The notes: generated by a model from the letters alone, not told the origin. Shown: positions 1-64,000, counted from the stretch's first letter. The stretch is DNA of 64,000 bases from Candidatus Latescibacterota bacterium (GCA_965219455.1 OZ244744.1:4256001-4320000); one strand, 5' to 3'. Numbers and translations are program-made.

Positions 1-552
1 CGCAAGGGACAGGTGGGTGCCCTGGCTGGATTCGATGACAACGGCCCCTCCGTCCCTGCACGCCGTGTTGATTTCTCGCGGTACGTCGGTGAGGAAATCC
101 TGAAGTTCCGGGATGTCCCGGGCCTGTCGGGCGCGACGCAGGACAAAGTCCGCTCTGGCGGCGCCGCTTCCGCTGCATACACTGCCCAAAGTGGCCGCAA
201 GTTGCCTGTCCTGGGCCTCACGTGCGCGATGTTCGGGCTCAATCACCGGACAGCGCAGATCCACCCCGGTACGGTCGGCGAGTTTGTACTTCCGGATTTC
301 ACGGAGAAAGATTTCAGGGTCTACCGCGACTCCGCTTCCGATCCTGAGCTGCGTACGGGGATGTAACCAACCGCAGCACAGTTGATGCGTACGAATTTCG
401 GAGCCGTCTTCAAAGTAGATGCTATGGCCGGCATTGGTGCCGGTACCGGCGCGTACACAGAAGGCGGCTTTCTGTTTGAGGGCGGAATAAGCCGCGATTT
501 TTCCTTTGCCGGAATCGCCCCAAAGCGCGTCCACAACAAGGGTTGCGCACAC
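1..552 (-). CDS. Adenylosuccinate synthetase-like protein, short archaeal type (5' part; runs off window)
   Basis: Manual translation from GTG at 552 (SD GGAGG at 559-563): MCATLVVDALWGDSGKGKIAAY...VRAGTGTNAGHSI...LRIGSGVAVDPEIF...GVDLRCPVIEPEH...LGSVCSGSGAARADFVLRRARQARDIPELQDFLTDV...VVIESSQGTHLSLA. No stop in 184 codons. Colinear with Pyrococcus-type PurA (WGDEGKG, GTNAGH, EGTQG). Not in the ORF track. Confidence 0.88.
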   Translation of the reverse strand, partial: MCATLVVDALWGDSGKGKIAAYSALKQKAAFCVRAGTGTNAGHSIYFEDGSEIRTHQLCCGWLHPRTQLRIGSGVAVDPEIFLREIRKYKLADRTGVDLRCPVIEPEHRAREAQDRQLAATLGSVCSGSGAARADFVLRRARQARDIPELQDFLTDVPREINTACRDGGAVVIESSQGTHLSLA

Positions 553-648
553 GATACACCTCCATTTCGAGTACTGCCGGTTAAATTTGTGCTACCATCC
601 CGGTTGCCAGGATGGCCGGGACGGATATATTATAGCAGACCTTTATAA

Positions 649-694
649 ATAAAAAAAATTTATTAATTTTATTTTTGTTATATTAAATTTTTAT
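649..694. promoter_or_regulatory. Putative LysR binding sites (T-N11-A boxes) in AT-rich divergent promoter region
   Basis: ATAA-N7-TTAT at 649-663 and ATAT-N7-TTAT at 680-694, between the divergent purA-like and lysR genes. Confidence 0.6.
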
Positions 695-781
695 GATATT
701 TCACAGAGTTTCGCGGTCAATACGGCGGAAGCGCCCCAATACAAAGATGCGCCTCATAATGAACTGGCGGAGCACTGACAA

Positions 782-1711
782 ATGGATCTGGACCGGCTCA
801 GGGGGTTTGTGGAAACGGCGCGCGAGAAGAGCTTTACCCGCGCTGCGGAGAAGCTGTTTCTGACTCAGCCGGCGGTGAGTCTTCAGGTGAAGGCACTTGA
901 AGACGAACTCGGCGAAGACCTGTTCGAGCGCCGCGGCAAGCAGATTCTATTGACCGAGGCCGGTCGGCTTTTGTTCGCGCGGGCCGAGGCTATTCTGGAG
1001 ATGGCCGAGCAGATCCCCCAGGATATAGCGGCCCTCGGCGAGTTGCGCACGGGTCGCCTGAGTATCGGCACCAGCGACACCAATTGCGCCTATGTGCTGC
1101 CTCCCGCGGTAAAGGCGTTTCGACAGGCGTATCCCGGAATCGAGATCCGCCTGACCGACCGGATGTCTCCGGAGGTGGTGCGGCTGGTTTTGGAGGGGGC
1201 GGTGGATTTCGGGCTGGCCACGCTGCCGGTCACCGAACCCAGGGTGAGAACCAGGCCGTTTTTCATCAGAGACGACGTAGCCATCTGCAGTCCGACGCAT
1301 CCCCTGGCACCCGCTGAATCGGTCGATCTGCGTTCGCTGAGCGAATGTGCGATGTTGATGCTCGAGAGGGGCAGTACAAGCAGGGGATTGATGGATCGGA
1401 TGTTCGCGGAGGTGGGGCTACAACCGCATGTCACGATGGAGTTGGGCAGCATTGAAGTGATCAAGCGCTTCGTTGAGATCGGCCTGGGAGTTGCGATCGT
1501 GCCCGAAGTGGCGGTTCGGGACGAAGTGACATCGGGCCGGTTGACGGCGCTTCGAGTGACGGGGCTTCCGGCTCGCCAGGTGGGTATGGTGCGTCGTGAA
1601 GGCGGGCATCTCTCCCGCGCGGCCGCGGCGTTTCTGAAGTTCCTTGAAATGCATCTGGAAGCAACCGGTCTTCGCATACCTGAAGGAGACGGCCGTGACG
1701 TACCGGAGTAG
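782..1711 (+). CDS. LysR family transcriptional regulator (CysL/CmpR-like)
   Basis: N-terminal HTH SFTRAAEKLFLTQPAVSLQVKALEDELG; LysR substrate-binding domain; 309 aa. Confidence 0.95.
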   Translation: MDLDRLRGFVETAREKSFTRAAEKLFLTQPAVSLQVKALEDELGEDLFERRGKQILLTEAGRLLFARAEAILEMAEQIPQDIAALGELRTGRLSIGTSDTNCAYVLPPAVKAFRQAYPGIEIRLTDRMSPEVVRLVLEGAVDFGLATLPVTEPRVRTRPFFIRDDVAICSPTHPLAPAESVDLRSLSECAMLMLERGSTSRGLMDRMFAEVGLQPHVTMELGSIEVIKRFVEIGLGVAIVPEVAVRDEVTSGRLTALRVTGLPARQVGMVRREGGHLSRAAAAFLKFLEMHLEATGLRIPEGDGRDVPE

Positions 1712-2660
1712 CCTGCGGATGCCTCTGGAACAGATCGTGGAAATGGTGTTCCATCGGTACGGTCTGCGTGTTCTGGTGGATCACATTCGGTTTGGGATGA
1801 TGAGTACGACGGTTCGGTTGTCGAGAGACACTGAGGTATTTTTGCTGAAAGTGTTCAACAGTGACGTGGTGGCATTGGACCAGATCGCGTTCGGTGCGCA
1901 ACTGGGCAATAGGCTGCGAGATTCGGGAATCCCCGTGGCGGAACTGATTCCCACAACAGACGGGATGACGGTGGTCTCCGAAGGCGAGAATTTCTTACAG
2001 CTATGGGCATTCGTCGACGGAGCGGCCTTTGCGCCTGGCGATACGACGCAGATCGAGCAGGCGGGCGCGACGTTGGGCAGAATTCATACAGTTGGTAATC
2101 ATATGTCGGTTCCCGTGGGGCAGACCCGCGCTTCCGTTTACGTGAGCGTCTCGCGGGAACTGGAGCAGAGGTGGCGCGTGCTGGATGAATCGGGCGATGT
2201 TGCCCCCGAATTGAGACGTTTCCGGCGTGTGATGGGTGATAGCGCGGGTGGACGGGACTGGGAGGAATTGCCGCGCACGGTTATCCACGGAGATTACCGT
2301 GCCCAGAACCTGCTTTTTTGTGGCGGGAGGGTGGCCGCAGTGCTTGACCTGGATACGGCATGTCTTGCCACGCGGCTGTGGGATCTGGCTTATGCGCTGG
2401 CGTTTTTTCAGGCGGTGGTTACGGACGGCCCGCTCACGAAGGAGGAAATGGCTGCATTCTTGCGGGCGTACGATGGCGAGGCGGCACTGACCCGAATGGA
2501 GAGAGTCTTGCTTCCCGATGCGCTGCGGATGGCGGTTCTGAGAGGGCTGACTCTGTGGATGCGAATCGCTTACATCGACCGGTCAAACGATCGGGCGTTA
2601 ATGTGGATAAGGGATTATTGGCCCCTGTACGAGCGTCTGGAACGGGGCGACGCCATGTGA
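1695..2660 (+). CDS. APH/homoserine kinase type II-like phosphotransferase
   Basis: Brenner motif IHGDYRAQNLL and LDLD; likely GTG start at 1695 after AAGGAG, overlapping the end of lysR. Confidence 0.85.
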   Translation: MTYRSSLRMPLEQIVEMVFHRYGLRVLVDHIRFGMMSTTVRLSRDTEVFLLKVFNSDVVALDQIAFGAQLGNRLRDSGIPVAELIPTTDGMTVVSEGENFLQLWAFVDGAAFAPGDTTQIEQAGATLGRIHTVGNHMSVPVGQTRASVYVSVSRELEQRWRVLDESGDVAPELRRFRRVMGDSAGGRDWEELPRTVIHGDYRAQNLLFCGGRVAAVLDLDTACLATRLWDLAYALAFFQAVVTDGPLTKEEMAAFLRAYDGEAALTRMERVLLPDALRMAVLRGLTLWMRIAYIDRSNDRALMWIRDYWPLYERLERGDAM

Positions 2661-2667
2661 CATGTCG

Positions 2668-2835
2668 CTAAGGTCCCGTCCCAGAAATATGTCACCATTC
2701 ATCCGCCGTTTCATCCCGTCCCGCTGCGTTGCCTTTACTCGCCGACCTTGCGCAGGGCGCCTTGCTCAGGCGCCTTGCGAGCCGGGCGACTCGACGGCCG
2801 AATTCAGGCAATCTATTTCAGGGACAGAACACTAG
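2668..2835 (+). mobile_element. MITE-like element, copy 1 (168 bp)
   Basis: 15 mismatches in 168 bp versus copy 2; imperfect terminal inverted repeats GTCCCGTCCCAGAAATA / TATTTCAGGGACAGAACAC; right end followed by TAG (CTAG). Confidence 0.85.
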
Positions 2836-3044
2836 GCCGTGCTTGTGTTTTTCGGGGGTTTTTTGTATCATTAGCCCGAGTTGGCGGAGTTATATGGCGT
2901 TGGCCGTAAGGCACGAACGATAAACCGTGCGCCTTGTCGCGCTTACCCCCGCGTTCGGTGTCTGTCCGGGCGTACTTAATTCGCTCGAGATGCCAATATC
3001 GAGAAATCTTCGGCACAGGTATCATCCAACCGAGGAGGCAGGCT

Positions 3045-5315
3045 ATGACGCGACTGCCCCTGTTGTTCTGGACGGTGCTCGCGATTGTCGGAGCGGCACA
3101 GGCGCGAGTCGAAGGCAGCGATGCCCGGGCCCGGGCCGAGGCGCTATACGAGCAGGCGATCGCGCACGTGGCCGAGGGGGCGTCTGAGCTGGCGGCCGAA
3201 TCGTTTCAATCGGCCATTGAACTTTACGACAAACATGCGCCGTCCTATGTGGGTCTCGGGCACATTCATCTCCAGCGGGGCGATCTGGATGCGGCAGAAA
3301 AGATGTTCCGGCAGGCGCTTCGCAAAAAAAAGCGGTTTGCGCCCGCCTTTAACGGTCTGGGCCTCGTCTTCCGCAGCCGACCCAAAGGGCTTCGTCAGGC
3401 GATCGATGCGTTTCGGAACGCGCTGCGGGCGGACAAGGCCTATGTCGAAGCGCAGTACAATCTGGCTGAGACGTACCGGCAGTTCGGCAGCAGCGAAACG
3501 CTCAGAGCATACCGAAAGGTGGTCAAAATGGACCCGGACCACCCGGATGCGTTGTTCCAGATTGGCGTGATTGAAGAATCGAAGGGTAAGTACGGGAAGG
3601 CCGAAAAGGCCTACCTGAATCAGATTTCAGCGAATGCACACCACTACGGGGCGCGGTTGCGGCTGGGGGTTGTCCTGAAACTGCAGGATCGAACCGATCA
3701 GGCGATAGCTGAACTGAAGGCGGTGGTCCGGAACCGGAACCCGCACCAGCGACGGGGGGTGCTGGAACTGGCGGATATCCACCAAAGGCGTCGGGACTAC
3801 GACCGGTCGCAGGCGTTGTTCGAAGCCTTTATCAACCGTCTGGAACCTGAGGAGCAGCGGCTCTACTACGATTTGAGTCTCGTAACCAATACTGCGGACG
3901 ATTCCAGTACCAAATCGTTGGAGGAGCAGAAAGCCGCGGCAGAGGAGTTTTGGGTCTGGCAGGATCCGGCGCCGGTATCGGCGGCCAATGAGCGGATGGT
4001 AGAGCATTATCGACGCGTGGCCGCGGCAAGGGAGAATCACGGAAAGCACAGATTCCCGTGGGACGACCGCGGGGAAGTGTATGTGCGTTTCGGGGAACCG
4101 GATCATGTCAGCCGGTCCGGAGATATCCGGTTCGAGACGGATCCCAGGGTGCTGGCGGTCAAGGATCGTCTGCTGGCGTCGGCGGGAGCGGCCGGCGCGA
4201 AGCTCCTCAAGGAAGAGGTACGATTCCTGGGACAGGTCGCACAGTCGTCCATTCTGGGTCGGCCGGTCTACCCTGTGGGAGGGATCTGGGAATATTGGAT
4301 ATATGCCCACGTGGGGCAGGGGATCGAAATGACCTTTGTACAGCCGAATTTTCCCGGTCCGTACGAGTTCGCGAGAATGCCCCTGGGAACCGGACGGATC
4401 GCAAGAATCTGGCAAAGAATGAACCCCGAGACCGTGATGCTCAATCAGGTAGCCCGGCAACCGACTGCCTATCGTCCGACATTTGCCACGGGGCCGCTGG
4501 ACTTTTATTTCTATACGGCCTCTTTTCGGGGCGACGATGACAAGACGGCGATGGAGGTCTATTATGGGATTCCAACTCGTGATTTGACATATCGTGAAGG
4601 GGACGTCGGGCGGCTGGCGCACCTTGTCCGTGGCGTTGCGGTCTACGACGGCGACAATAAGCCCGTGTACCGAACCGACGATGAAATGACCCTGCGTGTT
4701 TCGGGCGTGGTGGACACCTCGGCCGGGGCGTTCATTCCGGCGATAGATCGCCTCCTGTTGCCTCCGGGCGCCTACCGGGTAGACGTGCAGGTGATGGACC
4801 GCAATTCCGGCAGGACTCAGATATACCGGGAAGATCGCATTTTGAAGGCGTATCCTGTGGCGGCATTGACGTTGAGCGACGTGGAAATGGGCGCCCGGAT
4901 CGATGTGGCGGAGCGGGGGCGCTTTATAAAGGGCGATATCGAGGTAATCCCGATGGCGTCCAAAGCGTACCGCCCTGGCGAGCCGGTGTTTATTTATTAC
5001 GAGATTTATAACCTCACGCGTGATGAATTCGGGGCCACACGATATCGTATTTCCTACCAGATACGGTCCTTGCGTCGGACAAACGTGGGCGCTCGGATAT
5101 TGGGCGGCCTGGGGCGATTGATCGGGAAGCGTGAGGAGGGCAACGTCATCAGCATCGAATACGATCATGTCGGAACACAGTCCGACGAACGGGCTCACCT
5201 TGAACTGGATATGGAAGCGACCGTACCGGGGATGCAGTTGTTGAAGATTACGGTTACCGACGAAAACAGCGGGCAGACGGGCAGGGCGGCCATCAATTTC
5301 GATATTCGACAGTAG
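3045..5315 (+). CDS. Secreted TPR-repeat, GWxTD-domain protein
   Basis: Signal peptide MTRLPLLFWTVLAIVGAAQA after GAGGAGG; several TPRs; FW...DP...NERMVEHYRRV...PWDDRGEVYVRFGEPD motif; beta-rich C-terminus. Confidence 0.85.
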   Translation: MTRLPLLFWTVLAIVGAAQARVEGSDARARAEALYEQAIAHVAEGASELAAESFQSAIELYDKHAPSYVGLGHIHLQRGDLDAAEKMFRQALRKKKRFAPAFNGLGLVFRSRPKGLRQAIDAFRNALRADKAYVEAQYNLAETYRQFGSSETLRAYRKVVKMDPDHPDALFQIGVIEESKGKYGKAEKAYLNQISANAHHYGARLRLGVVLKLQDRTDQAIAELKAVVRNRNPHQRRGVLELADIHQRRRDYDRSQALFEAFINRLEPEEQRLYYDLSLVTNTADDSSTKSLEEQKAAAEEFWVWQDPAPVSAANERMVEHYRRVAAARENHGKHRFPWDDRGEVYVRFGEPDHVSRSGDIRFETDPRVLAVKDRLLASAGAAGAKLLKEEVRFLGQVAQSSILGRPVYPVGGIWEYWIYAHVGQGIEMTFVQPNFPGPYEFARMPLGTGRIARIWQRMNPETVMLNQVARQPTAYRPTFATGPLDFYFYTASFRGDDDKTAMEVYYGIPTRDLTYREGDVGRLAHLVRGVAVYDGDNKPVYRTDDEMTLRVSGVVDTSAGAFIPAIDRLLLPPGAYRVDVQVMDRNSGRTQIYREDRILKAYPVAALTLSDVEMGARIDVAERGRFIKGDIEVIPMASKAYRPGEPVFIYYEIYNLTRDEFGATRYRISYQIRSLRRTNVGARILGGLGRLIGKREEGNVISIEYDHVGTQSDERAHLELDMEATVPGMQLLKITVTDENSGQTGRAAINFDIRQ

Positions 5316-5382
5316 CTACGTGGCCCGGGTCGTAAACCGGCGTGCGGGACGAGCCGGTCTGCGTATTTGAGGAGCATTCAAC

Positions 5383-6726
5383 ATGGGTGAGTTTACGGTT
5401 GCCCAAATGCGCGCGGACGCGGCGTTGATCTTTGAATCGGCGGTGGCGGCCGTGGATGCGCAGGAATGCGTAAAGCGATTCGTGAGACTGGATGGGCAGA
5501 CGCTTCGGATCGGGGGCGTAGACTACGATCTGGAAACCTTCGACCGTGTGCTGGTGGTCGGAACCGGCAAGGCGTCGCCACGGATGGGTGTGGCGCTCGA
5601 GGCGGAGCTGGGCGACCGGATTTCGGACGGGGTCGTCAATACCAAGTACGAGCATGCGGAGCCGCTGGACAGGATACGCATCGTGGAGTGCGGCCATCCC
5701 GTTCCCGATGAGGCGGGTGTTGAGGGTACGAGGAAAATTCTGTCAGCGCTGGAGGCGGCCGACGACCGGACCCTGGTGATTTGCCTGATATCAGGCGGGG
5801 GGTCGGCATTGATGCCCGCGCCTTCGGAGGGCATTTCGCTGCCGGATAAACAGGACACAACCCGGTTGCTGCTCGAATGTGGCGCCAATATCGTGGAGTT
5901 GAACGCGGTACGTAAACATCTGTCCAGGGTGAAGGGCGGAGGTCTCGCCCGTGCGGCGTTTCCGGCCACTGTGGTGTCCCTCATGTTGTCGGATGTCATC
6001 GGCGATCCCATGGACGTGATTGCATCGGGGCCGACGGTGCCCGATACGTCCACGTTCAAGACCTGTATGGAGATTTTTCGGAAGTACGAGGTTTCGAAAC
6101 GCCTGCCGGAAGCGGTGCGAGAGCGGTTCGAAGCGGGCGTGGCGGGAGAGATTCCGGAAACGCCGAAACCGGGAGGCGCGGTGCTGGAAAGATGCCAAAA
6201 CGTGGTTGTCGGCAGCAACGGTCTGGCGGTGGCTGCTGCCAACGAACGGGCTCGGGATCTGGGTTACAATACGCTGGTGTTGTCCACGCGCCTGGAGGGT
6301 GAGGCACGTGAGGTAGCGCACATATATTCGGCCATAGGCAAAGAAATACGCGTATCCGGAGTGCCTGTGACCGCGCCGGCCTGCGTGATCGCCGGCGGGG
6401 AAACAACGGTAACCGTTCGAGGAAACGGCAAGGGTGGACGCAACCAGGAACTGGTGCTAGCCGGCGCCATGCATCTGTCCGGATGGGACGGTACGGTACT
6501 GTTCAGCGGCGGGACGGATGGAACCGACGGTCCGACGGACGCGGCGGGGGCGATTGCGGATGCCGAAACGATCACACGCGCGGAATCTGCGGGGCTTTCT
6601 GCAATCGATTCGTTAAAGAACAACGACGCGTACCACTTCTTCAAACCGCTGGGCGATCTGGTGATGACGGGTCCGACGGGAACCAATGTCGCGGACGTGG
6701 CGTTTGTCATGGTTGGGGCGGCTTAG
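5383..6726 (+). CDS. Glycerate 2-kinase (MOFRL/GckA/TtuD family)
   Basis: Motifs GTGKAS, GHPVPD, LISGGGSAL, RKHLSRVKGG, SDVIGD, GGETTV, GGRNQE, GTDGTDG, TGTNVAD. Confidence 0.93.
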   Translation: MGEFTVAQMRADAALIFESAVAAVDAQECVKRFVRLDGQTLRIGGVDYDLETFDRVLVVGTGKASPRMGVALEAELGDRISDGVVNTKYEHAEPLDRIRIVECGHPVPDEAGVEGTRKILSALEAADDRTLVICLISGGGSALMPAPSEGISLPDKQDTTRLLLECGANIVELNAVRKHLSRVKGGGLARAAFPATVVSLMLSDVIGDPMDVIASGPTVPDTSTFKTCMEIFRKYEVSKRLPEAVRERFEAGVAGEIPETPKPGGAVLERCQNVVVGSNGLAVAAANERARDLGYNTLVLSTRLEGEAREVAHIYSAIGKEIRVSGVPVTAPACVIAGGETTVTVRGNGKGGRNQELVLAGAMHLSGWDGTVLFSGGTDGTDGPTDAAGAIADAETITRAESAGLSAIDSLKNNDAYHFFKPLGDLVMTGPTGTNVADVAFVMVGAA

Positions 6727-6807
6727 CAGCCCGTTGAAACGCCTTCAGGCGGGCGCCCGGATCGCGACCCGTGGAAGAAGAGTCTCTTATTTGGCCCCCG
6801 ACTTTCT

Positions 6808-7695
6808 TCAGGTCTCCGAATTGACGATGGCGACGCCGATACCGACCAGCAGCACGCTGGCAAGAAGAGTCGCGGAGATGGCCTCTCCCAGCAGCAGGTC
6901 GCTGAACACAACGCCCACAACGGGCGTAACGAAACCGAACGCCCCCAGGCGACTGGCTCTGTAGCGTCGCAGGAGGGAAACGGATATAAGAAAACAAAAC
7001 CCGGCAACCACAAGACCCTGGTAGAAGATTGCGCCGACGATGTCAGGGCGGATGCCTGACGGGATCTGGTTTTCGAGGAAGGCGCTGAGCAGGATGAATA
7101 CGGGCAGGCTGAGGGCGGCTTGCCATAACAGAAGACGGGCGGGATGGATGTATTGGGTGAGCTTCTTGGTGTAGACCTGCCGGGCGCCGAGCAGCAGCCC
7201 GCTCATTAGAACCATCACATCGCCCGGCAGATAGCCGAGGTCGCCCCTTGAGAGGCTTTCGGCAAAGACGAGCACCACCCCCAGGAACGAGAGGGTCATA
7301 CCGGTAATTTTGAGGCGGCTGAGCCGGTCTCCGGGCATGAACAGGTGGGCGAAGACGGCGGTAAAAAAAGGGTAAGTGGAGATGAAGACGGTTGAACGAC
7401 CAGCCGTCGTGAAATGCGTGCCGGCGTTAAGCAGGTAGATCTGTGCGATAAAGAGCAGAACCAGTTGAAACAGACCTCTTCTTTCGCCGGACCCGGGGCG
7501 GAGGGGGATGCGGGCGTAGATTGCCCATAGCATTACAGCCATCCCGCCCAGAAGAAAGCGGGCGGCAGCCAGGGCCAGCGGAGGCAGGCCGTCCAGGGCG
7601 ACTTTGATGGCGATGGAGTTGCCGCCCCACAGGATGGCCGTAAGCAGGGCGAGGCTTCCGGCCTGAAGGGTGAGGCGCTCGTTGAGCACGATCAC
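6808..7695 (-). CDS. DMT/EamA family transporter
   Basis: About 10 TM segments, LWGGN...IKVAL, two EamA repeats; probable GTG start at 7695 overlapping the upstream stop (GTGA). Confidence 0.88.
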   Translation of the reverse strand: MIVLNERLTLQAGSLALLTAILWGGNSIAIKVALDGLPPLALAAARFLLGGMAVMLWAIYARIPLRPGSGERRGLFQLVLLFIAQIYLLNAGTHFTTAGRSTVFISTYPFFTAVFAHLFMPGDRLSRLKITGMTLSFLGVVLVFAESLSRGDLGYLPGDVMVLMSGLLLGARQVYTKKLTQYIHPARLLLWQAALSLPVFILLSAFLENQIPSGIRPDIVGAIFYQGLVVAGFCFLISVSLLRRYRASRLGAFGFVTPVVGVVFSDLLLGEAISATLLASVLLVGIGVAIVNSET

Positions 7696-8315
7696 GGCGC
7701 CGGTTTCCGGTCGGCGGGATAGCGCCGACGCACGAGAAAGTAACCGACGCCGAGCGGCAGAAGAAGCCAGGCGACTTGCAGGACGCCGATTGCGGTACCC
7801 AGCTGCCCGAACGCCCCGCAGAGGATGAGCAGATTGCAGACATATTTCCCTGCGGGTGGATCGCTGGAAATGTTGATCCGGCGGAGGAGACGATCGAACC
7901 GTACCCGACGTATGCTCTTGAGGTGGTTTCCGGCGAGGATGGCGGTGAGCGAGAGCAGGCCGGCAAAGAGGTTTGCCCCGCGGTCTACCCACCCGAGACC
8001 GATGCCCAGCAAGAGGAAATGGCTGTATCCGAACAGGAGGACCGCGCCGTTGCGGAACGGATCGTAAAGTCCGATCTCTTTCAGCTGGCGCACGCGGGTC
8101 CTGTCGGCATATGGGATCAAACGGAAGAAGATATATACGAGCGTCATTGCCCCGGGATGAAGAAAGACGCCCACCCGTTTGTTCAGCTCCGCGTCGATGC
8201 GTCCGTACGCGTCCCAGTGTACCGGAATCCGTTCCGGAAGATGGTCATACGCCAGATAGTTCGCCACAAGTGAGAGCAGTATGGCGGCAATGGGATCCCG
8301 TTGAAGGACGCTCAT
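7692..8315 (-). CDS. DUF1648/SdpI-like membrane protein
   Basis: LPERIPVHWDAYGRID motif; about 6 TM segments. Confidence 0.75.
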   Translation of the reverse strand: MSVLQRDPIAAILLSLVANYLAYDHLPERIPVHWDAYGRIDAELNKRVGVFLHPGAMTLVYIFFRLIPYADRTRVRQLKEIGLYDPFRNGAVLLFGYSHFLLLGIGLGWVDRGANLFAGLLSLTAILAGNHLKSIRRVRFDRLLRRINISSDPPAGKYVCNLLILCGAFGQLGTAIGVLQVAWLLLPLGVGYFLVRRRYPADRKPAP

Positions 8316-8474
8316 ACGAAGGAAACAGGGGGTTCAAGGGCGTTATCGCCGCTGTCTGGAGATGAGGGCGAAAGTCGCCTGCCGTGGCGGGGAATGCACT
8401 CTCGCCCTGAGGTCGAGGAGTCGACGAGCAGAAGGACGGGCACCGCTGCGGCGGCGTGAATCGAAAGCCTCAGG

Positions 8475-8503
8475 ATTATAGCGGGATTCCTGGAGCTTGT
8501 CAA
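8475..8503 (-). promoter_or_regulatory. Perfect-consensus sigma70 promoter
   Basis: Minus strand TTGACA (8498-8503) - 17 nt - TATAAT (8475-8480). Confidence 0.8.
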
Positions 8504-8586
8504 GGTATTCGCGGATAAGGGGAACCGGAACAATTCAGGGTCATCAGAATAGCATTCGAATATGCTTCTCAAATGGAGGCGGTCGG

Positions 8587-10218
8587 TTGAAACGGACGAT
8601 TATCGTTATTTGTTGCCTGGTATTGTGGAATGAAGGCGCGGCTGCCAGGGATTTCCTGGCGGAGATCGGCGCTCATGGCGCTCGGGGCCGAGCCGATTCT
8701 GCACTGGTCACGGCGCGGTTGTTCACAAAGACGTTTCCGGATAGCGCCAATGCTCATGGCGTCCTCGGCATGGTATTCGCGCAGATGGGACAGGCCCGGG
8801 GCGCTATCGGGGCCTTTGAGAAGGCGATTGAGTTAGGGCCGAATCTTGAAGCGCCGTACGACGCGCTCTTCAGGATTCACGCACAACTCAGCAGGGGTCG
8901 GGAGGCGCTGGAGGTGTTGAATAAGGGGTTGCGGCAGATTCCGAATTCCGTCCTTTTGCTGATGGACAGGGCAATGCTGTATCAGGAGGTCGGTAATCCG
9001 GGGCTTGCGGTGCAGGACCTCAGGGCTGCGATTTCGTTGGATCCTCAAAATATCGAAGCATACCAGTCTCTGGCGGGGTTGCATGTCGCGCTCAAGGACC
9101 CCGATAAAGCGCTTTCGGTTTTCGACCAGGGATTGAAGAACAACCCTGAGAGTGTTGTATTGATGATCAATCAGGGGCAGATCTACGGAGCAATGGGTAG
9201 ACCTCAGGGTGCGATTCGGCTGTACGAGCGTGCAATAATGGTGCTCGAAAAGGCATTGGAGAAGACGCCGAACGACGTTTCCCTGCTGGTAAACAAGGGG
9301 GCTATCTTCCATTCGATGCGGCGGACTGTGGAAGCCTTCACCGCCTACCGGCAGGCGGCTACCGTGGCGCCGGACGATCCTGAAGTACACAGGTCCATGG
9401 GTCAGATGGCGGCCGAGGTAGACTCGCTGGACGTTGCCCGGGAGGCGTGGGAGAAAGTGGCGCAGTTGGTGCCGGGCGATCTGGATACACGCTCCGCGCT
9501 CGCCAGGCTGTATACCGTTCAGCAGAATTGGGACCGGGCCCTGAACGAGTATCGGTTGATTATGGAAATAGCGCCCGAGGCGGAACGGGCGCGCCTTCAG
9601 TACGGCATCGCGCAGGTCTATCTGCAGAAGGGAGACATCGAACAGGCAAAGAAGGCGCTGGAAGCGACAATTCAGTTGAATCCGGACATTCTGGAGCCCT
9701 ATGGAGATCTTGCCTTGATTTATGCGGGACAGCAGGACCTCGACTCTGCTCTTGAGGTGTACAATAGGGCATTGGCGGTGGATTCCACCAATGCGGGTGT
9801 GCATTACAATATGGGCCTTGCCCTCACGTCAAGGCAGGAGTTTGATCGGGCGACGCGTGCGTTTGCCAAGGCCATAGCCTTCAGTCCGAACGAAGAAATC
9901 GGACGGGCGGCCCAGATGAAGATTGACGAGATCGAGGGGATTCAGTCAGGGAAGCTATGGGTGTACCATATCCTGGTGGAAACTGAAGCGGAGGCCCAGG
10001 AAGTTCTCGAAAAGCTGAGGGCGGGTGAAGATTTCAGAGTACTGGCCCGTGAACATTCCAATGATTCTTCAGCGGAGATTGGGGGCGATCTGGGTTTTTT
10101 TTCACCAGGCGATTTGAATCCGGCGTTTGAGGAAGCGGTGCTGAAATTGCGGGTGGGTGAGACCAGCGGGGTCGTTCAGACACCCGTGGGATATCACATT
10201 ATCAGGCGGCTGAACTGA
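8587..10218 (+). CDS. Secreted TPR-repeat protein with C-terminal parvulin-type PPIase domain
   Basis: TTG start after GGAGG, signal-peptide-like N-terminus, many TPRs; HILV...LAREHS...GGDLGFF...GYHII rotamase motifs. Confidence 0.88.
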   Translation: MKRTIIVICCLVLWNEGAAARDFLAEIGAHGARGRADSALVTARLFTKTFPDSANAHGVLGMVFAQMGQARGAIGAFEKAIELGPNLEAPYDALFRIHAQLSRGREALEVLNKGLRQIPNSVLLLMDRAMLYQEVGNPGLAVQDLRAAISLDPQNIEAYQSLAGLHVALKDPDKALSVFDQGLKNNPESVVLMINQGQIYGAMGRPQGAIRLYERAIMVLEKALEKTPNDVSLLVNKGAIFHSMRRTVEAFTAYRQAATVAPDDPEVHRSMGQMAAEVDSLDVAREAWEKVAQLVPGDLDTRSALARLYTVQQNWDRALNEYRLIMEIAPEAERARLQYGIAQVYLQKGDIEQAKKALEATIQLNPDILEPYGDLALIYAGQQDLDSALEVYNRALAVDSTNAGVHYNMGLALTSRQEFDRATRAFAKAIAFSPNEEIGRAAQMKIDEIEGIQSGKLWVYHILVETEAEAQEVLEKLRAGEDFRVLAREHSNDSSAEIGGDLGFFSPGDLNPAFEEAVLKLRVGETSGVVQTPVGYHIIRRLN

Positions 10219-11474
10219 TGGCTGAGCGTTTCGCAAAAACGGGCGACGAGGCCGGTGTATCGTCGCCCGTTTTGTGCGCCGGAAAGGGCGGAAAGCGAGT
10301 AAGGGTGCTTTTCCTGACGGGATGTACGGGGCGGGGAGGAGCCGGGAATAGTCTCTTTTATCTATTAAAACATCTCGATCCTTCGGTGTTTGAGCCCGTG
10401 GTCGTGATGCCCAACGAAGGCGTGTTGAAGAGGCGGCTCGTGGAGAACCGGATCCGATACCGTATTGAGCCCCGGCTGAAGGAACGTCTTGCGGAGATGC
10501 GATTCCAGAGTCAGAGCCGCTTCTGCAGAATGGCGTCCGTGGTTCTGAACGCGATCGACAGCGTGCGGTTTACGTTGGATCTGATTCGCATGGTCTCCCG
10601 AGAGCGTGTTGCGTTGATTTATTGCAACCAGATGATGGTGAAACTGATGGGCACCGTGGCCGGTATGGCGTGCGGAACTCCGGTCGTCTGGCACTGCCGT
10701 ACGCTTTACGGTAAGGCCTTCAGAGGCTGGTTTTTCGACTGGCTCGCGCGGTCTGAGAGCGTGACGAGAATTATCGCCGTATCCGAGGCGTGCGCGGGAA
10801 ATTTCCCGTCGGCTAAAGCGAAGGTACGTGTTGTGTACAATGGCGCGGACCTGGTCAGTTTCGACCCGGAGAGAGTTCGGGGGTGTGTGCGCCGGATGTA
10901 CCGAATTGGACCGGACGAAGTGGTGTTGGGCTTCGTCGGTCGTATCGTAAAATGGAAGGGTATCGATACGCTGCTTTCGGCGATGGAGCATGTACTGGCC
11001 CGGCGTAAGGACGTGGTTCTGGTGGTTGTTGGCGGGAGCCCGCAGCGGTCGTTGAACTTGCTGGATCGTTATCGTCACAAGGTGGCGAACGGGCGATATG
11101 CGGGCCGGGTTCTCTTTACGGGATTTCGTACCGACGTCAGACCGTATTTGAAGGATATGGATGTCACACTTGTGCCGTCCGTGGCGCCCGATCCCTGTCC
11201 GCGAAGCGTTATCGAATCTCTGGCGCTGGGCACACCGGTGGTTGGATCTGCAATCGGCGGTGTTCCGGAGTTGATCCGGGATGGTTACAACGGATTTCTG
11301 GTGAAGCCAAACGACGTCACCGGGCTGGCGGAGACCATCCTCAGGGTGATTGAGAATAGGGAATTGCGTCAACGAATGGGTTCGGCCGCCCGCGATTCCG
11401 CGGTTCAACGGCACGATGCAGTCGAAGTAGCCCGACGTGTGCAGGCCGTGATGTTTGAAGCGCTGGGGGTCTAG
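10218..11474 (+). CDS. Glycosyltransferase family 4
   Basis: GGAG N-terminal motif, VVYNG, VGRIVKWKG, DPCPRSVIESLALGTPVV, GGVPELI. Confidence 0.92.
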   Translation: MAERFAKTGDEAGVSSPVLCAGKGGKRVRVLFLTGCTGRGGAGNSLFYLLKHLDPSVFEPVVVMPNEGVLKRRLVENRIRYRIEPRLKERLAEMRFQSQSRFCRMASVVLNAIDSVRFTLDLIRMVSRERVALIYCNQMMVKLMGTVAGMACGTPVVWHCRTLYGKAFRGWFFDWLARSESVTRIIAVSEACAGNFPSAKAKVRVVYNGADLVSFDPERVRGCVRRMYRIGPDEVVLGFVGRIVKWKGIDTLLSAMEHVLARRKDVVLVVVGGSPQRSLNLLDRYRHKVANGRYAGRVLFTGFRTDVRPYLKDMDVTLVPSVAPDPCPRSVIESLALGTPVVGSAIGGVPELIRDGYNGFLVKPNDVTGLAETILRVIENRELRQRMGSAARDSAVQRHDAVEVARRVQAVMFEALGV

Positions 11475-11638
11475 TGTCCCGTCCCAGAAATATGTCACCA
11501 TTCTTCCGCCGATTCATCACGTCTCGCTGCGTTCCCGTTGCTCGCCGACCTTGCCCAGGTCGCCTCGCTCAGGCGCCTTGCGAGCCGGGCGACTCGACGG
11601 CCGAATTTACGCAATCTATTTCCGGGACAGAACACTAG
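11471..11638 (+). mobile_element. MITE-like element, copy 2 (168 bp)
   Basis: CTAG-TGTCCCGTCCCAGAAATA ... TATTTCCGGGACAGAACA-CTAG; the left CTAG contains the GT4 stop codon. Confidence 0.88.
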
Positions 11639-11758
11639 AGATGTGTCGCAGGTTCACTTTTTCATGGCACGGCTTTCGCTGTTAATGTACAGATTCTGCA
11701 ATCGAAAAAGCCCAGGTCGAATGAAGCTATCTTTAATATATACAACTATTTTTCTGCT

Positions 11759-11772
11759 TTTTGTGCACAAAA
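11759..11772. promoter_or_regulatory. Palindromic putative operator upstream of the tolC-like gene
   Basis: Perfect 14-bp palindrome TTTTGTGCACAAAA in an AT-rich upstream region. Confidence 0.4.
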
Positions 11773-11810
11773 TGACACGTCGTTTATCCGGGAGGGTGAC
11801 GGGAGAGGCG

Positions 11811-13190
11811 TTGCAATTTCTCCACACATGTAGTAAAAGTTCACACCGGGTAAGGCTTTCCGCTTCAATTGTCCTGATCTGCGTGACGGGGATCGGTATC
11901 CGTCCGTGTTATTCCGATTCCGGACCGGGTCGATACGATCTCGTCGTGTGCGTTCGGTTGGCGGTCGCGTCGAGTCCCTCCATTCATGCCGCCGAGGCGG
12001 ATCTGGAGATCGCTGAGAATCGGCTTAGACAGGTACATGCCGCGCGATTTCTTCCCCGTTTGGATCTGACCTGGATATTTGGACCGTCGCCGGAGGCTCG
12101 GGGCGACGCCATTACCGGGGTCAGCAATTGGCGGCGGATGAGTGTGTTTTCGAGAACCGAACTGTCGTTGGTTCAGCCACTTTTCACCTTTGGCAAACTC
12201 GAGGCGGCCGTAGAAGCCGCATCCGGCGGCATCGGTGCGCGCCGCGCCGGACTGACCAGATCCCGATTCGACCTGGAGCGGCAGGTAGCCAGGGCCTACT
12301 ATCTGCTGTTATTGGCAAATCAGCTCCGGGCCCTGGCGAGTGAGTCGCGGATGGAAATTGACAGGGCGCGGCGAACGATCGCCGAAAAGCTGGAAGCGGA
12401 TACAGGGGATTTTACGTATACCGATCTGTACCGGATTGACAGGTTTGTATACGACGTGGAGGAAAATGCAAATAAGGTCGTCAAGAGCCAGGCGCTCGCA
12501 CGGTCCGCGTTGCGTGTCCTCGTGGGGCTTTCTCAGTCAGACTCCCTTGTTCTCGCCGACGGGAGTCTGAAACCGCTTGACGTCCAGATCCGTCCACTCG
12601 AACACTATCTGTCGCTGGTCGAGGCTCGACCGGATCTGGGGCAACTTCGGGAGGGGTTACGGGTGCGGTCGGCACAGGTGCGCGCCATCCGAACCGATTT
12701 GTTTCCACAGGTCTTTCTCGCCGGCCAGTTTAAATACGGTTATGCGCCGAACAGGGACCGGCAGCGGAATCCCTTCCTGAAAGACGAGTTTAATGTTACA
12801 GAGTTGGGCGCCGTCCTTGGCTTTCGGCAGTCACTGTCTTTCGCGAGCACGACAGCAAGGGTGAAAGAAGCCCGTCTGGCCTATGAAAAACTCAGCTATC
12901 AGGCGCAACTGGCAGTGCGTGGCGCCCGGCTGGAGATCGAACGCGCCTATCGGTCGCTCATTGAGGCGGAAGCCAATATCAGGGCGGCACGAGTAGCCCG
13001 ACGGGCAACAAGGCTGTGGTTTATTTCGGCGAGAGATGGATTCAACGCCGGGCTGGAGGAGGCGGGGGAGATGGTCGATGCGGTCAAGGAATATGGCATT
13101 ATCCGCGCCAGGTATTATCAGGCTGTGTTGGAGTTCAATCTGGCCTGGGCGGCATTGAGGCGTGCTACGGGAACCTCGATTCTGGAGTAA
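11811..13190 (+). CDS. TolC family outer membrane protein
   Basis: Two OEP repeats (LPRLDL...LVQPLFTFGK; LFPQVFLAG...VARAYY/IERAY). Start uncertain; TTG at 11811 after GGGAGAGG chosen, since the ORF-track start lies inside the MITE. Confidence 0.85.
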   Translation: MQFLHTCSKSSHRVRLSASIVLICVTGIGIRPCYSDSGPGRYDLVVCVRLAVASSPSIHAAEADLEIAENRLRQVHAARFLPRLDLTWIFGPSPEARGDAITGVSNWRRMSVFSRTELSLVQPLFTFGKLEAAVEAASGGIGARRAGLTRSRFDLERQVARAYYLLLLANQLRALASESRMEIDRARRTIAEKLEADTGDFTYTDLYRIDRFVYDVEENANKVVKSQALARSALRVLVGLSQSDSLVLADGSLKPLDVQIRPLEHYLSLVEARPDLGQLREGLRVRSAQVRAIRTDLFPQVFLAGQFKYGYAPNRDRQRNPFLKDEFNVTELGAVLGFRQSLSFASTTARVKEARLAYEKLSYQAQLAVRGARLEIERAYRSLIEAEANIRAARVARRATRLWFISARDGFNAGLEEAGEMVDAVKEYGIIRARYYQAVLEFNLAWAALRRATGTSILE

Positions 13191-13204
13191 AAGGGGAGAG
13201 CGAC

Positions 13205-14644
13205 ATGGTAAATAAGGCAGTGATTATTGCTGCCGGTATGGGCAGCCGCTTAAACGGGCACGGATGCGGCCGGCCAAAACCGCTGGTGAAAGTGGCCGGC
13301 GTCGGGCTGCTGAAGCGGGCTATATTGACCGCGAAACGGGCAGGGATCATCGAGTTTGCCATTGTTATCGGTTTTCGAGGCAATGAAATACGCGAGGCCA
13401 TTGCAAACGATCCGCAGATCGACGTACACATAGATTGGGTTGAAAACCCGGAATGGACGCGTGGCAACGGCGTTTCCGTTCTGAAAGCCCGGGATTTTGT
13501 GGAGGGCCCATTTCTTCTGTTGATGGCAGACCACTTGTTCGAATCGCAAGTAATCACCCGTATGCGGCGCATGTTGCTGAGCACCGGCGAATCGGCGTTG
13601 TGCGTTGATACCAGGCTGCACCGGATTCAGGATCTGGACGATGCCACCAAAGTCGTCCTGGAAGGCGACCGGATTCTGGAGATCGGAAAAGCGCTGGGCC
13701 ATTACGACGCGGTGGATACCGGTATTTTTCTCTGCAGTCACGCGCTATTTGACGGACTTGAGCATTCTGTTGCACAGGGTGACGAAACACTCTCTGGAGG
13801 TGTCCGCGTCCTGGCTTCTTGCGGAAACATGCGTGCGGTGGAAATCGATGGACTGTTCTGGCAGGATGTGGATACACCGGAAGCATTGCACCAGGGAGAA
13901 AAGGCGTTGTTCGGCCAGTTGGGCAAACCGACCGATGGGATTGTATCGCGCCATTTCAACCGCAAAATCTCCTCCTGGATCTCCAGATTATTGGTAAGAA
14001 CGCCGGTGACGCCCAATCAGATTTCGATTGCCGCAATGATGGTGACCTTTCTTGCGGGCTGGGCGATGGCGGAAGGAGGCTATTTTTACGTGGCGCTGGG
14101 CGGGCTGCTGTTCCAGTTTGCGTCCATTGCGGACGGCTGCGACGGGGAGATCGCCAAGCTCAAGTTTGCGGGATCCCGCATGGGGGAATGGCTGGATACG
14201 GTGGCCGATAACGTCTCGTATCTGGCATTTTTCTCGGGTGTCATATACGGCACGTACAAATTGACCGGAGAACCGGTTCTGATCGCCCTGGGATGCGTTG
14301 CCCTTGCACTGGACGTATTGGCAGTCTTGTTCATCTGCGTTTACCTGAAGCAGAGCGGGTCGGGCAGTATCGTCAGCTTCAATATGGGGTTTTCAAGCGA
14401 GGTTCCGGAAGAGCGTCGCGGACATTTGCACCGGATATATTGTGGACTGAAGTTCGCGTGTCGTCGAGACTTCTTCGCGGCTTTGTTCTGTGTCCTGGCG
14501 GGTTTGAATTGCCTCGAGGCGATCTTCTGGATCTTTGTGCTCGGTTCCGGCCTGGTTGTGAGCGCCGTTTTCGGATTTATTGGACATATTATGCGAACCC
14601 GCACGACGGAAGCGGATAAGCTGGTTTCAGGAAAGGCGGATTGA
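13205..14644 (+). CDS. Bifunctional NTP-transferase (IPCT-like) / CDP-alcohol phosphotransferase (DIPPS-like)
   Basis: IIAAGMGSRL...PKPL, GNGVS, LMADH, DTGIF, WQDVDTPE; then DGIVSRHFNRKIS, TPNQIS, DGCDGEIAK...GEWLDTVAD plus TM helices; same architecture as IPCT/DIPPS. Confidence 0.88.
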   Translation: MVNKAVIIAAGMGSRLNGHGCGRPKPLVKVAGVGLLKRAILTAKRAGIIEFAIVIGFRGNEIREAIANDPQIDVHIDWVENPEWTRGNGVSVLKARDFVEGPFLLLMADHLFESQVITRMRRMLLSTGESALCVDTRLHRIQDLDDATKVVLEGDRILEIGKALGHYDAVDTGIFLCSHALFDGLEHSVAQGDETLSGGVRVLASCGNMRAVEIDGLFWQDVDTPEALHQGEKALFGQLGKPTDGIVSRHFNRKISSWISRLLVRTPVTPNQISIAAMMVTFLAGWAMAEGGYFYVALGGLLFQFASIADGCDGEIAKLKFAGSRMGEWLDTVADNVSYLAFFSGVIYGTYKLTGEPVLIALGCVALALDVLAVLFICVYLKQSGSGSIVSFNMGFSSEVPEERRGHLHRIYCGLKFACRRDFFAALFCVLAGLNCLEAIFWIFVLGSGLVVSAVFGFIGHIMRTRTTEADKLVSGKAD

Positions 14645-14656
14645 CGGAGGAGATGT

Positions 14657-14758
14657 ATGTACGCAAATCATGGGAAGAATAGAACGGGTATCGAGCCGGC
14701 AGGGGAGGTGTCCTTCTGCCGGATCGTTTTATTTCTGGCCTCAAAAGGAACTGGCTAA
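14657..14758 (+). CDS. Candidate small ORF (33 aa)
   Basis: GGAGG 6 nt upstream of ATG 14657; MYANHGKNRTGIEPAGEVSFCRIVLFLASKGTG; stop ends 1 nt before the mlaC-like ATG. Confidence 0.3.
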   Translation: MYANHGKNRTGIEPAGEVSFCRIVLFLASKGTG

Positions 14759-14759
14759 A

Positions 14760-15383
14760 ATGAGAATATTGTTATATATTTTTGTGTTTTATGCTTTTGT
14801 TGGGTTTAGAGGGGACGGCTCCGCCTGGGGTGCGGACCAGGCGGGAATGCTCCTTGAGATGATGAAGACACGGGACAAGTCAATAAAGGCAATTGTGAAT
14901 TCGGAATCAGAGGGAGAGACCGCTGAGGAACGCGAGAAGCTGAAGACGATTGTCGAAGAAATGTTCGATTTTCACCGCTTCAGCAGGGTTGCGCTGGGTC
15001 GTCATTGGCAACGGCGCACCGAGGCCGAGCAGTCTGAATTTGCGGACCTCTGCCGTCGCCTGATCGTCAAAAACTACGCTGATCCGAAACTCTATACGAA
15101 ATCCGAGAAAATTGAATATGCGGGTTCGAACGTCGACAGTACGGAAGGTCTCGTGAGGACCGTCGTGCACTACAAGGATGAGCAGAGCAACATTAACTAT
15201 AAACTCCATCCGGTTGACGAAAAATGGCTGGTTTACGATATGGTAATTGACGATTTGAGTGTTGCCAGAAACAATCGATCGCAATTTTACAAGGAAATTC
15301 GCAAGTCGTCGTACGAGGGTCTTGTAAAGAAACTGAGGGATAAGCTCAACGAGGACGATGCCAACGGGAAAGGGAAGGACTGA
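14760..15383 (+). CDS. MlaC/Ttg2D/HpnM-like periplasmic lipid-binding protein
   Basis: Signal peptide; FDFHRFSRVALGRHW, INYKL...WLVYDMVIDDLSV...RSQF motifs. Confidence 0.88.
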   Translation: MRILLYIFVFYAFVGFRGDGSAWGADQAGMLLEMMKTRDKSIKAIVNSESEGETAEEREKLKTIVEEMFDFHRFSRVALGRHWQRRTEAEQSEFADLCRRLIVKNYADPKLYTKSEKIEYAGSNVDSTEGLVRTVVHYKDEQSNINYKLHPVDEKWLVYDMVIDDLSVARNNRSQFYKEIRKSSYEGLVKKLRDKLNEDDANGKGKD

Positions 15384-15387
15384 TTTC

Positions 15388-17850
15388 ATGCAGGAATGGT
15401 TGCGGTTTCTGGCGGACTTTGTCTATCGACGGTACGCCAGTATAATTGTCGTTGCGGCTCTCCTTTCCATTTTTTGCAGTTTTTTTGTCTTTCGTCTGAT
15501 CCAGCGTCTTGAGACGGATATCGCTTCCCTGATTCCGGAACATTACCCCAGCGTGCAGACGCTGGAAGATATAAAAGCCCGGCTTGGCGGCGTGGGAAGT
15601 ATGGTGGTTCTGGTGGAGTGCGATGATTTTTCGCTCTCCAGGCGATTTGTGGATGATCTGGTTGTTGAACTGAAGGCGGAAAAATATTGGAAATACGTAA
15701 ATTACGTCGATTACAAGCGGGATGTCGATTTTTTCAAAGATAACGCGCTGCTGTATATGGATCTGGAGGATCTGGAGGAAATCCAGGTTCGCATCGATGA
15801 TCGCATCCGCCAGGAGAAACTGAAGTTATCACCTTTGTTTTTCAGGCTGGACGACGTCGAAGACGAAGAGGCGCTGGACTTCTCGGATATTGAAGCGAAG
15901 TACGAAGAAGACGGTGGCCGTGGCCACGAAGTCTATTATACCAATCCGGACAGCACCATCGTTGCAGTGGAGGTTATGGCATCAGGAACGGTGAGTAATA
16001 TTGGTTTCAGCAAAGAGATGTACGGAATGCTTCAGAACGCCGTGCAAGAGCTGAACCCAGGGTCCTATCATCCCGAAATGCTGATCTCGATCGGAGGATC
16101 GTACAAGAACAAAATCGACGAATATAACGTCATCCTCGACGACATCAAGTCGACGTTGATATTTGGTGTCGTTGGTGTTGTCTTGCTCCTCACTTTCTAT
16201 TTTCGGCAGCCGCTGGCTGTCTTTTTTGTTGCCATCCCGCTCATTATGGGGTTGACGTGGGCTTTCGCCATCACCTATTGGACCATTGGCAACTTGAATA
16301 CGATGACCGGATTCCTGTTTGTGATTCTGTTCGGTCTGGGCATCGATTTCGGTATTCACATGTTTGGACGGTACCTGGAAGATCGCATGGCGAACATGGA
16401 CGTGAGGCGGTCCGTGGAGACAATGTTGATCCAGACGGGGCAGGCCATCCTGACGGCCGCATTGACCACGTCGATGGCGTTCTATTCACTGACGATCACG
16501 GATTTCAAGGGATTCTCCGAATTCGGTTTCATTGTGGGTACGGGGATCGTTATGTCGCTCGTGTCGATGACGATAGTTCTGCCGGCCTTTCTGGTTCTGG
16601 CTGACGAGCGCCTGAAGCTGGTTCGAATGCGGCAGGTACTGGGGCACGACCGGGGCGGTGGGAAGGGCAGGTTTCCGATGGCGCGGTTGGTGTTCGCGGT
16701 TGCTATCGCGGTCACGGTCTACCTGGGTTATAATCTCGACCGAATACAATTCGAATACGATTTTACCAATTTGCGGTCCAATCTTGCCACATCCAAGAAA
16801 GTGAAAGACAAGATCAATACGCTTTCGAAATTCAGGGGCGAGTCCCATTCTCCGAGCGTGGTTCTGGCCGACAGCAAAGAAGAACTGGACGAAATTGTCG
16901 CGGCCTTAAACGCCAGGATTGCAGCGGATGACCCAACGCCAACGATCGACAAGATCAGGACGCTCTGGTCCTTCCTTCCCGAACAACAGGAGGAAAAGCT
17001 GGAGGTCGTCGCTGAACTGCGTGAGCTTGTGGACGGCGAAGGTGCGAAACTGCTGAAGGGCGGGCAGAAGGAGCGGGTGGACGATTTGCGTAGGCTGATG
17101 GATGTGAAGAGGCTGGACGTGGATGACCTGCCGAGGATCATACTGCGCAAATTCTCCACCGTCGACGGAAGCCGGGCGTACTTTGCGTTCATCTACCCCA
17201 GCGTGCCACTTCGGGACGGTCGAAAGGCCATCGAGTTTGCGGACGACACCCATTTGATAACGACCGACTCCGGCAAGACGATTTATTCCTCCAGTTCCAG
17301 CATTATTTTCGCCGATATGCTGAAATTGATGATCCGGGACAGCAAGTGGGCGATAAGCATCACGCTTCTCGTCGTGTTTCTTATTGTTATTATTAATTTT
17401 CGAAGTATCCGAAACGGATTGTTGGTTATGTTGCCTCTAACGTGTGGTGCAGTCTGGATGTGTGGGAGTATGTTCTTGTCCGGAATGAAATTGAACTTTT
17501 ATAACATGGTTGCCCTGCCGACCATTATCGGAATGGGGATCGATAACGGCGTTCATCTGTTCCACCGATATCAGGAGGAAGGCGCGAATTCGATACCTGT
17601 GATCCTCAGGAATACCGGCGGCGCGATGCTCGTATCGATGCTGACCACGATGGTCGGCTTTTTCGGTTTGATTACCGCCAGACATCCCGGATTGAACTCC
17701 ATCGGAAAGCTGGCCGTGATCGGCCTTCTGACCTGTTTTGTCGCGGCCATTGTGGTATTGCCCGCGGTGCTTGAGATCCTCGATCGATGGAAACGGAACC
17801 GGGGCGCGGCGAGAGTAAGGAGCGCGCGGCCGTCCGACAAGGTCAGGTAG
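15388..17850 (+). CDS. MMPL/RND family lipid transporter (HpnN-like)
   Basis: Two halves, each 1+5 TM, with GLGIDFGIH and GMGIDNGVH motifs; about 820 aa. Confidence 0.92.
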   Translation: MQEWLRFLADFVYRRYASIIVVAALLSIFCSFFVFRLIQRLETDIASLIPEHYPSVQTLEDIKARLGGVGSMVVLVECDDFSLSRRFVDDLVVELKAEKYWKYVNYVDYKRDVDFFKDNALLYMDLEDLEEIQVRIDDRIRQEKLKLSPLFFRLDDVEDEEALDFSDIEAKYEEDGGRGHEVYYTNPDSTIVAVEVMASGTVSNIGFSKEMYGMLQNAVQELNPGSYHPEMLISIGGSYKNKIDEYNVILDDIKSTLIFGVVGVVLLLTFYFRQPLAVFFVAIPLIMGLTWAFAITYWTIGNLNTMTGFLFVILFGLGIDFGIHMFGRYLEDRMANMDVRRSVETMLIQTGQAILTAALTTSMAFYSLTITDFKGFSEFGFIVGTGIVMSLVSMTIVLPAFLVLADERLKLVRMRQVLGHDRGGGKGRFPMARLVFAVAIAVTVYLGYNLDRIQFEYDFTNLRSNLATSKKVKDKINTLSKFRGESHSPSVVLADSKEELDEIVAALNARIAADDPTPTIDKIRTLWSFLPEQQEEKLEVVAELRELVDGEGAKLLKGGQKERVDDLRRLMDVKRLDVDDLPRIILRKFSTVDGSRAYFAFIYPSVPLRDGRKAIEFADDTHLITTDSGKTIYSSSSSIIFADMLKLMIRDSKWAISITLLVVFLIVIINFRSIRNGLLVMLPLTCGAVWMCGSMFLSGMKLNFYNMVALPTIIGMGIDNGVHLFHRYQEEGANSIPVILRNTGGAMLVSMLTTMVGFFGLITARHPGLNSIGKLAVIGLLTCFVAAIVVLPAVLEILDRWKRNRGAARVRSARPSDKVR

Positions 17851-17904
17851 GTTGACGCCCGGTTGTCAGACGCCCGCCGGGCTGATCGAAGACTCAATTT
17901 TTCG

Positions 17905-17944
17905 AAGACAGAAGATGCGCTCCGCCGCGTGTTCTGTCTTTTTT
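17905..17944 (+). terminator. Rho-independent terminator after MMPL gene
   Basis: AAGACAGAA...TTCTGTCTT stem followed by a T run. Confidence 0.65.
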
Positions 17945-17947
17945 GTC

Positions 17948-17991
17948 CTAACGGGCTGAATCTTGACCCGTTAGACAGGCGGATGTATCAT
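17948..17991 (+). promoter_or_regulatory. sigma70 promoter with inverted-repeat operator around the -35
   Basis: TTGACC (17963-17968)-17 nt-TATCAT (17986-17991); CTAACGGG-N11-CCCGTTAG straddles the -35. Confidence 0.6.
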
Positions 17992-18038
17992 TTTCGTCTG
18001 TTTCCAATTCAGGCAGGAGCCGACCAGGGCGGCCACCC

Positions 18039-18839
18039 ATGCACTTTTGGTTTTCGTTTGTCGTCAGTTTGACTTCAGGATTATACACCTCTTTGTGGGG
18101 TGCTTTCAAGGACTCTCCCTTTGAGGGCCTGAAGCGGCGCACCTTTCCCCGTAGCGTTTACTTTCATGCCGTTATTTTTTGTGCGCTTTATTGGTTGCCT
18201 TTCTTTTATGGAAGTTTTCGTCAATTGAGCCTGTTCCAGGTTTTCTTTGCTATTATGGGCCTCGAACGGTTCCTCGCGGAGTTGTACAAGGGGTTCTTCA
18301 GATCGGAGGATCAGTCGAAATACGCCGTGCCGTCCAGAATTACGTTTTTCGGTCGGCCGGTTACCAGCGAACCGTTGCGACTCTTCTTCGGTGTCGTTCT
18401 GGTGTCGGGGGTCTTTTCCCTGCTGTTTTTTTCAGTCCGAATTGAGGATTTCCCGGGATTCGCCGCGGTCGCCTTTTCGACGGGATTGCTGGTTTCTCTC
18501 GGAGGGGCATACAAGGACGCCCCCTTTGAAGGGTTCGCTCCCCTGAAGTTTTTCCGGTCCGCAACGGTGCTGGCCATTTGTTCTCCACTGTTTTTCTTTT
18601 CAAACAATCCGCTTTCACCTGTGCCGCTCGGTTATCTGATTTTCATGAACGGTGGATTGGAGCGGTTTCTGGTCGAGTATTACAAGACCTACGTGCAGCG
18701 CACCATGTCCGGCAAGTTCAGACCGGACCTGCCGCGAATACCCCGATATATCGAGACACGCGAAAAATACCACTATATGGCGTGGATCATAATCGTTGGT
18801 CTGACAATTCTGTACGTCTATGAACTCACGGCCCTATGA
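18039..18839 (+). CDS. Hypothetical membrane protein with internal tandem duplication
   Basis: Repeats GAFKDSPFEG..FPRS / GAYKDAPFEG..FFRS and GLERFLAELYK / GLERFLVEYYK; multiple TM segments. Confidence 0.8.
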   Translation: MHFWFSFVVSLTSGLYTSLWGAFKDSPFEGLKRRTFPRSVYFHAVIFCALYWLPFFYGSFRQLSLFQVFFAIMGLERFLAELYKGFFRSEDQSKYAVPSRITFFGRPVTSEPLRLFFGVVLVSGVFSLLFFSVRIEDFPGFAAVAFSTGLLVSLGGAYKDAPFEGFAPLKFFRSATVLAICSPLFFFSNNPLSPVPLGYLIFMNGGLERFLVEYYKTYVQRTMSGKFRPDLPRIPRYIETREKYHYMAWIIIVGLTILYVYELTAL

Positions 18840-20319
18840 AGCCATTGTAATCGGGTCCGGTCTTGGAGGCGGCGCTGCGGCGTATGCGCTCAGCCGGGCG
18901 GGTTTCCGGACGCTTCTGCTCGAACGAGGCGGGTGGGTGAAGCGGGATGCGCTGGACTGGAGCCCGCGCGGGATCCTTATTGATCAACGGTACAGAAGCC
19001 GTTCGCCGATGGTGGTAGAGGGTGACGGGGCCCCTCAATCCGTTTATCCGAACGAAGCGGTCGGTGGAATGTCGGTTTTTTACGGAGGGGCGTCGCTGCG
19101 CTTGCGCGAGAAGGATTTCTGGAATTGGCCGATTGATTACGCGGCAATGGAGCCGTACTATACGCAGGCGGAGCATCTGCTGGAGGTGCATGGTCAGGCG
19201 GGCAAGGATATGAACGAGCCGCCGAGGTCCGCGGCCTATCGGTTCGGAGGCATAGAACTCACCCCTCCGGCAAAGCGGATATACGAAGCCGCGAGGGCAC
19301 TCGGGCACCGTCCCTTTAAGATACCGCTGGCGCTGAATTTCACGAACAGAGATCGGCCAACGTGCATTCGATGTACGACCTGCGATGGATTTCCATGCCG
19401 AATCGAAGCCAAAAACGATGTGGCCATGACCCTTCTGGCAAAAGCCCAGGCATTCGACCTGGATATCATGCCCGGGATGATCGTACAGCAACTGGAAACA
19501 GGGAGCGGGAGGGTCATGCGGGTCAGATGCCTGGATGGGACTTCAAAACGGGCGGTGGATTTCAGTGCAAAGATTGTGATTCTCAGTGCCGGGGCTCTGC
19601 AGAGCCCGGCTATCCTGTTGCGTTCCGGGTTGGAGCGACTCGAAAATCAGCGGCTGGTCGGTAGATTTTTGATGCGGCATTGCAATGCAGTGGTCACCGG
19701 TCTCTTTCCGTTCCGGACCAACCCGGACCGTGTATTTCACAAGCAGTTGTGTTTTACGGATTTCTACGAAGACCTGAGGGATCGATTGGGCACGTCAGTG
19801 GGAACGATTCAGGATATATACACTCCCGCTCCGGAGGTGCTGAAGCACTACGCACCCTTCGGATACGGGAATATGTCCGCGTTTGTGGCCAGCTGCGTTC
19901 AAAATTTGCTCTGCATCGCGGAAGACGATCCCCAATTTGAAAATCGGGTGCGTCTGACAACACGTCGGGACGATTACGGAATCGCGGTCACCGGAGTCGT
20001 CCATCGATATTCGGATGAAGACCGCGTCCGCAGAAAATATCTGACAGAAAGGGCCAAACGCATTTTGAAGCAGGCGGGTGGCATCTACCGCCGCGTTTAC
20101 AAACTGGATACGTTCTCCCACGCGGTCGGGTCGCTGCGTTTCGGTAACCACGCCCGGGACAGCGTTCTGGACGAATTCTGCCGGTTTCGCGGCATAGACA
20201 ATCTGTTCGTCCTCGACGGCAGTTTTATGCCCACGTCGGGAGGGGTGAATCCGAGCCTTACGATTGCAGCCAACGCGTTGCGGGTCGCGGATATCATCCG
20301 CACGGAATACGGAAAATGA
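18820..20319 (+). CDS. GMC family oxidoreductase
   Basis: GSGLGG FAD motif, VGGMSVFYGG, CxxCxxCDGFPC, SHAVGSLRFG, NLFVLDGSFMPTSGGVNPSLTI. Confidence 0.93.
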   Translation: MNSRPYEAIVIGSGLGGGAAAYALSRAGFRTLLLERGGWVKRDALDWSPRGILIDQRYRSRSPMVVEGDGAPQSVYPNEAVGGMSVFYGGASLRLREKDFWNWPIDYAAMEPYYTQAEHLLEVHGQAGKDMNEPPRSAAYRFGGIELTPPAKRIYEAARALGHRPFKIPLALNFTNRDRPTCIRCTTCDGFPCRIEAKNDVAMTLLAKAQAFDLDIMPGMIVQQLETGSGRVMRVRCLDGTSKRAVDFSAKIVILSAGALQSPAILLRSGLERLENQRLVGRFLMRHCNAVVTGLFPFRTNPDRVFHKQLCFTDFYEDLRDRLGTSVGTIQDIYTPAPEVLKHYAPFGYGNMSAFVASCVQNLLCIAEDDPQFENRVRLTTRRDDYGIAVTGVVHRYSDEDRVRRKYLTERAKRILKQAGGIYRRVYKLDTFSHAVGSLRFGNHARDSVLDEFCRFRGIDNLFVLDGSFMPTSGGVNPSLTIAANALRVADIIRTEYGK

Positions 20320-21251
20320 AAAAAATCTGTCTGGTCGGCTGCGGGAACATCGCTCGGCTGCACGCGAGTAATCTTTCGGGCGCCGCCGAGCTTTTTTTCT
20401 GCAGTCGATCCGAAGAAAGCGCCCGGCGTTTCAATATTAAATTTCGCGGCAGCGGCATCTTCAGCCGTCTGGATGATGCGCTGGCATCACCCGACGTGGA
20501 CGCGGTGGTGATCGCATCCCCGCCGGCGTTCCATAAGGATCAGGTGATCCGTGCAATGTCGGCGAGGAAGGCCGTGATGGTCGAAAAGCCGATGTGCGTT
20601 TCTCCGGAGGAGGTGGATGAGATCGGTGCAGCGCTGGCCAGGCATCCGGAAGCGCTGTTGATGGTGGCCGAAAACTACTGTTATAAACCATTGCTCAAGA
20701 AAATCAAGGCATTGACCGGGAGGTGCCGGATCGGAAACATCAGGTCGATACGGGTGAAGAAGATGTTCACACAGTCGACATTCGGTTGGAAATGCCAGTA
20801 CGGTGCATTGCTCGAAGGCGGCATCCACTTCGTCGCGTTGATTTCCGCGCTGCTCGAGTGTTCGCCGGCAAGCGTCATTGGGCGGTTTCCCGGACGCCGC
20901 GAGGGACAACCGGAGCGTTCATCGGTTACCGAGCTGACCTATCCCGACGACGTGACTGCCGAGTTGAGGTATTCGTGGAACACGAGCAGCCGCACAATGG
21001 GTACCTTTCAGCATTCCCGCATCTATGGCACGCACGGCCAGATCATATTCGAAAGCAATGGCCTCTATGTACTCCAGACCGGTGATTGTGGTGCCCGGCT
21101 GTACTTTCCCGGAATATCGGATCTGATGGGGTATCGGGAGATGACCCGCGATTTCTTGTGTTGTCTGGACGATCGAAGCCGGAAGCCGTATTCGGACTTT
21201 CTGAGAGCCAAACAGGATCTGAGAATCGTTTTTGATGCCTATCGCTGGTAA
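20316..21251 (+). CDS. Gfo/Idh/MocA family oxidoreductase
   Basis: VGCGNIA, VEKP, VAENY, GALLEGGIH; ATGA overlap with the GMC gene. Confidence 0.9.
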   Translation: MKKICLVGCGNIARLHASNLSGAAELFFCSRSEESARRFNIKFRGSGIFSRLDDALASPDVDAVVIASPPAFHKDQVIRAMSARKAVMVEKPMCVSPEEVDEIGAALARHPEALLMVAENYCYKPLLKKIKALTGRCRIGNIRSIRVKKMFTQSTFGWKCQYGALLEGGIHFVALISALLECSPASVIGRFPGRREGQPERSSVTELTYPDDVTAELRYSWNTSSRTMGTFQHSRIYGTHGQIIFESNGLYVLQTGDCGARLYFPGISDLMGYREMTRDFLCCLDDRSRKPYSDFLRAKQDLRIVFDAYRW

Positions 21252-21318
21252 CGACGGCGCGCTGGTGAGTCCAGTGTGTATACCCGACGGTCAGTCCCGG
21301 GTTCGGATACAAAAACAG

Positions 21319-21347
21319 TTGACCGCATTTATGCTTGTCGCTATATT
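21319..21347 (+). promoter_or_regulatory. sigma70-like promoter
   Basis: TTGACC-17 nt-TATATT. Confidence 0.6.
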
Positions 21348-21353
21348 GTCGTG

Positions 21354-21490
21354 CATATTCTTCCCCAACCTCCTCCTTCCTTCGTAACACTCCTTCACAC
21401 CGATTTATCCTGAACGAATACTTTCGAGTATACGGCCCCTCCTCGCAACGGGTACGATTGCCGTTAACGGATTGCGTGCACAGGGGGTCG
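21354..21490 (+). ncRNA. Candidate sRNA or structured leader
   Basis: Downstream of the promoter: C/U-rich tract with CCTCC/CTCCTT, hairpin ATACT-TTCG-AGTAT (21418-21431), long hairpin GGCCCCT...AGGGGGTC (21434-21489). Confidence 0.3.
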
Positions 21491-21558
21491 TCACGTCGCT
21501 CAGGTGAACGGCCCGATGATAAAGTGACATCGACGCTCCGGGGAAGAGCGCGAGGGTT

Positions 21559-22608
21559 TTGCCGGTGAACGATCGCCTGAAGACTTATCTCCAGTCCTTT
21601 GTACCCCTTATCGACGCAGAACTGTTCAGGTTTCTGCCTCAGGCCGAGCCACTCGGCTATTTGTACGAACCGATGCGGGATTACCCGATTCGGGGCGGAA
21701 AGCGGTTTCGGTCGGTACTGGTGCTGCTGGCATGCGAGGGGTTGGGAGGTACTGTGGAGAAGGCGTTGCGGACGGCGGCGGCGTTTGAGATGTTCCAGTC
21801 TTTTGCACTGGTTCACGACGATATTGAAGACGGTTCGGAAATGCGCAGGGGAAAACCCTGTCTGCACCACCTCCACGGTGTGCCGTTGAGCGTCAATGCG
21901 GGTGACGCGCTACATTCGAAGGTGTTCGAGATTCTCGCTTCCAACAGGGAGATTCTCGGCGACGCCGTGGCGCTTGATCTGATTCAGGAAATGCTTTACG
22001 GAGCTCAGCGTACATTTGAAGGACAGGCTTACGATATTGGCTGGATCGAGTCGGGCGATGTTCCCGAAGTTGATGTTTTCCTGGAAATGCTACGCCTGAA
22101 AACGGGTTGGTACAGCGGCAGGGGGCCGTGTACCGCCGGCGCGATCGTCGCCGGCGCATCCCCGGATTGTCAACGGGCCGTGGGCGCGTTCGGCGAGCGA
22201 ATGGCGGTGGCGTTTCAAATCAAGGACGATCTGCTGAATCTGACGGTGCGGGCCGAGGATGCACTCCAGGCCCCGACGACGACCTCCGGGGGCTACGGCA
22301 AGGAACGCGGCGGAGACATTGCGGAGGGTAAGCGGACCCTGATGGTGATCGATCTCTTCCACAGATGTTCGCCGGATGAACAGGCGTGGGTGCGGGACAT
22401 TCTGAATCGAGATCGTTCCGAAACAAGGACGGATGAGGTCGAGCGGACGATCTCACTGATGGAACACTACGGTTCGATCGAACGGGCCGAAAACGCGTGC
22501 CGGGAATGGGCGGCAGCCGCGGAAGCGCATCTGAACGAGATTCCTCCGTCCGAGGCCCGGGAGACGATGCGCGAGATGTGCGGTTTTCTGGTCGACAGGG
22601 TGTTTTGA
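21559..22608 (+). CDS. Polyprenyl diphosphate synthase (archaeal/type I GGPP synthase-like)
   Basis: GGKRFR, FALVHDDIEDGSEMRRG, NAGD, GQAYD, KT, FQIKDDLLN, GKERGGDIAEGKRTL; start may be GTG 21565. Confidence 0.92.
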   Translation: MPVNDRLKTYLQSFVPLIDAELFRFLPQAEPLGYLYEPMRDYPIRGGKRFRSVLVLLACEGLGGTVEKALRTAAAFEMFQSFALVHDDIEDGSEMRRGKPCLHHLHGVPLSVNAGDALHSKVFEILASNREILGDAVALDLIQEMLYGAQRTFEGQAYDIGWIESGDVPEVDVFLEMLRLKTGWYSGRGPCTAGAIVAGASPDCQRAVGAFGERMAVAFQIKDDLLNLTVRAEDALQAPTTTSGGYGKERGGDIAEGKRTLMVIDLFHRCSPDEQAWVRDILNRDRSETRTDEVERTISLMEHYGSIERAENACREWAAAAEAHLNEIPPSEARETMREMCGFLVDRVF

Positions 22609-22623
22609 GTCACCTGAGACTCG

Positions 22624-22650
22624 AGCTTGTCTCACGGACAAGCTGTTTCA
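22624..22650 (+). terminator. Hairpin after polyprenyl synthase
   Basis: AGCTTGTC-TCACG-GACAAGCT followed by GTTTC. Confidence 0.45.
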
Positions 22651-22671
22651 AATTGCCACTTGAAGTTTCTC

Positions 22672-22805
22672 CTGGTGTTCTGTTCCGGAAACAGATTGCC
22701 GAAATTCGGCCGACAAGACGGGATGAAACGGCACCTGCCTGTGCGTGCAGCCTCACGTAGGCAGACAGGGAAGCATGGTGACCCATTTCGGGGACACGAC
22801 ACTTT
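22672..22805 (-). mobile_element. MITE-like element, copy 3 (inverted, internally deleted, nested insert)
   Basis: Reverse complement matches both ends of copies 1/2 (GTGTTCTGTTCCGGAAACAGATTGCCGAAATTCGGCCG; GACGGGATGAAACGGC; GAAGCATGGTGACCCATTTCGGGGACACGACAC); central part missing. Confidence 0.75.
22733..22769. repeat. REP-like palindromic insert inside MITE copy 3
   Basis: ACCTGCCTGTGCGTGCAGCCTCACGTAGGCAGACAGG is absent from copies 1/2; imperfect palindrome. Confidence 0.55.
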
Positions 22806-22856
22806 ACCGGAGAAAATCAAGTATCCCTCAATAACCACATTACAGGAGGGCGCACG

Positions 22857-23525
22857 ATGAAGTTCTTTATTGACACTGCCGATCTGGATGAAATCCGTGA
22901 GGCCAACGAAATGGGGGTTCTGGATGGTGTGACAACCAATCCGACGCATATTTCAAAGGAAGAAGGCACGTTTGAGCAAATAATATTGGAAATTTGCGAA
23001 TTGGTTGACGGTCCTGTCAGCGCGGAGGTCGTGAGTACCGAGTGGCGATTAATGCTCCAGGAAGCACGCCATCTGGCAAGCATTCACGATAACGTAGTCG
23101 TCAAGGTTCCCATAACTTTGGACGGGCTGAAGGCAATCAAGGCCTGTAGCGATGAACAGATCAGAACGAATGTGACGCTGTGTTTTTCCGCCAACCAGGC
23201 GCTGCTGGCTGCGAAGGCCGGAGCGGCCTATATCAGTCCATTTCTGGGGCGTCTGGACGATATTGGGCAGGTTGGGATGGATCTGATCAAGACCATACGG
23301 CAGATTTACGACAATTATGGTTTCCGGACCAAGGTTCTGGCAGCCAGTCTGCGACACCCCCTCCATGTCATCGACGCGGCTCGGGCCGGAGCGGATGTGT
23401 CCACGTTGCCGCCGGACGTATTGAAGAAGCTCTTGGCGCATCCACTGACGGATGACGGCCTGGAGCGTTTTCTGACCGATTGGAACACGTGGAAGGAAAA
23501 TCAACGAGAGACGGTTATCGCATAA
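22857..23525 (+). CDS. tal: Transaldolase, small FSA/TalC type
   Basis: [68 protein letters not shown]. Confidence 0.93.
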
Positions 23526-23562
23526 GGCGTCTGCATTTTGCCAACGGAGCAGCCCACACATG

Positions 23563-23600
23563 AAAAAGGGCCTGTGTATCAAAACACACGAGCCCTTTCC
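23563..23600. terminator. Bidirectional terminator between tal and tRNA
   Basis: AAAAAGGGC-CTGTG...CACAC-GAGCCCTTT stem-loop. Confidence 0.6.
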
Positions 23601-23606
23601 TGTAAA

Positions 23607-23682
<76 letters not shown>

Positions 23683-23729
23683 TAAGGCAATGAAAAACAG
23701 ATCATTATCGTCCATAACACGGCGCGTAT

Positions 23730-23758
23730 AAAATACATAAGCGATGGTTGCGTGTCAA
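23730..23758 (-). promoter_or_regulatory. Promoter of tRNA-Thr
   Basis: Minus strand TTGACA-17 nt-TATTTT. Confidence 0.6.
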
Positions 23759-23768
23759 GGGTAATTCT

Positions 23769-25043
23769 ATGGAACCCACCGAAACGGGTACAACGGGATC
23801 GACGGAACAGAATATACCAGGAAACCTGGTAATGGGCGCCGCGAAGGTTGACGTAACGCCGCCAATAGGTATGTCAATGGCCGGATATTCAGGTCGCAAG
23901 AGCTCGGCCATAGGAACGCATTTGCCGCTGTGGGCAAGGGCTTTTGTGTGCGAACAGGGTTCGGTGCGGGTTGCGCTTGTCGTGGTGGACGTGGTCGGAT
24001 TCAGCGGGAAGACCACGGAGCGGATACGGACGTCGATTCAGGAGCGGACGGGAATTGCGATCGACCGCATCCTCGTTGCAACGACGCACACCCACTCCGG
24101 ACCGGTAACCACCCGGTTCCGTGACAACGCACCCGATCCCTCGTATATGGCGGACCTGGAGGAACGGATTGTCGAGGCGGTGGTCAGGGCTTCCGATGAT
24201 CTGCAGCCGGTAACGATCGGGTTCGCACAGATGCAGGAACCCGAATTTCACCACAACCGGCGCAAGGACGATCGACCCATAGATTCTACGCTCGGGCTGG
24301 TGCGCTTTTTAGGGGCGGACGGACGGGTCGTGGGCGCCTGGGTGAACTACGGCTGCCATCCGACGATCCTGACGGGGACGAATCTCCATTGGTCCCCGGA
24401 CTTTCCCGGAGTGGTCTGCGACAGACTGGAAGACGCCTGGGGCGGTTCGGCCGCGTTTTTCAACGGTTGCCTGGGTGATGTAGGGCCGTACCGGCCGGAA
24501 CAGAACTTCGCTGAAGTGAAAAAGATCGGCAGCGGACTGGCGGGTTCGGTGCTGAATATGGCCAGGGACATCACGCAAAAGGGCAATCGTGGACTCGACG
24601 CGCAACGGCTTTATTGCACGTGCCCGCTGGATGCCATACCGACCGTGACCAACTTAAACGAACAGACGGCGCGCTCCAGGCCTGATTCGTACCAGGCGGG
24701 CTGGGCACGAGATCAACTGGCGATGCGAGCGGCGGGTGAGGCGGTTCCCACCTCGGTGCGACTGGAGGTGCAAGGGCTTCGCATCGGGGATGTGTTCCTG
24801 GCGTGTTTTCCAGGACAGCTTTTCGGTTCGTGGGGGCTTGAGTTAAGGCGTCGATGGCCGGACGACCGACTGTTCATCGTCAATCAGGCGAACGCGCATG
24901 CCGGCTATTTCCCTTCGAAAGAGGCATGGGACGGAGGAGGTTACGAGGTCCGGTCGGCGTTCATGTTTAATTCCGATTTGCCAGCGCCGATGACGTCGGA
25001 GGCCGGGCGGCGATTGATCGATACCGCGCTTACCTTGGCGTAG
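23769..25043 (+). CDS. Neutral/alkaline ceramidase-like metallo-amidohydrolase
   Basis: VDVTPP, MAGY, THTHSGP, NYGCHP, DFPG, GYFP...GGYEV; start uncertain. Confidence 0.82.
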   Translation: MEPTETGTTGSTEQNIPGNLVMGAAKVDVTPPIGMSMAGYSGRKSSAIGTHLPLWARAFVCEQGSVRVALVVVDVVGFSGKTTERIRTSIQERTGIAIDRILVATTHTHSGPVTTRFRDNAPDPSYMADLEERIVEAVVRASDDLQPVTIGFAQMQEPEFHHNRRKDDRPIDSTLGLVRFLGADGRVVGAWVNYGCHPTILTGTNLHWSPDFPGVVCDRLEDAWGGSAAFFNGCLGDVGPYRPEQNFAEVKKIGSGLAGSVLNMARDITQKGNRGLDAQRLYCTCPLDAIPTVTNLNEQTARSRPDSYQAGWARDQLAMRAAGEAVPTSVRLEVQGLRIGDVFLACFPGQLFGSWGLELRRRWPDDRLFIVNQANAHAGYFPSKEAWDGGGYEVRSAFMFNSDLPAPMTSEAGRRLIDTALTLA

Positions 25044-25095
25044 TGCGATTCGGTGGTTGTTCCGGGTGGGTTTCACCAGGAAACCCGTTTCGAAT

Positions 25096-25144
25096 TCGAC
25101 AGCAAAAAGGCTTCGGGAAGAACCCGGAGCCTTTTTGCTGTCGA
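25096..25144. terminator. Bidirectional Rho-independent terminator
   Basis: TCGACAGCAAAAAGGCTTCGGG-AAGAA-CCCGGAGCCTTTTTGCTGTCGA between convergent genes. Confidence 0.85.
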
Positions 25145-25163
25145 GGGAAGTTGCCCCGTTGCG

Positions 25164-25583
25164 TTACTTTGGCTTTGACGGTCGGGATTGGGGCCGGATC
25201 GACTCCTTGAGTTGTCGGACAGGCGGCGTCTTGGGTACACGCAACTTGTAGTCTATGGATGGGTCGGGTTTCGCAATGGGCATGTTGTATGCAAACCCTG
25301 AGCCCGGGCTGACAAGCGGCATGTTGTCCAGCGGCGATCGTCGGACCAACAGGCGCTCAAGTGCGAGCTCGATTATTGCATGTCGTTTCTGTAGGTCCCG
25401 GTTTTGCATTTGTCTCTGTCTCAGTCGTTTCAGCAGTTCCGGAAGGGATAAACCATCCGAACGTTGTAATGGCTGTTTTTTCAGTGAATCGGCCGGCGCC
25501 GGCGGCACTCCTCCTGCCGGATCCGCGAAAAAATGTACAAAGATAACGAAGGAGAGGGCGCGGAAGAAGGGTCCGGGCATCAT
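25164..25583 (-). CDS. Small secreted hypothetical protein
   Basis: SD GGAGG upstream; hydrophobic N-terminus, coiled-coil middle, repeated NMP motif (DNMPLVSP / YNMPIAKPDPSIDY). Confidence 0.6.
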   Translation of the reverse strand: MMPGPFFRALSFVIFVHFFADPAGGVPPAPADSLKKQPLQRSDGLSLPELLKRLRQRQMQNRDLQKRHAIIELALERLLVRRSPLDNMPLVSPGSGFAYNMPIAKPDPSIDYKLRVPKTPPVRQLKESIRPQSRPSKPK

Positions 25584-25722
25584 TGACGCCTCCTGCAGAA
25601 AATGGAGGGTTGATGAGGCAGAACAACTCTGAAACGCTCAGGTTCGTTCGACGTTCCCGATGCAGTGGTTCGAAACGCCCGCAATCTCCAGGCGCATTGG
25701 GACGCGCGGCCTGTTCCGATGG

Positions 25723-28485
25723 TCAGGATGTCTCGGACCAGGCCATCCACGTCTCTCCGGCGCGGATATCGTAACCCCTGTCACCACGTCGGGTGACCAA
25801 TACAGGACGACCTTCGAACTCGGTGAGCCCGAGAACAGGGTAAGCGCGGATCATCTGCCGGCTGTCGGTAACGAAGATGTGTTTACCCTCCAACTCGCGC
25901 AACGTGGTCGCCTCGCCAAGGGTCACCAGTTCGGATTCCTTTTCGGTCACAAAGGTTTCCAGGACGGGACCGGACAGCGCCGCGAATTCGTGCTCGAGGG
26001 CGACGTCGCCATGTTGAAGACGTGTGCCCCCCACGAGCCAGGCATCTTTACTCGAGATGAGACCGAATCGGCCATTGAAACTCAGCGGATATTCTTCCGG
26101 CACAATGGCTTCGGGGGTCTTTCCGGATCCGGCGCTGATTATGAGATCTTTCCCTGAGTTGGTGGTGACTTCAACGACGGTTGCGAGGGTGGTCCGGTCC
26201 CGGTAGAGGATGCGTACGGATCTGACGGCGTTCCCATTGCAATACACCGTAACGAAGGTACTGACGCCGTTGTTCCGACGTCGCACAAGGTAAGGTGTGG
26301 TGGCGCCCATGTCGCGGGCCTTTCGCTGGCCGAATCCCTGGCCGACAAAGACCTGTTCGTGTTCACAGGCAGGAATGTGTACACGGAATGGCTTCCCGTT
26401 GCCGGGCGTCCACGCGGCGGACCAGGGAGATTTTGATCCACCTGTGCGGATCCGCGTGAGATCGTAAAATTCTGCGTTCGTCGGGCTGGTTTGGATGCCG
26501 GAGAGCGCGAGCGAGCGGTCCGGTCCGTGCATGACCCAATCGTGTCTGGTGCCTCCGTTGACGCGAAAGATATCCACAATGTATTCGGCTTGTCCGCTGC
26601 CGACGGTGGCGATTGTCCGGCAGTAGATCGAGGTGCCCGGGTAGACGTTTGAAGAGGCCTCCATCACCTTCGCGTGCGGACATGCCGAAAAGAGGTGGAA
26701 GGTCGCCCGGCGGCTGCGTGTCGTCTGTTCTTCGCCGTCTACCACCACCAGATTGTGGGCAAGGGTGCGGTTGACTCCGTAACGGAGGTCTTCCATATCC
26801 CAGAGATAGCCAAGGTCGGTGAGCAGTTCACGACCCTCTCTCCAGTAGTAGAGATTGAGATGGTCGTGGTGGTGGTGGCCTTTCCAGTCTGCGCCATAGA
26901 GGATGACCGCAGCGCTGTTTCCCCTGTGGCCCGTGCGCTGGGTTCCGACGTTCAGGTGGGGCCCGAGGTCATCCACGAACCGCGGCGGTTGTTCCGGCAG
27001 TACAACAGGCTCTCGGTAGAACGCGGCCGCCGTGTCCAGGTTGCCGCCGTACCAGAACTGTGCAATTCGGCCCGCGTAACAGCGATCCAGCTTCGCGATG
27101 TCGCGTTGAAGCAGGCGATGGTTTTCCGAAGGGTAATTTCGTGCGAGGATGTCGGCGAACATAGCGGACATGTGGCAGGGTAACCGGTTGTCGGCAAGCA
27201 GAGGATAGTTCTGATCCGGCAGCAGAGGACGGGCCATGTTCTGCCATACTGCACGGTAGCGCGGCCACCTGTAGAGGTCCACCCGGTCCAGCGGCGCAGG
27301 CGGAAAATCGACGCCATCCGGATCCGAGTAGCGCTTGAGGGCTTCGGCGATGCGCCAGATGCCGGAGAGCATCATGCCGGCGTACCCAATGGATTCCGGT
27401 GTTCCACCATCCGGCAGCCACCAGTCCCGTACGGCCCTCACAAAGCCGTCCAGGCCGAAACGGATCAGAAGCGGGTCGCCGCAGACGATTCCGATCAGGC
27501 CGACGGCGCACCGGTTCATTCCGGTCTTGTTGTTAATGACGTCGTCCGAGAAAAGCATCACGGCCGCGTCGAGAAGCAGGTCGTGCTCGATGTGCCGTTT
27601 TTCCGCGTCTGGCAGGGTTTCGGCAACCAGATCGTAGGCGAGGATGAGTTTTTGCAGGGATGTGCCTTCCATCCCTCCGGAGGAACCCCAGCGCAGTACG
27701 GCCCAGTATCCGGGATGCAGTTTTCGGTTCGGTGTATTGCCTGGAGGGCACCACTCGTCTTCGGGCAGATTATCCACCCGGGTTGCAGCGATCTTCGGAT
27801 CGAAATCAGCAATGTCGCCGTATGAGGAATGTACGAGATACACGGGATGGACGTCGGCAAACCGCTTCAGGATGATTGCGGCGCCGGTCGCATAATTTCG
27901 TCTTCCCGTCAGGGCGTAGGCCAGCGCCAGGTCTTCGGCGGTGTTGGCCGCGTGCCGGCACCGATGTATGCGAGCGTGGCCGGAGAAGCTGGAGTGGATG
28001 GCGGCATATCCGTATGCTTCCCAGGATTTCCCACCGTAGAGTGTAATTTTCTGCCGGGGGTCGAAACGGCTTTCGAAAACCACGTCTTCCGGATAGTCTT
28101 CGTTGGGATACACGGTGTCGCAGCCCTTGCATCGGATGTGCGTTGGATCACTGGGAAGCCAGTCGTAAGCGCCGTGCATCGGCGCGAACTCGCACTTCGG
28201 ACACATGGTGAAATGCGGTGAGTATGGGGTGGTTGACGGAACATAGGTCCGCGCCCACGCCTTGGAAACCGTACCGGCTGCTTCGACTCGCTCCAGAAGC
28301 ATCTCCAGGGCTCTTCGCGCCCACGGGTGGCGGGAGGTATTCACCCTGGCGCGGTCAATATCGCCCGGTGAGAATATGGTCGCGGGATGTCGGACGTGAG
28401 ACCGGTACTGTTGCCATCGGCTCGGATCCTGCATCTCCTGAATATCAAATTCACCATGCCAGGTTTCAAGCCAGTCGTTTAACAC
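25723..28485 (-). CDS. Heparinase II/III-like polysaccharide lyase with Zn-ribbon insert
   Basis: HHHHDHLNL, DLGY, HNLVVVDG motifs; alpha-helical lyase-type N-terminal half; CPKC...CKGC. Confidence 0.78.
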   Translation of the reverse strand: MLNDWLETWHGEFDIQEMQDPSRWQQYRSHVRHPATIFSPGDIDRARVNTSRHPWARRALEMLLERVEAAGTVSKAWARTYVPSTTPYSPHFTMCPKCEFAPMHGAYDWLPSDPTHIRCKGCDTVYPNEDYPEDVVFESRFDPRQKITLYGGKSWEAYGYAAIHSSFSGHARIHRCRHAANTAEDLALAYALTGRRNYATGAAIILKRFADVHPVYLVHSSYGDIADFDPKIAATRVDNLPEDEWCPPGNTPNRKLHPGYWAVLRWGSSGGMEGTSLQKLILAYDLVAETLPDAEKRHIEHDLLLDAAVMLFSDDVINNKTGMNRCAVGLIGIVCGDPLLIRFGLDGFVRAVRDWWLPDGGTPESIGYAGMMLSGIWRIAEALKRYSDPDGVDFPPAPLDRVDLYRWPRYRAVWQNMARPLLPDQNYPLLADNRLPCHMSAMFADILARNYPSENHRLLQRDIAKLDRCYAGRIAQFWYGGNLDTAAAFYREPVVLPEQPPRFVDDLGPHLNVGTQRTGHRGNSAAVILYGADWKGHHHHDHLNLYYWREGRELLTDLGYLWDMEDLRYGVNRTLAHNLVVVDGEEQTTRSRRATFHLFSACPHAKVMEASSNVYPGTSIYCRTIATVGSGQAEYIVDIFRVNGGTRHDWVMHGPDRSLALSGIQTSPTNAEFYDLTRIRTGGSKSPWSAAWTPGNGKPFRVHIPACEHEQVFVGQGFGQRKARDMGATTPYLVRRRNNGVSTFVTVYCNGNAVRSVRILYRDRTTLATVVEVTTNSGKDLIISAGSGKTPEAIVPEEYPLSFNGRFGLISSKDAWLVGGTRLQHGDVALEHEFAALSGPVLETFVTEKESELVTLGEATTLRELEGKHIFVTDSRQMIRAYPVLGLTEFEGRPVLVTRRGDRGYDIRAGETWMAWSETS

Positions 28486-28595
28486 GCAAATATCCCTCTA
28501 TTGTGTTATTACAGGACTGAATATCCCTATAATGTAGCGGGAGGCTTCGCGGCCCTTGCGCGGTACGGAGCAGGCGCTCGTGATATCCTTCTACG

Positions 28596-30293
28596 CTACG
28601 TGCTGCCGGCGTCCGGTCTGAACCTGATCCCGGGGCGCGCCGGGCCACCGGCAACGGCAACGGGCGACCCGTCGGCGCGCCAGCATGCGGCGCCTGTGAT
28701 GATCCCGGTGCCGTGATTGTAGACGATGCCGTTCATCCCTCCAGCCACCGTGTTTACTTCGCGAATGTCGTGACCGCGGCGAATGAGCCGGGTTCTTACG
28801 GTCTGAGGGATGGCGGGTTCGACTTCCAGTTCCTGGCCCTGGGTCCAGACTCTGGGGGCTTCAACGGCTTCCTGCAGGGTCATTCCGTGGTCAATGAGGT
28901 TGACAAGTGCCTGCAGTACGGCCGGGAAGATGCGTACACCGCCGGGGGTGCCCAGTGCGATATGGGGGTCGCCGTTTCTGGTTACAATGGTGGGCGCGTT
29001 GCTGCTGAGCATACGCCGGTTGGATCCGACTGAGTTGGACAAACCGGGGTGGGGGTCGAAAAGGGCCATATTGTTGTTCAGGAGCAGGCCCGTCCCCGGG
29101 GCAACGACCTTACAGCCGAATCCTTCGTTTATGGTCTGGGTCATGGCGGCCATGTTGCCGGCCGCATCTGCGGTGGTCACATGGGTGGTACACACGGATT
29201 CGGATGAGGGCGGAATGCCGGCGGCGGGACGGGTCGCTTCTGCCAGGTCGATATCCGTGCGTCTTTGCTCTCCGTAGGTTTTCGATACCAGCCAGTCTAC
29301 CGGCACGTCAATATGTTCCGGGTCGCCCATGTATTTCGTACGGTCGGCAAAGGCGACCTTAAAGCATTCGGCGAGGACGTGAATGGAGTCCGCTGTGCCG
29401 AACCCGAGGTCGGCAATGTTGAACCCCTCGAGCAGATTGAGGATTTGAAGAATGTGTACGCCACCGGAGCAGGGTGGAGACGGTACAATGAGTTCATATC
29501 CACGGTATGTTCCCCTGATCGCCCTGCGCCGGACGGCGCGATAGGCGCCGAGATCTTCCATGGAAAGGATGCCGCCGCTCTGTCGGACGTGGTCGACTAT
29601 AGTCTGGCCAAGTGGGCCGTTGTAGAGTACGTCCGGACCGCCATCGGCGATGTCGCGCAGGGAAGCGGCGAGGTCGGGTTGAACAAGGCGGGTTCCCTGT
29701 GCGAGCGGGCGCCCGTGGGGCAGAAAAATGCGGGCCGTTTCAGGAAATCTACTGAGGTAACTCTCATTCTGTGCCACGGATTCGGCCAGGTAACGACTGA
29801 CGGGAAACCCGTTTTCGGCAACCTGGACGGCCGGTTGAAGGACGGTCTTCAGGTCCAGGACACCCCAGCGCCTGAGCGCCTCGCACCAACCCTTCAGCGC
29901 GCCCGGAACACCGGTGGCCAGCGGGCCGATCCTGTTCGCGTCGTTTTCGGCACGCATGTAATCCGGCCAGGTGTCGGAGACAGGCGCATACATGTCGGAC
30001 GTCGCCGCGGCGGGCGCGCAGGCGTAGGCGTCGAGGATGACGGGCGTGCCGTCGGCAAGGCGAATATTGATCCAGCCCGCGCCGAAGAGACCCACCATCT
30101 GAGGTTCGACCACGTTGAGGGCGAAGAGTGCAGCCACCGCGGCGTCGATGGCGTTCCCACCCAGCGCGAGCATCTGCGCGCCGGCCGCGGACCCGATCGG
30201 GTTGTTGGCGGCAACCACGCCGCGCGATCCGGATGCCGGCTGTTTTTGAACTTCAAAGGGTGTACCGGCATTATTTCGCCAATTTGCGGGCAT
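28596..30293 (-). CDS. ggt: Gamma-glutamyltransferase
   Basis: GGNAIDAAVA, VVEP, GVPG, catalytic Thr in CTTHVTT, TQTIN..FG, LLNNNM, GTPGG, EAPR. Confidence 0.93.
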   Translation of the reverse strand: MPANWRNNAGTPFEVQKQPASGSRGVVAANNPIGSAAGAQMLALGGNAIDAAVAALFALNVVEPQMVGLFGAGWINIRLADGTPVILDAYACAPAAATSDMYAPVSDTWPDYMRAENDANRIGPLATGVPGALKGWCEALRRWGVLDLKTVLQPAVQVAENGFPVSRYLAESVAQNESYLSRFPETARIFLPHGRPLAQGTRLVQPDLAASLRDIADGGPDVLYNGPLGQTIVDHVRQSGGILSMEDLGAYRAVRRRAIRGTYRGYELIVPSPPCSGGVHILQILNLLEGFNIADLGFGTADSIHVLAECFKVAFADRTKYMGDPEHIDVPVDWLVSKTYGEQRRTDIDLAEATRPAAGIPPSSESVCTTHVTTADAAGNMAAMTQTINEGFGCKVVAPGTGLLLNNNMALFDPHPGLSNSVGSNRRMLSSNAPTIVTRNGDPHIALGTPGGVRIFPAVLQALVNLIDHGMTLQEAVEAPRVWTQGQELEVEPAIPQTVRTRLIRRGHDIREVNTVAGGMNGIVYNHGTGIITGAACWRADGSPVAVAGGPARPGIRFRPDAGST

Positions 30294-30373
30294 GTTGACG
30301 ACGCTGTAATTGGAATGCGGCTATCGCGCTGACTGGCGCCGCAGGCACGCCGGAGCGCAGGCGGGGCGGAAAG

Positions 30374-31708
30374 TCAAACCTGGAGTTGACGGGCAAGCGA
30401 CTGAAAGGTCTGCCGGGCTGACGCATTGAGGCCTTCCGCGAAGGGCCCCGGGCCGGTGGTGGTGTAGGTGTTGGCGCGGTCAACTTCATAACCCCCTTCC
30501 GGCAGAAGTTCGTCGGTGGGAAGGTAACCGCGTCCTTCCTGGCAGTAGCCCCAGGCGATCAGGTTCGGGTCGTTGATCCAGGCTCTCACGAGATCAAGCC
30601 ATTCGGCGAGAACTTCGCCTGCAATCCAGGCGACCATATGACCGGCTGAAAGACGTATCAGGCCAACGGGCCAGGGCACCGCCTTGACCGGTGGAATACC
30701 GCTCTCGAGCCGCTCGACCCAGTAGCCGCCCAGATTGCGGTTGAGTACGTCTTCCGAGTTTATCAGCGACCGCCAGTGGTCCACGGGCGGTATTTTCCTC
30801 TGGTCTCTCGGGGCAAGGAAACGTCCCTGAACTGCCGCGATGTCGAGGTCCAACCTTGTGCCTTTGTTGCGGAGTGCACCGACAATATCGCTTGCGAGTT
30901 CCGTTCCGGCAGCCAGCGTGTCGGCGGGCGTGGATTCACGAAACCTTGCCCGATCCAGGTCGGCCAGAACGCGGGGTCGGATGTTGCCCGCAAACCCCTG
31001 AATGAACTGGCAATGGGTGTTGGCGCCGAGTATCGACCGCAGGGTTTTGCGGCAAACGCCGGGATAGTCGGCGGAGATGCCGTCCCAGGCATAACCGTAG
31101 ACGATGACCGGATGGCATCCGTAGCTGAAGACCACACACCGCTCGTCACTCTCCGTCGCTGAAACGTCGACTATCCACAGGTCCGGGTTGTGTGCGCCAT
31201 CCGGGTTGGGACCCATCGCAATCTTACCGGATGGGTCTTTCCTGCGGCGGTTGATGCCAACCGCCGACTCGCCGCGGTATTCGGTTACCGTAACCGGTTG
31301 AAGGTTTCCCACGGCTTCGAGCGCAACGTGGACGATGTTTCGGCACAGGATCTCGTCATACGCCTGGAGTTCGCGCGGTTTGGACACAGGCGTGGCATAA
31401 CCTTCAAATCCGCCCATGGGGCCGCTGTGGGTGTGCGAGAAATTGAGAATAACGGCCTCGATGGGAATACCGGTGAGTGCGGAGAGGTCGTAACGGAGAG
31501 GTTCCGCGACAATCGGCGAGAGTCCAACGAGGTCGACGGAAATCCAGAGTATCCGCTTACCCTCGGGGTCTTCCAGTACCGTGGCCTGTGCGCAGAGCGG
31601 ATCTAGGATGTTCCCGCCAGGTGTAAAGCGAGGGCCGCGTCCTCCCATGGGCAACCCGAGTGGTGGCGTGGTTTCAACTTCCGCCCAACCTGCTCTGGCG
31701 GTGGTCAT
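30374..31708 (-). CDS. Neutral/alkaline ceramidase-like metallo-amidohydrolase (paralog)
   Basis: TTPP, SHTHSGP, GINRR, YGCHP, SADYPG, AGE, GYLP...EGGYEV. Confidence 0.82.
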   Translation of the reverse strand: MTTARAGWAEVETTPPLGLPMGGRGPRFTPGGNILDPLCAQATVLEDPEGKRILWISVDLVGLSPIVAEPLRYDLSALTGIPIEAVILNFSHTHSGPMGGFEGYATPVSKPRELQAYDEILCRNIVHVALEAVGNLQPVTVTEYRGESAVGINRRRKDPSGKIAMGPNPDGAHNPDLWIVDVSATESDERCVVFSYGCHPVIVYGYAWDGISADYPGVCRKTLRSILGANTHCQFIQGFAGNIRPRVLADLDRARFRESTPADTLAAGTELASDIVGALRNKGTRLDLDIAAVQGRFLAPRDQRKIPPVDHWRSLINSEDVLNRNLGGYWVERLESGIPPVKAVPWPVGLIRLSAGHMVAWIAGEVLAEWLDLVRAWINDPNLIAWGYCQEGRGYLPTDELLPEGGYEVDRANTYTTTGPGPFAEGLNASARQTFQSLARQLQV

Positions 31709-31757
31709 GGTGGGCTCCAGTGGTCAATAGGTGGAATGCGGAGTCCCGTGAGAGGGT

Positions 31758-32852
31758 TCACGCAATGCGATACCTGTCGATTTTGTCCCGGTTCAGGCTC
31801 ACGCCCAGCCCCGGTCCGGGGGGCGGCAGAAGATAACCGTCCTCTATAATCAGGGATTTGACGATGACGTCATCCGCGTGATAGACAAAGCCGTTGACGT
31901 CGCTGGCATAGCCCAGGTTTCGCATGGCAAAGGCGAGGTGGGCTTGTGCAGACGTCCCGATGCCGAGTTCAGGCATGCTGCCAATGATGCAGGGTAGCCG
32001 GGTGGCTTCGGCAATGGCGAAGATCTGCGCCGCGGGATAGATACCCCCGGCTTCGGCCACATAGACATTGAAGACGTCCACCGCCCCGGCCTTGATGCAG
32101 GCCATCGCGTCGGTGGGCGTCCAGACACTCTCGTCGGCCATAATGGGTGTGTCTACGTGATCCCGGATGTGCCGCAAACCCTCCAGATCGCTGAAGTGAA
32201 GCGGTTGTTCCACCAGTTCGAGCCGGTAGGGTTCGAGGGATTTGATATTGCGTACGGCCTCTTTGGCGTTGCGCCAGCCCATGTTGGCGTCCACACGCAG
32301 TACGACGTCGTTTCCCACACGTTCTCGGATGGCCTTTACCGTGGCAAGATCGGCTTCCGGATCCATGCCGATTTTTGCCTTGAGCGTCTTGTATCCCTGG
32401 GTCGCGAGAGAGGCGGCCTGTTCGGAGACCTGATCCGGTTCGCCCATGGAAAGCGAATGGCTGAGCAGAACGCGATCCCGGACCAGCCCGCCCAGCAGGT
32501 TGTAAACCGGCGTGTTAAGTGCCTTGCCAACGATGTCGTAAAGGGCCATATCCACGCCGGCTTTCGCCGGTTCGGAGCGGTGGAGCAGGCTGTTCATCAG
32601 GGCGTGAATTTCTGCGATACGGAAAGGATCCCGGCCCGAAAGCGCTTCTGCAAGCAGATCGTTGATATCTTCGGCCTGACCCCGGCCCTTGCGGTCCCAG
32701 ATGCTGCAGATTTCGCCAATCCCGGTAATGCCCTCATCGGTCTGGATTTCAACAATCGCGTTTTCCGTTTCCTGGCTGCGCCCAAGACTGCTGGTAAAGG
32801 CTTGCGGGCGAGGTACGCGGATCGGGGTGGCCTCTATGCGGGTAATCTTCAA
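31758..32852 (-). CDS. Enolase superfamily, MLE-subgroup enzyme
   Basis: TTG start after AAGGAG; KAK, DAN, EQP, DES metal ligands; PGPGLGV C-terminus. Confidence 0.9.
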   Translation of the reverse strand: MKITRIEATPIRVPRPQAFTSSLGRSQETENAIVEIQTDEGITGIGEICSIWDRKGRGQAEDINDLLAEALSGRDPFRIAEIHALMNSLLHRSEPAKAGVDMALYDIVGKALNTPVYNLLGGLVRDRVLLSHSLSMGEPDQVSEQAASLATQGYKTLKAKIGMDPEADLATVKAIRERVGNDVVLRVDANMGWRNAKEAVRNIKSLEPYRLELVEQPLHFSDLEGLRHIRDHVDTPIMADESVWTPTDAMACIKAGAVDVFNVYVAEAGGIYPAAQIFAIAEATRLPCIIGSMPELGIGTSAQAHLAFAMRNLGYASDVNGFVYHADDVIVKSLIIEDGYLLPPPGPGLGVSLNRDKIDRYRIA

Positions 32853-32942
32853 ACTGTGCTCCTTTCCGTGGCTCGAATCTGTCCCTGCTTTCCAGGACGG
32901 TGCTGTCACAAAGAAAGCGGCTCCGTCAATGGCGCGGTGGGA

Positions 32943-34505
32943 TTACTCGTACGGATCGAAGAATGTCAGATCCGCACCAAAGTTGTCCATAGCCACCACT
33001 TCGTCTCCCCGCAGGCTTGCACGGATCTGACGGGTCCGGTGGTCCAGGACGACCTCCCGTTCGACGAGTGGGAACTCGAATGTGATCGGGCGGTTGAGCG
33101 GGGGCCGGGCGACGTAGAGATAGCCGTTGGTGTGGCGCGGCTTTTCGCACGCGCCGCGGGTGCGGATTTGTGACGCTTCCACCCAGTCCGGGATACGCAC
33201 GAACAGCGGCCCCTCGCGTTTTACGCGGACACTCAGCGCCGGATGGGTGTAGGGTGATTCAATCCTCAGGTCTGGCGTTTCGTGGTCGAAGAGCAGGTTG
33301 ACCCGGTGGCCGGCGCCGTCGGTACGGACGATTTCCCGGTAAGCCTCGCAGAGTGAGGCCACCCCGCCCCCCACGATATCCATGTTGAAGCTGATGAAAT
33401 CCGTGTCGATCGGATGGTGACCGTAAGGGGCTGGAAAGCCGAAGGCGCCGAGGTGGCGGTCGGCGACGGCCCGTTTGCCGTCTTCGCACTCGGGGTTGGG
33501 TGGATCATCGATAAAGGATGTGTCACGCAGTTGGGAAGGCAGGATATGGCACCGCAGGATGCGTTCGGCGTCGCCGTAATACTCGGGATATCCCCAGCGG
33601 CCGAGGATCAGGGCGGTTTCGAGAATGTCACCGGAGTTGTTGATTTCTCCCCGGTCGGCAGGCGCATCGGCCCCGCTGTTTTCGATGACCCAACCGAACG
33701 GATCGCTGAATTCCCGGAGGCCGTTGTCGTAGAAGGCTTTCACGCGGCTCATCAGATCGGCGTCGGACGTCAGTTCGGCGAATAGGGCGAGTGACGACAT
33801 CACGCATGTGGTGGAGTGCGTATGGGACCCGAACGTCTCGCGGTTATAGTCGCCGCTGTCGTTGAAAAACTCCAGCGCCTTGTCCTTGAGGACGATGGCC
33901 AGGTCGAGTGCGGGACCGTATCCCGTTGCCTTATAGTACTTGACCAGCGGGCCGATGGATCGACCGAGCCCCACGATAAAGGTGCAGCGACGAAACCGGA
34001 GTCCGAGTTTCCCCTCCAGGGTGTTGTAATCCCAACCGGTTTCTGGACTCCAGTACTTCGGAATCGACCGGATACTGGCTTTGGCGATCTCCCGGGCGCG
34101 TTCGGAATGCCGGAATCGGACCAGCGGGTACAGCGCGTGAAATCCTTCCCGGCAGTTGTGCGGTGTGAAATTAACCGGCGGCCCGTCAACGGAGTCCCGG
34201 TTGATTGGCAAGGCAACGGGACCGCTGTACGCAAGAAAGGCTGCGTTGGCATGGTTGTCGACGCAGCGTTCATCCAGTTCGATACCGATTGTGTCTTCGG
34301 CGTTGAGCAGGGCGTTCAGGTGGCGCCCCGAAACATGGGATTCGGAATGCACGGAACTGAAGCTCAACCGGGCTTCCGGGAGCACCCTTGAACTGAAAAA
34401 TGGGACGTTGTTGTCGTCGGCGTTGAACACGTTGCACATGGTGCGGCAGCCCAGACGGATGGCGTCCGCGATATCGGTTGTGTTAACGTTCCGGAGTTTG
34501 GACAT
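32943..34505 (-). CDS. Hypothetical protein, GH127/GH146-like architecture
   Basis: ATG after GAAGGGGG; helical-barrel-like region (GRHLNALL, HTHS, DAERILR) and C-terminal VNLLFD...VRIPDW...RGDEVVAM. Confidence 0.6.
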   Translation of the reverse strand: MSKLRNVNTTDIADAIRLGCRTMCNVFNADDNNVPFFSSRVLPEARLSFSSVHSESHVSGRHLNALLNAEDTIGIELDERCVDNHANAAFLAYSGPVALPINRDSVDGPPVNFTPHNCREGFHALYPLVRFRHSERAREIAKASIRSIPKYWSPETGWDYNTLEGKLGLRFRRCTFIVGLGRSIGPLVKYYKATGYGPALDLAIVLKDKALEFFNDSGDYNRETFGSHTHSTTCVMSSLALFAELTSDADLMSRVKAFYDNGLREFSDPFGWVIENSGADAPADRGEINNSGDILETALILGRWGYPEYYGDAERILRCHILPSQLRDTSFIDDPPNPECEDGKRAVADRHLGAFGFPAPYGHHPIDTDFISFNMDIVGGGVASLCEAYREIVRTDGAGHRVNLLFDHETPDLRIESPYTHPALSVRVKREGPLFVRIPDWVEASQIRTRGACEKPRHTNGYLYVARPPLNRPITFEFPLVEREVVLDHRTRQIRASLRGDEVVAMDNFGADLTFFDPYE

Positions 34506-34626
34506 CGGGGGTCCCCCTTCACGGGCCCGGCGATCGGAGCTTGGCGTGCCGGCGCAATTCGCTGTTTTTTGTTCCGCGGGTCTGTGCGATTGAAAATTCG
34601 GCTTCGTAGCCGGTGAAATTTCGTAT

Positions 34627-34655
34627 AATATATCCATCGTCTTCGCGTCCTGCAA
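34627..34655 (-). promoter_or_regulatory. sigma70-like promoter
   Basis: Minus strand TTGCAG-17 nt-TATATT. Confidence 0.45.
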
Positions 34656-34887
34656 CCCCCTTGCGCATAGCAAGGGTTACGGCAGTTTTTGCCTTGACTT
34701 ATGGCCTTTCATTACTATCTATTCATTGCTTGAGGAAATGCGGACCGAAGCCGTCGATGTCCGGGGCGACATCCAGCCATAACCGGATTCGCGCGTCCTC
34801 GATTCGGCGGTATGATCGAATCAGACGCGCTGGGGCGAGGTCTGATGATTCGCGCGGACGAACAGATAACAGAAAGGAAGAACGCCC

Positions 34888-35766
34888 ATGGAAGAAATGA
34901 TCAGGTTCTTCGTGAAGAACGGTTACATTGTCGTGCGCGACGCGCTGACGGATGAAGAGGTTGCCGAAGTCAACGACGGAATCGCCGCAGATCGGGCCGC
35001 GCACCCGCAATATTGGGTGCCCGCTCCGACCGCGTCCGGTCATCTATCCGTGGGCTGCGATGCGCCCGAGCTCCTCCAGCGGACCGAGGCTCTGGACGGA
35101 CTGGCCTGCCATCCCTCAATCGCACCCATCGCCCGATGTATTCTCGGCCAGGGCGCGCAAATGTCCGGTCTGACGTTTCTCAGGCGCGAGCCCTGTGACG
35201 TCCGGCCCCCCGAAGATCAGGACGGTGACGATCCGCTGTGTCTCACGCGCGTGTGGCACCGGGAAGACAGTGGAAACGTGGAAGGCGCCAACCGGAACGA
35301 CTTTTTTGTACCGGCACTTCAGGTGATATTTTATCTGGATGACGTTGACGCCCGATCTCACTGCTTTAGCGTCATTCCGGAAAGCGTCGAGACCAAGAGA
35401 AATCTGCCCACAACGCGCACCGGTAGCAGCGGTTGGGGTGCAGTCGACCGGCTGCGGATCGACGACGCCGAAGTCAGCTACGTGGATCCGGAGAATCCGA
35501 CATGGGTGGACGCTTTCGGACGCGAACTGACTCGCCGCACGGGTCGGGTAGATATATACGGGCGGGCGGGAACGGCTGTCGTGTTTAACAATTGCAGCTA
35601 TCATTGTGGATCCGTCAGACACACCCGGCGTCCAAGGCACACGGTGCATGTGCGGTACCGTCAGCCCGAGCCGGTGGCCTCTCGACATGCACTCAAATCG
35701 CCATGGGAGAGCGTAGCCCAGTTTTCGATGGCGCTGCCCTCCCGTCCCACAATCGGAAAGCTGTAA
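34888..35766 (+). CDS. Phytanoyl-CoA dioxygenase (PhyH) family Fe(II)/2OG oxygenase
   Basis: FVKNGYIVVRDALT, WHRED, YLDDV...VIPES, AGTAVVFN...HCG...R. Confidence 0.85.
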   Translation: MEEMIRFFVKNGYIVVRDALTDEEVAEVNDGIAADRAAHPQYWVPAPTASGHLSVGCDAPELLQRTEALDGLACHPSIAPIARCILGQGAQMSGLTFLRREPCDVRPPEDQDGDDPLCLTRVWHREDSGNVEGANRNDFFVPALQVIFYLDDVDARSHCFSVIPESVETKRNLPTTRTGSSGWGAVDRLRIDDAEVSYVDPENPTWVDAFGRELTRRTGRVDIYGRAGTAVVFNNCSYHCGSVRHTRRPRHTVHVRYRQPEPVASRHALKSPWESVAQFSMALPSRPTIGKL

Positions 35767-35940
35767 ACCCAACGAAACAACGGCACCGATTGTCGATGAT
35801 CTCCCGGTTGCCTTGCCCGTCCGCCGAATTCCGGGTTAATTGGTCCGCCGACGGTAATCGGCGAACCGGACAGAACAGGCGCTTTCTTTTCAGGTCGTCG
35901 TTCCTTTTCCGTGAATTGAAATCAACCGAAAGGACGTATC

Positions 35941-36921
35941 ATGTACATAGGAACCCAGGTCGGATGTCGCGATGAAACCGATATAAAGGTCCTTTCGCAG
36001 CTGGGCGTGTACAACGTGGACCAGATGCCAACGGCGCAATGGACCGAATGGACGGCGGAAATGCTGATCCGAATGCGCGAACGATTCGACCGGTACGGCA
36101 TCAATCTCGAGATGATTCACATTCCACTCGGGTCAGGCTCTGCCTTCAGGAACCCGGCGGGTGCCGTGTTTCTGGGGCCGAGCGATGAACGGGATCGGCA
36201 GATCGACCGGCTGTGCGATATCGTCCGGATGGCGTCCAGGGCGGGGCTTCGCGGTCTCAATTACAATATTACCATTCTGGGCCACCTCCGGACCGAATCC
36301 CGATACGGTCGCGGCGGGGCGCGGTTGTCCTCTTTTGAATACAGGAAACTGGACCCGTCGCTTGGAGAATTCAAAGGCGGGGCGGCCGATGCCGATACCA
36401 TGTGGGGACGCATCGACTACTGGCTCGGACGCGTTATGCCGGTGGCCGAAGAGTACCGTATTCAGATGGCCTGCCATCCGTCTGACCCGGGTATAGGGGA
36501 TCCCACGTACCGGGGCGTAGCCCGTGTGATGGGCATGGTGGATGGGCTCAAGAAGTTCGTTGAATTATACGACAGCCCCTACAACGGGCTTAATTTCTGT
36601 CTTGGCACGATATCCGAAAGCCTCGAAAATCCGGGTGAAGACATCTACGAAATTATCCGCTGGTTCGGCCGGCGCAAAAAGATCTTCAACCTGCATTTTC
36701 GAAATATAAGGGGTGGATTCAGGGACTTCGTGGAGGTATTTCCCGACGAAGGGGACGTGGACATGCTCAGAGCGTTGCGGACGTTCAAAGAGGTCGGTTA
36801 CGAGTATATGATCATGCCGGATCACGTCCCCGGTATTTCGGGGGAGGAACCTGCTCAGGTCGCTTTCGCCTATACGTACGGGTACATCCACGCGTTGTTG
36901 CAGGCGGTCAACGAACCCTGA
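35941..36921 (+). CDS. Mannonate dehydratase (UxuA) family protein
   Basis: PVAEEY...ACHPSDP, SPYNGLNFCLG, HFRN, EVFPDEGDVDM, MPDHVP. Confidence 0.88.
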   Translation: MYIGTQVGCRDETDIKVLSQLGVYNVDQMPTAQWTEWTAEMLIRMRERFDRYGINLEMIHIPLGSGSAFRNPAGAVFLGPSDERDRQIDRLCDIVRMASRAGLRGLNYNITILGHLRTESRYGRGGARLSSFEYRKLDPSLGEFKGGAADADTMWGRIDYWLGRVMPVAEEYRIQMACHPSDPGIGDPTYRGVARVMGMVDGLKKFVELYDSPYNGLNFCLGTISESLENPGEDIYEIIRWFGRRKKIFNLHFRNIRGGFRDFVEVFPDEGDVDMLRALRTFKEVGYEYMIMPDHVPGISGEEPAQVAFAYTYGYIHALLQAVNEP

Positions 36922-36930
36922 GAAAACAGT

Positions 36931-39291
36931 TCACGCATTGCGGATCCGGATGAGTCTCCACTCGAGGCTTGAAAGAGGAAATTCCAAAACGCCGTCCCTG
37001 ATAGGGACGGTTTTGTTTTTTAGGGTATCCTTCGCATTCGCGGAAGCCCGGAGGCCTAACTCCTTCATGTTCAGCCTGACCGTGACGGTCTTGCGTTTGT
37101 TGTCCATGTTGGAAATAGCCGCAAGTACGCCGTTTTCGGGGTGGCGATAGATGCTGGCGTGGGCGTTTTTAGGAGAAACGCGTATGTAGTCGTGGTTCCG
37201 CCAATATGGAATCCATTCCGCGTTTTGGCGGCCGAATGCGTCCATTGCCCGCCAGATTTCGGCAGCGAGGTCCAGGTCTTCGTCCGCATTGTGCGGTCGG
37301 ACGGGCACGTCGTGCAACAGCGTGAATGCCCAGGCCTGTTCATACGTGTACGCGGCGCCTGCGTGGAGGAATTCGGCGGGTACGCCCCACTGGCGGCCCA
37401 TGAATTCAGCGCGAAAGGCGTCCAGGGGTAACAGTCGGGCAACGTCCACCCCGCTGCCGACGCCCTGAAATTGCTCGCCGTCCCAGTAGCCTGTCGCCCA
37501 GCCGAGGGAGGGCATGGTCATGCACGTGGAGTTGTGAACGTTAACATGCCCGTCTTTCTTGTGGGATTTTACGATTTCGTAGATGCGCCGCATCGCGGAG
37601 CGCGCGCTGAAGATTGGATAGGTCTGGGCGATACTGCCGTCAGCTCTGACATGCCCGCAGCCGTGTTCGGTGTTGCAGCAGCCGAACGGATATTCGGTCC
37701 CGTCCAGGTAGACGCCGTCGATGTCGAATTCATCCATCACGCTTGCGATGCCGTCGGTGAGCAGGTCCTGCCATGGGCTGTTGAGGCAGACTCGCCAGGC
37801 GGCCTGTTCGGGCTGCGGCTGGTAGTGGAAGACGGGATACCCGCCCTTGGGCAGGATGAGCGCGTCTTTGCCCAGGGCCTGCCATTCGTCGATGATGTCC
37901 GAAATGAGGAAGCCGAAATAGAGCAGGATCTGGAGGCCGCGACTCTTGCAGGCCTCGACGATTTTTCGGACTTCGGCGGCATGGGGCGTCCGGGTATAGG
38001 CTTCGGCATCCGTCCAGTGTTCAAAAAGTACGACGGCGCGGACGCCCGATTCTACACATCTGTCCAATAGAGCGTCCGAGACGTTGAGGCGCGGGCTGAA
38101 GCCGGTTGTGGTTTGGCCGATACAGAAAACACGCTGATCCCAGGCGTCGTTCACGATGGGCTTGACGGGGGTGGCCTGCAGCCCGAAGGTATATCGGAGT
38201 CTATCTGTAACGACGCCGCCGGGCGTGAGCGGCTTGACGTCTTCGGTTCCGAAGCCCGTGAATTGCCCGCCCTCGCTGCTGCCTGGAACGAGTTTGATTG
38301 GGGTCGAGACACAGTGGATGCGAAGCCGCACACGATTCTTCCGCCGGTCGATTTCGGTGACTTTCCGTGGATTGCGGATGTGAAAGCCGGCGTCCGATTC
38401 CGTAAACAACGAAATGCCGCGATCCTCGTCGCCAAGCCATATGTACGGGCGAAACCCAAGCTTGAGATGGCTTTCCGACAGCGCCCCGACGTTTCTGACC
38501 TCGCCCCAGCTTCCCGGAAAGTGGTACAGGTACTTGGCGTGGTTCTTGAGAACGGGCATTTCAACCGAAAGCGCGTCGAGGCGCAGGATGGTGCTGGCCG
38601 TGACGGACCAGTCTATTCGCGCCATTCCGTCGAAGTCGATCTCGGTTCTGGCAGTCACGGCGAGACCAGCAGGGGATTCAAAACGGACATTGAAGACCAC
38701 CTGGTCTCTCTCTGCCGAGATCAGTTCGAGATGGCCGCTGGTCCAGCGGGTTTTTTCGCCGTTTACTCGGGCGACCGGCCTTAAGGGGCCGGCGAGTAGC
38801 TGGCTGCCGGCGGAACTCACCCCCGAGGCGAAAGCGGTCGTTGAAAAAACATATGTTCTGCCCCAACAGCTGATTTCCAGGCCGTCCCCGGATTCCGACG
38901 TGGCCAGTGGCGTCCATGGTTTGGTCACCTGGCGGGAGATTCCGGCACGGGACCCCAGCCATGGGAGGTCGCCCGGCCATTTGTCCTGAAGCGTCCGGGT
39001 GGCGAACCGGGTTCCGAACCGGTCGACAAACGTGGCTTTGAAGTCGCAGCATCCCGACGGGATATTTCGGGTGTCGAAGGCGACTTCGTCATGCCCTATG
39101 TTTCTGATGACTCTGCGTTCTCGTGTTTCCCCTGAGCGCGTACTGTACAGGACCAGTTCAACTCGGCCGCCACGTGCGAGATGGGCTTCGCCGAGCAGGT
39201 GGACCCTGGCGTACACCTTGCGATATTCATAACGGGTGTAAATCATCACGGTGACCGCACGGGCGGACGATTGGGTTGCGGACGAGGGCAT
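36931..39291 (-). CDS. Putative glycoside hydrolase (DUF6067-like TIM barrel)
   Basis: PWTPL, EIDFDG, WLGDEDRG, GLQATPVKP, DGVYLDG, GEQ, LLHDV, FG...WIPYW. Confidence 0.6.
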   Translation of the reverse strand: MPSSATQSSARAVTVMIYTRYEYRKVYARVHLLGEAHLARGGRVELVLYSTRSGETRERRVIRNIGHDEVAFDTRNIPSGCCDFKATFVDRFGTRFATRTLQDKWPGDLPWLGSRAGISRQVTKPWTPLATSESGDGLEISCWGRTYVFSTTAFASGVSSAGSQLLAGPLRPVARVNGEKTRWTSGHLELISAERDQVVFNVRFESPAGLAVTARTEIDFDGMARIDWSVTASTILRLDALSVEMPVLKNHAKYLYHFPGSWGEVRNVGALSESHLKLGFRPYIWLGDEDRGISLFTESDAGFHIRNPRKVTEIDRRKNRVRLRIHCVSTPIKLVPGSSEGGQFTGFGTEDVKPLTPGGVVTDRLRYTFGLQATPVKPIVNDAWDQRVFCIGQTTTGFSPRLNVSDALLDRCVESGVRAVVLFEHWTDAEAYTRTPHAAEVRKIVEACKSRGLQILLYFGFLISDIIDEWQALGKDALILPKGGYPVFHYQPQPEQAAWRVCLNSPWQDLLTDGIASVMDEFDIDGVYLDGTEYPFGCCNTEHGCGHVRADGSIAQTYPIFSARSAMRRIYEIVKSHKKDGHVNVHNSTCMTMPSLGWATGYWDGEQFQGVGSGVDVARLLPLDAFRAEFMGRQWGVPAEFLHAGAAYTYEQAWAFTLLHDVPVRPHNADEDLDLAAEIWRAMDAFGRQNAEWIPYWRNHDYIRVSPKNAHASIYRHPENGVLAAISNMDNKRKTVTVRLNMKELGLRASANAKDTLKNKTVPIRDGVLEFPLSSLEWRLIRIRNA

Positions 39292-39345
39292 GCATGGCTC
39301 CTTCCGGTGACTGACCGTGAGGGGTGCGTCTTCCGGCGACGCCGG

Positions 39346-40824
39346 TTACATAAACCGAAGGCCGCGCTGGCCGCGCATCGCGCGCGAGGGAGCGGGTACG
39401 TATTGCCTGGCGGGCAGGCCGACGAGTTCGCCGTTTTTCAGCCAGTTGAGATCTTCGCCGTAGAGGTTTTTTACGAGGCGTTCTTTGAGTCTGTTCAGGG
39501 TGTCTGCGTGGCCGGTGTCGCCTGCGAGGTCTCGCGTTTCCCGCGGATCGTTGGCGATGTCGAAAAGTTGGGCCTGGTTGCCCACGGGATAATAGATGAG
39601 TTTGAATCGCCCGTCGTGTACCATTCGCATCGCCGCGGATCCTACGCCGTGTTCGCCGTAGAGTTCGTTGCGGCGCCGGTCGCCGGCGAGGCTCTGCCGG
39701 TCGACGTGATCCGGTATGGGGATGCCCGCCAGGTCCAGCAAGGTGGGCATGATGTCCCCAAACTCGGCCAGACGGTCGTCCCGCGTTCCGCCGGGAAGAC
39801 GAGAGTCGTCCTTCACAGGCATAATGACCAGCGGAATCTTGGCCGACATTTCGTAGAACGGCGTCATACACCACAGGCCGTGTTCGCCGACCATGTGACC
39901 GTGGTCGCTCGTGAAGACGACGATGGTGTCGTCCAGTAACCCGGATTCCCGCAGGTATCCGACTACGATCCGGATCTGGTGGTCGATATGGGTGAGCGTA
40001 GCGTAGTAGGCGCGCCGGGAAAATTCCCATTCGTGTTGTTTGGCGCGTGCCATCGCGAGGTTGTCAGGGTTGGTGAGTGTTTTGATATGGTAAGGCAGGT
40101 CATCGAAGTGTTCCGACCAGTTACCCGTGGCCGGCTCGTCGAGGGGCGCATCCCGGTAGATTTCCATGTAGGCCTGCAGCGGCGTCGTGGGCGGATGCGG
40201 CGCGGAAAAGGAGAGGTACCAGAAGCCGGGTTTTCGCGGATCCCTCCGGCGAATGTATTTGCACATCTCTCTTGCCGCCCAATTGATCGGGTGGCAGTAC
40301 TCGGGCAGGTGCCAGGCACGTGCGATGTAATCGTTCTGGGTCATGCCGCCCGCGTATTCCTGCCCTCCGTAACCCTGTTCTGCCAGGAAGAGTTCGTAAT
40401 CATCGGCAATCCCGTCCGGAATATCATGATGAATGTGGCGGCCTTGCTCCTCCAAAAGGACGTCATCGAAGCCGACCCGGCGGCGTTGTGGGTACACGTG
40501 CAGTTTCCCCACGGCGTACGCCTGATAACCTGCATCGCGAAAGCATTGTGCGAGGGTGGGTGCGTCGGGAAAGTCCACGCCTTCGGCATAGGTGCGCATT
40601 CCGTTCGCCCTCGGGCTCATGCCGGTCATCAGCGAGCGCCGGGCGGGTATGCAGGAGGGGCACGCGGAATAGGCATGGGTGTAGGTGACGCCACACCGGG
40701 CGAGGTGATCGATCGTCGGCGTCGTGACAACGGGGTGCCCCGCCTCGCCGGTCAGCATTCCGCTCCAGTGGTCCGTGCAGATCAGCAGCACATTGGGCTT
40801 GTCGGAACGAATGAATTCGGGCAT
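39346..40824 (-). CDS. Sulfatase (Cys-type, formylglycine-dependent)
   Basis: KPNVLLICTDH, CIPARRSLMTG, VGKLH, APHPP, TSDHG; ATG at 40824. Confidence 0.93.
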   Translation of the reverse strand: MPEFIRSDKPNVLLICTDHWSGMLTGEAGHPVVTTPTIDHLARCGVTYTHAYSACPSCIPARRSLMTGMSPRANGMRTYAEGVDFPDAPTLAQCFRDAGYQAYAVGKLHVYPQRRRVGFDDVLLEEQGRHIHHDIPDGIADDYELFLAEQGYGGQEYAGGMTQNDYIARAWHLPEYCHPINWAAREMCKYIRRRDPRKPGFWYLSFSAPHPPTTPLQAYMEIYRDAPLDEPATGNWSEHFDDLPYHIKTLTNPDNLAMARAKQHEWEFSRRAYYATLTHIDHQIRIVVGYLRESGLLDDTIVVFTSDHGHMVGEHGLWCMTPFYEMSAKIPLVIMPVKDDSRLPGGTRDDRLAEFGDIMPTLLDLAGIPIPDHVDRQSLAGDRRRNELYGEHGVGSAAMRMVHDGRFKLIYYPVGNQAQLFDIANDPRETRDLAGDTGHADTLNRLKERLVKNLYGEDLNWLKNGELVGLPARQYVPAPSRAMRGQRGLRFM

Positions 40825-41043
40825 ACGCGACCTTTCATTTGATGATGGGTTCGGATGAGCGTTTCGGCCGTTGCGTTGGGATCGTTCGCGGTCGGGTTTG
40901 CCCGGGAAACGTCGGCGTCGACGTACGTCCAATCAGATTACACGGGAGTAACTTCGTTCCCGATCATCCAGGTACAATGGAACGCGCCGGAAGTCAGGGC
41001 GGCTCGCATCCGTGTACTCTGAACCGTTGTCCGTGTCGGCTGC

Positions 41044-42312
41044 TTAATTATTTTCGAATCTGTCCACGCGCAGGGGGCCAAGGTCAATCGCGGGAGTTTG
41101 GCCGGTGACCACTTGCGAGACCAGTTTGCCCGTGATGGGTCCCAGCGAGACCCCGATCATCGCATGTCCGGCGGCAACGGTAAGGTTCTTGTAGGTTCGG
41201 CTGCGGCCCAGAAACGGCAGACCATCCGGGGTACAGGGCCGGAGGCCGCGCCAGGTTTCGATATGTTTCAGGTTGTTCGGGTTCAGGTCGGGCAGGTAAC
41301 GAGGAACGGCATTGAGAATGGCTGCCACGCGCCGTTTATTGATGGAAAGGTCCATCCCGGCCAGTTCCAGAGTGCCGCCGAAGCGAAGCATGTCGCCCAT
41401 GGGTGTAACGGCCACTTTGGATTCTGCGAGCGAGGCGGGAACCTCAGGGCACCGGTCCGGTCGTTCGAAGGTGACGCTGTAGCCCTTGGCCGGCTGGATG
41501 GGCAGTTTCAGGCCGAGTTCCGAGGCAATGGCGGGCGACCAGGCGCCGCCGGCGAGTACGACTTCATTCGCACTGAATTCGCCCCGCGTGGTGACGACCG
41601 ATTGGATCCGGCGGTTCCTGCCCTGGAAGCCGATGACTTCGGTGGATGGGTGAATCTTGAAACTTGCACGGTTTTCGTTGATGTGACGCGCGAGTTCCCT
41701 TACGAATCTTGCGGGAACCAGGTGGGCGTCCTGTGGATAGTACACGGCGCCCGCGGCGTGGTAGTTGGCCATCGGATCCAGTCTTCCCAGGCCGTCCTGG
41801 TCGAGTATTTCCGTCCGGATTCCCTTTGCGGACAGAATGCCGGCTTCTTTGATGCCTCCGTCCAGCCCCTGTTCGGTCTTATAGACCATCAGGCTGCCTT
41901 TTTTCTCGAAACCGAAATCCAGGCCTTCGATGGCGGCGATTTCCGTGAAAAGCTGCACGCTCGCCAGGTTGAGGTCCCTCAGGACCGCCAGGGATGGTTG
42001 CATGCGCGCCGGGGTACAGGCCGCTTGAAATTCCCACAGCCATTTGGCGAGTTCCAGGTCCAGACGGGGCTTGATGTAGAATGGGCTTTCAGGATCGAAC
42101 ATCCACTTGAGCGCTTTGCCGATAACGCCCGGAGCGGCGAGGGGAATGCTGTGGCTGGGGACAATCAGGCCCGCGTTGCCGTAGGAACTGCCCGCGCAGA
42201 TATCGGTTTTGTCGACGAGGACAACGTCCTTTCCCGCTTCTGAGAGATAGTGCGCTGAGCATACGCCGATTGAGCCGCCGCCGATGATGAGGATGTCGGT
42301 CTTGGTTTCCAT
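41044..42312 (-). CDS. D-amino acid dehydrogenase-like FAD oxidoreductase
   Basis: IIGGGSIG, SSYGNAG, PAKGYS, GLRPCTPDGLP, GHAMIG. Confidence 0.9.
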   Translation of the reverse strand: METKTDILIIGGGSIGVCSAHYLSEAGKDVVLVDKTDICAGSSYGNAGLIVPSHSIPLAAPGVIGKALKWMFDPESPFYIKPRLDLELAKWLWEFQAACTPARMQPSLAVLRDLNLASVQLFTEIAAIEGLDFGFEKKGSLMVYKTEQGLDGGIKEAGILSAKGIRTEILDQDGLGRLDPMANYHAAGAVYYPQDAHLVPARFVRELARHINENRASFKIHPSTEVIGFQGRNRRIQSVVTTRGEFSANEVVLAGGAWSPAIASELGLKLPIQPAKGYSVTFERPDRCPEVPASLAESKVAVTPMGDMLRFGGTLELAGMDLSINKRRVAAILNAVPRYLPDLNPNNLKHIETWRGLRPCTPDGLPFLGRSRTYKNLTVAAGHAMIGVSLGPITGKLVSQVVTGQTPAIDLGPLRVDRFENN

Positions 42313-42442
42313 TGAGTGGACCTTACCGCGGGATCGGTCAATAGTCGACGGCGTGCCTGCGGGACGTCTGCGGCTGCCACATGTGCCGACCGCGAAGGCA
42401 TCGTCGGGCCGTGGTTATTCGATGGTTATGACCCAAAGCGGA

Positions 42443-43360
42443 TCAGTTCCGGGGATCCTTTCGGACTTCAACGCCCAGAGCCTCTTCCCAGACGTGGATC
42501 ATTCCGCCTTTGTTCAGGTTTCCCAGACCCCTTTCCAGTGCTGCGCGAAAGGTATGGGCGGCGGCGGAGACCACAGGCAGTCTCACGCCCTCTCTTTCGA
42601 GTATCTCGACGATGGCGTCGATATCTTTGCGGGCGTTTGCCATCGGATAACCGGGTTCGAAATCCCGTTCGAGGATCAGTGGCGCGAAGGTGTCGAAACC
42701 GTAACTCTGGCCGCTGCCGGTGTTCACAACGTCGCATATCTTATCCGCGCTCAGGCCGAGTTTGACCGCTAGTGGAAGCATCTCGGCCAGCGCGGCGCAG
42801 GAGATGTTGAAGAGGGTGTTGTTAACGATCTTGGCAATCTGGCCGTTACCGGATGCGCCCATGTAGAAAACGTACGAACCCATGGCATTCAGGAGCGGTT
42901 GGACGGCGCAAAAGGCATCACTGTCGCCGCCCACCATCAGCGTAAGGGTTCCTTCGGCCGCGCGGCTACTCATCCCGGAACAGGGCGCATCCAGAAAATG
43001 AACGCCGAGATCACCCAGAATTCGTGAAGCCTCGCGCGTGAAATCGGGGTGCGTCGTGCCACAATCGACGACGATGTGCCCGGCCTTCAGCAGACGTCGA
43101 AGGCCTTTTTCTCCGAAGAGCACGGTTTCCACGGCCCCGGTATCGGGAAGCATCAGGATTATCCGTTCACATATACCGGCCATCCGGGGTATGTCCGCCG
43201 CGGGCTGTGCGCCTGACCGGGCGACCCGATCCAATGCTTCCTTTTTCGTGTCGTAGACGAGGAGTGGAAACTCCGCGTTCAACACATTACGGGCCATACC
43301 GCTTCCCATTTCGCCCAGGCCGATGAAGCCCACTGGCGATGGCGCGAGAGGTCGACTCAT
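42443..43360 (-). CDS. Beta-hydroxyacid dehydrogenase (3-hydroxyisobutyrate/tartronate semialdehyde reductase family)
   Basis: GFIGLGEMG, DAPCSG, GTLTLMVGG, GQIAKIVNN, KD; ATG at 43360. Confidence 0.9.
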   Translation of the reverse strand: MSRPLAPSPVGFIGLGEMGSGMARNVLNAEFPLLVYDTKKEALDRVARSGAQPAADIPRMAGICERIILMLPDTGAVETVLFGEKGLRRLLKAGHIVVDCGTTHPDFTREASRILGDLGVHFLDAPCSGMSSRAAEGTLTLMVGGDSDAFCAVQPLLNAMGSYVFYMGASGNGQIAKIVNNTLFNISCAALAEMLPLAVKLGLSADKICDVVNTGSGQSYGFDTFAPLILERDFEPGYPMANARKDIDAIVEILEREGVRLPVVSAAAHTFRAALERGLGNLNKGGMIHVWEEALGVEVRKDPRN

Positions 43361-43545
43361 GTCGGGTTCCTGTTGGAGGACTCCAGGGTTCCTGGCGGCG
43401 GCTGTCGTCTGCGAAAGCCGGCGAGTCTGAGCGCGTCCGGCGTCACCGGTCGGCGATTGAGCTGTTGGTGCGCGTATCCTTCTTCGACGCTTGTCGACCC
43501 CGTGTGGAACGCCAATGAAATCATCCGTACTGGAAAAGGAAATAT

Positions 43546-44949
43546 TCAAGTGGCGGTATGATTGACTTCGAGGTCGTCGAACCAACTTGTGCCACTGCCA
43601 TCCTGCCGCAGGATGAGGTAGACGGCCCCGCTGTCCGGCGGCGACGGACCGTGGATCTCTACGCTGACCTGCGTCCAGTCATTGGTGCCGGTGAGTTTTC
43701 GCGAGCATATGTAGGGATATTTCTCAGGTTCGTTGAACACGCCGCGGCGCACGGCCAGAAACGCGCCGTGCCCCTGGACGTTTTCGGTCTTGATGTGCAC
43801 AGTAACGCGAAAGCCGGTTGAAAGGGTCCAGCGTTCGGTCCAGGCGCCATCGCTTTCGCGATCCATTACCCACTCAGTGGGCCCGTCCGTGGGTTTGCTG
43901 ATTTTGAGTGAAAATTGGTCGGAGCGTCCGTGATCCTTACACCATGCCGCGCCCTCTCCCTCGGGCAGCCAGGGCCAGGGATCGGTACTGCACGAAGTGG
44001 GTTTGTTGAGCTGTAAACCATTGGAGAAACTGGTTTTGCGTTCGTACAGAGGGAGTTCCTCAAAGTCGTTGTACGAGACTTTGGGAATGGGCTCCGCGCG
44101 AGCCATCATCTGCGCCACCTTCTGGTCCGGACAAAGTCGAATGCGAAAGTGTGGACACAACGGCGCGTAGAGTTCGTCACGCGTGTAGTGACCCGCGAAA
44201 TGGACGTCGTATCCCCAGTTACACACACCCACCGAGGTACGTTCGGCGGTGTCGCCCATAAATTCGAAGGCGGGGTTGTTCCCGGGATCATAGGCCAGGA
44301 CCAGGGCCCCGTCGCGTTTGAGCGGTCCTGGGCCGGGAATGCCGGTCGCCATGTGGTTGAGTGGCATCTGCCAGATGGCGCCGTCTCCCGTCTCGGCCAG
44401 GAGATGCGAGTATCGTTTTTTCCACATCCCGGGGAATTCGACGGTGGGCCCGGGGATGTCGTTGTACCAGGGGTCGCAATATTCGAAGCGGACGGTCTCT
44501 TCCCGGTCCAGTGCTTCCGGACTGTGGATGTCCAGGTGGGCTTTAAAGTCGTAGATATACGATGCCAACTCGGCGTCGTAGGTTAGCGTGAGCACACGGT
44601 GCGAGGTGGCCACGCCGCCTGGGTCCGCGGTGATCACCGTGAGAACGAGGCGGTCGGTTTCCTGGCCCTTCGCCTGGATATCGATGAGATTCGTGGTGGC
44701 CAGGACACGGTGCTGGAACACCCAGTACATTTGCACGCCGCAAACGAGCGGGCGTCCCCCGGGGGCCAGTTTCAGGTCTCGCAGGTTGACCGGTTTGGTG
44801 TTGCCGTTGAAATAACGCAGGTTCTGTTCAGGCTGTTCGATCACTTTGTCTTCGAGACGCGCGATGGGCTCTTCGTGATCATAAATCCATGTCTCGCCGG
44901 CGCAGACACCCCCATGGGTTCGGAACGTGAAGATGCTGTTGTGGGCCAT
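43546..44949 (-). CDS. Hypothetical protein with C-terminal CBM4/9-like beta-sandwich
   Basis: 467-aa ORF with SD GAGGA; C-terminal IKTENV...GTNDW...LRQDGSGTSWFDDL. Confidence 0.6.
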   Translation of the reverse strand: MAHNSIFTFRTHGGVCAGETWIYDHEEPIARLEDKVIEQPEQNLRYFNGNTKPVNLRDLKLAPGGRPLVCGVQMYWVFQHRVLATTNLIDIQAKGQETDRLVLTVITADPGGVATSHRVLTLTYDAELASYIYDFKAHLDIHSPEALDREETVRFEYCDPWYNDIPGPTVEFPGMWKKRYSHLLAETGDGAIWQMPLNHMATGIPGPGPLKRDGALVLAYDPGNNPAFEFMGDTAERTSVGVCNWGYDVHFAGHYTRDELYAPLCPHFRIRLCPDQKVAQMMARAEPIPKVSYNDFEELPLYERKTSFSNGLQLNKPTSCSTDPWPWLPEGEGAAWCKDHGRSDQFSLKISKPTDGPTEWVMDRESDGAWTERWTLSTGFRVTVHIKTENVQGHGAFLAVRRGVFNEPEKYPYICSRKLTGTNDWTQVSVEIHGPSPPDSGAVYLILRQDGSGTSWFDDLEVNHTAT

Positions 44950-44987
44950 GGGATATTCCTCGGTGGCGTGGGCGGATGACGGGCGAT

Positions 44988-45016
44988 ATGATAGTTGGGT
45001 CGGAACGCCAAGTCAA
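44988..45016 (-). promoter_or_regulatory. sigma70 promoter
   Basis: Minus strand TTGACT-17 nt-TATCAT. Confidence 0.6.
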
Positions 45017-45039
45017 CCCCTATCGGCAGGGCCGCAGGC

Positions 45040-45097
45040 TGACAGTCCGTTGATAGAGCCGGCCGCCGCCCGGATGGGCTTTTTCAACGGGCTGTCA
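45040..45097. repeat. 58-bp inverted-repeat element (possible IS-end-derived mini element)
   Basis: TGACAGTCCGTTGA ... TCAACGGGCTGTCA (13/14 match); 13 bp of the arm recur exactly at 6727-6739. Confidence 0.5.
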
Positions 45098-45195
45098 AGA
45101 TGCGTCCGGTAACAAAACCGTTGATCATCGGGCGGGACGCGCGTATCTTGTCGCATTCTCCTGTGTATGGATCCGACCCGAAAAAGGAGGTTTGC

Positions 45196-48165
45196 ATGAG
45201 GGGAGGCGGGAAGCTGGTGACGCCGGAGCAGGTGAGGAACGCCAGGCGTAACGTGACGCGTTTCGATTGGGCGGCCGCCCGGCGGGATGCCGCCGTGGCG
45301 CAGGCGCAACGATGGGCGCGTCTTGACGACGACATGCTTTGGGCGATGGTGACCGGCCAGACGATCGGGCGGAGCACGAATGCGAGCGTCGAAAAGGGTT
45401 GCCCGCAGTGCGGCAGTGAGATCTACCGGTATGGAGGACACTTCAGGGTGGATGTAATCGCGGATCCGTGGAAAATCACGTGTCCCTCGTGTAACGGGCG
45501 CTTTCCGACCAACGATTTCGAGGCATTTTACCGAAGTGGAATCGCCGAAGACGGGCTATTCCACCCTGATCGTGCAGATAGGACGCTTCTCTTTAACGCC
45601 AATCATCCGGATCCTGAAGATGCGAAGCACATGTTCGCAGTAGACGACGGGATGGGATGGAGGGACGAGGCAGGAGAGTCGTTCAAACTGGTGGGGGTTT
45701 ACGCACACTATGGGATCTGGTCGGAGATCAGTTCGGCCTGCAGGGCGTTCGGGGAGGCGTTTCTGCTGACGGGAGACCGCATTTATGCCCACAAGGCGGG
45801 GGTGCTGCTTGCCCGGATCGCGGACGTTTACCCCGATATGGACTGGTCATTCTGGGCCCGGCAGGGTTTCTTCAATTCCGACGGACTGAGCGGCCGGGGT
45901 CGGATTTACGGTCGAATCTGGGAGCCCGGCCTGCTGAAGGCGTTTGCCGAGTGCTTCGATCTGGTGCGTGCGGCCTGGAAGGACGAAGACGCGCTGTTTC
46001 GATTACTTCGAACAAAACAGTCGCGGCACGGTCTGGTCGAGCAGGCCACCGCGGATGCGTTGTGCGCTCACTTTGAAACCCATGTCCTGCGTGAAGGCAT
46101 CGAGGCCATCCTGCAGGGTGACATTCACCATAACGAGCCAGGCGATCAGGCCACCATGGCCTTATTGGCCGTCGCACTGAACGACGATCGTACGGATGAA
46201 AGGTTGGATTGGATCTTTCGGGAGGGATTCCTGATGGGCCGGCAGCCCACCGGAGGACACATTCCTCTGCTTTTCGCCCGTGAGATCGATCGGGATGGTG
46301 TGGGTTCGGAGGGCGCGCCGGGATATAGTCTCGGATGGCTGAGGTGGCCGCTCGGGATGCGGTCGCTGGAGATGATTCTTGGGTCACGGCCGTCGTATAC
46401 GCGCCACAGGATTGGCGTTTTCGCCCGATACCGCCAGATGTACCTGGCGTTTATGCGGTTGACGGCGCTGAATCGCTATGTCCCCTCCATTGGCGACAGC
46501 GGCAGTACAGGCAGTCCCGGATTGGCCGGCGCGGATATTGAGCAGTGTCTATACGGGTTTGAGATGTTCGGCGACACCGAACTGGCGCAATCGATATACC
46601 ACCTCGCGGACGGAGATCTGTCAGGGGTGCACGGAGCAATTACGGATCCGGATCCGGAGGCGATACGAGTCCGGATCGCGGAAACGGTCGGCAGGCACGG
46701 GCCGCTTCGGTTATCATCGGATGTGATGACGGGATACGGTCTGGCCATGTTGCGTGACGGTGAGGGGGAACTCGAACGGACACTGTGGCTTTATTACGGG
46801 CGCAACATGGGTCACGGGCACGCGGATCGCCTCAATCTGGGTCTTTACGCCTTCGGTCTCGACATGTTGCCGGACCTTGGTTATCCCGAGCACGCTCGCG
46901 TGTGGCCCAAGCGTTCGGGCTGGACAAATCATACGGTCTCGCACAACACGGTATTGGTGGATCGAAGCCCGCAGAAGGGCACCTATTCCGGAAAGGTCGA
47001 TTTTGTCGGAATTGCAGCCAATGTTCAGGTCGTCTCCGTGTCGTCCACGGATGTATATCCGCAGTGTTCGGCCTACGGTCGGCAAAGCGTTCTCGTGCGG
47101 ATTTCGGAACGGGATTTCTATGTCGCCGATTGCTTCCGTGTGTCCGGCGGGCGTTCACACCATTTTATGTTCCATGCGGCCGAGGGTGAAGTGGAGACCG
47201 CGGGGATGGACTTGCAGCCGCAGGCTCGCGGAACCTACGCCGGAGAGGACGTCGGTTTCGGTGAGTTTTACGATGGTTCAGTTGTGGATTTAAACGGATA
47301 CAGGGGAAGCGGCTTCCAATACCTGTACGATGTCCGGCGTTGCCCCGCGCCCGATAGCGTTATATCGGTGGACTGGCGGGTGAAAGATACCTGGAAGGTC
47401 GGCGCCCGGTCCAGCGCGGCAGGGGCGCCGCTGATGACCGATGTGCATTTGCGTTGGAGTCTGTTCAATTCACCGGGAGAAGTGGCGCTTTGCCACGGGG
47501 ACCCGCCGCAGAACAAACCGGGAAACCCGAGGCGATTGACCTACGGGGTGGCCTCGCACGAGGGAGGCGACGGGCTGGATTCCACGTTTCTGAGTCTGAT
47601 CGAAGCCTACGATGGCGTTCGCGTTGTCCGTTTCGCCGAAGACGTCGATGTATCCGGACCCGGCAGGTCACTGAGGGTTCAACTACCTGACAACCGGGTC
47701 GATACGTTGATTTTCGGCGACGGTGTTTCTTGCGTACAGGTGGACGGAAGAATCATGTTTGACGGGAATCTGGGCGTGTATTCGGAAGTGAATGGCACAG
47801 CACGTTGGGCGGTGCTGGTGGGGGGCACGGTACTGGGCACCCGGGAACGATCCATTCGGAAGCCGTCAGGGGTGTGGCGGGGCAGGGTGGAAGCGTGCGA
47901 GCCGGGCCGAATCTGGACTTCCGCGGAGCCGCCTGCGGATCCGTTGAACGGCGGATTCATTTCCATCGACAACGATAACGAACGCGATTCGACTTATCGG
48001 ATTCACGAGATCCGCCGGGAGGGGGGCGGAACGCTGATCGACCTGGGGAACGTGGATTTCGTAAGGGGAATGGTCGAAGACATGGACTATTCGAAGGGGT
48101 TCGTTTACGATTTTGAGGTGGGCAGGCAATTTCGCGTCGTGCGGACGTACGAAACCAGGTGGTAG
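45196..48165 (+). CDS. Heparinase II/III-like polysaccharide lyase with Zn-ribbon insert (paralog)
   Basis: ATG after AAGGAGG; CPQC...CPSC; EGAPGYS; HGHADRLNL, PDLGYP, SHNTVLVD. Confidence 0.82.
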   Translation: MRGGGKLVTPEQVRNARRNVTRFDWAAARRDAAVAQAQRWARLDDDMLWAMVTGQTIGRSTNASVEKGCPQCGSEIYRYGGHFRVDVIADPWKITCPSCNGRFPTNDFEAFYRSGIAEDGLFHPDRADRTLLFNANHPDPEDAKHMFAVDDGMGWRDEAGESFKLVGVYAHYGIWSEISSACRAFGEAFLLTGDRIYAHKAGVLLARIADVYPDMDWSFWARQGFFNSDGLSGRGRIYGRIWEPGLLKAFAECFDLVRAAWKDEDALFRLLRTKQSRHGLVEQATADALCAHFETHVLREGIEAILQGDIHHNEPGDQATMALLAVALNDDRTDERLDWIFREGFLMGRQPTGGHIPLLFAREIDRDGVGSEGAPGYSLGWLRWPLGMRSLEMILGSRPSYTRHRIGVFARYRQMYLAFMRLTALNRYVPSIGDSGSTGSPGLAGADIEQCLYGFEMFGDTELAQSIYHLADGDLSGVHGAITDPDPEAIRVRIAETVGRHGPLRLSSDVMTGYGLAMLRDGEGELERTLWLYYGRNMGHGHADRLNLGLYAFGLDMLPDLGYPEHARVWPKRSGWTNHTVSHNTVLVDRSPQKGTYSGKVDFVGIAANVQVVSVSSTDVYPQCSAYGRQSVLVRISERDFYVADCFRVSGGRSHHFMFHAAEGEVETAGMDLQPQARGTYAGEDVGFGEFYDGSVVDLNGYRGSGFQYLYDVRRCPAPDSVISVDWRVKDTWKVGARSSAAGAPLMTDVHLRWSLFNSPGEVALCHGDPPQNKPGNPRRLTYGVASHEGGDGLDSTFLSLIEAYDGVRVVRFAEDVDVSGPGRSLRVQLPDNRVDTLIFGDGVSCVQVDGRIMFDGNLGVYSEVNGTARWAVLVGGTVLGTRERSIRKPSGVWRGRVEACEPGRIWTSAEPPADPLNGGFISIDNDNERDSTYRIHEIRREGGGTLIDLGNVDFVRGMVEDMDYSKGFVYDFEVGRQFRVVRTYETRW

Positions 48166-48320
48166 GGCCCTGATGCCCTTGAATCCGGGAGGGCGCGAAA
48201 GGTGGTCGCCGGATCGGGCCGGGCCGGCTATCGGCGCCCGATGTTTCCGGATCATCGGCCGGATTGTCCGATCCCGCTTTGGCCAACTTAAGCAAACACG
48301 GAGTTGCGGAGACCGACGTT

Positions 48321-49007
48321 ATGGCGGAATGGCGGGACGATGCCGGCCTTTTTGAGCTGATGGAGCGCGAACTGTTCACCGCCGTGGTGGGCGACGTGAT
48401 GGATGAGGTGGGTCTGGTCAGGCAGTTTCTGCCACCGGCGATTCAGCCACTGCGGGAAGATATGGTCGTCACGGGCAGGGCGATGCCGGTCCTGGGGGCC
48501 GATAGCGCGGACCGGTCAATCCGTTCCGAGGACGGCGACCGGCCGTTCGGCTTGATGTTCGAGGCGCTCGATGATCTGGCCGCGAACGAAGTTTATATAT
48601 GTACAGGGGCATCGCCCACCTATGCGCTCTGGGGTGAGCTAATGAGTACGAGGGCGATGAAGCTGGGCGCCGCTGGCGCCGTTCTGGACGGATTCAGCCG
48701 CGACACTCGGGGAATACTGGAATTGAATTTCCCGACGTTCTGCGCCGGTCGATATGCGCAGGACCTGCGAATCCGGGGGCGCGTGGTCGACTACCGATGT
48801 GCGCTCACGTTTTCAAACGGAGCCGCGGTGTCTCCGGGTGACATCGTGTTCGGAGATCTGGATGGCGTGGTGATTGTACCGGGCGACGCCGAGACCGACG
48901 TCATTAACCGGGCGTTGGGAAAGGTGAGGGGAGAGAGCCGGGTTCGGGAGGCGATTGAAGGCGGGACGTCCGCGAGAGAGGCGTTTGACCGGTATGGGAT
49001 CATGTAG
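48321..49007 (+). CDS. RraA family / HMG-CHA aldolase-like protein
   Basis: TAVVGDVMD, GRAMP, ALWGELM, DGFSRD, PGDIVFGDLDGVVIVP. Confidence 0.88.
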   Translation: MAEWRDDAGLFELMERELFTAVVGDVMDEVGLVRQFLPPAIQPLREDMVVTGRAMPVLGADSADRSIRSEDGDRPFGLMFEALDDLAANEVYICTGASPTYALWGELMSTRAMKLGAAGAVLDGFSRDTRGILELNFPTFCAGRYAQDLRIRGRVVDYRCALTFSNGAAVSPGDIVFGDLDGVVIVPGDAETDVINRALGKVRGESRVREAIEGGTSAREAFDRYGIM

Positions 49008-49049
49008 GTCCCTGTCTTTTTTTGGGGCAGGTCCCGGGAGGGATATGGC

Positions 49050-50024
49050 GTGAATGTCGTTCCCGTGGAATTCGTACGGGTGATGCCGGAGGACATGCGG
49101 GCTTTTGTGTTCGACATGTATCGGCGGGTGGAAATGTCCCGGGACCGGGCGCGGCTGATGGCCGAGCTCCTTGTGGGTACCGATATACGGGGCGTGTTCA
49201 GTCACGGGACGCGACAGTCCGCGCGCTACCTGCGTCTCCTGCGCGACGGCGACCTGAATCCGAACCCGGATGCAACCATTTTGCATCAGACCGCAACGAC
49301 GGGTACGATCGATGGGGATGGAGGGTTGGGTCATTTTGCTTCGTGGCGCGCGGCCCACCTCGCCGTGAAGAAGGCCAGGGCTGCTGGCATGGCAGCGGTG
49401 GCGACCCGCAATCATCACCATTTTGGCGCGGCCGGAAAATATTCCCGGGTAATATCCGGCGCCGGCATGGCCGGATTTGTCGTGTCGTCGCACGTCCGGC
49501 AACTGTCGCCCGCGCAGGGGATCATGTCAGCGAACGGCGCGTCGCCGATGAGTTTCGCCGTACCGGCGGGCCGGGAGCATCCGCTGGTTCTGGATATGTC
49601 AACCGGTGTCGCGTTTGGCGGAAACACCGATTTCGGAAAGATTTTCCATCGCATGCCCTCCGCGTTTTTCAAGAGTCTGGGTCTGGGTGCGGTCTGTCAC
49701 GCGCTGGGAGGTTTGCTTGCGGGGATTCAGACCTTGGATGAGGCGCAGCCGGAATGGCCGGCGGTGAACCAGGGATCCTTTATTCTGGCCGTGGATATTT
49801 CCGGTTTCGCGTCGCCGGACGCGTTTCGTCGGCAGATGGATGACTTTATAGTCGCCGTACGAGGACTCCAACCGTTTCCGGGCGAGGACCGCGCATTGCT
49901 TCCCGGGGCCCTGGAACGGGAAAGGGAGCGAACCTGGGCTGTTGAGGGGATTCCTATCGGGCCGGATCACCAGAGAGACCTGGCGAAAGTTGCGGCGGAA
50001 CTGGGTGTGGAGACGCCGTTCTAG
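49050..50024 (+). CDS. Ldh_2 (malate/L-lactate/sulfolactate dehydrogenase family) oxidoreductase
   Basis: DIRGVFSHG, IDGDGGLGH, RNHHHFGAAG, LVLDMST, LPG..E. Confidence 0.85.
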   Translation: MNVVPVEFVRVMPEDMRAFVFDMYRRVEMSRDRARLMAELLVGTDIRGVFSHGTRQSARYLRLLRDGDLNPNPDATILHQTATTGTIDGDGGLGHFASWRAAHLAVKKARAAGMAAVATRNHHHFGAAGKYSRVISGAGMAGFVVSSHVRQLSPAQGIMSANGASPMSFAVPAGREHPLVLDMSTGVAFGGNTDFGKIFHRMPSAFFKSLGLGAVCHALGGLLAGIQTLDEAQPEWPAVNQGSFILAVDISGFASPDAFRRQMDDFIVAVRGLQPFPGEDRALLPGALERERERTWAVEGIPIGPDHQRDLAKVAAELGVETPF

Positions 50025-50194
50025 GATGACGGCGCCTTGACCGACTTAACGTCAGTACAACGGATATCCATTGTTGGCAGCGACAACGCGTGCCCCGATG
50101 CTCCCGGAGCACACGTTAAGCATATTCCTGGTATGCCGTGACCCGGCCGGTATTTCAGCCGGGACTTCAAGTCGTTTCAAAGTGGAAGGGAACA

Positions 50195-51175
50195 ATGAAA
50201 GTCAAGTTTGCGCAATACGGAATCCTGCATTCGCACGCCGCGGGCAAGGCGGCAGTATTGAAAGCCAACCCGGACGTGTCTTTCTGCGGCGTGTATGAGC
50301 CGGACCCGTCCGTGCGGGCGGCGCGAGGCGCAGTCGAGGCGTACGACGGTGTCAACTGGTTCGAGGCCAGGGAAGACATGCTCGACGACGCGTCCATCGC
50401 GGCTATCGCGGTGGAAGGCGCGATAGCGCAGAATCTGGAATTCGCCCGCGAAGCGCTGGAGCGAGGCAAACACGTCTGGCTGGACAAGCCGGCGGGGGAC
50501 AATTGGGAAAAATTTCAGAGTCTGGTTGCCATGGCAAGGCAAAAGGGCCTGCTGTTGCAACTGGGGTATATGTTCCGGTACAATGCCGGATTTCGATTCA
50601 TCCTGGATTGGGCGAATTCCGGCAGACTCGGGGACGTTTTTTCCGTTCGAGGGCGGATGTCCACGTGGGTTGGCGAAGACAGACGTGAGGGATTGGCCGT
50701 ACATGAGGGCGGCATTCTGTTTGAGTTGCTATGCCATCTGATGGACATAGTAGTGGCGGTGTTGGGACGGCCGGACAGGGTGACGTCGTTCCTCAGGAAC
50801 GAACGTGGAACCGTGCCGGCTTTCAGGGATAATGCCGCGGCGATTTTTGAATATGAAAACGCGTTGGCGATCGTCGAGTCTTCCGCATTGGAGGTGTCCG
50901 CCTTTCCGTCGCGGCGGTTCGAAGTGTACGGCACGCGAGGGAGCATCGTAATGGAGCCGCTCGAGCCGGACCCGGTGGTACGCCTCTGTCTGGACGAGGC
51001 TCGCGACGGCTTCAACAAGGGATGGCAGACGGTGCCGGTTGAGAACGAACCGAGGTACGTCGTGAGCTTGCGTTCCATGGTCGCGGAGATCAGGGGCCGG
51101 AAGCCGCCGGTCCGGTCGCTGGATCATGAATTAATCGTGCAGGAAACGGTTCTCCGGGCCGCGGGTGTTCTATAA
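50195..51175 (+). CDS. Gfo/Idh/MocA family oxidoreductase
   Basis: GKHVWLDKP, LGYMFRYN, GGILFELLCHLMD, EVYGTRG. Confidence 0.88.
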   Translation: MKVKFAQYGILHSHAAGKAAVLKANPDVSFCGVYEPDPSVRAARGAVEAYDGVNWFEAREDMLDDASIAAIAVEGAIAQNLEFAREALERGKHVWLDKPAGDNWEKFQSLVAMARQKGLLLQLGYMFRYNAGFRFILDWANSGRLGDVFSVRGRMSTWVGEDRREGLAVHEGGILFELLCHLMDIVVAVLGRPDRVTSFLRNERGTVPAFRDNAAAIFEYENALAIVESSALEVSAFPSRRFEVYGTRGSIVMEPLEPDPVVRLCLDEARDGFNKGWQTVPVENEPRYVVSLRSMVAEIRGRKPPVRSLDHELIVQETVLRAAGVL

Positions 51176-51248
51176 GGTTCTACAGTCAAAGTCGTTCATC
51201 CGTGCGAAGACCGCTGGGGGTTTTAAGACAGCTTTTTGGGAGGACTCC

Positions 51249-51665
51249 ATGGGTTTGTTGCGGCATCTGGCGCTGCGTTGCACCGATATGGAACTGTCCA
51301 GGCGGTTTTACGAGGATGTGATCGGCTGGCGTTTTGTCGCACTCCGTCCGCGTGGCGATGCTCTGGATATGAGTGACGGAACAAACAACATTACGTTGAT
51401 TCAGCAGCCGGAGGATTCGAATCGACCGCTGCTCGCGGAGGGAGACGAATATATCCATTTCGGCGTGATCGTGGAAGACCTGGACGCGACCTGGGCCCGT
51501 GTGATGGCCTGGGGAGCGGAGGTCGTGCGAGAGAACGTGAAAGAGCGCAACCCGGTCGATTCTCATGTCCGTCCGCCGGTCTCGTTCAAGGTGCTGGATC
51601 CGGACGGAAATGTCGTCGATATCACCTGCAACAGGAGCGAGTGGGTCGGGGCCATTGCGGAATAG
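51249..51665 (+). CDS. VOC/glyoxalase family protein
   Basis: LRHLAL...SRRFYE..IGW; HFGVIVEDL; DPDGNVVDI. Confidence 0.88.
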   Translation: MGLLRHLALRCTDMELSRRFYEDVIGWRFVALRPRGDALDMSDGTNNITLIQQPEDSNRPLLAEGDEYIHFGVIVEDLDATWARVMAWGAEVVRENVKERNPVDSHVRPPVSFKVLDPDGNVVDITCNRSEWVGAIAE

Positions 51666-51804
51666 CGTCTTCCGTTGCCTGACCGGGCGCCGGAAGAGTC
51701 AGGGCAAGGATTTCGTACCGTTCACGATTGGTTTGTGTGGGAACTGAATTGCGATTGGTATCGACCGGACCGGAATTTCTCATGGAAGGAAGGAAATCGC
51801 ACGC

Positions 51805-52848
51805 ATGATCCTGATCACCGGTGCGCCTGGATGGCTGGGCACCCGTCTGGTCGATACGATCGTCAATGGGCTGCCTGGTATGCCGTCGCTTACGGAACCG
51901 TATGCGGAACGTCGCATACGTTGTTTTGTATTGAATGGCGTCAACTCGGAGGAGCTTCGCGGCCTTTCGCCGAAGGTCACCCTGGTTGAAGGAGACGTAC
52001 GCGACAAGGCGACCCTGCAGCCGTTTTTCGGAGAATGCGAGGGCGCCACGCTCTTCCACCTCATCGGTGTCATCCATCCAAGGCGAGTCAGGGACTTTTA
52101 CGACGTGAATACGGGCGGCGCACGCAATATCGTCGACTGCGCCGTGAAGCACGGCGTGAAGCGGCTGGTGATGATTTCATCCAACAGTCCGGCAGGTTAT
52201 CACACGGATAACGGGCGCCTGTTCCACGAGAATTCGCCGGATCGGCCGTACATGAGTTACGGCAAGTCGAAAAAGCTGGCCGAAGATATCGTCAACGCGG
52301 CACATAAGTCGGGAAAACTTGAAACCACGATTCTTCGTCCCTGCTGGTTTTATGGCCCTGGTCAACCGCCGCGGCAGACGCGATTTTTCAAAATGGTCCG
52401 GCACGGGCGCGTGCCTGTGGTTGGCGGGGGAGAGAACAGGCGTTCCATGTCATACATAGACAATCTCTGTCAGGCCATTCTCCTTGCCGGCCAGATTGAG
52501 AAAGCGAATGGACAGACCTACTGGATTGCAGATCGAACACCCTACACGATGAACGAAACGGTCGACACAATCGAAAGCCTTCTGGAGCATGAATTCAACC
52601 TGCCTGTCGCGCACAAGCGGTTGAGATTGCCTGCAATAGCCAGTGAATTCGCTTTAGCCTGCGACTGGATGATCCAGCGCGCCGGACTATACTGCCAGGA
52701 GGTGCATGTACTTTCAGAGCTGAATAAGACCATTGCGTGTTCGATCGACAAAGCCGAACGGGACCTCGGCTATCGTCCCGGGATCGGCCTGGAGGAGGGC
52801 ATGCGGCGGTCCATCAGGTGGTGTATCGACCGGGGATTCCTGCCGTGA
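51805..52848 (+). CDS. Extended SDR (NAD-dependent epimerase/3beta-HSD-like)
   Basis: ITGAPGWLG, YGKSK, LRPCWFYGP. Confidence 0.88.
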   Translation: MILITGAPGWLGTRLVDTIVNGLPGMPSLTEPYAERRIRCFVLNGVNSEELRGLSPKVTLVEGDVRDKATLQPFFGECEGATLFHLIGVIHPRRVRDFYDVNTGGARNIVDCAVKHGVKRLVMISSNSPAGYHTDNGRLFHENSPDRPYMSYGKSKKLAEDIVNAAHKSGKLETTILRPCWFYGPGQPPRQTRFFKMVRHGRVPVVGGGENRRSMSYIDNLCQAILLAGQIEKANGQTYWIADRTPYTMNETVDTIESLLEHEFNLPVAHKRLRLPAIASEFALACDWMIQRAGLYCQEVHVLSELNKTIACSIDKAERDLGYRPGIGLEEGMRRSIRWCIDRGFLP

Positions 52849-53423
52849 CAGCAAGGCCGCTGGTCGTTGTACCGGAGGGTCTGGCCAAAGACGTCCACGG
52901 AAAGACCCTGCCCGAGCCCAGTTTTGTCTTCCGTCAGGTGTTGGACTATGTGGCCACGATTGCGACTACGGAAACTGTCATGTATCTGGCGCCGGCGAAT
53001 CGGTTTGGCGGCGAAGTCTATGAGCAGGAGGCAGCATACGCTTACCTGAACGCCAGGATGGATTGCGGGCAGATTCACTGTCCCGTCTATCCGGCGCCGG
53101 GCTATGTCGATACCTTCGGCAATGCGCTTCTGTTGCGAAGGTACCTTCTCGACCGGAAGCGATGGCCGCTGGGTCCCGTCGACCTGATCTGCGCCGAAAT
53201 GCACGCTTACAGGGCACGATATTGTTTTGCCAGGTTGGGCTACAGAATTGCACGAGTCCACCGGGTTCCCTACAGGGTTTTTCCCAACGAGCGTATTGTC
53301 GACCGCCTCTGGTACTATCGGGTTAAACCTTTGCATCTGGCTTATGAAATGGTGGCGCTGGCGCGGGACGTCGTTCGCGGCGCCGGACCGGACGGGACTT
53401 CCGCATGGCAATGCATCTGGTGA
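52845..53423 (+). CDS. Hypothetical protein, YdcF/DUF218-like
   Basis: GTG start overlapping the upstream stop (GTGA); E..AA..YL, DTFGNA, HAYRARYCF, YEMVAL pattern. Confidence 0.6.
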   Translation: MTARPLVVVPEGLAKDVHGKTLPEPSFVFRQVLDYVATIATTETVMYLAPANRFGGEVYEQEAAYAYLNARMDCGQIHCPVYPAPGYVDTFGNALLLRRYLLDRKRWPLGPVDLICAEMHAYRARYCFARLGYRIARVHRVPYRVFPNERIVDRLWYYRVKPLHLAYEMVALARDVVRGAGPDGTSAWQCIW

Positions 53424-54436
53424 CGGGCGGTTCGGGTTTCCTGGGAAGCCATTTCGTTCGAAGGCTGCACGGCAAGGGCGAGGACGTTCGGGTCCTGGAT
53501 GTCATCGATTCACCGGACCGTCCGCGTGGCACGGAGTTTGTGACGTGCGATATTCGCGATAGCCGCGGCGTGCAGGACGCGATGAAGGGTGTGCAATTTG
53601 TGCATCATAACGTCGCGCTGGTGCCTCTGGCGAAAGCGGGTCCGGAATTCTGGAGTGTCAACGTCGGAGGCACGAGGGTCGCCGCGCACGCCGCCTTGGA
53701 CGCCGGTGTCAGGCTGTTCATTCACATATCGTCCTCGGCGGTATTCGGCGTGCCTGAAGCGTGTCCGATTACCGGTGCGACCCCGGCGGCGCCTGTCGAG
53801 AATTACGGTCGGGCCAAGCTCGCCGCGGAGCAGCAGGTTTTAAGGGCCGGCCGAAAAGGACTGCCCAGTCTGATCCTTCGCCCGCGAACCATTCTGGGGC
53901 CAGGCAGGTTGGGCATTTTTCAGATCCTGTTCGAATGGATTCGCGACAGCCGGAATATCTACGTCATTGGCAACGGCGACAATCTGTTCCAGTTTGTTCA
54001 CGTCGACGACCTGGTGACGGCCGCGCTGCTGGGCGCCGAGAAAGAGACACGGGGCGTGTTCAATATCGGCGCGGACAGGTATTCGACGCTACGCAACGAT
54101 TTGGACGAAACGATCAGACATGCCGGCAGCAAGACGAAAATTGTGGGATTGCCGGTCGATTTGACAGTATCTGCATTGAAGGTCCTGGATGTCCTGAAAA
54201 TCTGTCCGCTTGCGCCCTGGCACTACCTGACCTACCACAAACCATTTTATTTCGACCTTTCAGAGCCGATGGAACAGCTTGGCTGGAAACCCGGGTACGG
54301 CAACGTGGAGATGATGATCCAGGCTTACGATTGGTATATATCGCATGGTTCAAGGGAAATCGAAGCGGGTGCGATGTCCATTCATCGGGATCCGGTGAAA
54401 CAGGGTGTGCTTCGACTGCTAAAATGGTTGTCCTGA
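53405..54436 (+). CDS. Extended SDR (NAD-dependent epimerase/3beta-HSD-like)
   Basis: VTGGSGFLG, SSSAVFG, YGRAK, LRPRTILGPGR. Confidence 0.9.
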   Translation: MAMHLVTGGSGFLGSHFVRRLHGKGEDVRVLDVIDSPDRPRGTEFVTCDIRDSRGVQDAMKGVQFVHHNVALVPLAKAGPEFWSVNVGGTRVAAHAALDAGVRLFIHISSSAVFGVPEACPITGATPAAPVENYGRAKLAAEQQVLRAGRKGLPSLILRPRTILGPGRLGIFQILFEWIRDSRNIYVIGNGDNLFQFVHVDDLVTAALLGAEKETRGVFNIGADRYSTLRNDLDETIRHAGSKTKIVGLPVDLTVSALKVLDVLKICPLAPWHYLTYHKPFYFDLSEPMEQLGWKPGYGNVEMMIQAYDWYISHGSREIEAGAMSIHRDPVKQGVLRLLKWLS

Positions 54437-54588
54437 GAAGACCGAGGCCAGCCGCAGGGAATTCCGGCAAAGCGGCGCAGGCGCGAATTCCGGGAACTCC
54501 GGGCGGGATTCGGACGTATATGGCAGGAAGCATTTGAAACCGGGTGGGCGGGTGTTTTTCAAACAACCTGACGGGTTGCCGCACACTG

Positions 54589-54614
54589 AAGCCCGGCGAA
54601 ATCGCCGGGTTTTT
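54589..54614 (+). terminator. Rho-independent terminator
   Basis: AAGCCCGGCGA-AA-TCGCCGGGTTTTT. Confidence 0.7.
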
Positions 54615-54762
54615 CTGTGTCTGAGCACGAATATAAATAATGCTTTCAGGTGCTTTGCCAGGAAAAAGGTGGAATGCGGATGGGATCGTTGAAATGCGAC
54701 CGGTGTGTCACTATGGGTTGGCATCTCATGTCTTCGCGAAGTGAGGCGTCCTTTTGAACCGC

Positions 54763-56994
54763 ATGCGCATTCTGGTACTGGCTTTTCTTTTTCCGGGCGG
54801 GGTGTGGGCGGCCACCTTGAGCGGATTCGTGACAGACGGCACCAGCGGGGAGTCGCTTCCCTATTCGAATGTGGTCTTGAGAGGAGGGCCGCCGCCGCTG
54901 GGCGCGTTGAGCAACGTGGACGGGTATTACGCGGTCCAGCATATTCCTCCCGGTGAGTATACAATCGTCGTTTCTTACATCGGATACCGAAGCTACGCCG
55001 ATACGATTCGTTTTTCCGGGGCCGAGTTGCGGGAGTTGAATGTGCAGTTGATTCCCGAACCGATTTTATCCCGGGAGATCGTGGTTGAAGGGGACCCGTA
55101 CGAGGCGGAGCGAAATGTACAGACGGGTTTTGTGACGCTGGAGACGGCGCAGTTGCAGGAGTTGCCCGCCGTTGGCGAAACGGACCTGCTGCGCAGCCTT
55201 CAGTTGCTGCCCGGAATACAGGCGGCTTCGGATTTCAGCAGCGGGTTGTATATCCGCGGCGGCGGACCGGACCAGACGCTGATCCTGCTGGATCAGATCC
55301 CGCTGTATAATCCGACGTACGCGTTCGGCTTTTTCTCTACGTTCAATCCCGACGCCATTAAGGATATGAGCCTGCACAAAGGCGCCTATCCGGCCCAATA
55401 CGGCGGGCGGCTCGGTTCCGTTCTGGACGTGCGCAACCGCGACGGCAACCGGAAGGGATTCGAGGGAACGGGGGGGATCAGCCTGATATCCGCGCGAATG
55501 ACCCTGGAGGGACCGGCGGGCGACGGTTCCTGGATGGTCTCCGGCCGGCGGACGTATCTGGAACCGGTTCTTTCCCTGATAAGGGACGAGGACACCGATG
55601 TGCCGTACTATTATTTTTACGATACCAATGCAAAGTTCAATCATGATTTCGGGGATCACGACAAGCTGATGTTCAGCGGATATTTCGGACGGGACGACTT
55701 GAAAATCGACCTGGAGGACGGGAGTTTTTTCAACGTACGGTGGGGCAACACGGCCTTCACTGGCCGATGGACCCATGTGTTTTCGCCCGCGGTTTTCGGA
55801 AATCTCGTGGTCTCGGGAAGCAAATACGAAAGTAACACGGAAGTACGGGTGATCGAGACCCCCATACGGTTTTCCAACGGGATTCTGGATGTCACGATCA
55901 AGGGTGATCTGGACTTTTTCGCGAGCAGCCGACATTCGTTGAATTCCGGGTTTCTGGCCACCTGGTTCGACTTCGCGTTCAAACAGAGTTTCAATCAGGT
56001 CGATCAATTGGATATCCGCGAGCAGCCGTTTCTGTTTTCGGCATATGCGCAGGATCTCTGGCAGCCGCGGGCGGAGACCAGCGTGAGGTTGGGCGCGCGC
56101 GCGAACTATAGATTCAGCGAAGGCGACCGGCTTCACGTCGAGCCTCGATTTGCCCTTAGCCACGGTCTCACGCCGACGTTGAGGCTGAAGGTGGGCGGCG
56201 GGTCATACAGACAGTACATCCAGCTGGTGACGACCGAGGCCTTCAGCGGTGGCGATTTCTGGGTCCCTCTCGACCAGACCGTGGAGCCTGGCCGTTCCTG
56301 GCAGGGGGTGACGGGCGTGGAATGGGAACCGTCGAAGCGGTATCAGTTCACGTTGGAAGGATACTATACCGACTTTGCAAACCTGGTGCTGATCGACAAC
56401 AACGTCGCCGTCGGCTCCGAAGGGGGGACCTCCGAAGACGCGTTTCTGAGCGGCGGCACCGGAGTCGCTACCGGGCTTGAGTTCTTCCTGCAGAGGCGCA
56501 CGGGGTCGATTACCGGTTGGATCGGATATACGCTGGGTTGGACGCGCCGGCAATTTGCGGAGTTGAACGACGGGAAAAGGTTCCCGCCAAAGTACGATCG
56601 GCGGCACGATCTCTCTTTTGTGAGCAACTGGCGCGTGGGCAGGTGGACCTTTGGCGCCAACCTGCTGTACGCGACGGGGCAGGCGTTTACACCGGCGTCC
56701 GCGGTATACGGATTGAGGCGGCCCGCCGAGCCCGAAGCGAGAACCGGGAACTATGCGCTGCCGGCGGACCGGAACAGCGCGCGGTTGTTGCCGTACCACA
56801 GGCTGGACCTGAGCGTCAAGCGTGGAATCCGTGTTTTCGGGGTGGACGCGGAGGCGTACATTCAGGTATTTAACGTCTATAGCCGCCGCAACGAATGGTT
56901 CGTCCAATTCGATCCGGACGCAATTCAAACCGATCCGGAGGTCGTGAAGATGTTGCCGATCGTACCGACGTTGGGCATCAACTATGCCTTTTGA
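54763..56994 (+). CDS. TonB-dependent receptor with N-terminal carboxypeptidase-regulatory-like domain
   Basis: Signal peptide; SGFVTD..SGESL; plug LQLLPG..YIRGG; GAYPAQYGGRL; YHRLDL; C-terminal F. Confidence 0.92.
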   Translation: MRILVLAFLFPGGVWAATLSGFVTDGTSGESLPYSNVVLRGGPPPLGALSNVDGYYAVQHIPPGEYTIVVSYIGYRSYADTIRFSGAELRELNVQLIPEPILSREIVVEGDPYEAERNVQTGFVTLETAQLQELPAVGETDLLRSLQLLPGIQAASDFSSGLYIRGGGPDQTLILLDQIPLYNPTYAFGFFSTFNPDAIKDMSLHKGAYPAQYGGRLGSVLDVRNRDGNRKGFEGTGGISLISARMTLEGPAGDGSWMVSGRRTYLEPVLSLIRDEDTDVPYYYFYDTNAKFNHDFGDHDKLMFSGYFGRDDLKIDLEDGSFFNVRWGNTAFTGRWTHVFSPAVFGNLVVSGSKYESNTEVRVIETPIRFSNGILDVTIKGDLDFFASSRHSLNSGFLATWFDFAFKQSFNQVDQLDIREQPFLFSAYAQDLWQPRAETSVRLGARANYRFSEGDRLHVEPRFALSHGLTPTLRLKVGGGSYRQYIQLVTTEAFSGGDFWVPLDQTVEPGRSWQGVTGVEWEPSKRYQFTLEGYYTDFANLVLIDNNVAVGSEGGTSEDAFLSGGTGVATGLEFFLQRRTGSITGWIGYTLGWTRRQFAELNDGKRFPPKYDRRHDLSFVSNWRVGRWTFGANLLYATGQAFTPASAVYGLRRPAEPEARTGNYALPADRNSARLLPYHRLDLSVKRGIRVFGVDAEAYIQVFNVYSRRNEWFVQFDPDAIQTDPEVVKMLPIVPTLGINYAF

Positions 56995-57087
56995 TAGCCG
57001 AATGGAATTGAGGTCGCCGAATTCACTATGGGCGCGCTTTTCGTGGCTTCCTGATTTCTTACCTATGTCCCGGCACGGGAGATCCTT

Positions 57088-58020
57088 GTGATGAATTCGC
57101 GGATTGCAGCCCATAAACGCTTGGCTGTCGCATGCTGCTTTCTGATAGCCGCCTGTCAGGCCGATCGGACGAACGAGTCATTGTTCGGCCCGAACGGGGC
57201 GGGCGAACTCGTGCTTGACGGGCTGCTGATTGTGGGGCGGCCGCTTCCGCCGGTATTCGTGACGCAGACGGTGGCTTCAGTCGACCGCGACAGGCCGAGG
57301 AATGCCGTGGTGCCGGATGCCGTCGTGGAAATACGGAATGGGGAACGTGTCTATCGGTACGTGCGGGATCCCGATGCAAATCCGTTTCAGTATTCGCCGC
57401 CCGCCAATTCGCTGGTTGTATCCCCGGATACGAAGTATGTTCTGGTCGTAACGGCAACCGGCAGGACGGCGCGGGCGACGACGATCACTCCCGGCCCGTT
57501 CCGGGTGCGGGAGGGCGTGGTTCTGGATGCGAAGACCGAAGAGATTCAGCGGAGACTGAAGGGGTTTGCCGAAGTGGCGGATGGGGTCTTTCTTGCGCCG
57601 GAGAACCGGGTGGTTTACAGGACCGGGTTTCTGGAGGCCAGGTTCGACCCCATCGATGTCCCGGGTTACCAGGTCGGTATTGTGAGTCTGGACCCGGATG
57701 CAGACGCGCTGGACCGCGGGCCGTTCGACGACGCCCCGGTTCGCACGGGCAGTTCACCGGCGATTGAGTCGACGGACGGTACAGTCAGGCTGCCCTGGTT
57801 CGCGATCTATTTTTCGGGGCGACACCTGATGCGGATTTACGCGGTGGACCGGAACTGGTACGACTATGTGCGCTCGGGGCCGGAGGCGCAGGAGGGGTGG
57901 TTCGGGGGGCTCGCGGGCGAGAGTTTCAGGCGGCCGCTCTTCCACGTGGAGGGCGGGATCGGACTCTTTGGGTCCGCATCCGTGGATTCCCTCGGGTTCG
58001 TCGTGGTCGACGAACCGTGA
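57088..58020 (+). CDS. DUF4249-like lipoprotein
   Basis: Lipobox LIAAC; follows the TonB receptor; C-terminal VEGGIGLFGS. Confidence 0.75.
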   Translation: MMNSRIAAHKRLAVACCFLIAACQADRTNESLFGPNGAGELVLDGLLIVGRPLPPVFVTQTVASVDRDRPRNAVVPDAVVEIRNGERVYRYVRDPDANPFQYSPPANSLVVSPDTKYVLVVTATGRTARATTITPGPFRVREGVVLDAKTEEIQRRLKGFAEVADGVFLAPENRVVYRTGFLEARFDPIDVPGYQVGIVSLDPDADALDRGPFDDAPVRTGSSPAIESTDGTVRLPWFAIYFSGRHLMRIYAVDRNWYDYVRSGPEAQEGWFGGLAGESFRRPLFHVEGGIGLFGSASVDSLGFVVVDEP

Positions 58021-58049
58021 GGGCCGGAGATGCAATCACGCTTCGACCA

Positions 58050-58080
58050 GGCTCGGCGGAACTCCCGCCGGGCTTTTTCT
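58050..58080 (+). terminator. Rho-independent terminator
   Basis: GCTCGGCGG-AACTC-CCGCCGGGC-TTTTT. Confidence 0.7.
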
Positions 58081-58082
58081 AT

Positions 58083-59867
58083 TTACGGCAGCGGTCGACC
58101 GAACGACCTCGCGAATTCAATGAAATCGGTGAAGTCAACCCGGTTGTCACCGTTCAGATCGTAGGTTGTATCATCCGTGTTGAAAGCTCTCGCAAAACCG
58201 ATAAAGTCGGTGAAATCGACACTCCCGTCGCCGTTGAAATCGGTGCGGGGATTGGCGAATACGACTTCGGGGGGCGGACGCTCCTCCAGGATTTCCAGGG
58301 TCTGGTTGGGCTCAACCTCCCTGATCGTCTGGACAATGCCACTGGGCCAGCGGATGTTGATGGAGTCAATCACGGCGCTGGTGCCGATGCCGAACGTCGG
58401 CCAAAGGCTGTGCTGTGAGAAACTGCTGCCCCCGCTGGCAACGTCGCGAATCTGGGTCCTGCCGCCCGCGGTCAGCCGGATTCTGGCGCCGATGGCCGAC
58501 CGGTTGCTTTCGGTGCCCTCCAGTTTCAGACGGAGCCAGTTGTTGTCGTCGTCCTTTTTCGTAAACAGCAGCGGATAACCCGTCCGGTCATTCGTTCCGG
58601 CGTTTGCGACGAAAATATCCACGTGGCCGTCGTTATTGACGTCGCCGGTCGCAACGCCAACCGCAATGGTGGGCCTTCCGGTATCGTCAACCGTACTCAG
58701 ACCGTAGCGTGCCGTGGAATCCCTGAACGCGCCGGCCCCGTCATTGATCAGGAGGTGGCCCGGGTTGTACCATGCCCCTAGCATTTCGAAGTTGCCCACG
58801 TAGTATAGATCCAGGTCGCCATCGTTGTCGAAATCCGTAAAGACCGTTCCCCAGCCGAATTCCAATTCGGCTAGTTTGCGATTGTCCGCAATTTCCAGTA
58901 CCTCGGCAATATTGGTGAATACACCCTGGTCGTTGCGGAAGAATCCGTGCAGATCATATTCCTGGTGGCCTTTCTTGTCCACGAAGGAGCCGCCGACGTT
59001 GGTGGCGAAAAAGTCGAAATCGCCGTCCAGGTCGTAGTCTCCGAACGCAAGCCCCATCCAGCTTCCCGTGATTCCCAGGCCGGCATCCCTGGTAACGTCC
59101 GTGAATCTCAGGTTGCCGTCGTTCCTGTGCAGCCGGATGGGAGACCATTCGCCGTCCAGCGCAATACCCTGGTCGTTGGCCGTAAACAGGTCCGGGTCTC
59201 CGTCGTCGTCATAGTCGCAGAAGCGGACGGACCATGTATACGTACCTTCGGTGCCGGTTTCATCGGTAATGTCCTTGAATGTGAGATCGCCGTTGTTGAG
59301 ATAGAGTTCGCCTGTGCCCACGATTCTGTTCTCCTCCACGCCACCCTCACCGCCCGCGCCGCCCACGTAGATGTCCACGTATCCGTCGTTGTCGACGTCC
59401 GCAAATGCTACGGTGGATGAGAAGTAATCGGAGACGATGCCCGCCGACTCCGCGATGTTCTCAAACGTCCCGTCGCCGTTGTTCAGAAAGAGGTAATTGT
59501 GCCCGTCCGTGGCCACGAAGAGATCCGCGTCGCCGTCGTTGTCGATATCGGCGCTGGCCACGCCGTGTGTCTCAACCGTGACAGCCACGCCCGCCTCCCT
59601 GCCGACGTCCCGGAAATTGCCGCTCCCGTCGTTTTCCAACAGGTAGTTGCGATATGCAGGACCGTGTCCGTGACCGTTTGCGACGTAGACGTCCAGGTCG
59701 CCGTCGTTGTCGTAGTCGAACATCGCGGCGCCGGGAAGCCCGCCCATTTCGTCACGGAAGCTGATTTCGTGCGGAAAATCGTACAGAAATGGGCCCTCGT
59801 TCTGCGCTGCGGCGGAAGAACACAGCGTGATTGAAACAAAAAATGAAAACAAACCGCGTCTCGTCAT
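58083..59867 (-). CDS. Secreted FG-GAP repeat / ASPIC-UnbV (CRTAC1-like) protein with C-terminal dockerin/EF-hand-like pair
   Basis: Signal peptide; 7 DxDxDGDxD repeats; SNRSAIGARI...FGIG..IRWPSG; DFNGDGSVDFTDF / DLNGDNRVDFTDF. Confidence 0.9.
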   Translation of the reverse strand: MTRRGLFSFFVSITLCSSAAAQNEGPFLYDFPHEISFRDEMGGLPGAAMFDYDNDGDLDVYVANGHGHGPAYRNYLLENDGSGNFRDVGREAGVAVTVETHGVASADIDNDGDADLFVATDGHNYLFLNNGDGTFENIAESAGIVSDYFSSTVAFADVDNDGYVDIYVGGAGGEGGVEENRIVGTGELYLNNGDLTFKDITDETGTEGTYTWSVRFCDYDDDGDPDLFTANDQGIALDGEWSPIRLHRNDGNLRFTDVTRDAGLGITGSWMGLAFGDYDLDGDFDFFATNVGGSFVDKKGHQEYDLHGFFRNDQGVFTNIAEVLEIADNRKLAELEFGWGTVFTDFDNDGDLDLYYVGNFEMLGAWYNPGHLLINDGAGAFRDSTARYGLSTVDDTGRPTIAVGVATGDVNNDGHVDIFVANAGTNDRTGYPLLFTKKDDDNNWLRLKLEGTESNRSAIGARIRLTAGGRTQIRDVASGGSSFSQHSLWPTFGIGTSAVIDSINIRWPSGIVQTIREVEPNQTLEILEERPPPEVVFANPRTDFNGDGSVDFTDFIGFARAFNTDDTTYDLNGDNRVDFTDFIEFARSFGRPLP

Positions 59868-59968
59868 GCGTGAATCCTCCAGAGAGATTACCCGGCATTG
59901 TTCAGCGAAAAAATAACACAGAAACGAGAAGATCTGTCAAGGAAGGAATGGATTTTGGACGTTGAGAT

Positions 59969-61960
59969 TCAAGCCCATCCATGTACATGATGGCCCCCTC
60001 CGGGAAACCAGATCAGATCGATCAGAAAGGAGACCAGAACACCCGTAGCCCGGCCGACGATGATTCCGAAAAAGAGGGGACGGAAAAAGCGATACAGCTG
60101 TACGCCGCCAACGCGCATGACGATGGCTTTGAAGAGCCAGACGATGAGAATGGCGGTGATTTCGTGCAGGAGGCTGGTGGTGGTGACGATAAAGCCCACG
60201 GGATGCAGCGGCCACCACGGCAGGCGGTAGCGCAGAAGCGTGAGGACCGCCATGAGGATGCCGCCGAAGGCGAATAGTACGACGCGTTCCCACGAGGCCG
60301 GTTCGGGCGATTTGATATTCGAGACGACGGCGTCGTAAAGGCGGGGCGCGTACCTTGTGAAGGGGTACTCCGTAAAGTTGAACGCCCCGTATTTATATCC
60401 GAGGTAGAGCACCATCCAGATGTTTACGGCCAGCGCGGTAAGCAGGCCCCCGAGCGCGGCCCAGAACAGGATGCGGCGGTTACCCCGCGCGCGGTCGAGG
60501 GCTTTCGCACCCTGGGAAAGAGCCGGCATGAAATACATCCATCGCAGCGCGTGCGACGTGGCCGAGGCCGTAAGGACCCTGGCGGAAATGGTCTCGGTGC
60601 CCAGTACCTGGTAACCCATGTCCAGGGGGCTGGTCGGAAGGCCCAGGTACAGGGTGCCGGACTCACAGACGAACCGCGCCAGCGCGATGTAGATGATAAT
60701 CGACGCCGGAACGGTGATGGCCATCAGTGCCAGTTCGATCCCCGCCTGGTGCAGCCATGCGACAATGTAGAGGTTGCCCAGAATGAACCCGATGACGGCC
60801 GTGCGATAAGAGAGTATTTCGTTGGAATCATCCACGTCGGATTCATTGAAGAATGCCTTGCGGAACACGTCCCGGAGGTGGTGTCGCGCCGACCAGAAAC
60901 CCCAGGCCACAAAGACGAAGAGCGCGCCCAGGCATTGCCACTGGACGAGCGGATCGCCCCATCCGCCGCCGGATTTGTGCATGCGGCCGAACTGGAAGCC
61001 GGTTTTTCGAATCAGGGCGATCTCGGACATCAGCAGGAAATGGAAGAACCAGATTGAGAAGAGGATTTCCAGCTTCACGAAGTAACCGAAGCCGATCGTG
61101 TACGTATTGATGTGGGTGAGCAGAGGCGGAAAAATCCGGGCAAAGTAGAACAGGCCCCCGTTGGGACTCACGCTGATGCGGGGCCACGTGGGCTGAAAAT
61201 ACGTAATCATGTTCCAGCCGATAATGCCGAAGGTGATCCCGAAGCCAATCCAGAAAAGGCGGCCCTTAAAGAGGTCCGGCCATTTGTTTTTGCCCGACGC
61301 GTCATGGATGTCGTCGATGGTTTCGAGAATGGGTGCGAGGAGGGGATAATCCAGTCGTTCGTATTCAACCCACTGTTTTCGCAGGATCGCCGCGATGCAG
61401 GCGCAGACGGTGAACCCCGCCAGAATGAGCGTGAGCCACCAGAAGAGCGGGAGGTACCACACATTCCAGGGGATGTCCGCACCCGACGGCAGCCCTTCGT
61501 AGAGCAGGGTTGTCTGCCGGCCGTCGTTGGTAGGGAAAAGATAGTCCGGAAGATGAGGTTGAATGAAGTCGATCCAGCCGTTTTCTGGCGTGCTGCGGTA
61601 GTATGGAACGGCCATCAGGCCCAGCCAGATGCCGGTGAGCCCCCGGGCGGGGATCATCGCGGCCACAAGGCCCATTGCAATGATCGTGAGCATTTCCGAG
61701 GAACCCAGGCCGGACGATCCGGGCCTCCTGCGAAGGATCAGGTTGATCGTGAGGACGACAAGGAAAATGGCGAGAAAGGAGACGGGCAGGTGTGTGATAT
61801 TGACCGATGACGTATCTGCCGCGGTGCGCGAATAGGCGATCCAGCCGCTGGTGAGGGCCGATACAATGACGCCTATTCCCACCGAACGGAGCGTGATGCC
61901 CCGATCCTGGAGGTCGGCGTTCGATTCGAAGGGAGGCTCTTGCGGTTTTGGCAGTGCCAT
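59969..61960 (-). CDS. Large polytopic membrane protein (DUF6785/DUF6784-like, putative transporter)
   Basis: IPWNVW..PLFWW, LRKQWVEYERLDYPL, SIWFF, WWPLHPVG, RPLFFG motifs; more than 15 TM segments. Confidence 0.72.
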   Translation of the reverse strand: MALPKPQEPPFESNADLQDRGITLRSVGIGVIVSALTSGWIAYSRTAADTSSVNITHLPVSFLAIFLVVLTINLILRRRPGSSGLGSSEMLTIIAMGLVAAMIPARGLTGIWLGLMAVPYYRSTPENGWIDFIQPHLPDYLFPTNDGRQTTLLYEGLPSGADIPWNVWYLPLFWWLTLILAGFTVCACIAAILRKQWVEYERLDYPLLAPILETIDDIHDASGKNKWPDLFKGRLFWIGFGITFGIIGWNMITYFQPTWPRISVSPNGGLFYFARIFPPLLTHINTYTIGFGYFVKLEILFSIWFFHFLLMSEIALIRKTGFQFGRMHKSGGGWGDPLVQWQCLGALFVFVAWGFWSARHHLRDVFRKAFFNESDVDDSNEILSYRTAVIGFILGNLYIVAWLHQAGIELALMAITVPASIIIYIALARFVCESGTLYLGLPTSPLDMGYQVLGTETISARVLTASATSHALRWMYFMPALSQGAKALDRARGNRRILFWAALGGLLTALAVNIWMVLYLGYKYGAFNFTEYPFTRYAPRLYDAVVSNIKSPEPASWERVVLFAFGGILMAVLTLLRYRLPWWPLHPVGFIVTTTSLLHEITAILIVWLFKAIVMRVGGVQLYRFFRPLFFGIIVGRATGVLVSFLIDLIWFPGGGHHVHGWA

Positions 61961-62023
61961 GTGGTGGGATTGTTGTTAAATTCAAGTAGGCCAGGTGGTG
62001 TACGGGCTTGCCTGTGGGGGCAT

Positions 62024-62103
62024 AAAATAAATGGAACAGGGCGTTTAGTCAAGGAGCGAGGTAAATAAGTACTGTTTACATTTTATCCAGGACCGGGTAT
62101 ATT
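62024..62103. promoter_or_regulatory. Back-to-back sigma70-like promoters
   Basis: Minus: TTGACT (62047-62052)-17 nt-TATTTT (62024-62029); plus: TTTACA (62075-62080)-17 nt-TATATT (62098-62103). Confidence 0.55.
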
Positions 62104-62185
62104 ATTTCCCGAAATTCGAAACTTCTCAGTCGATCCGAATCGCCCGTCTCCCGGGCGCCGCGGGGCCACCCACCGGAGGTCAGGT

Positions 62186-63406
62186 ATGAAGCGACTCTTT
62201 TCGTTACCATTAATTCTTTCCATGATATTTGCGGCCTGCGGCGGCAGCGGGGACACCGTTAGCGGTCCCACCGGCGGTACAGGAGAAGGCACGGGAACGG
62301 GCGGGTCCACCGGAGGACAAAGCAACAGCCAACACGCGCGAGACCCGCAGGCCGGCGGCAACTTTCTGGACGTGGCTTCATTTCCTGTAGACGCAATTGC
62401 AATCGGTTGTGCGGGCGCCGATTGTATACCCGCACTTACCGATCCCGATTTCGTCAGCTCCGGCGCCGCGGGAGCGGGGTATCTGCGAGACGACGATATT
62501 GTGATGGGGATCGTGATTAACGGAGAGCCCAGGGCCTATCCCCACAATATCGGCTGGTGGCACGAGATCATTAACGATACGGCGGGTGACGAGAGCGTGA
62601 TCGTGACGCTCTGCCCGCTGACCGGTACTGGTATGGTATTCAACGGCGTCGCCGCCGATGGCGAACGGATACACGTGGGGGTGTCCGGATTGTTGTTCAA
62701 CAACAACCTGATCATGTACGACCGGCGGGACAGGCAGTCGCTATACCCGCAGATGATCTACAAGGCCGTACTGGGCCCCCGGCAGGGCGAGGAACTGGAG
62801 CTGTTGCCGGTGACCGAGTGTACATGGGAATACTGGAAGCGGGTCCATCCGGATACAAGGGTGATCGACGGAAACGGCACCGGCGCGTCGATTAGCAATT
62901 ACACTGACTATCCATATTTCAGAGAGGATCTGGGAGGGGACTACCGCACTGCAAACGCGTACATCACTTTTCCGAATATGGATACACCCACGTCCAACCT
63001 TTTCGGCGCGAAGGATATGGCAATGGGCGTCCGTTTCGGGGAGATGGTGAAGGCCTATCCCTTCCTGGCCATGCACGACGAGGACGTCATCAATGACGTG
63101 ATTGCGGAAGGGGCCAGACAACATCCCATCCTGGTCGTCCACTACCGGGATGCCCAGTTGGCCATTCCCTTCTCGCGTGAGATCACCGTGAATGGCCAGG
63201 CAACCACGCTGTCCTTCGAACGCGTGAATTCAACCCTGAGCGCATATCCCTTTTTGCTGAAAGACAAAGAGACCGGAACAACCTGGAACCTGAAGGGAGA
63301 GGGCGTGACCGGCACGCACCAGGACAAGAAGCTGACTCAGCTGCCGTCCCACAACGGGTTCTGGTTCGCCTGGGGCACGTTCTGGCAGAACCTGGGTATT
63401 CACTGA
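62186..63406 (+). CDS. DUF3179 domain lipoprotein
   Basis: Lipobox FAAC, G/T linker; IPALTDP, RAYP...HEIIND, TLCPLTGT, SGLLFNNNLIMYDR, FWFAW. Confidence 0.88.
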   Translation: MKRLFSLPLILSMIFAACGGSGDTVSGPTGGTGEGTGTGGSTGGQSNSQHARDPQAGGNFLDVASFPVDAIAIGCAGADCIPALTDPDFVSSGAAGAGYLRDDDIVMGIVINGEPRAYPHNIGWWHEIINDTAGDESVIVTLCPLTGTGMVFNGVAADGERIHVGVSGLLFNNNLIMYDRRDRQSLYPQMIYKAVLGPRQGEELELLPVTECTWEYWKRVHPDTRVIDGNGTGASISNYTDYPYFREDLGGDYRTANAYITFPNMDTPTSNLFGAKDMAMGVRFGEMVKAYPFLAMHDEDVINDVIAEGARQHPILVVHYRDAQLAIPFSREITVNGQATTLSFERVNSTLSAYPFLLKDKETGTTWNLKGEGVTGTHQDKKLTQLPSHNGFWFAWGTFWQNLGIH

Positions 63407-63448
63407 GCGATCGATCGTACTCCTATACATAGGTGCGTTATTGGCGAC

Positions 63449-63482
63449 AAAAAAAGCCCTCGGAGTCATCCGGGGGCCTTTC
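63449..63482. terminator. Terminator hairpin
   Basis: AAAAAAAGCCCTCGGA-GTCA-TCCGGGGGCCTTT. Confidence 0.65.
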
Positions 63483-63624
63483 GTTGGCGCCGCTCGCGAT
63501 ACGTTTGAATTTGTGTTTGGATCTGTAATTCTGCAAATTCATGCGATCTTTTGCGGCGGTGAACCGTTAGAATGGCAAACACGCCTTACTAAGGGTCGGG
63601 CGTCCTGCTACTGAAAGGCCAACG

Positions 63625-63653
63625 TGTCATTCTGAGCGGAGCCGAAGAATCTC
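63625..63653 (+). repeat. REP-like element
   Basis: TGTCATTCTGAGCGGAGCCGAAGAATCTC resembles the widespread GTCATTCTGAGC...GAAGAATC extragenic repeat type (from recall); single copy in this window. Confidence 0.45.
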
Positions 63654-63854
63654 CCGCCCATTCCGTTGTCGGTGTGAAGGGAACTTTCGTTTACGAATGC
63701 GGGCGGACGCATCGTCAACCTGACTGTCTGGGCGAGTCGGTGACTGTTCGGACAGCCATTTGTTCGTCCGGCGACGAAAGCGGAGTCGCGGGGTTGAGCG
63801 TTGCAACGACGTCTTTAATGTGACCTGTTGAGTTCGATCAGGAGGTTTGAGAAG

Positions 63855-64000
63855 ATGCTTCACATGAAACACGACCACAGATGCAGGAGCTGTCTTGTGC
63901 TTTTGTCGGTCTTGACACTTGCCGTTATCGGATGCGGCGCCGCATCCGCATGGGCGGATGCACTTTCTCCGAGGGAGGTCGACGCGGTCTACATCCGCAC
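63855..64000 (+). CDS. Secreted protein, N-terminus only (runs off window)
   Basis: GGAGG at 63841; MLHMKHDHRCRSCLVLLSVLTLAVIGCGAASAWADALSPREVDAVYIR with signal peptide. Confidence 0.6.
   Translation, partial: MLHMKHDHRCRSCLVLLSVLTLAVIGCGAASAWADALSPREVDAVYIR

Follow-up and report, generated by a model that had tools for sequence, protein, structure and literature searches.

A set proposed for hopanoid trafficking in Pseudomonadota, HpnN-HpnM-HpnS(-HpnL), pairs an RND pump with an MlaC-family protein, according to the available text of a preprint (Lawrence et al. 2025, PMC12324291). The Campylobacter jejuni mlaA-mlaC-RND operon (Cj1371-1373) similarly encodes MlaC together with an MmpL-like RND pump; as described in the accessible part of its preprint, it is proposed to transport phospholipid outward, with lyso-phospholipid as cargo, and it has MlaA and neither a TolC-type nor a head-group synthesis gene (bioRxiv 10.64898/2026.08.28.747810). 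Bifunctional IPCT/DIPPS enzymes are represented by that of A. fulgidus (4MND, 2XME) and by the Thermococcales family NF041135. In Rhodothermus marinus, IPCT occurs with BEPIS, a CDP-inositol-dependent dialkylether glycerophosphoinositol synthase; here a bacterial CDP-alcohol phosphotransferase is already reported to turn CDP-inositol into a membrane lipid. The genes form an operon-like structure with MIPS (inositol-3-phosphate synthase), and the available passages report no transport genes (Jorge et al. 2015, cited in PMC4587543 and PMC9246714). As far as these sources go, the parallels that the initial annotation had drawn to HpnN/HpnM and to CDP-inositol lipid synthesis in R. marinus both hold. 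A further point of comparison is given by AcrAB-TolC and MexAB-OprM, where the RND pump likewise shares a gene set with an outer-membrane factor of the TolC fold.

We analyzed a window of 64,000 nucleotides from an uncultured Latescibacterota bacterium with a complete, 5.84-Mb genome. Four core genes, all on the + strand, encode a TolC-family outer-membrane factor (OEP), an IPCT/DIPPS-like enzyme, an MlaC-like protein and an MMPL/RND pump (Table 1). They had been annotated as four co-oriented genes with these domains, and Pfam confirmed every call. The cluster probably makes an envelope lipid and moves it outward by an undescribed route. We put the probability at roughly 55% that this is a conserved envelope-lipid locus, in which the lipid made by the enzyme is moved outward via the RND pump, the MlaC-like protein and the TolC-family protein.

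Table 1. Features of the locus, in window coordinates
Feature	Coordinates	Strand	Evidence
TPR + parvulin-type PPIase protein, hydrophobic N-terminal segment	8497..10218	+	Pfam TPR families, Rotamase
GT4 glycosyltransferase	10218..11474	+	Pfam Glycos_transf_1, Glyco_transf_4
TolC-family outer-membrane factor (OEP), signal peptide, MlaC-linked subfamily	11811..13190	+	Pfam OEP x2 in ORF 11538-13190, 123.7 bits; likely start TTG 11811, behind GGGAGAGG stretch
Bifunctional cytidylyltransferase / CDP-alcohol phosphotransferase (IPCT/DIPPS-like, clade A)	13205..14644	+	Pfam NTP_transf_3 + CDP-OH_P_transf in ORF 13016-14644; likely start ATG 13205
Conserved terminator-like hairpin + T-run, enzyme/MlaC intergenic	14696..14722	+	10-pair stem, 7 G-C pairs, then TCGTTTTATTT
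MlaC-like periplasmic lipid-carrier protein, signal peptide	14760..15383	+	Pfam MlaC in ORF 14580-15383, 117.7 bits (cut-off 26); likely start ATG 14760, AAGGA 5' of start
HpnN-like MMPL/RND (HAE3-type) inner-membrane transporter	15358..17850	+	Pfam MMPL x2 in ORF 15358-17850; likely start ATG 15358 or 15388
Weak terminator-like hairpin 3' of MMPL gene	17914..17933	+	7 pairs, 3 G-C, plus T-run
Promoter-like site after weak hairpin	17963-17991	+	TTGACC-17-TATCAT
TMunk, polytopic helical membrane protein, no known family	18039..18839	+	No Pfam/NCBIfam match
GMC-family FAD oxidoreductase; start overlaps TMunk stop	18820..20319	+	Pfam GMC_oxred_N/C
GFO/IDH/MocA NAD(P) oxidoreductase; start overlaps GMC stop	20316..21251	+	Pfam GFO_IDH_MocA
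Polyprenyl diphosphate synthase (IdsA/GGPPS-like), downstream neighbour	21559..22608	+	Pfam polyprenyl_synt

Conservation of the gene set was surveyed in 80 loci fetched with the enzyme, 25 of which carry OEP, MlaC or MMPL genes. Loss of synteny had been named beforehand as a result that would speak against the proposed system, and the opposite was found. The order OEP-enzyme-MlaC-MMPL-TMunk-GMC recurs in 15 Latescibacterota loci (L003-L017) with enzymes of 59-90% identity, the GMC gene being absent only from L006, whose contig ends. Rearranged versions occur in Gemmatimonadota, KSB1, Methylomirabilota and unnamed bacteria, and one Gemmatimonadaceae locus has all seven genes from OEP through GFO in rearranged form. 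Linkage of these families was seen in several phyla and in five or more distinct arrangements (window type, L061, L019 type, L026/L062 and L027), and so exceeds chance. The four-gene set is thus real and linked, but the conserved unit continues downstream into TMunk-GMC-GFO (18039-21251), which had been overlooked. TMunk and GMC genes are also syntenic in L061, and the GFO gene is syntenic in L003-L005, L007-L010, L015, L017 and L061. When metagenome contigs were searched with MlaC instead, the 17 closest loci (L089-L105) included 11 with an OEP gene, and nine weaker loci carried a CDP-alcohol/NTP-transferase-like gene immediately 3' of MlaC. Three counts go against the main reading: MlaC-side loci of at least 6 kb had an OEP gene in only 9 of 30 cases, 11 of the 37 clade A enzyme rows (see below) lacked a transporter gene inside the fetched flanks, and the MMPL orthologue lay apart from the OEP-MlaC pair in five genomes.

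The enzyme has the two-domain architecture of IPCT/DIPPS, and both domains match 4MND (E 4.3e-51). Its N-terminal half, recognized by Pfam NTP_transf_3 and NTP_transferase, carries the nucleotidyltransferase signature G-x-G-x-R-L as AAGMGSRL at residues 8-15. The CDP-alcohol phosphotransferase motif D-x2-D-G-x2-A-R-x8-G-x3-D-x3-D is present with all of its acidic residues (D310-G-C-D313-G314-E-I-A317-K318...G327...D331...D335); the arginine is replaced by lysine in the window protein, and relatives have V, N, T or R at this position. The best NCBIfam match was the IPCT/DIPPS equivalog NF041135, at 254.4 bits over profile positions 2-339 of 419; this model, built for Thermococcales, has a cut-off of 580, and six representatives of the related clade B also score below it. 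Those six align with the profile end to end at 284-319 bits, and five clade A proteins reached 230-254 bits, four of them stopping near profile position 335-353.

In a tree of 81 enzyme rows, clade A (37 rows) contains all 26 transporter-linked rows (25 loci and the window) and no MIPS-adjacent one, whereas its sister clade B (44 rows) contains all 20 MIPS-adjacent loci and no transporter-linked one. The split received an SH-aLRT value of 99 and sets the enzyme apart from the MIPS-adjacent, DIPPS-like clade. None of the 36 clade A loci has a MIPS gene next to the enzyme, against 20 of the 44 clade B loci. Clade A keeps 52 of the 58 clade B-conserved columns in the cytidylyltransferase half but no more than 31 of 59 in the membrane acceptor half, where the changes affect several conserved arginines as well as the arginine in DG..AR. 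It should be noted that lipid-forming enzymes of the BEPIS type may be present in clade B as well, since the R. marinus operon, as far as the available text describes it, also includes MIPS (PMC4587543); the contrast between the clades is therefore not simply one of lipid versus solute.

A plain IPCT/DIPPS, making the soluble osmolyte di-myo-inositol phosphate beside functionally unrelated transport genes, would agree with the match to 4MND, with NF041135 as the best equivalog and with the presence of a MIPS gene in the genome. The survey for this gene suggested in the initial annotation did find one, standing alone 287 kb from the cluster; however, nearly every member of the phylum sample (143 of 151) has MIPS, and its presence therefore does not discriminate. 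We consider such a soluble product very improbable given the score of 254 far under the cut-off, the position in clade A away from all 20 MIPS-adjacent loci, the diverged acceptor half with a C-terminal part that does not align to the model, and the recurrent linkage to lipid-transport and flippase-type genes in several phyla. Beside clade A enzymes, 7 of the 24 loci inspected carry a MOP flippase gene, and an HpnL-like LPG_synthase_TM gene occurs in L009, L012, L028 and L052.

The OEP could be assigned to the TolC fold by structure. A search of the PDB with its sequence gave no match, and its score against TIGR01844 was 72.8, below the cut-off of 225. Pfam recognizes two OEP repeats, and the AlphaFold2 model (pLDDT 83) shows four beta-strands (70-79, 99-112, 287-298 and 316-326) and long helical hairpins built from helices of 67-69 residues. 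By Foldseek it matched TolC, OprM and CusC over about 420-440 columns, the lowest E being 1e-19 and TMq lying at 0.70-0.77; the comparison with TolC gave E 1.2e-19 and TMq 0.77. The model is that of a TolC tunnel of full length, a form made for adaptor docking, which counts against the main reading. Five OEP genes are present in the genome. The other four each lie within 6 kb of an HlyD_D23 gene, but no adaptor gene was found within 600 kb of this one in a search for PF16576 (HlyD_D23) alone among the HlyD subfamilies. The locus differs in this respect from AcrAB-TolC and MexAB-OprM, and also in having a pump of the HpnN/MmpL type, not HAE1, and a soluble MlaC-type protein in the position of the adaptor. 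The cluster has no adaptor gene, as first annotated, but the genome contains five other HlyD_D23 genes that lack an OEP gene beside them and might share this OEP.

These observations bear on an alternative in which RND pump and MlaC-like protein make up a self-contained lipid path of the HpnN/HpnM type, and the TolC-like protein serves adaptor-dependent pumps elsewhere, its place here reflecting co-regulation or history. The canonical full-length fold and the five adaptor genes that must borrow an OEP would fit an ordinary outer-membrane factor of this kind, and we know of no HpnN/MmpL-type RND pump that uses TolC. We nevertheless judge it unlikely. The adjacency of OEP and MlaC is kept in at least five gene orders and several phyla, even at loci without MMPL, and in L009, L026 and L062 the direct neighbour of the OEP gene encodes an MlaC~DUF3047 fusion. 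In addition, 15 MlaC-linked OEPs of several phyla were separated by a branch with SH-aLRT 98 from the four adaptor-linked paralogues, the only outgroup rows and all on long branches.

A terminator-like hairpin between the enzyme and MlaC genes favours the same alternative. It sets the OEP-enzyme pair apart from the MlaC-MMPL pair, which counts against the main reading, and is conserved across the genus: the stem ends and the T-run are invariant in seven genus-level sequences, and the L008 stem carries CCGAC/GTCGG instead of CCGGC/GCCGG, a compensatory change. This internal hairpin was not mentioned in the initial annotation. It is stronger than the hairpin after the MMPL gene, where a terminator had been placed; a stem with a T-run does exist there, but it is weak.

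The MlaC-like protein is the only PF05494 match in the genome. It combines the MlaC domain with a signal peptide, its N-terminus MRILLYIFVFYAFVGF... being hydrophobic, and it matched MlaC-family chains of the PDB with E of about 1e-12. Its score against the HpnM model TIGR03481 was 59.4 bits (cut-off 160.1). The MMPL pump reached 319.7 bits against HpnN (TIGR03480, cut-off 751.85), 202.9 against NF052374 (cut-off 1100) and 218 against BstA, and its nearest solved relatives were HpnN structures (5KHN/6WU0, E 2.4e-24). Its transmembrane halves bear the motifs GIDFGIH and GIDNGVH in translation. The pair thus resembles HpnN-HpnM, and related loci L009 and L012 add an HpnL-like gene; unlike that set, it is linked to a CDP-alcohol enzyme and not to hopanoid genes, and HpnN, HpnM and HpnL scores all fall under the curated cut-offs.

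A complex prediction for the two proteins, recommended at the outset, was run with MMPL residues 1-800 and MlaC residues 25-207. It scored 0.34 against 0.00 for the best of three controls, with at least 96% contact agreement between runs and partner pLDDT of at least 75, which lends weak support to contact. Of 80 solved complexes, 58 pass the mark applied to such scores, as do 2 of 110 mismatched pairs; only 7 of these 80, but both passing mismatches, did so with a score of 0.60 or less. The locus lacks the remainder of an Mla pathway, MlaA with an adjacent MlaFEDB ABC transporter. MlaA gave no match in this genome or in any of five further cassette-bearing genomes; the putative outer-membrane partner encoded at this locus is a TolC-family OEP and not an MlaA-like lipoprotein as in HpnN-HpnM-HpnS. 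The cluster has no MlaFEDB genes, as first noted, and the sole MCE/MlaD-domain gene lies about 1.3 Mb away.

Under the preferred reading of outward lipid transport, the enzyme would use CTP to activate a polyol phosphate, most likely converting myo-inositol phosphate into CDP-inositol, and its membrane domain would transfer the phospho-alcohol to a membrane-resident alcohol and not to soluble inositol phosphate. This would yield a phospho-inositol-type lipid at the inner membrane, from which the HpnN-like pump would lift it at the expense of the proton gradient, and the MlaC-like protein would ferry it through the periplasm and hand it to the dedicated TolC-family protein as the outer-membrane end of the route. 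Since the lineage is without MlaA, this protein would stand in for the MlaA/HpnS component of Proteobacteria. Redox modification of the head group or the lipid is the probable role of TMunk, GMC and GFO. A hopanoid was rejected as cargo, as the complete genome gave only a 22.2-bit match to squalene-hopene cyclase (PF13243), below the cut-off of 26.1.

The cassette might also work in reverse, retrieving mislocalised or surplus outer-membrane lipid as E. coli Mla does, or might secrete an amphiphilic product (surfactant, pigment or glycolipid) through the TolC tunnel to the exterior and so not contribute to the outer membrane. Substrates of TolC tunnels are normally released into the medium, and the neighbouring GT4, GMC and GFO genes could tailor a secreted glycolipid. 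RND pumps, however, are proton-driven exporters, which argues against this reading. While MlaC family members of E. coli act in retrograde transport (10.64898/2026.08.28.747810), both recent RND-MlaC proposals favour the outward direction in the text available (PMC12324291; 10.64898/2026.08.28.747810), and we regard retrieval or secretion as quite unlikely.

TMunk contains an internal repeat (GAxKDxPxEG ... LERF..E.YK), and all 412 of its homologues are named hypothetical. Its AlphaFold2 model (pLDDT 82, pTM 0.84) retrieved nothing by Foldseek at E<=1e-3, the best VIA match having Z 6.2. The best NCBIfam match of the GFO protein was IolG at 77 bits (cut-off 355). Upstream, the GT4 gene is restricted to the genus (L003-L008), its slot being filled in L009 and L012 by the HpnL-like gene. 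The polyprenyl synthase reached 210 bits against NF040698 (cut-off 468); its gene lies downstream in L003-L005, L007-L009 and L089, and its tie to the cluster is uncertain. The TPR-PPIase gene precedes the OEP gene in L003-L017 except L017, at 41-85% identity, and possibly encodes an envelope chaperone.

The initial annotation had described four co-oriented genes, and this was borne out by Pfam and NCBIfam, which recognized a TolC-family protein (OEP), an IPCT/DIPPS-like bifunctional enzyme (BIF), an MlaC-like protein, and an HpnN-like MMPL/RND pump. The genome carrying the set is complete (5.84 Mb, single contig). The observation of the four-gene set was confirmed and also extended, as three further genes, encoding a membrane protein without known family (TMunk), a GMC oxidoreductase, and a GFO/IDH/MocA oxidoreductase (GFO), lie 3' of the pump gene and recur with it at other loci.

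Genes of the cluster in the window
Feature	Position	Strand	Basis or remark
TolC-family OEP	ORF 11538-13190; plausible start TTG 11811, purine-rich stretch upstream	+	Pfam/NCBIfam
BIF, NTP_transf_3 + CDP-OH_P_transf bifunctional enzyme	13205-14644	+	Pfam/NCBIfam
MlaC-family protein with signal peptide	14760-15383	+	Pfam/NCBIfam
MMPL/RND protein	15358-17850	+	Pfam/NCBIfam
TMunk	18039-18839	+	3' of MMPL gene; stop/start overlap with GMC
GMC oxidoreductase	18820-20319	+	Stop/start overlaps with TMunk and GFO
GFO/IDH/MocA oxidoreductase	20316-21251	+	Stop/start overlap with GMC

A sequence search of the PDB with the OEP gave no match. Its AF2 model (pLDDT 83), with four strands and helices of 67 to 69 residues, superposed on TolC, OprM, CusC, and others over about 420 to 440 columns (E values down to 1.2e-19, TMq of 0.70 to 0.77), which identifies the protein as a full-length TolC-fold protomer. 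Extra conservation of its barrel loops was considered and dropped, the difference in mean top-residue frequency between loops (0.68 to 0.73) and helices (0.50 to 0.59) being too small to build on. Both domains of BIF matched the solved A. fulgidus IPCT/DIPPS (4MND; E value of 4.3e-51). Its CDP-alcohol motif is intact, with the usual Arg replaced by Lys in the window and represented by Lys, Val, Asn, Thr, or Arg in relatives. The MlaC-like protein matched solved MlaC-family chains with E values of about 1e-12. For the pump, the top NCBIfam matches were HpnN, at 320 bits against a cut-off of 752, and BstA, a sterol transporter, at 218 bits, and the nearest solved relatives were the HpnN structures 5KHN and 6WU0 (E value of 2.4e-24).

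The set had been described as ending in a terminator. A hairpin followed by a T-run is indeed present 3' of the pump gene (17914-17933), but it is weak. A stronger terminator-like hairpin with a T-run was found at 14696-14722, between the BIF and MlaC genes. Its stem ends and T-run were invariant in seven genus-level sequences, and a compensatory change (CCGAC/GTCGG) was present in locus L008. Because this hairpin separates BIF from MlaC, transcription may yield two units, OEP-BIF and MlaC-MMPL, with read-through between them, and the hairpin may serve as an attenuator controlling how much of one pair is made relative to the other. Located 5' of the OEP gene, a protein with TPR and parvulin PPIase domains (8497-10218) is kept across the order at 41 to 85% identity and is a candidate periplasmic chaperone associated with the cluster.

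For a neighbourhood survey, an alignment of BIF homologues was used to collect 80 loci (L-numbers) from one-genome-per-species contigs, which were searched with the window proteins and whose ORFs were clustered. Synteny was found to be conserved, in 15 Latescibacterota loci and as rearranged sets elsewhere. The order OEP-BIF-MlaC-MMPL-TMunk-GMC, mostly followed by GFO, was kept in L003 to L017, with BIF 59 to 90% identical. A Gemmatimonadaceae locus (L061) contained all seven genes in the order GMC-GFO-TMunk-OEP-MlaC-MMPL-BIF, preceded by a lipid-kinase-like gene and followed by a MOP flippase gene. In L019 to L022 and L025, BIF, a methyltransferase, a MOP flippase, and a second CDP-alcohol transferase preceded OEP, DUF3047, MlaC, an alkaline-phosphatase-family protein, and a radical SAM gene; in L026 (KSB1) and L062, BIF was followed by a MlaC~DUF3047 fusion gene, OEP, and MlaC. 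A Methylomirabilota locus (L027) showed OEP-MlaC-MMPL-MlaC, with BIF and a radical SAM gene about 5 kb further on. Overall, OEP, MlaC, or MMPL was carried by 25 of the 80 BIF loci. In a 151-genome sample of the phylum, full-length BIF orthologues (at least 55% identity) were present in every sampled member of both families in the window's order (18/18 and 30/30), and matches outside these families were weaker or split. The MMPL orthologues of five genomes without an adjacent one had other neighbours, with no consistent partner seen.

Another component of the transport module may be DUF3047. Fusion genes of the MlaC~DUF3047 type adjoin a TolC-like gene in L009 (8425-9822), L026 (11729-12985), and L062 (10287-11582), and DUF3047 is a stand-alone gene between OEP and MlaC in L019-type loci.

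A second survey started from MlaC, the alignment of which was used to scan metagenome contigs and returned another 80 loci. An OEP gene was present in 11 of the 17 closest loci (L089 to L105), often together with DUF3047, BIF, a MOP flippase, or MMPL. Across the whole set, OEP was found in 13 of 80 loci (9/30 of those of at least 6 kb), MMPL in 10, and BIF in 14. On these counts, the OEP link is a property of the window-type MlaC subfamily and not of all MlaC relatives. In nine of the weaker loci (L114, L123, L126, L130, L138, L143, L147, L156, and L162, from soil metagenome contigs), a CDP-alcohol/NTP-transferase-like gene, 27 to 32% identical to parts of BIF, lay directly 3' of a more distant MlaC relative; this pairing is a second, separate linkage of MlaC with a CDP-alcohol enzyme.

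Physical pairing of carrier and pump was addressed by complex prediction, using MMPL residues 1 to 800 and MlaC residues 25 to 207. Support was weak, with a score of 0.34 against 0.00 for the best of three controls. Contacts were shared between runs to at least 96%, and the partner had a pLDDT of at least 75. Of 80 solved complexes, 58 reached this mark, as did 2 of 110 mismatched pairs; at scores of 0.60 or less, it was reached in only 7 of those 80, plus both mismatches that passed.

The window's MlaC-family gene is the only one in its genome, in which no MlaA was found and a single MlaD-domain gene lies about 1.3 Mb from the cluster. Of five OEP genes in this genome, four have an HlyD_D23-family adaptor gene within 6 kb, and no such gene was found within 600 kb of the window's OEP. 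Adaptor-dependent pumps elsewhere might borrow the window's OEP, because five adaptor genes of the genome lack a neighbouring OEP gene. A tree of 19 OEPs had a branch (SH-aLRT 98) that separated the 15 MlaC-linked proteins from the four adaptor-linked paralogues, with outgroup rows that were few and on long branches. MlaA was found in none of five further genomes, of uncertain completeness, with an OEP-MlaC pair. As E. coli and Caulobacter were the only ones of 14 control genomes with MlaA and MlaC, absence of MlaA is usual outside Proteobacteria, and MlaC without MlaA is the unusual part.

The enzyme tree (quick IQ-TREE, 81 rows) was split in two with an SH-aLRT of 99. Every one of the 26 transporter-linked rows fell in clade A (37 rows), in which no locus had a gene for inositol-3-phosphate synthase (MIPS) next to the enzyme. 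The 20 MIPS-adjacent loci were all in clade B (44 rows, including the archaeal ones), and none of its rows was transporter-linked. Among columns conserved to 85% or more within clade B, the same residue was kept in clade A in 52 of 58 for the cytidylyltransferase half and 31 of 59 for the membrane half, where the changes from clade B to A include R318K, R336N, D339Y, Y387G, R418M, R424F, and R454G. Six clade B representatives aligned end to end with NF041135, the curated IPCT/DIPPS profile of Thermococcales (284 to 319 bits); five clade A proteins scored 230 to 254 bits, and four of them stopped near profile position 335 to 353 of 419. We infer from these sequences that clade A, an uncharacterised clade of IPCT/CDP-alcohol phosphotransferases, has kept the donor side (CTP and a polyol phosphate, with inositol phosphate the simplest choice) with an altered acceptor side. 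Clade B may contain lipid synthases too, since the lipid-forming IPCT/BEPIS genes of R. marinus are reported to lie with MIPS as well (PMC4587543).

Presence of MIPS was rejected as an inositol test because 143 of the 151 phylum genomes have it, with or without the enzyme. The MIPS neighbourhood in the window's own genome showed no lipid genes. Whether FCB-group bacteria can make ether or archaeal-type lipids has been a matter of discussion, which made one gene at 5.05 Mb of interest, a PcrB/GGGPS-family gene (G000:C1:5051785-5052531, equal to L083 11786-12532; PF01884, 128 bits) not far from a CDP-alcohol transferase. It lies directly 3' of alaS without adjacent lipid genes, and it was rejected as an ether-lipid locus because its neighbours are housekeeping genes (recA, alaS, metK). 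A 431-aa protein (23748-25043), whose match to the neutral/alkaline ceramidase family (PF04734, 62.8 bits) is confined to the N-terminal half of that family, was set aside as a sign of sphingolipid cargo, being kept downstream only within the genus (L003, L004, L007, and L008).

A radical SAM gene of about 340 to 370 aa stood beside clade A enzymes in 10 of 24 loci examined; its top NCBIfam match was the PTO1314 family (77 to 90 bits, far under the cut-off). Such genes were noted in L018 to L023, L025 to L028, and L052. In Latescibacterota locus L024, a 937-aa protein (9992-12802) with a cytidylyltransferase domain and two CDP-alcohol transferase stretches looks like the enzyme fused to a second transferase, and methyltransferase and MOP flippase genes follow it 3'.

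Our main reading, to which we assign a probability of roughly 0.55, is that the locus directs both the synthesis of an envelope lipid of phospho-inositol type and its outward transport. BIF would retain CTP and a polyol phosphate as donor and use a changed acceptor to form the lipid, which the RND pump would pass to the MlaC carrier and the carrier to the dedicated TolC-family protein. The locus would be a variant on recently proposed RND-MlaC lipid routes: such pairings were put forward for hopanoids, as HpnN-HpnM-HpnS (MlaA-like) with HpnL (PMC12324291), and for C. jejuni, as mlaA-mlaC-RND (10.64898/2026.08.28.747810). Hopanoids themselves were rejected as cargo of the HpnN-, HpnM-, and HpnL-like proteins, because no squalene-hopene cyclase matched over the cut-off in the window's genome. 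The probable products of clade A are lipids with inositol-type head groups, made in uncultured phyla via a Kennedy-like CDP-inositol pathway. This pathway has so far been documented for R. marinus and hypothesised for Bacteroides (B. vulgatus) and Prevotella (PMC4587543, PMC9246714). An HpnL-like LPG_synthase_TM gene 5' of OEP in L009 and L012 (TIGR03476, 151 bits, cut-off 196) parallels the lysyl-PG-synthase-like gene noted near both inositol-lipid clusters (PMC9246714).

A further-reaching idea, which we consider rather unlikely, is that a phospholipid derived from CDP-inositol is exported to the outer membrane or the cell surface by a third kind of trans-envelope machine, built from an HpnN-type RND pump driven by protons, a soluble carrier of the MlaC type, and a TolC-fold channel dedicated to this route. 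If so, the carrier, fused to DUF3047 in some lineages, would take the place of the membrane-fusion adaptor, and TolC that of MlaA. Such a system would extend across Latescibacterota, Gemmatimonadota, KSB1, Methylomirabilota, and further diderm phyla that have been little studied.

In the literature searched, no description of MlaC, HpnN, and TolC together was found, nor of "MlaC-like" with MMPL and TolC. Lipid delivery to the outer membrane in diderms outside Proteobacteria is largely unknown, and MlaA is missing from most such phyla. A module of RND pump, MlaC carrier, and TolC-fold protein, if real, would offer a concrete, testable lipid route and a lipid-traffic role for TolC-family proteins.

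TMunk gave no match in Pfam, NCBIfam, or the PDB by sequence, and its 412 homologues are all named hypothetical. Its model is confident and all-helical (pLDDT 82). Foldseek against the PDB returned no match with an E value of 1e-3 or less, the top match of a wide VIA-align search (Z of 6.2) was to helical bundles, designed or GPCR-like, and is not meaningful, and the ESM Atlas yielded only "hypothetical protein" clusters. The sequence carries an internal repeat, GAxKDxPxEG ... LERF..E.YK. Since TMunk is tightly coupled to the GMC and GFO genes, our guess is that the three form a membrane-anchored oxidoreductase set acting on the head group or the lipid.
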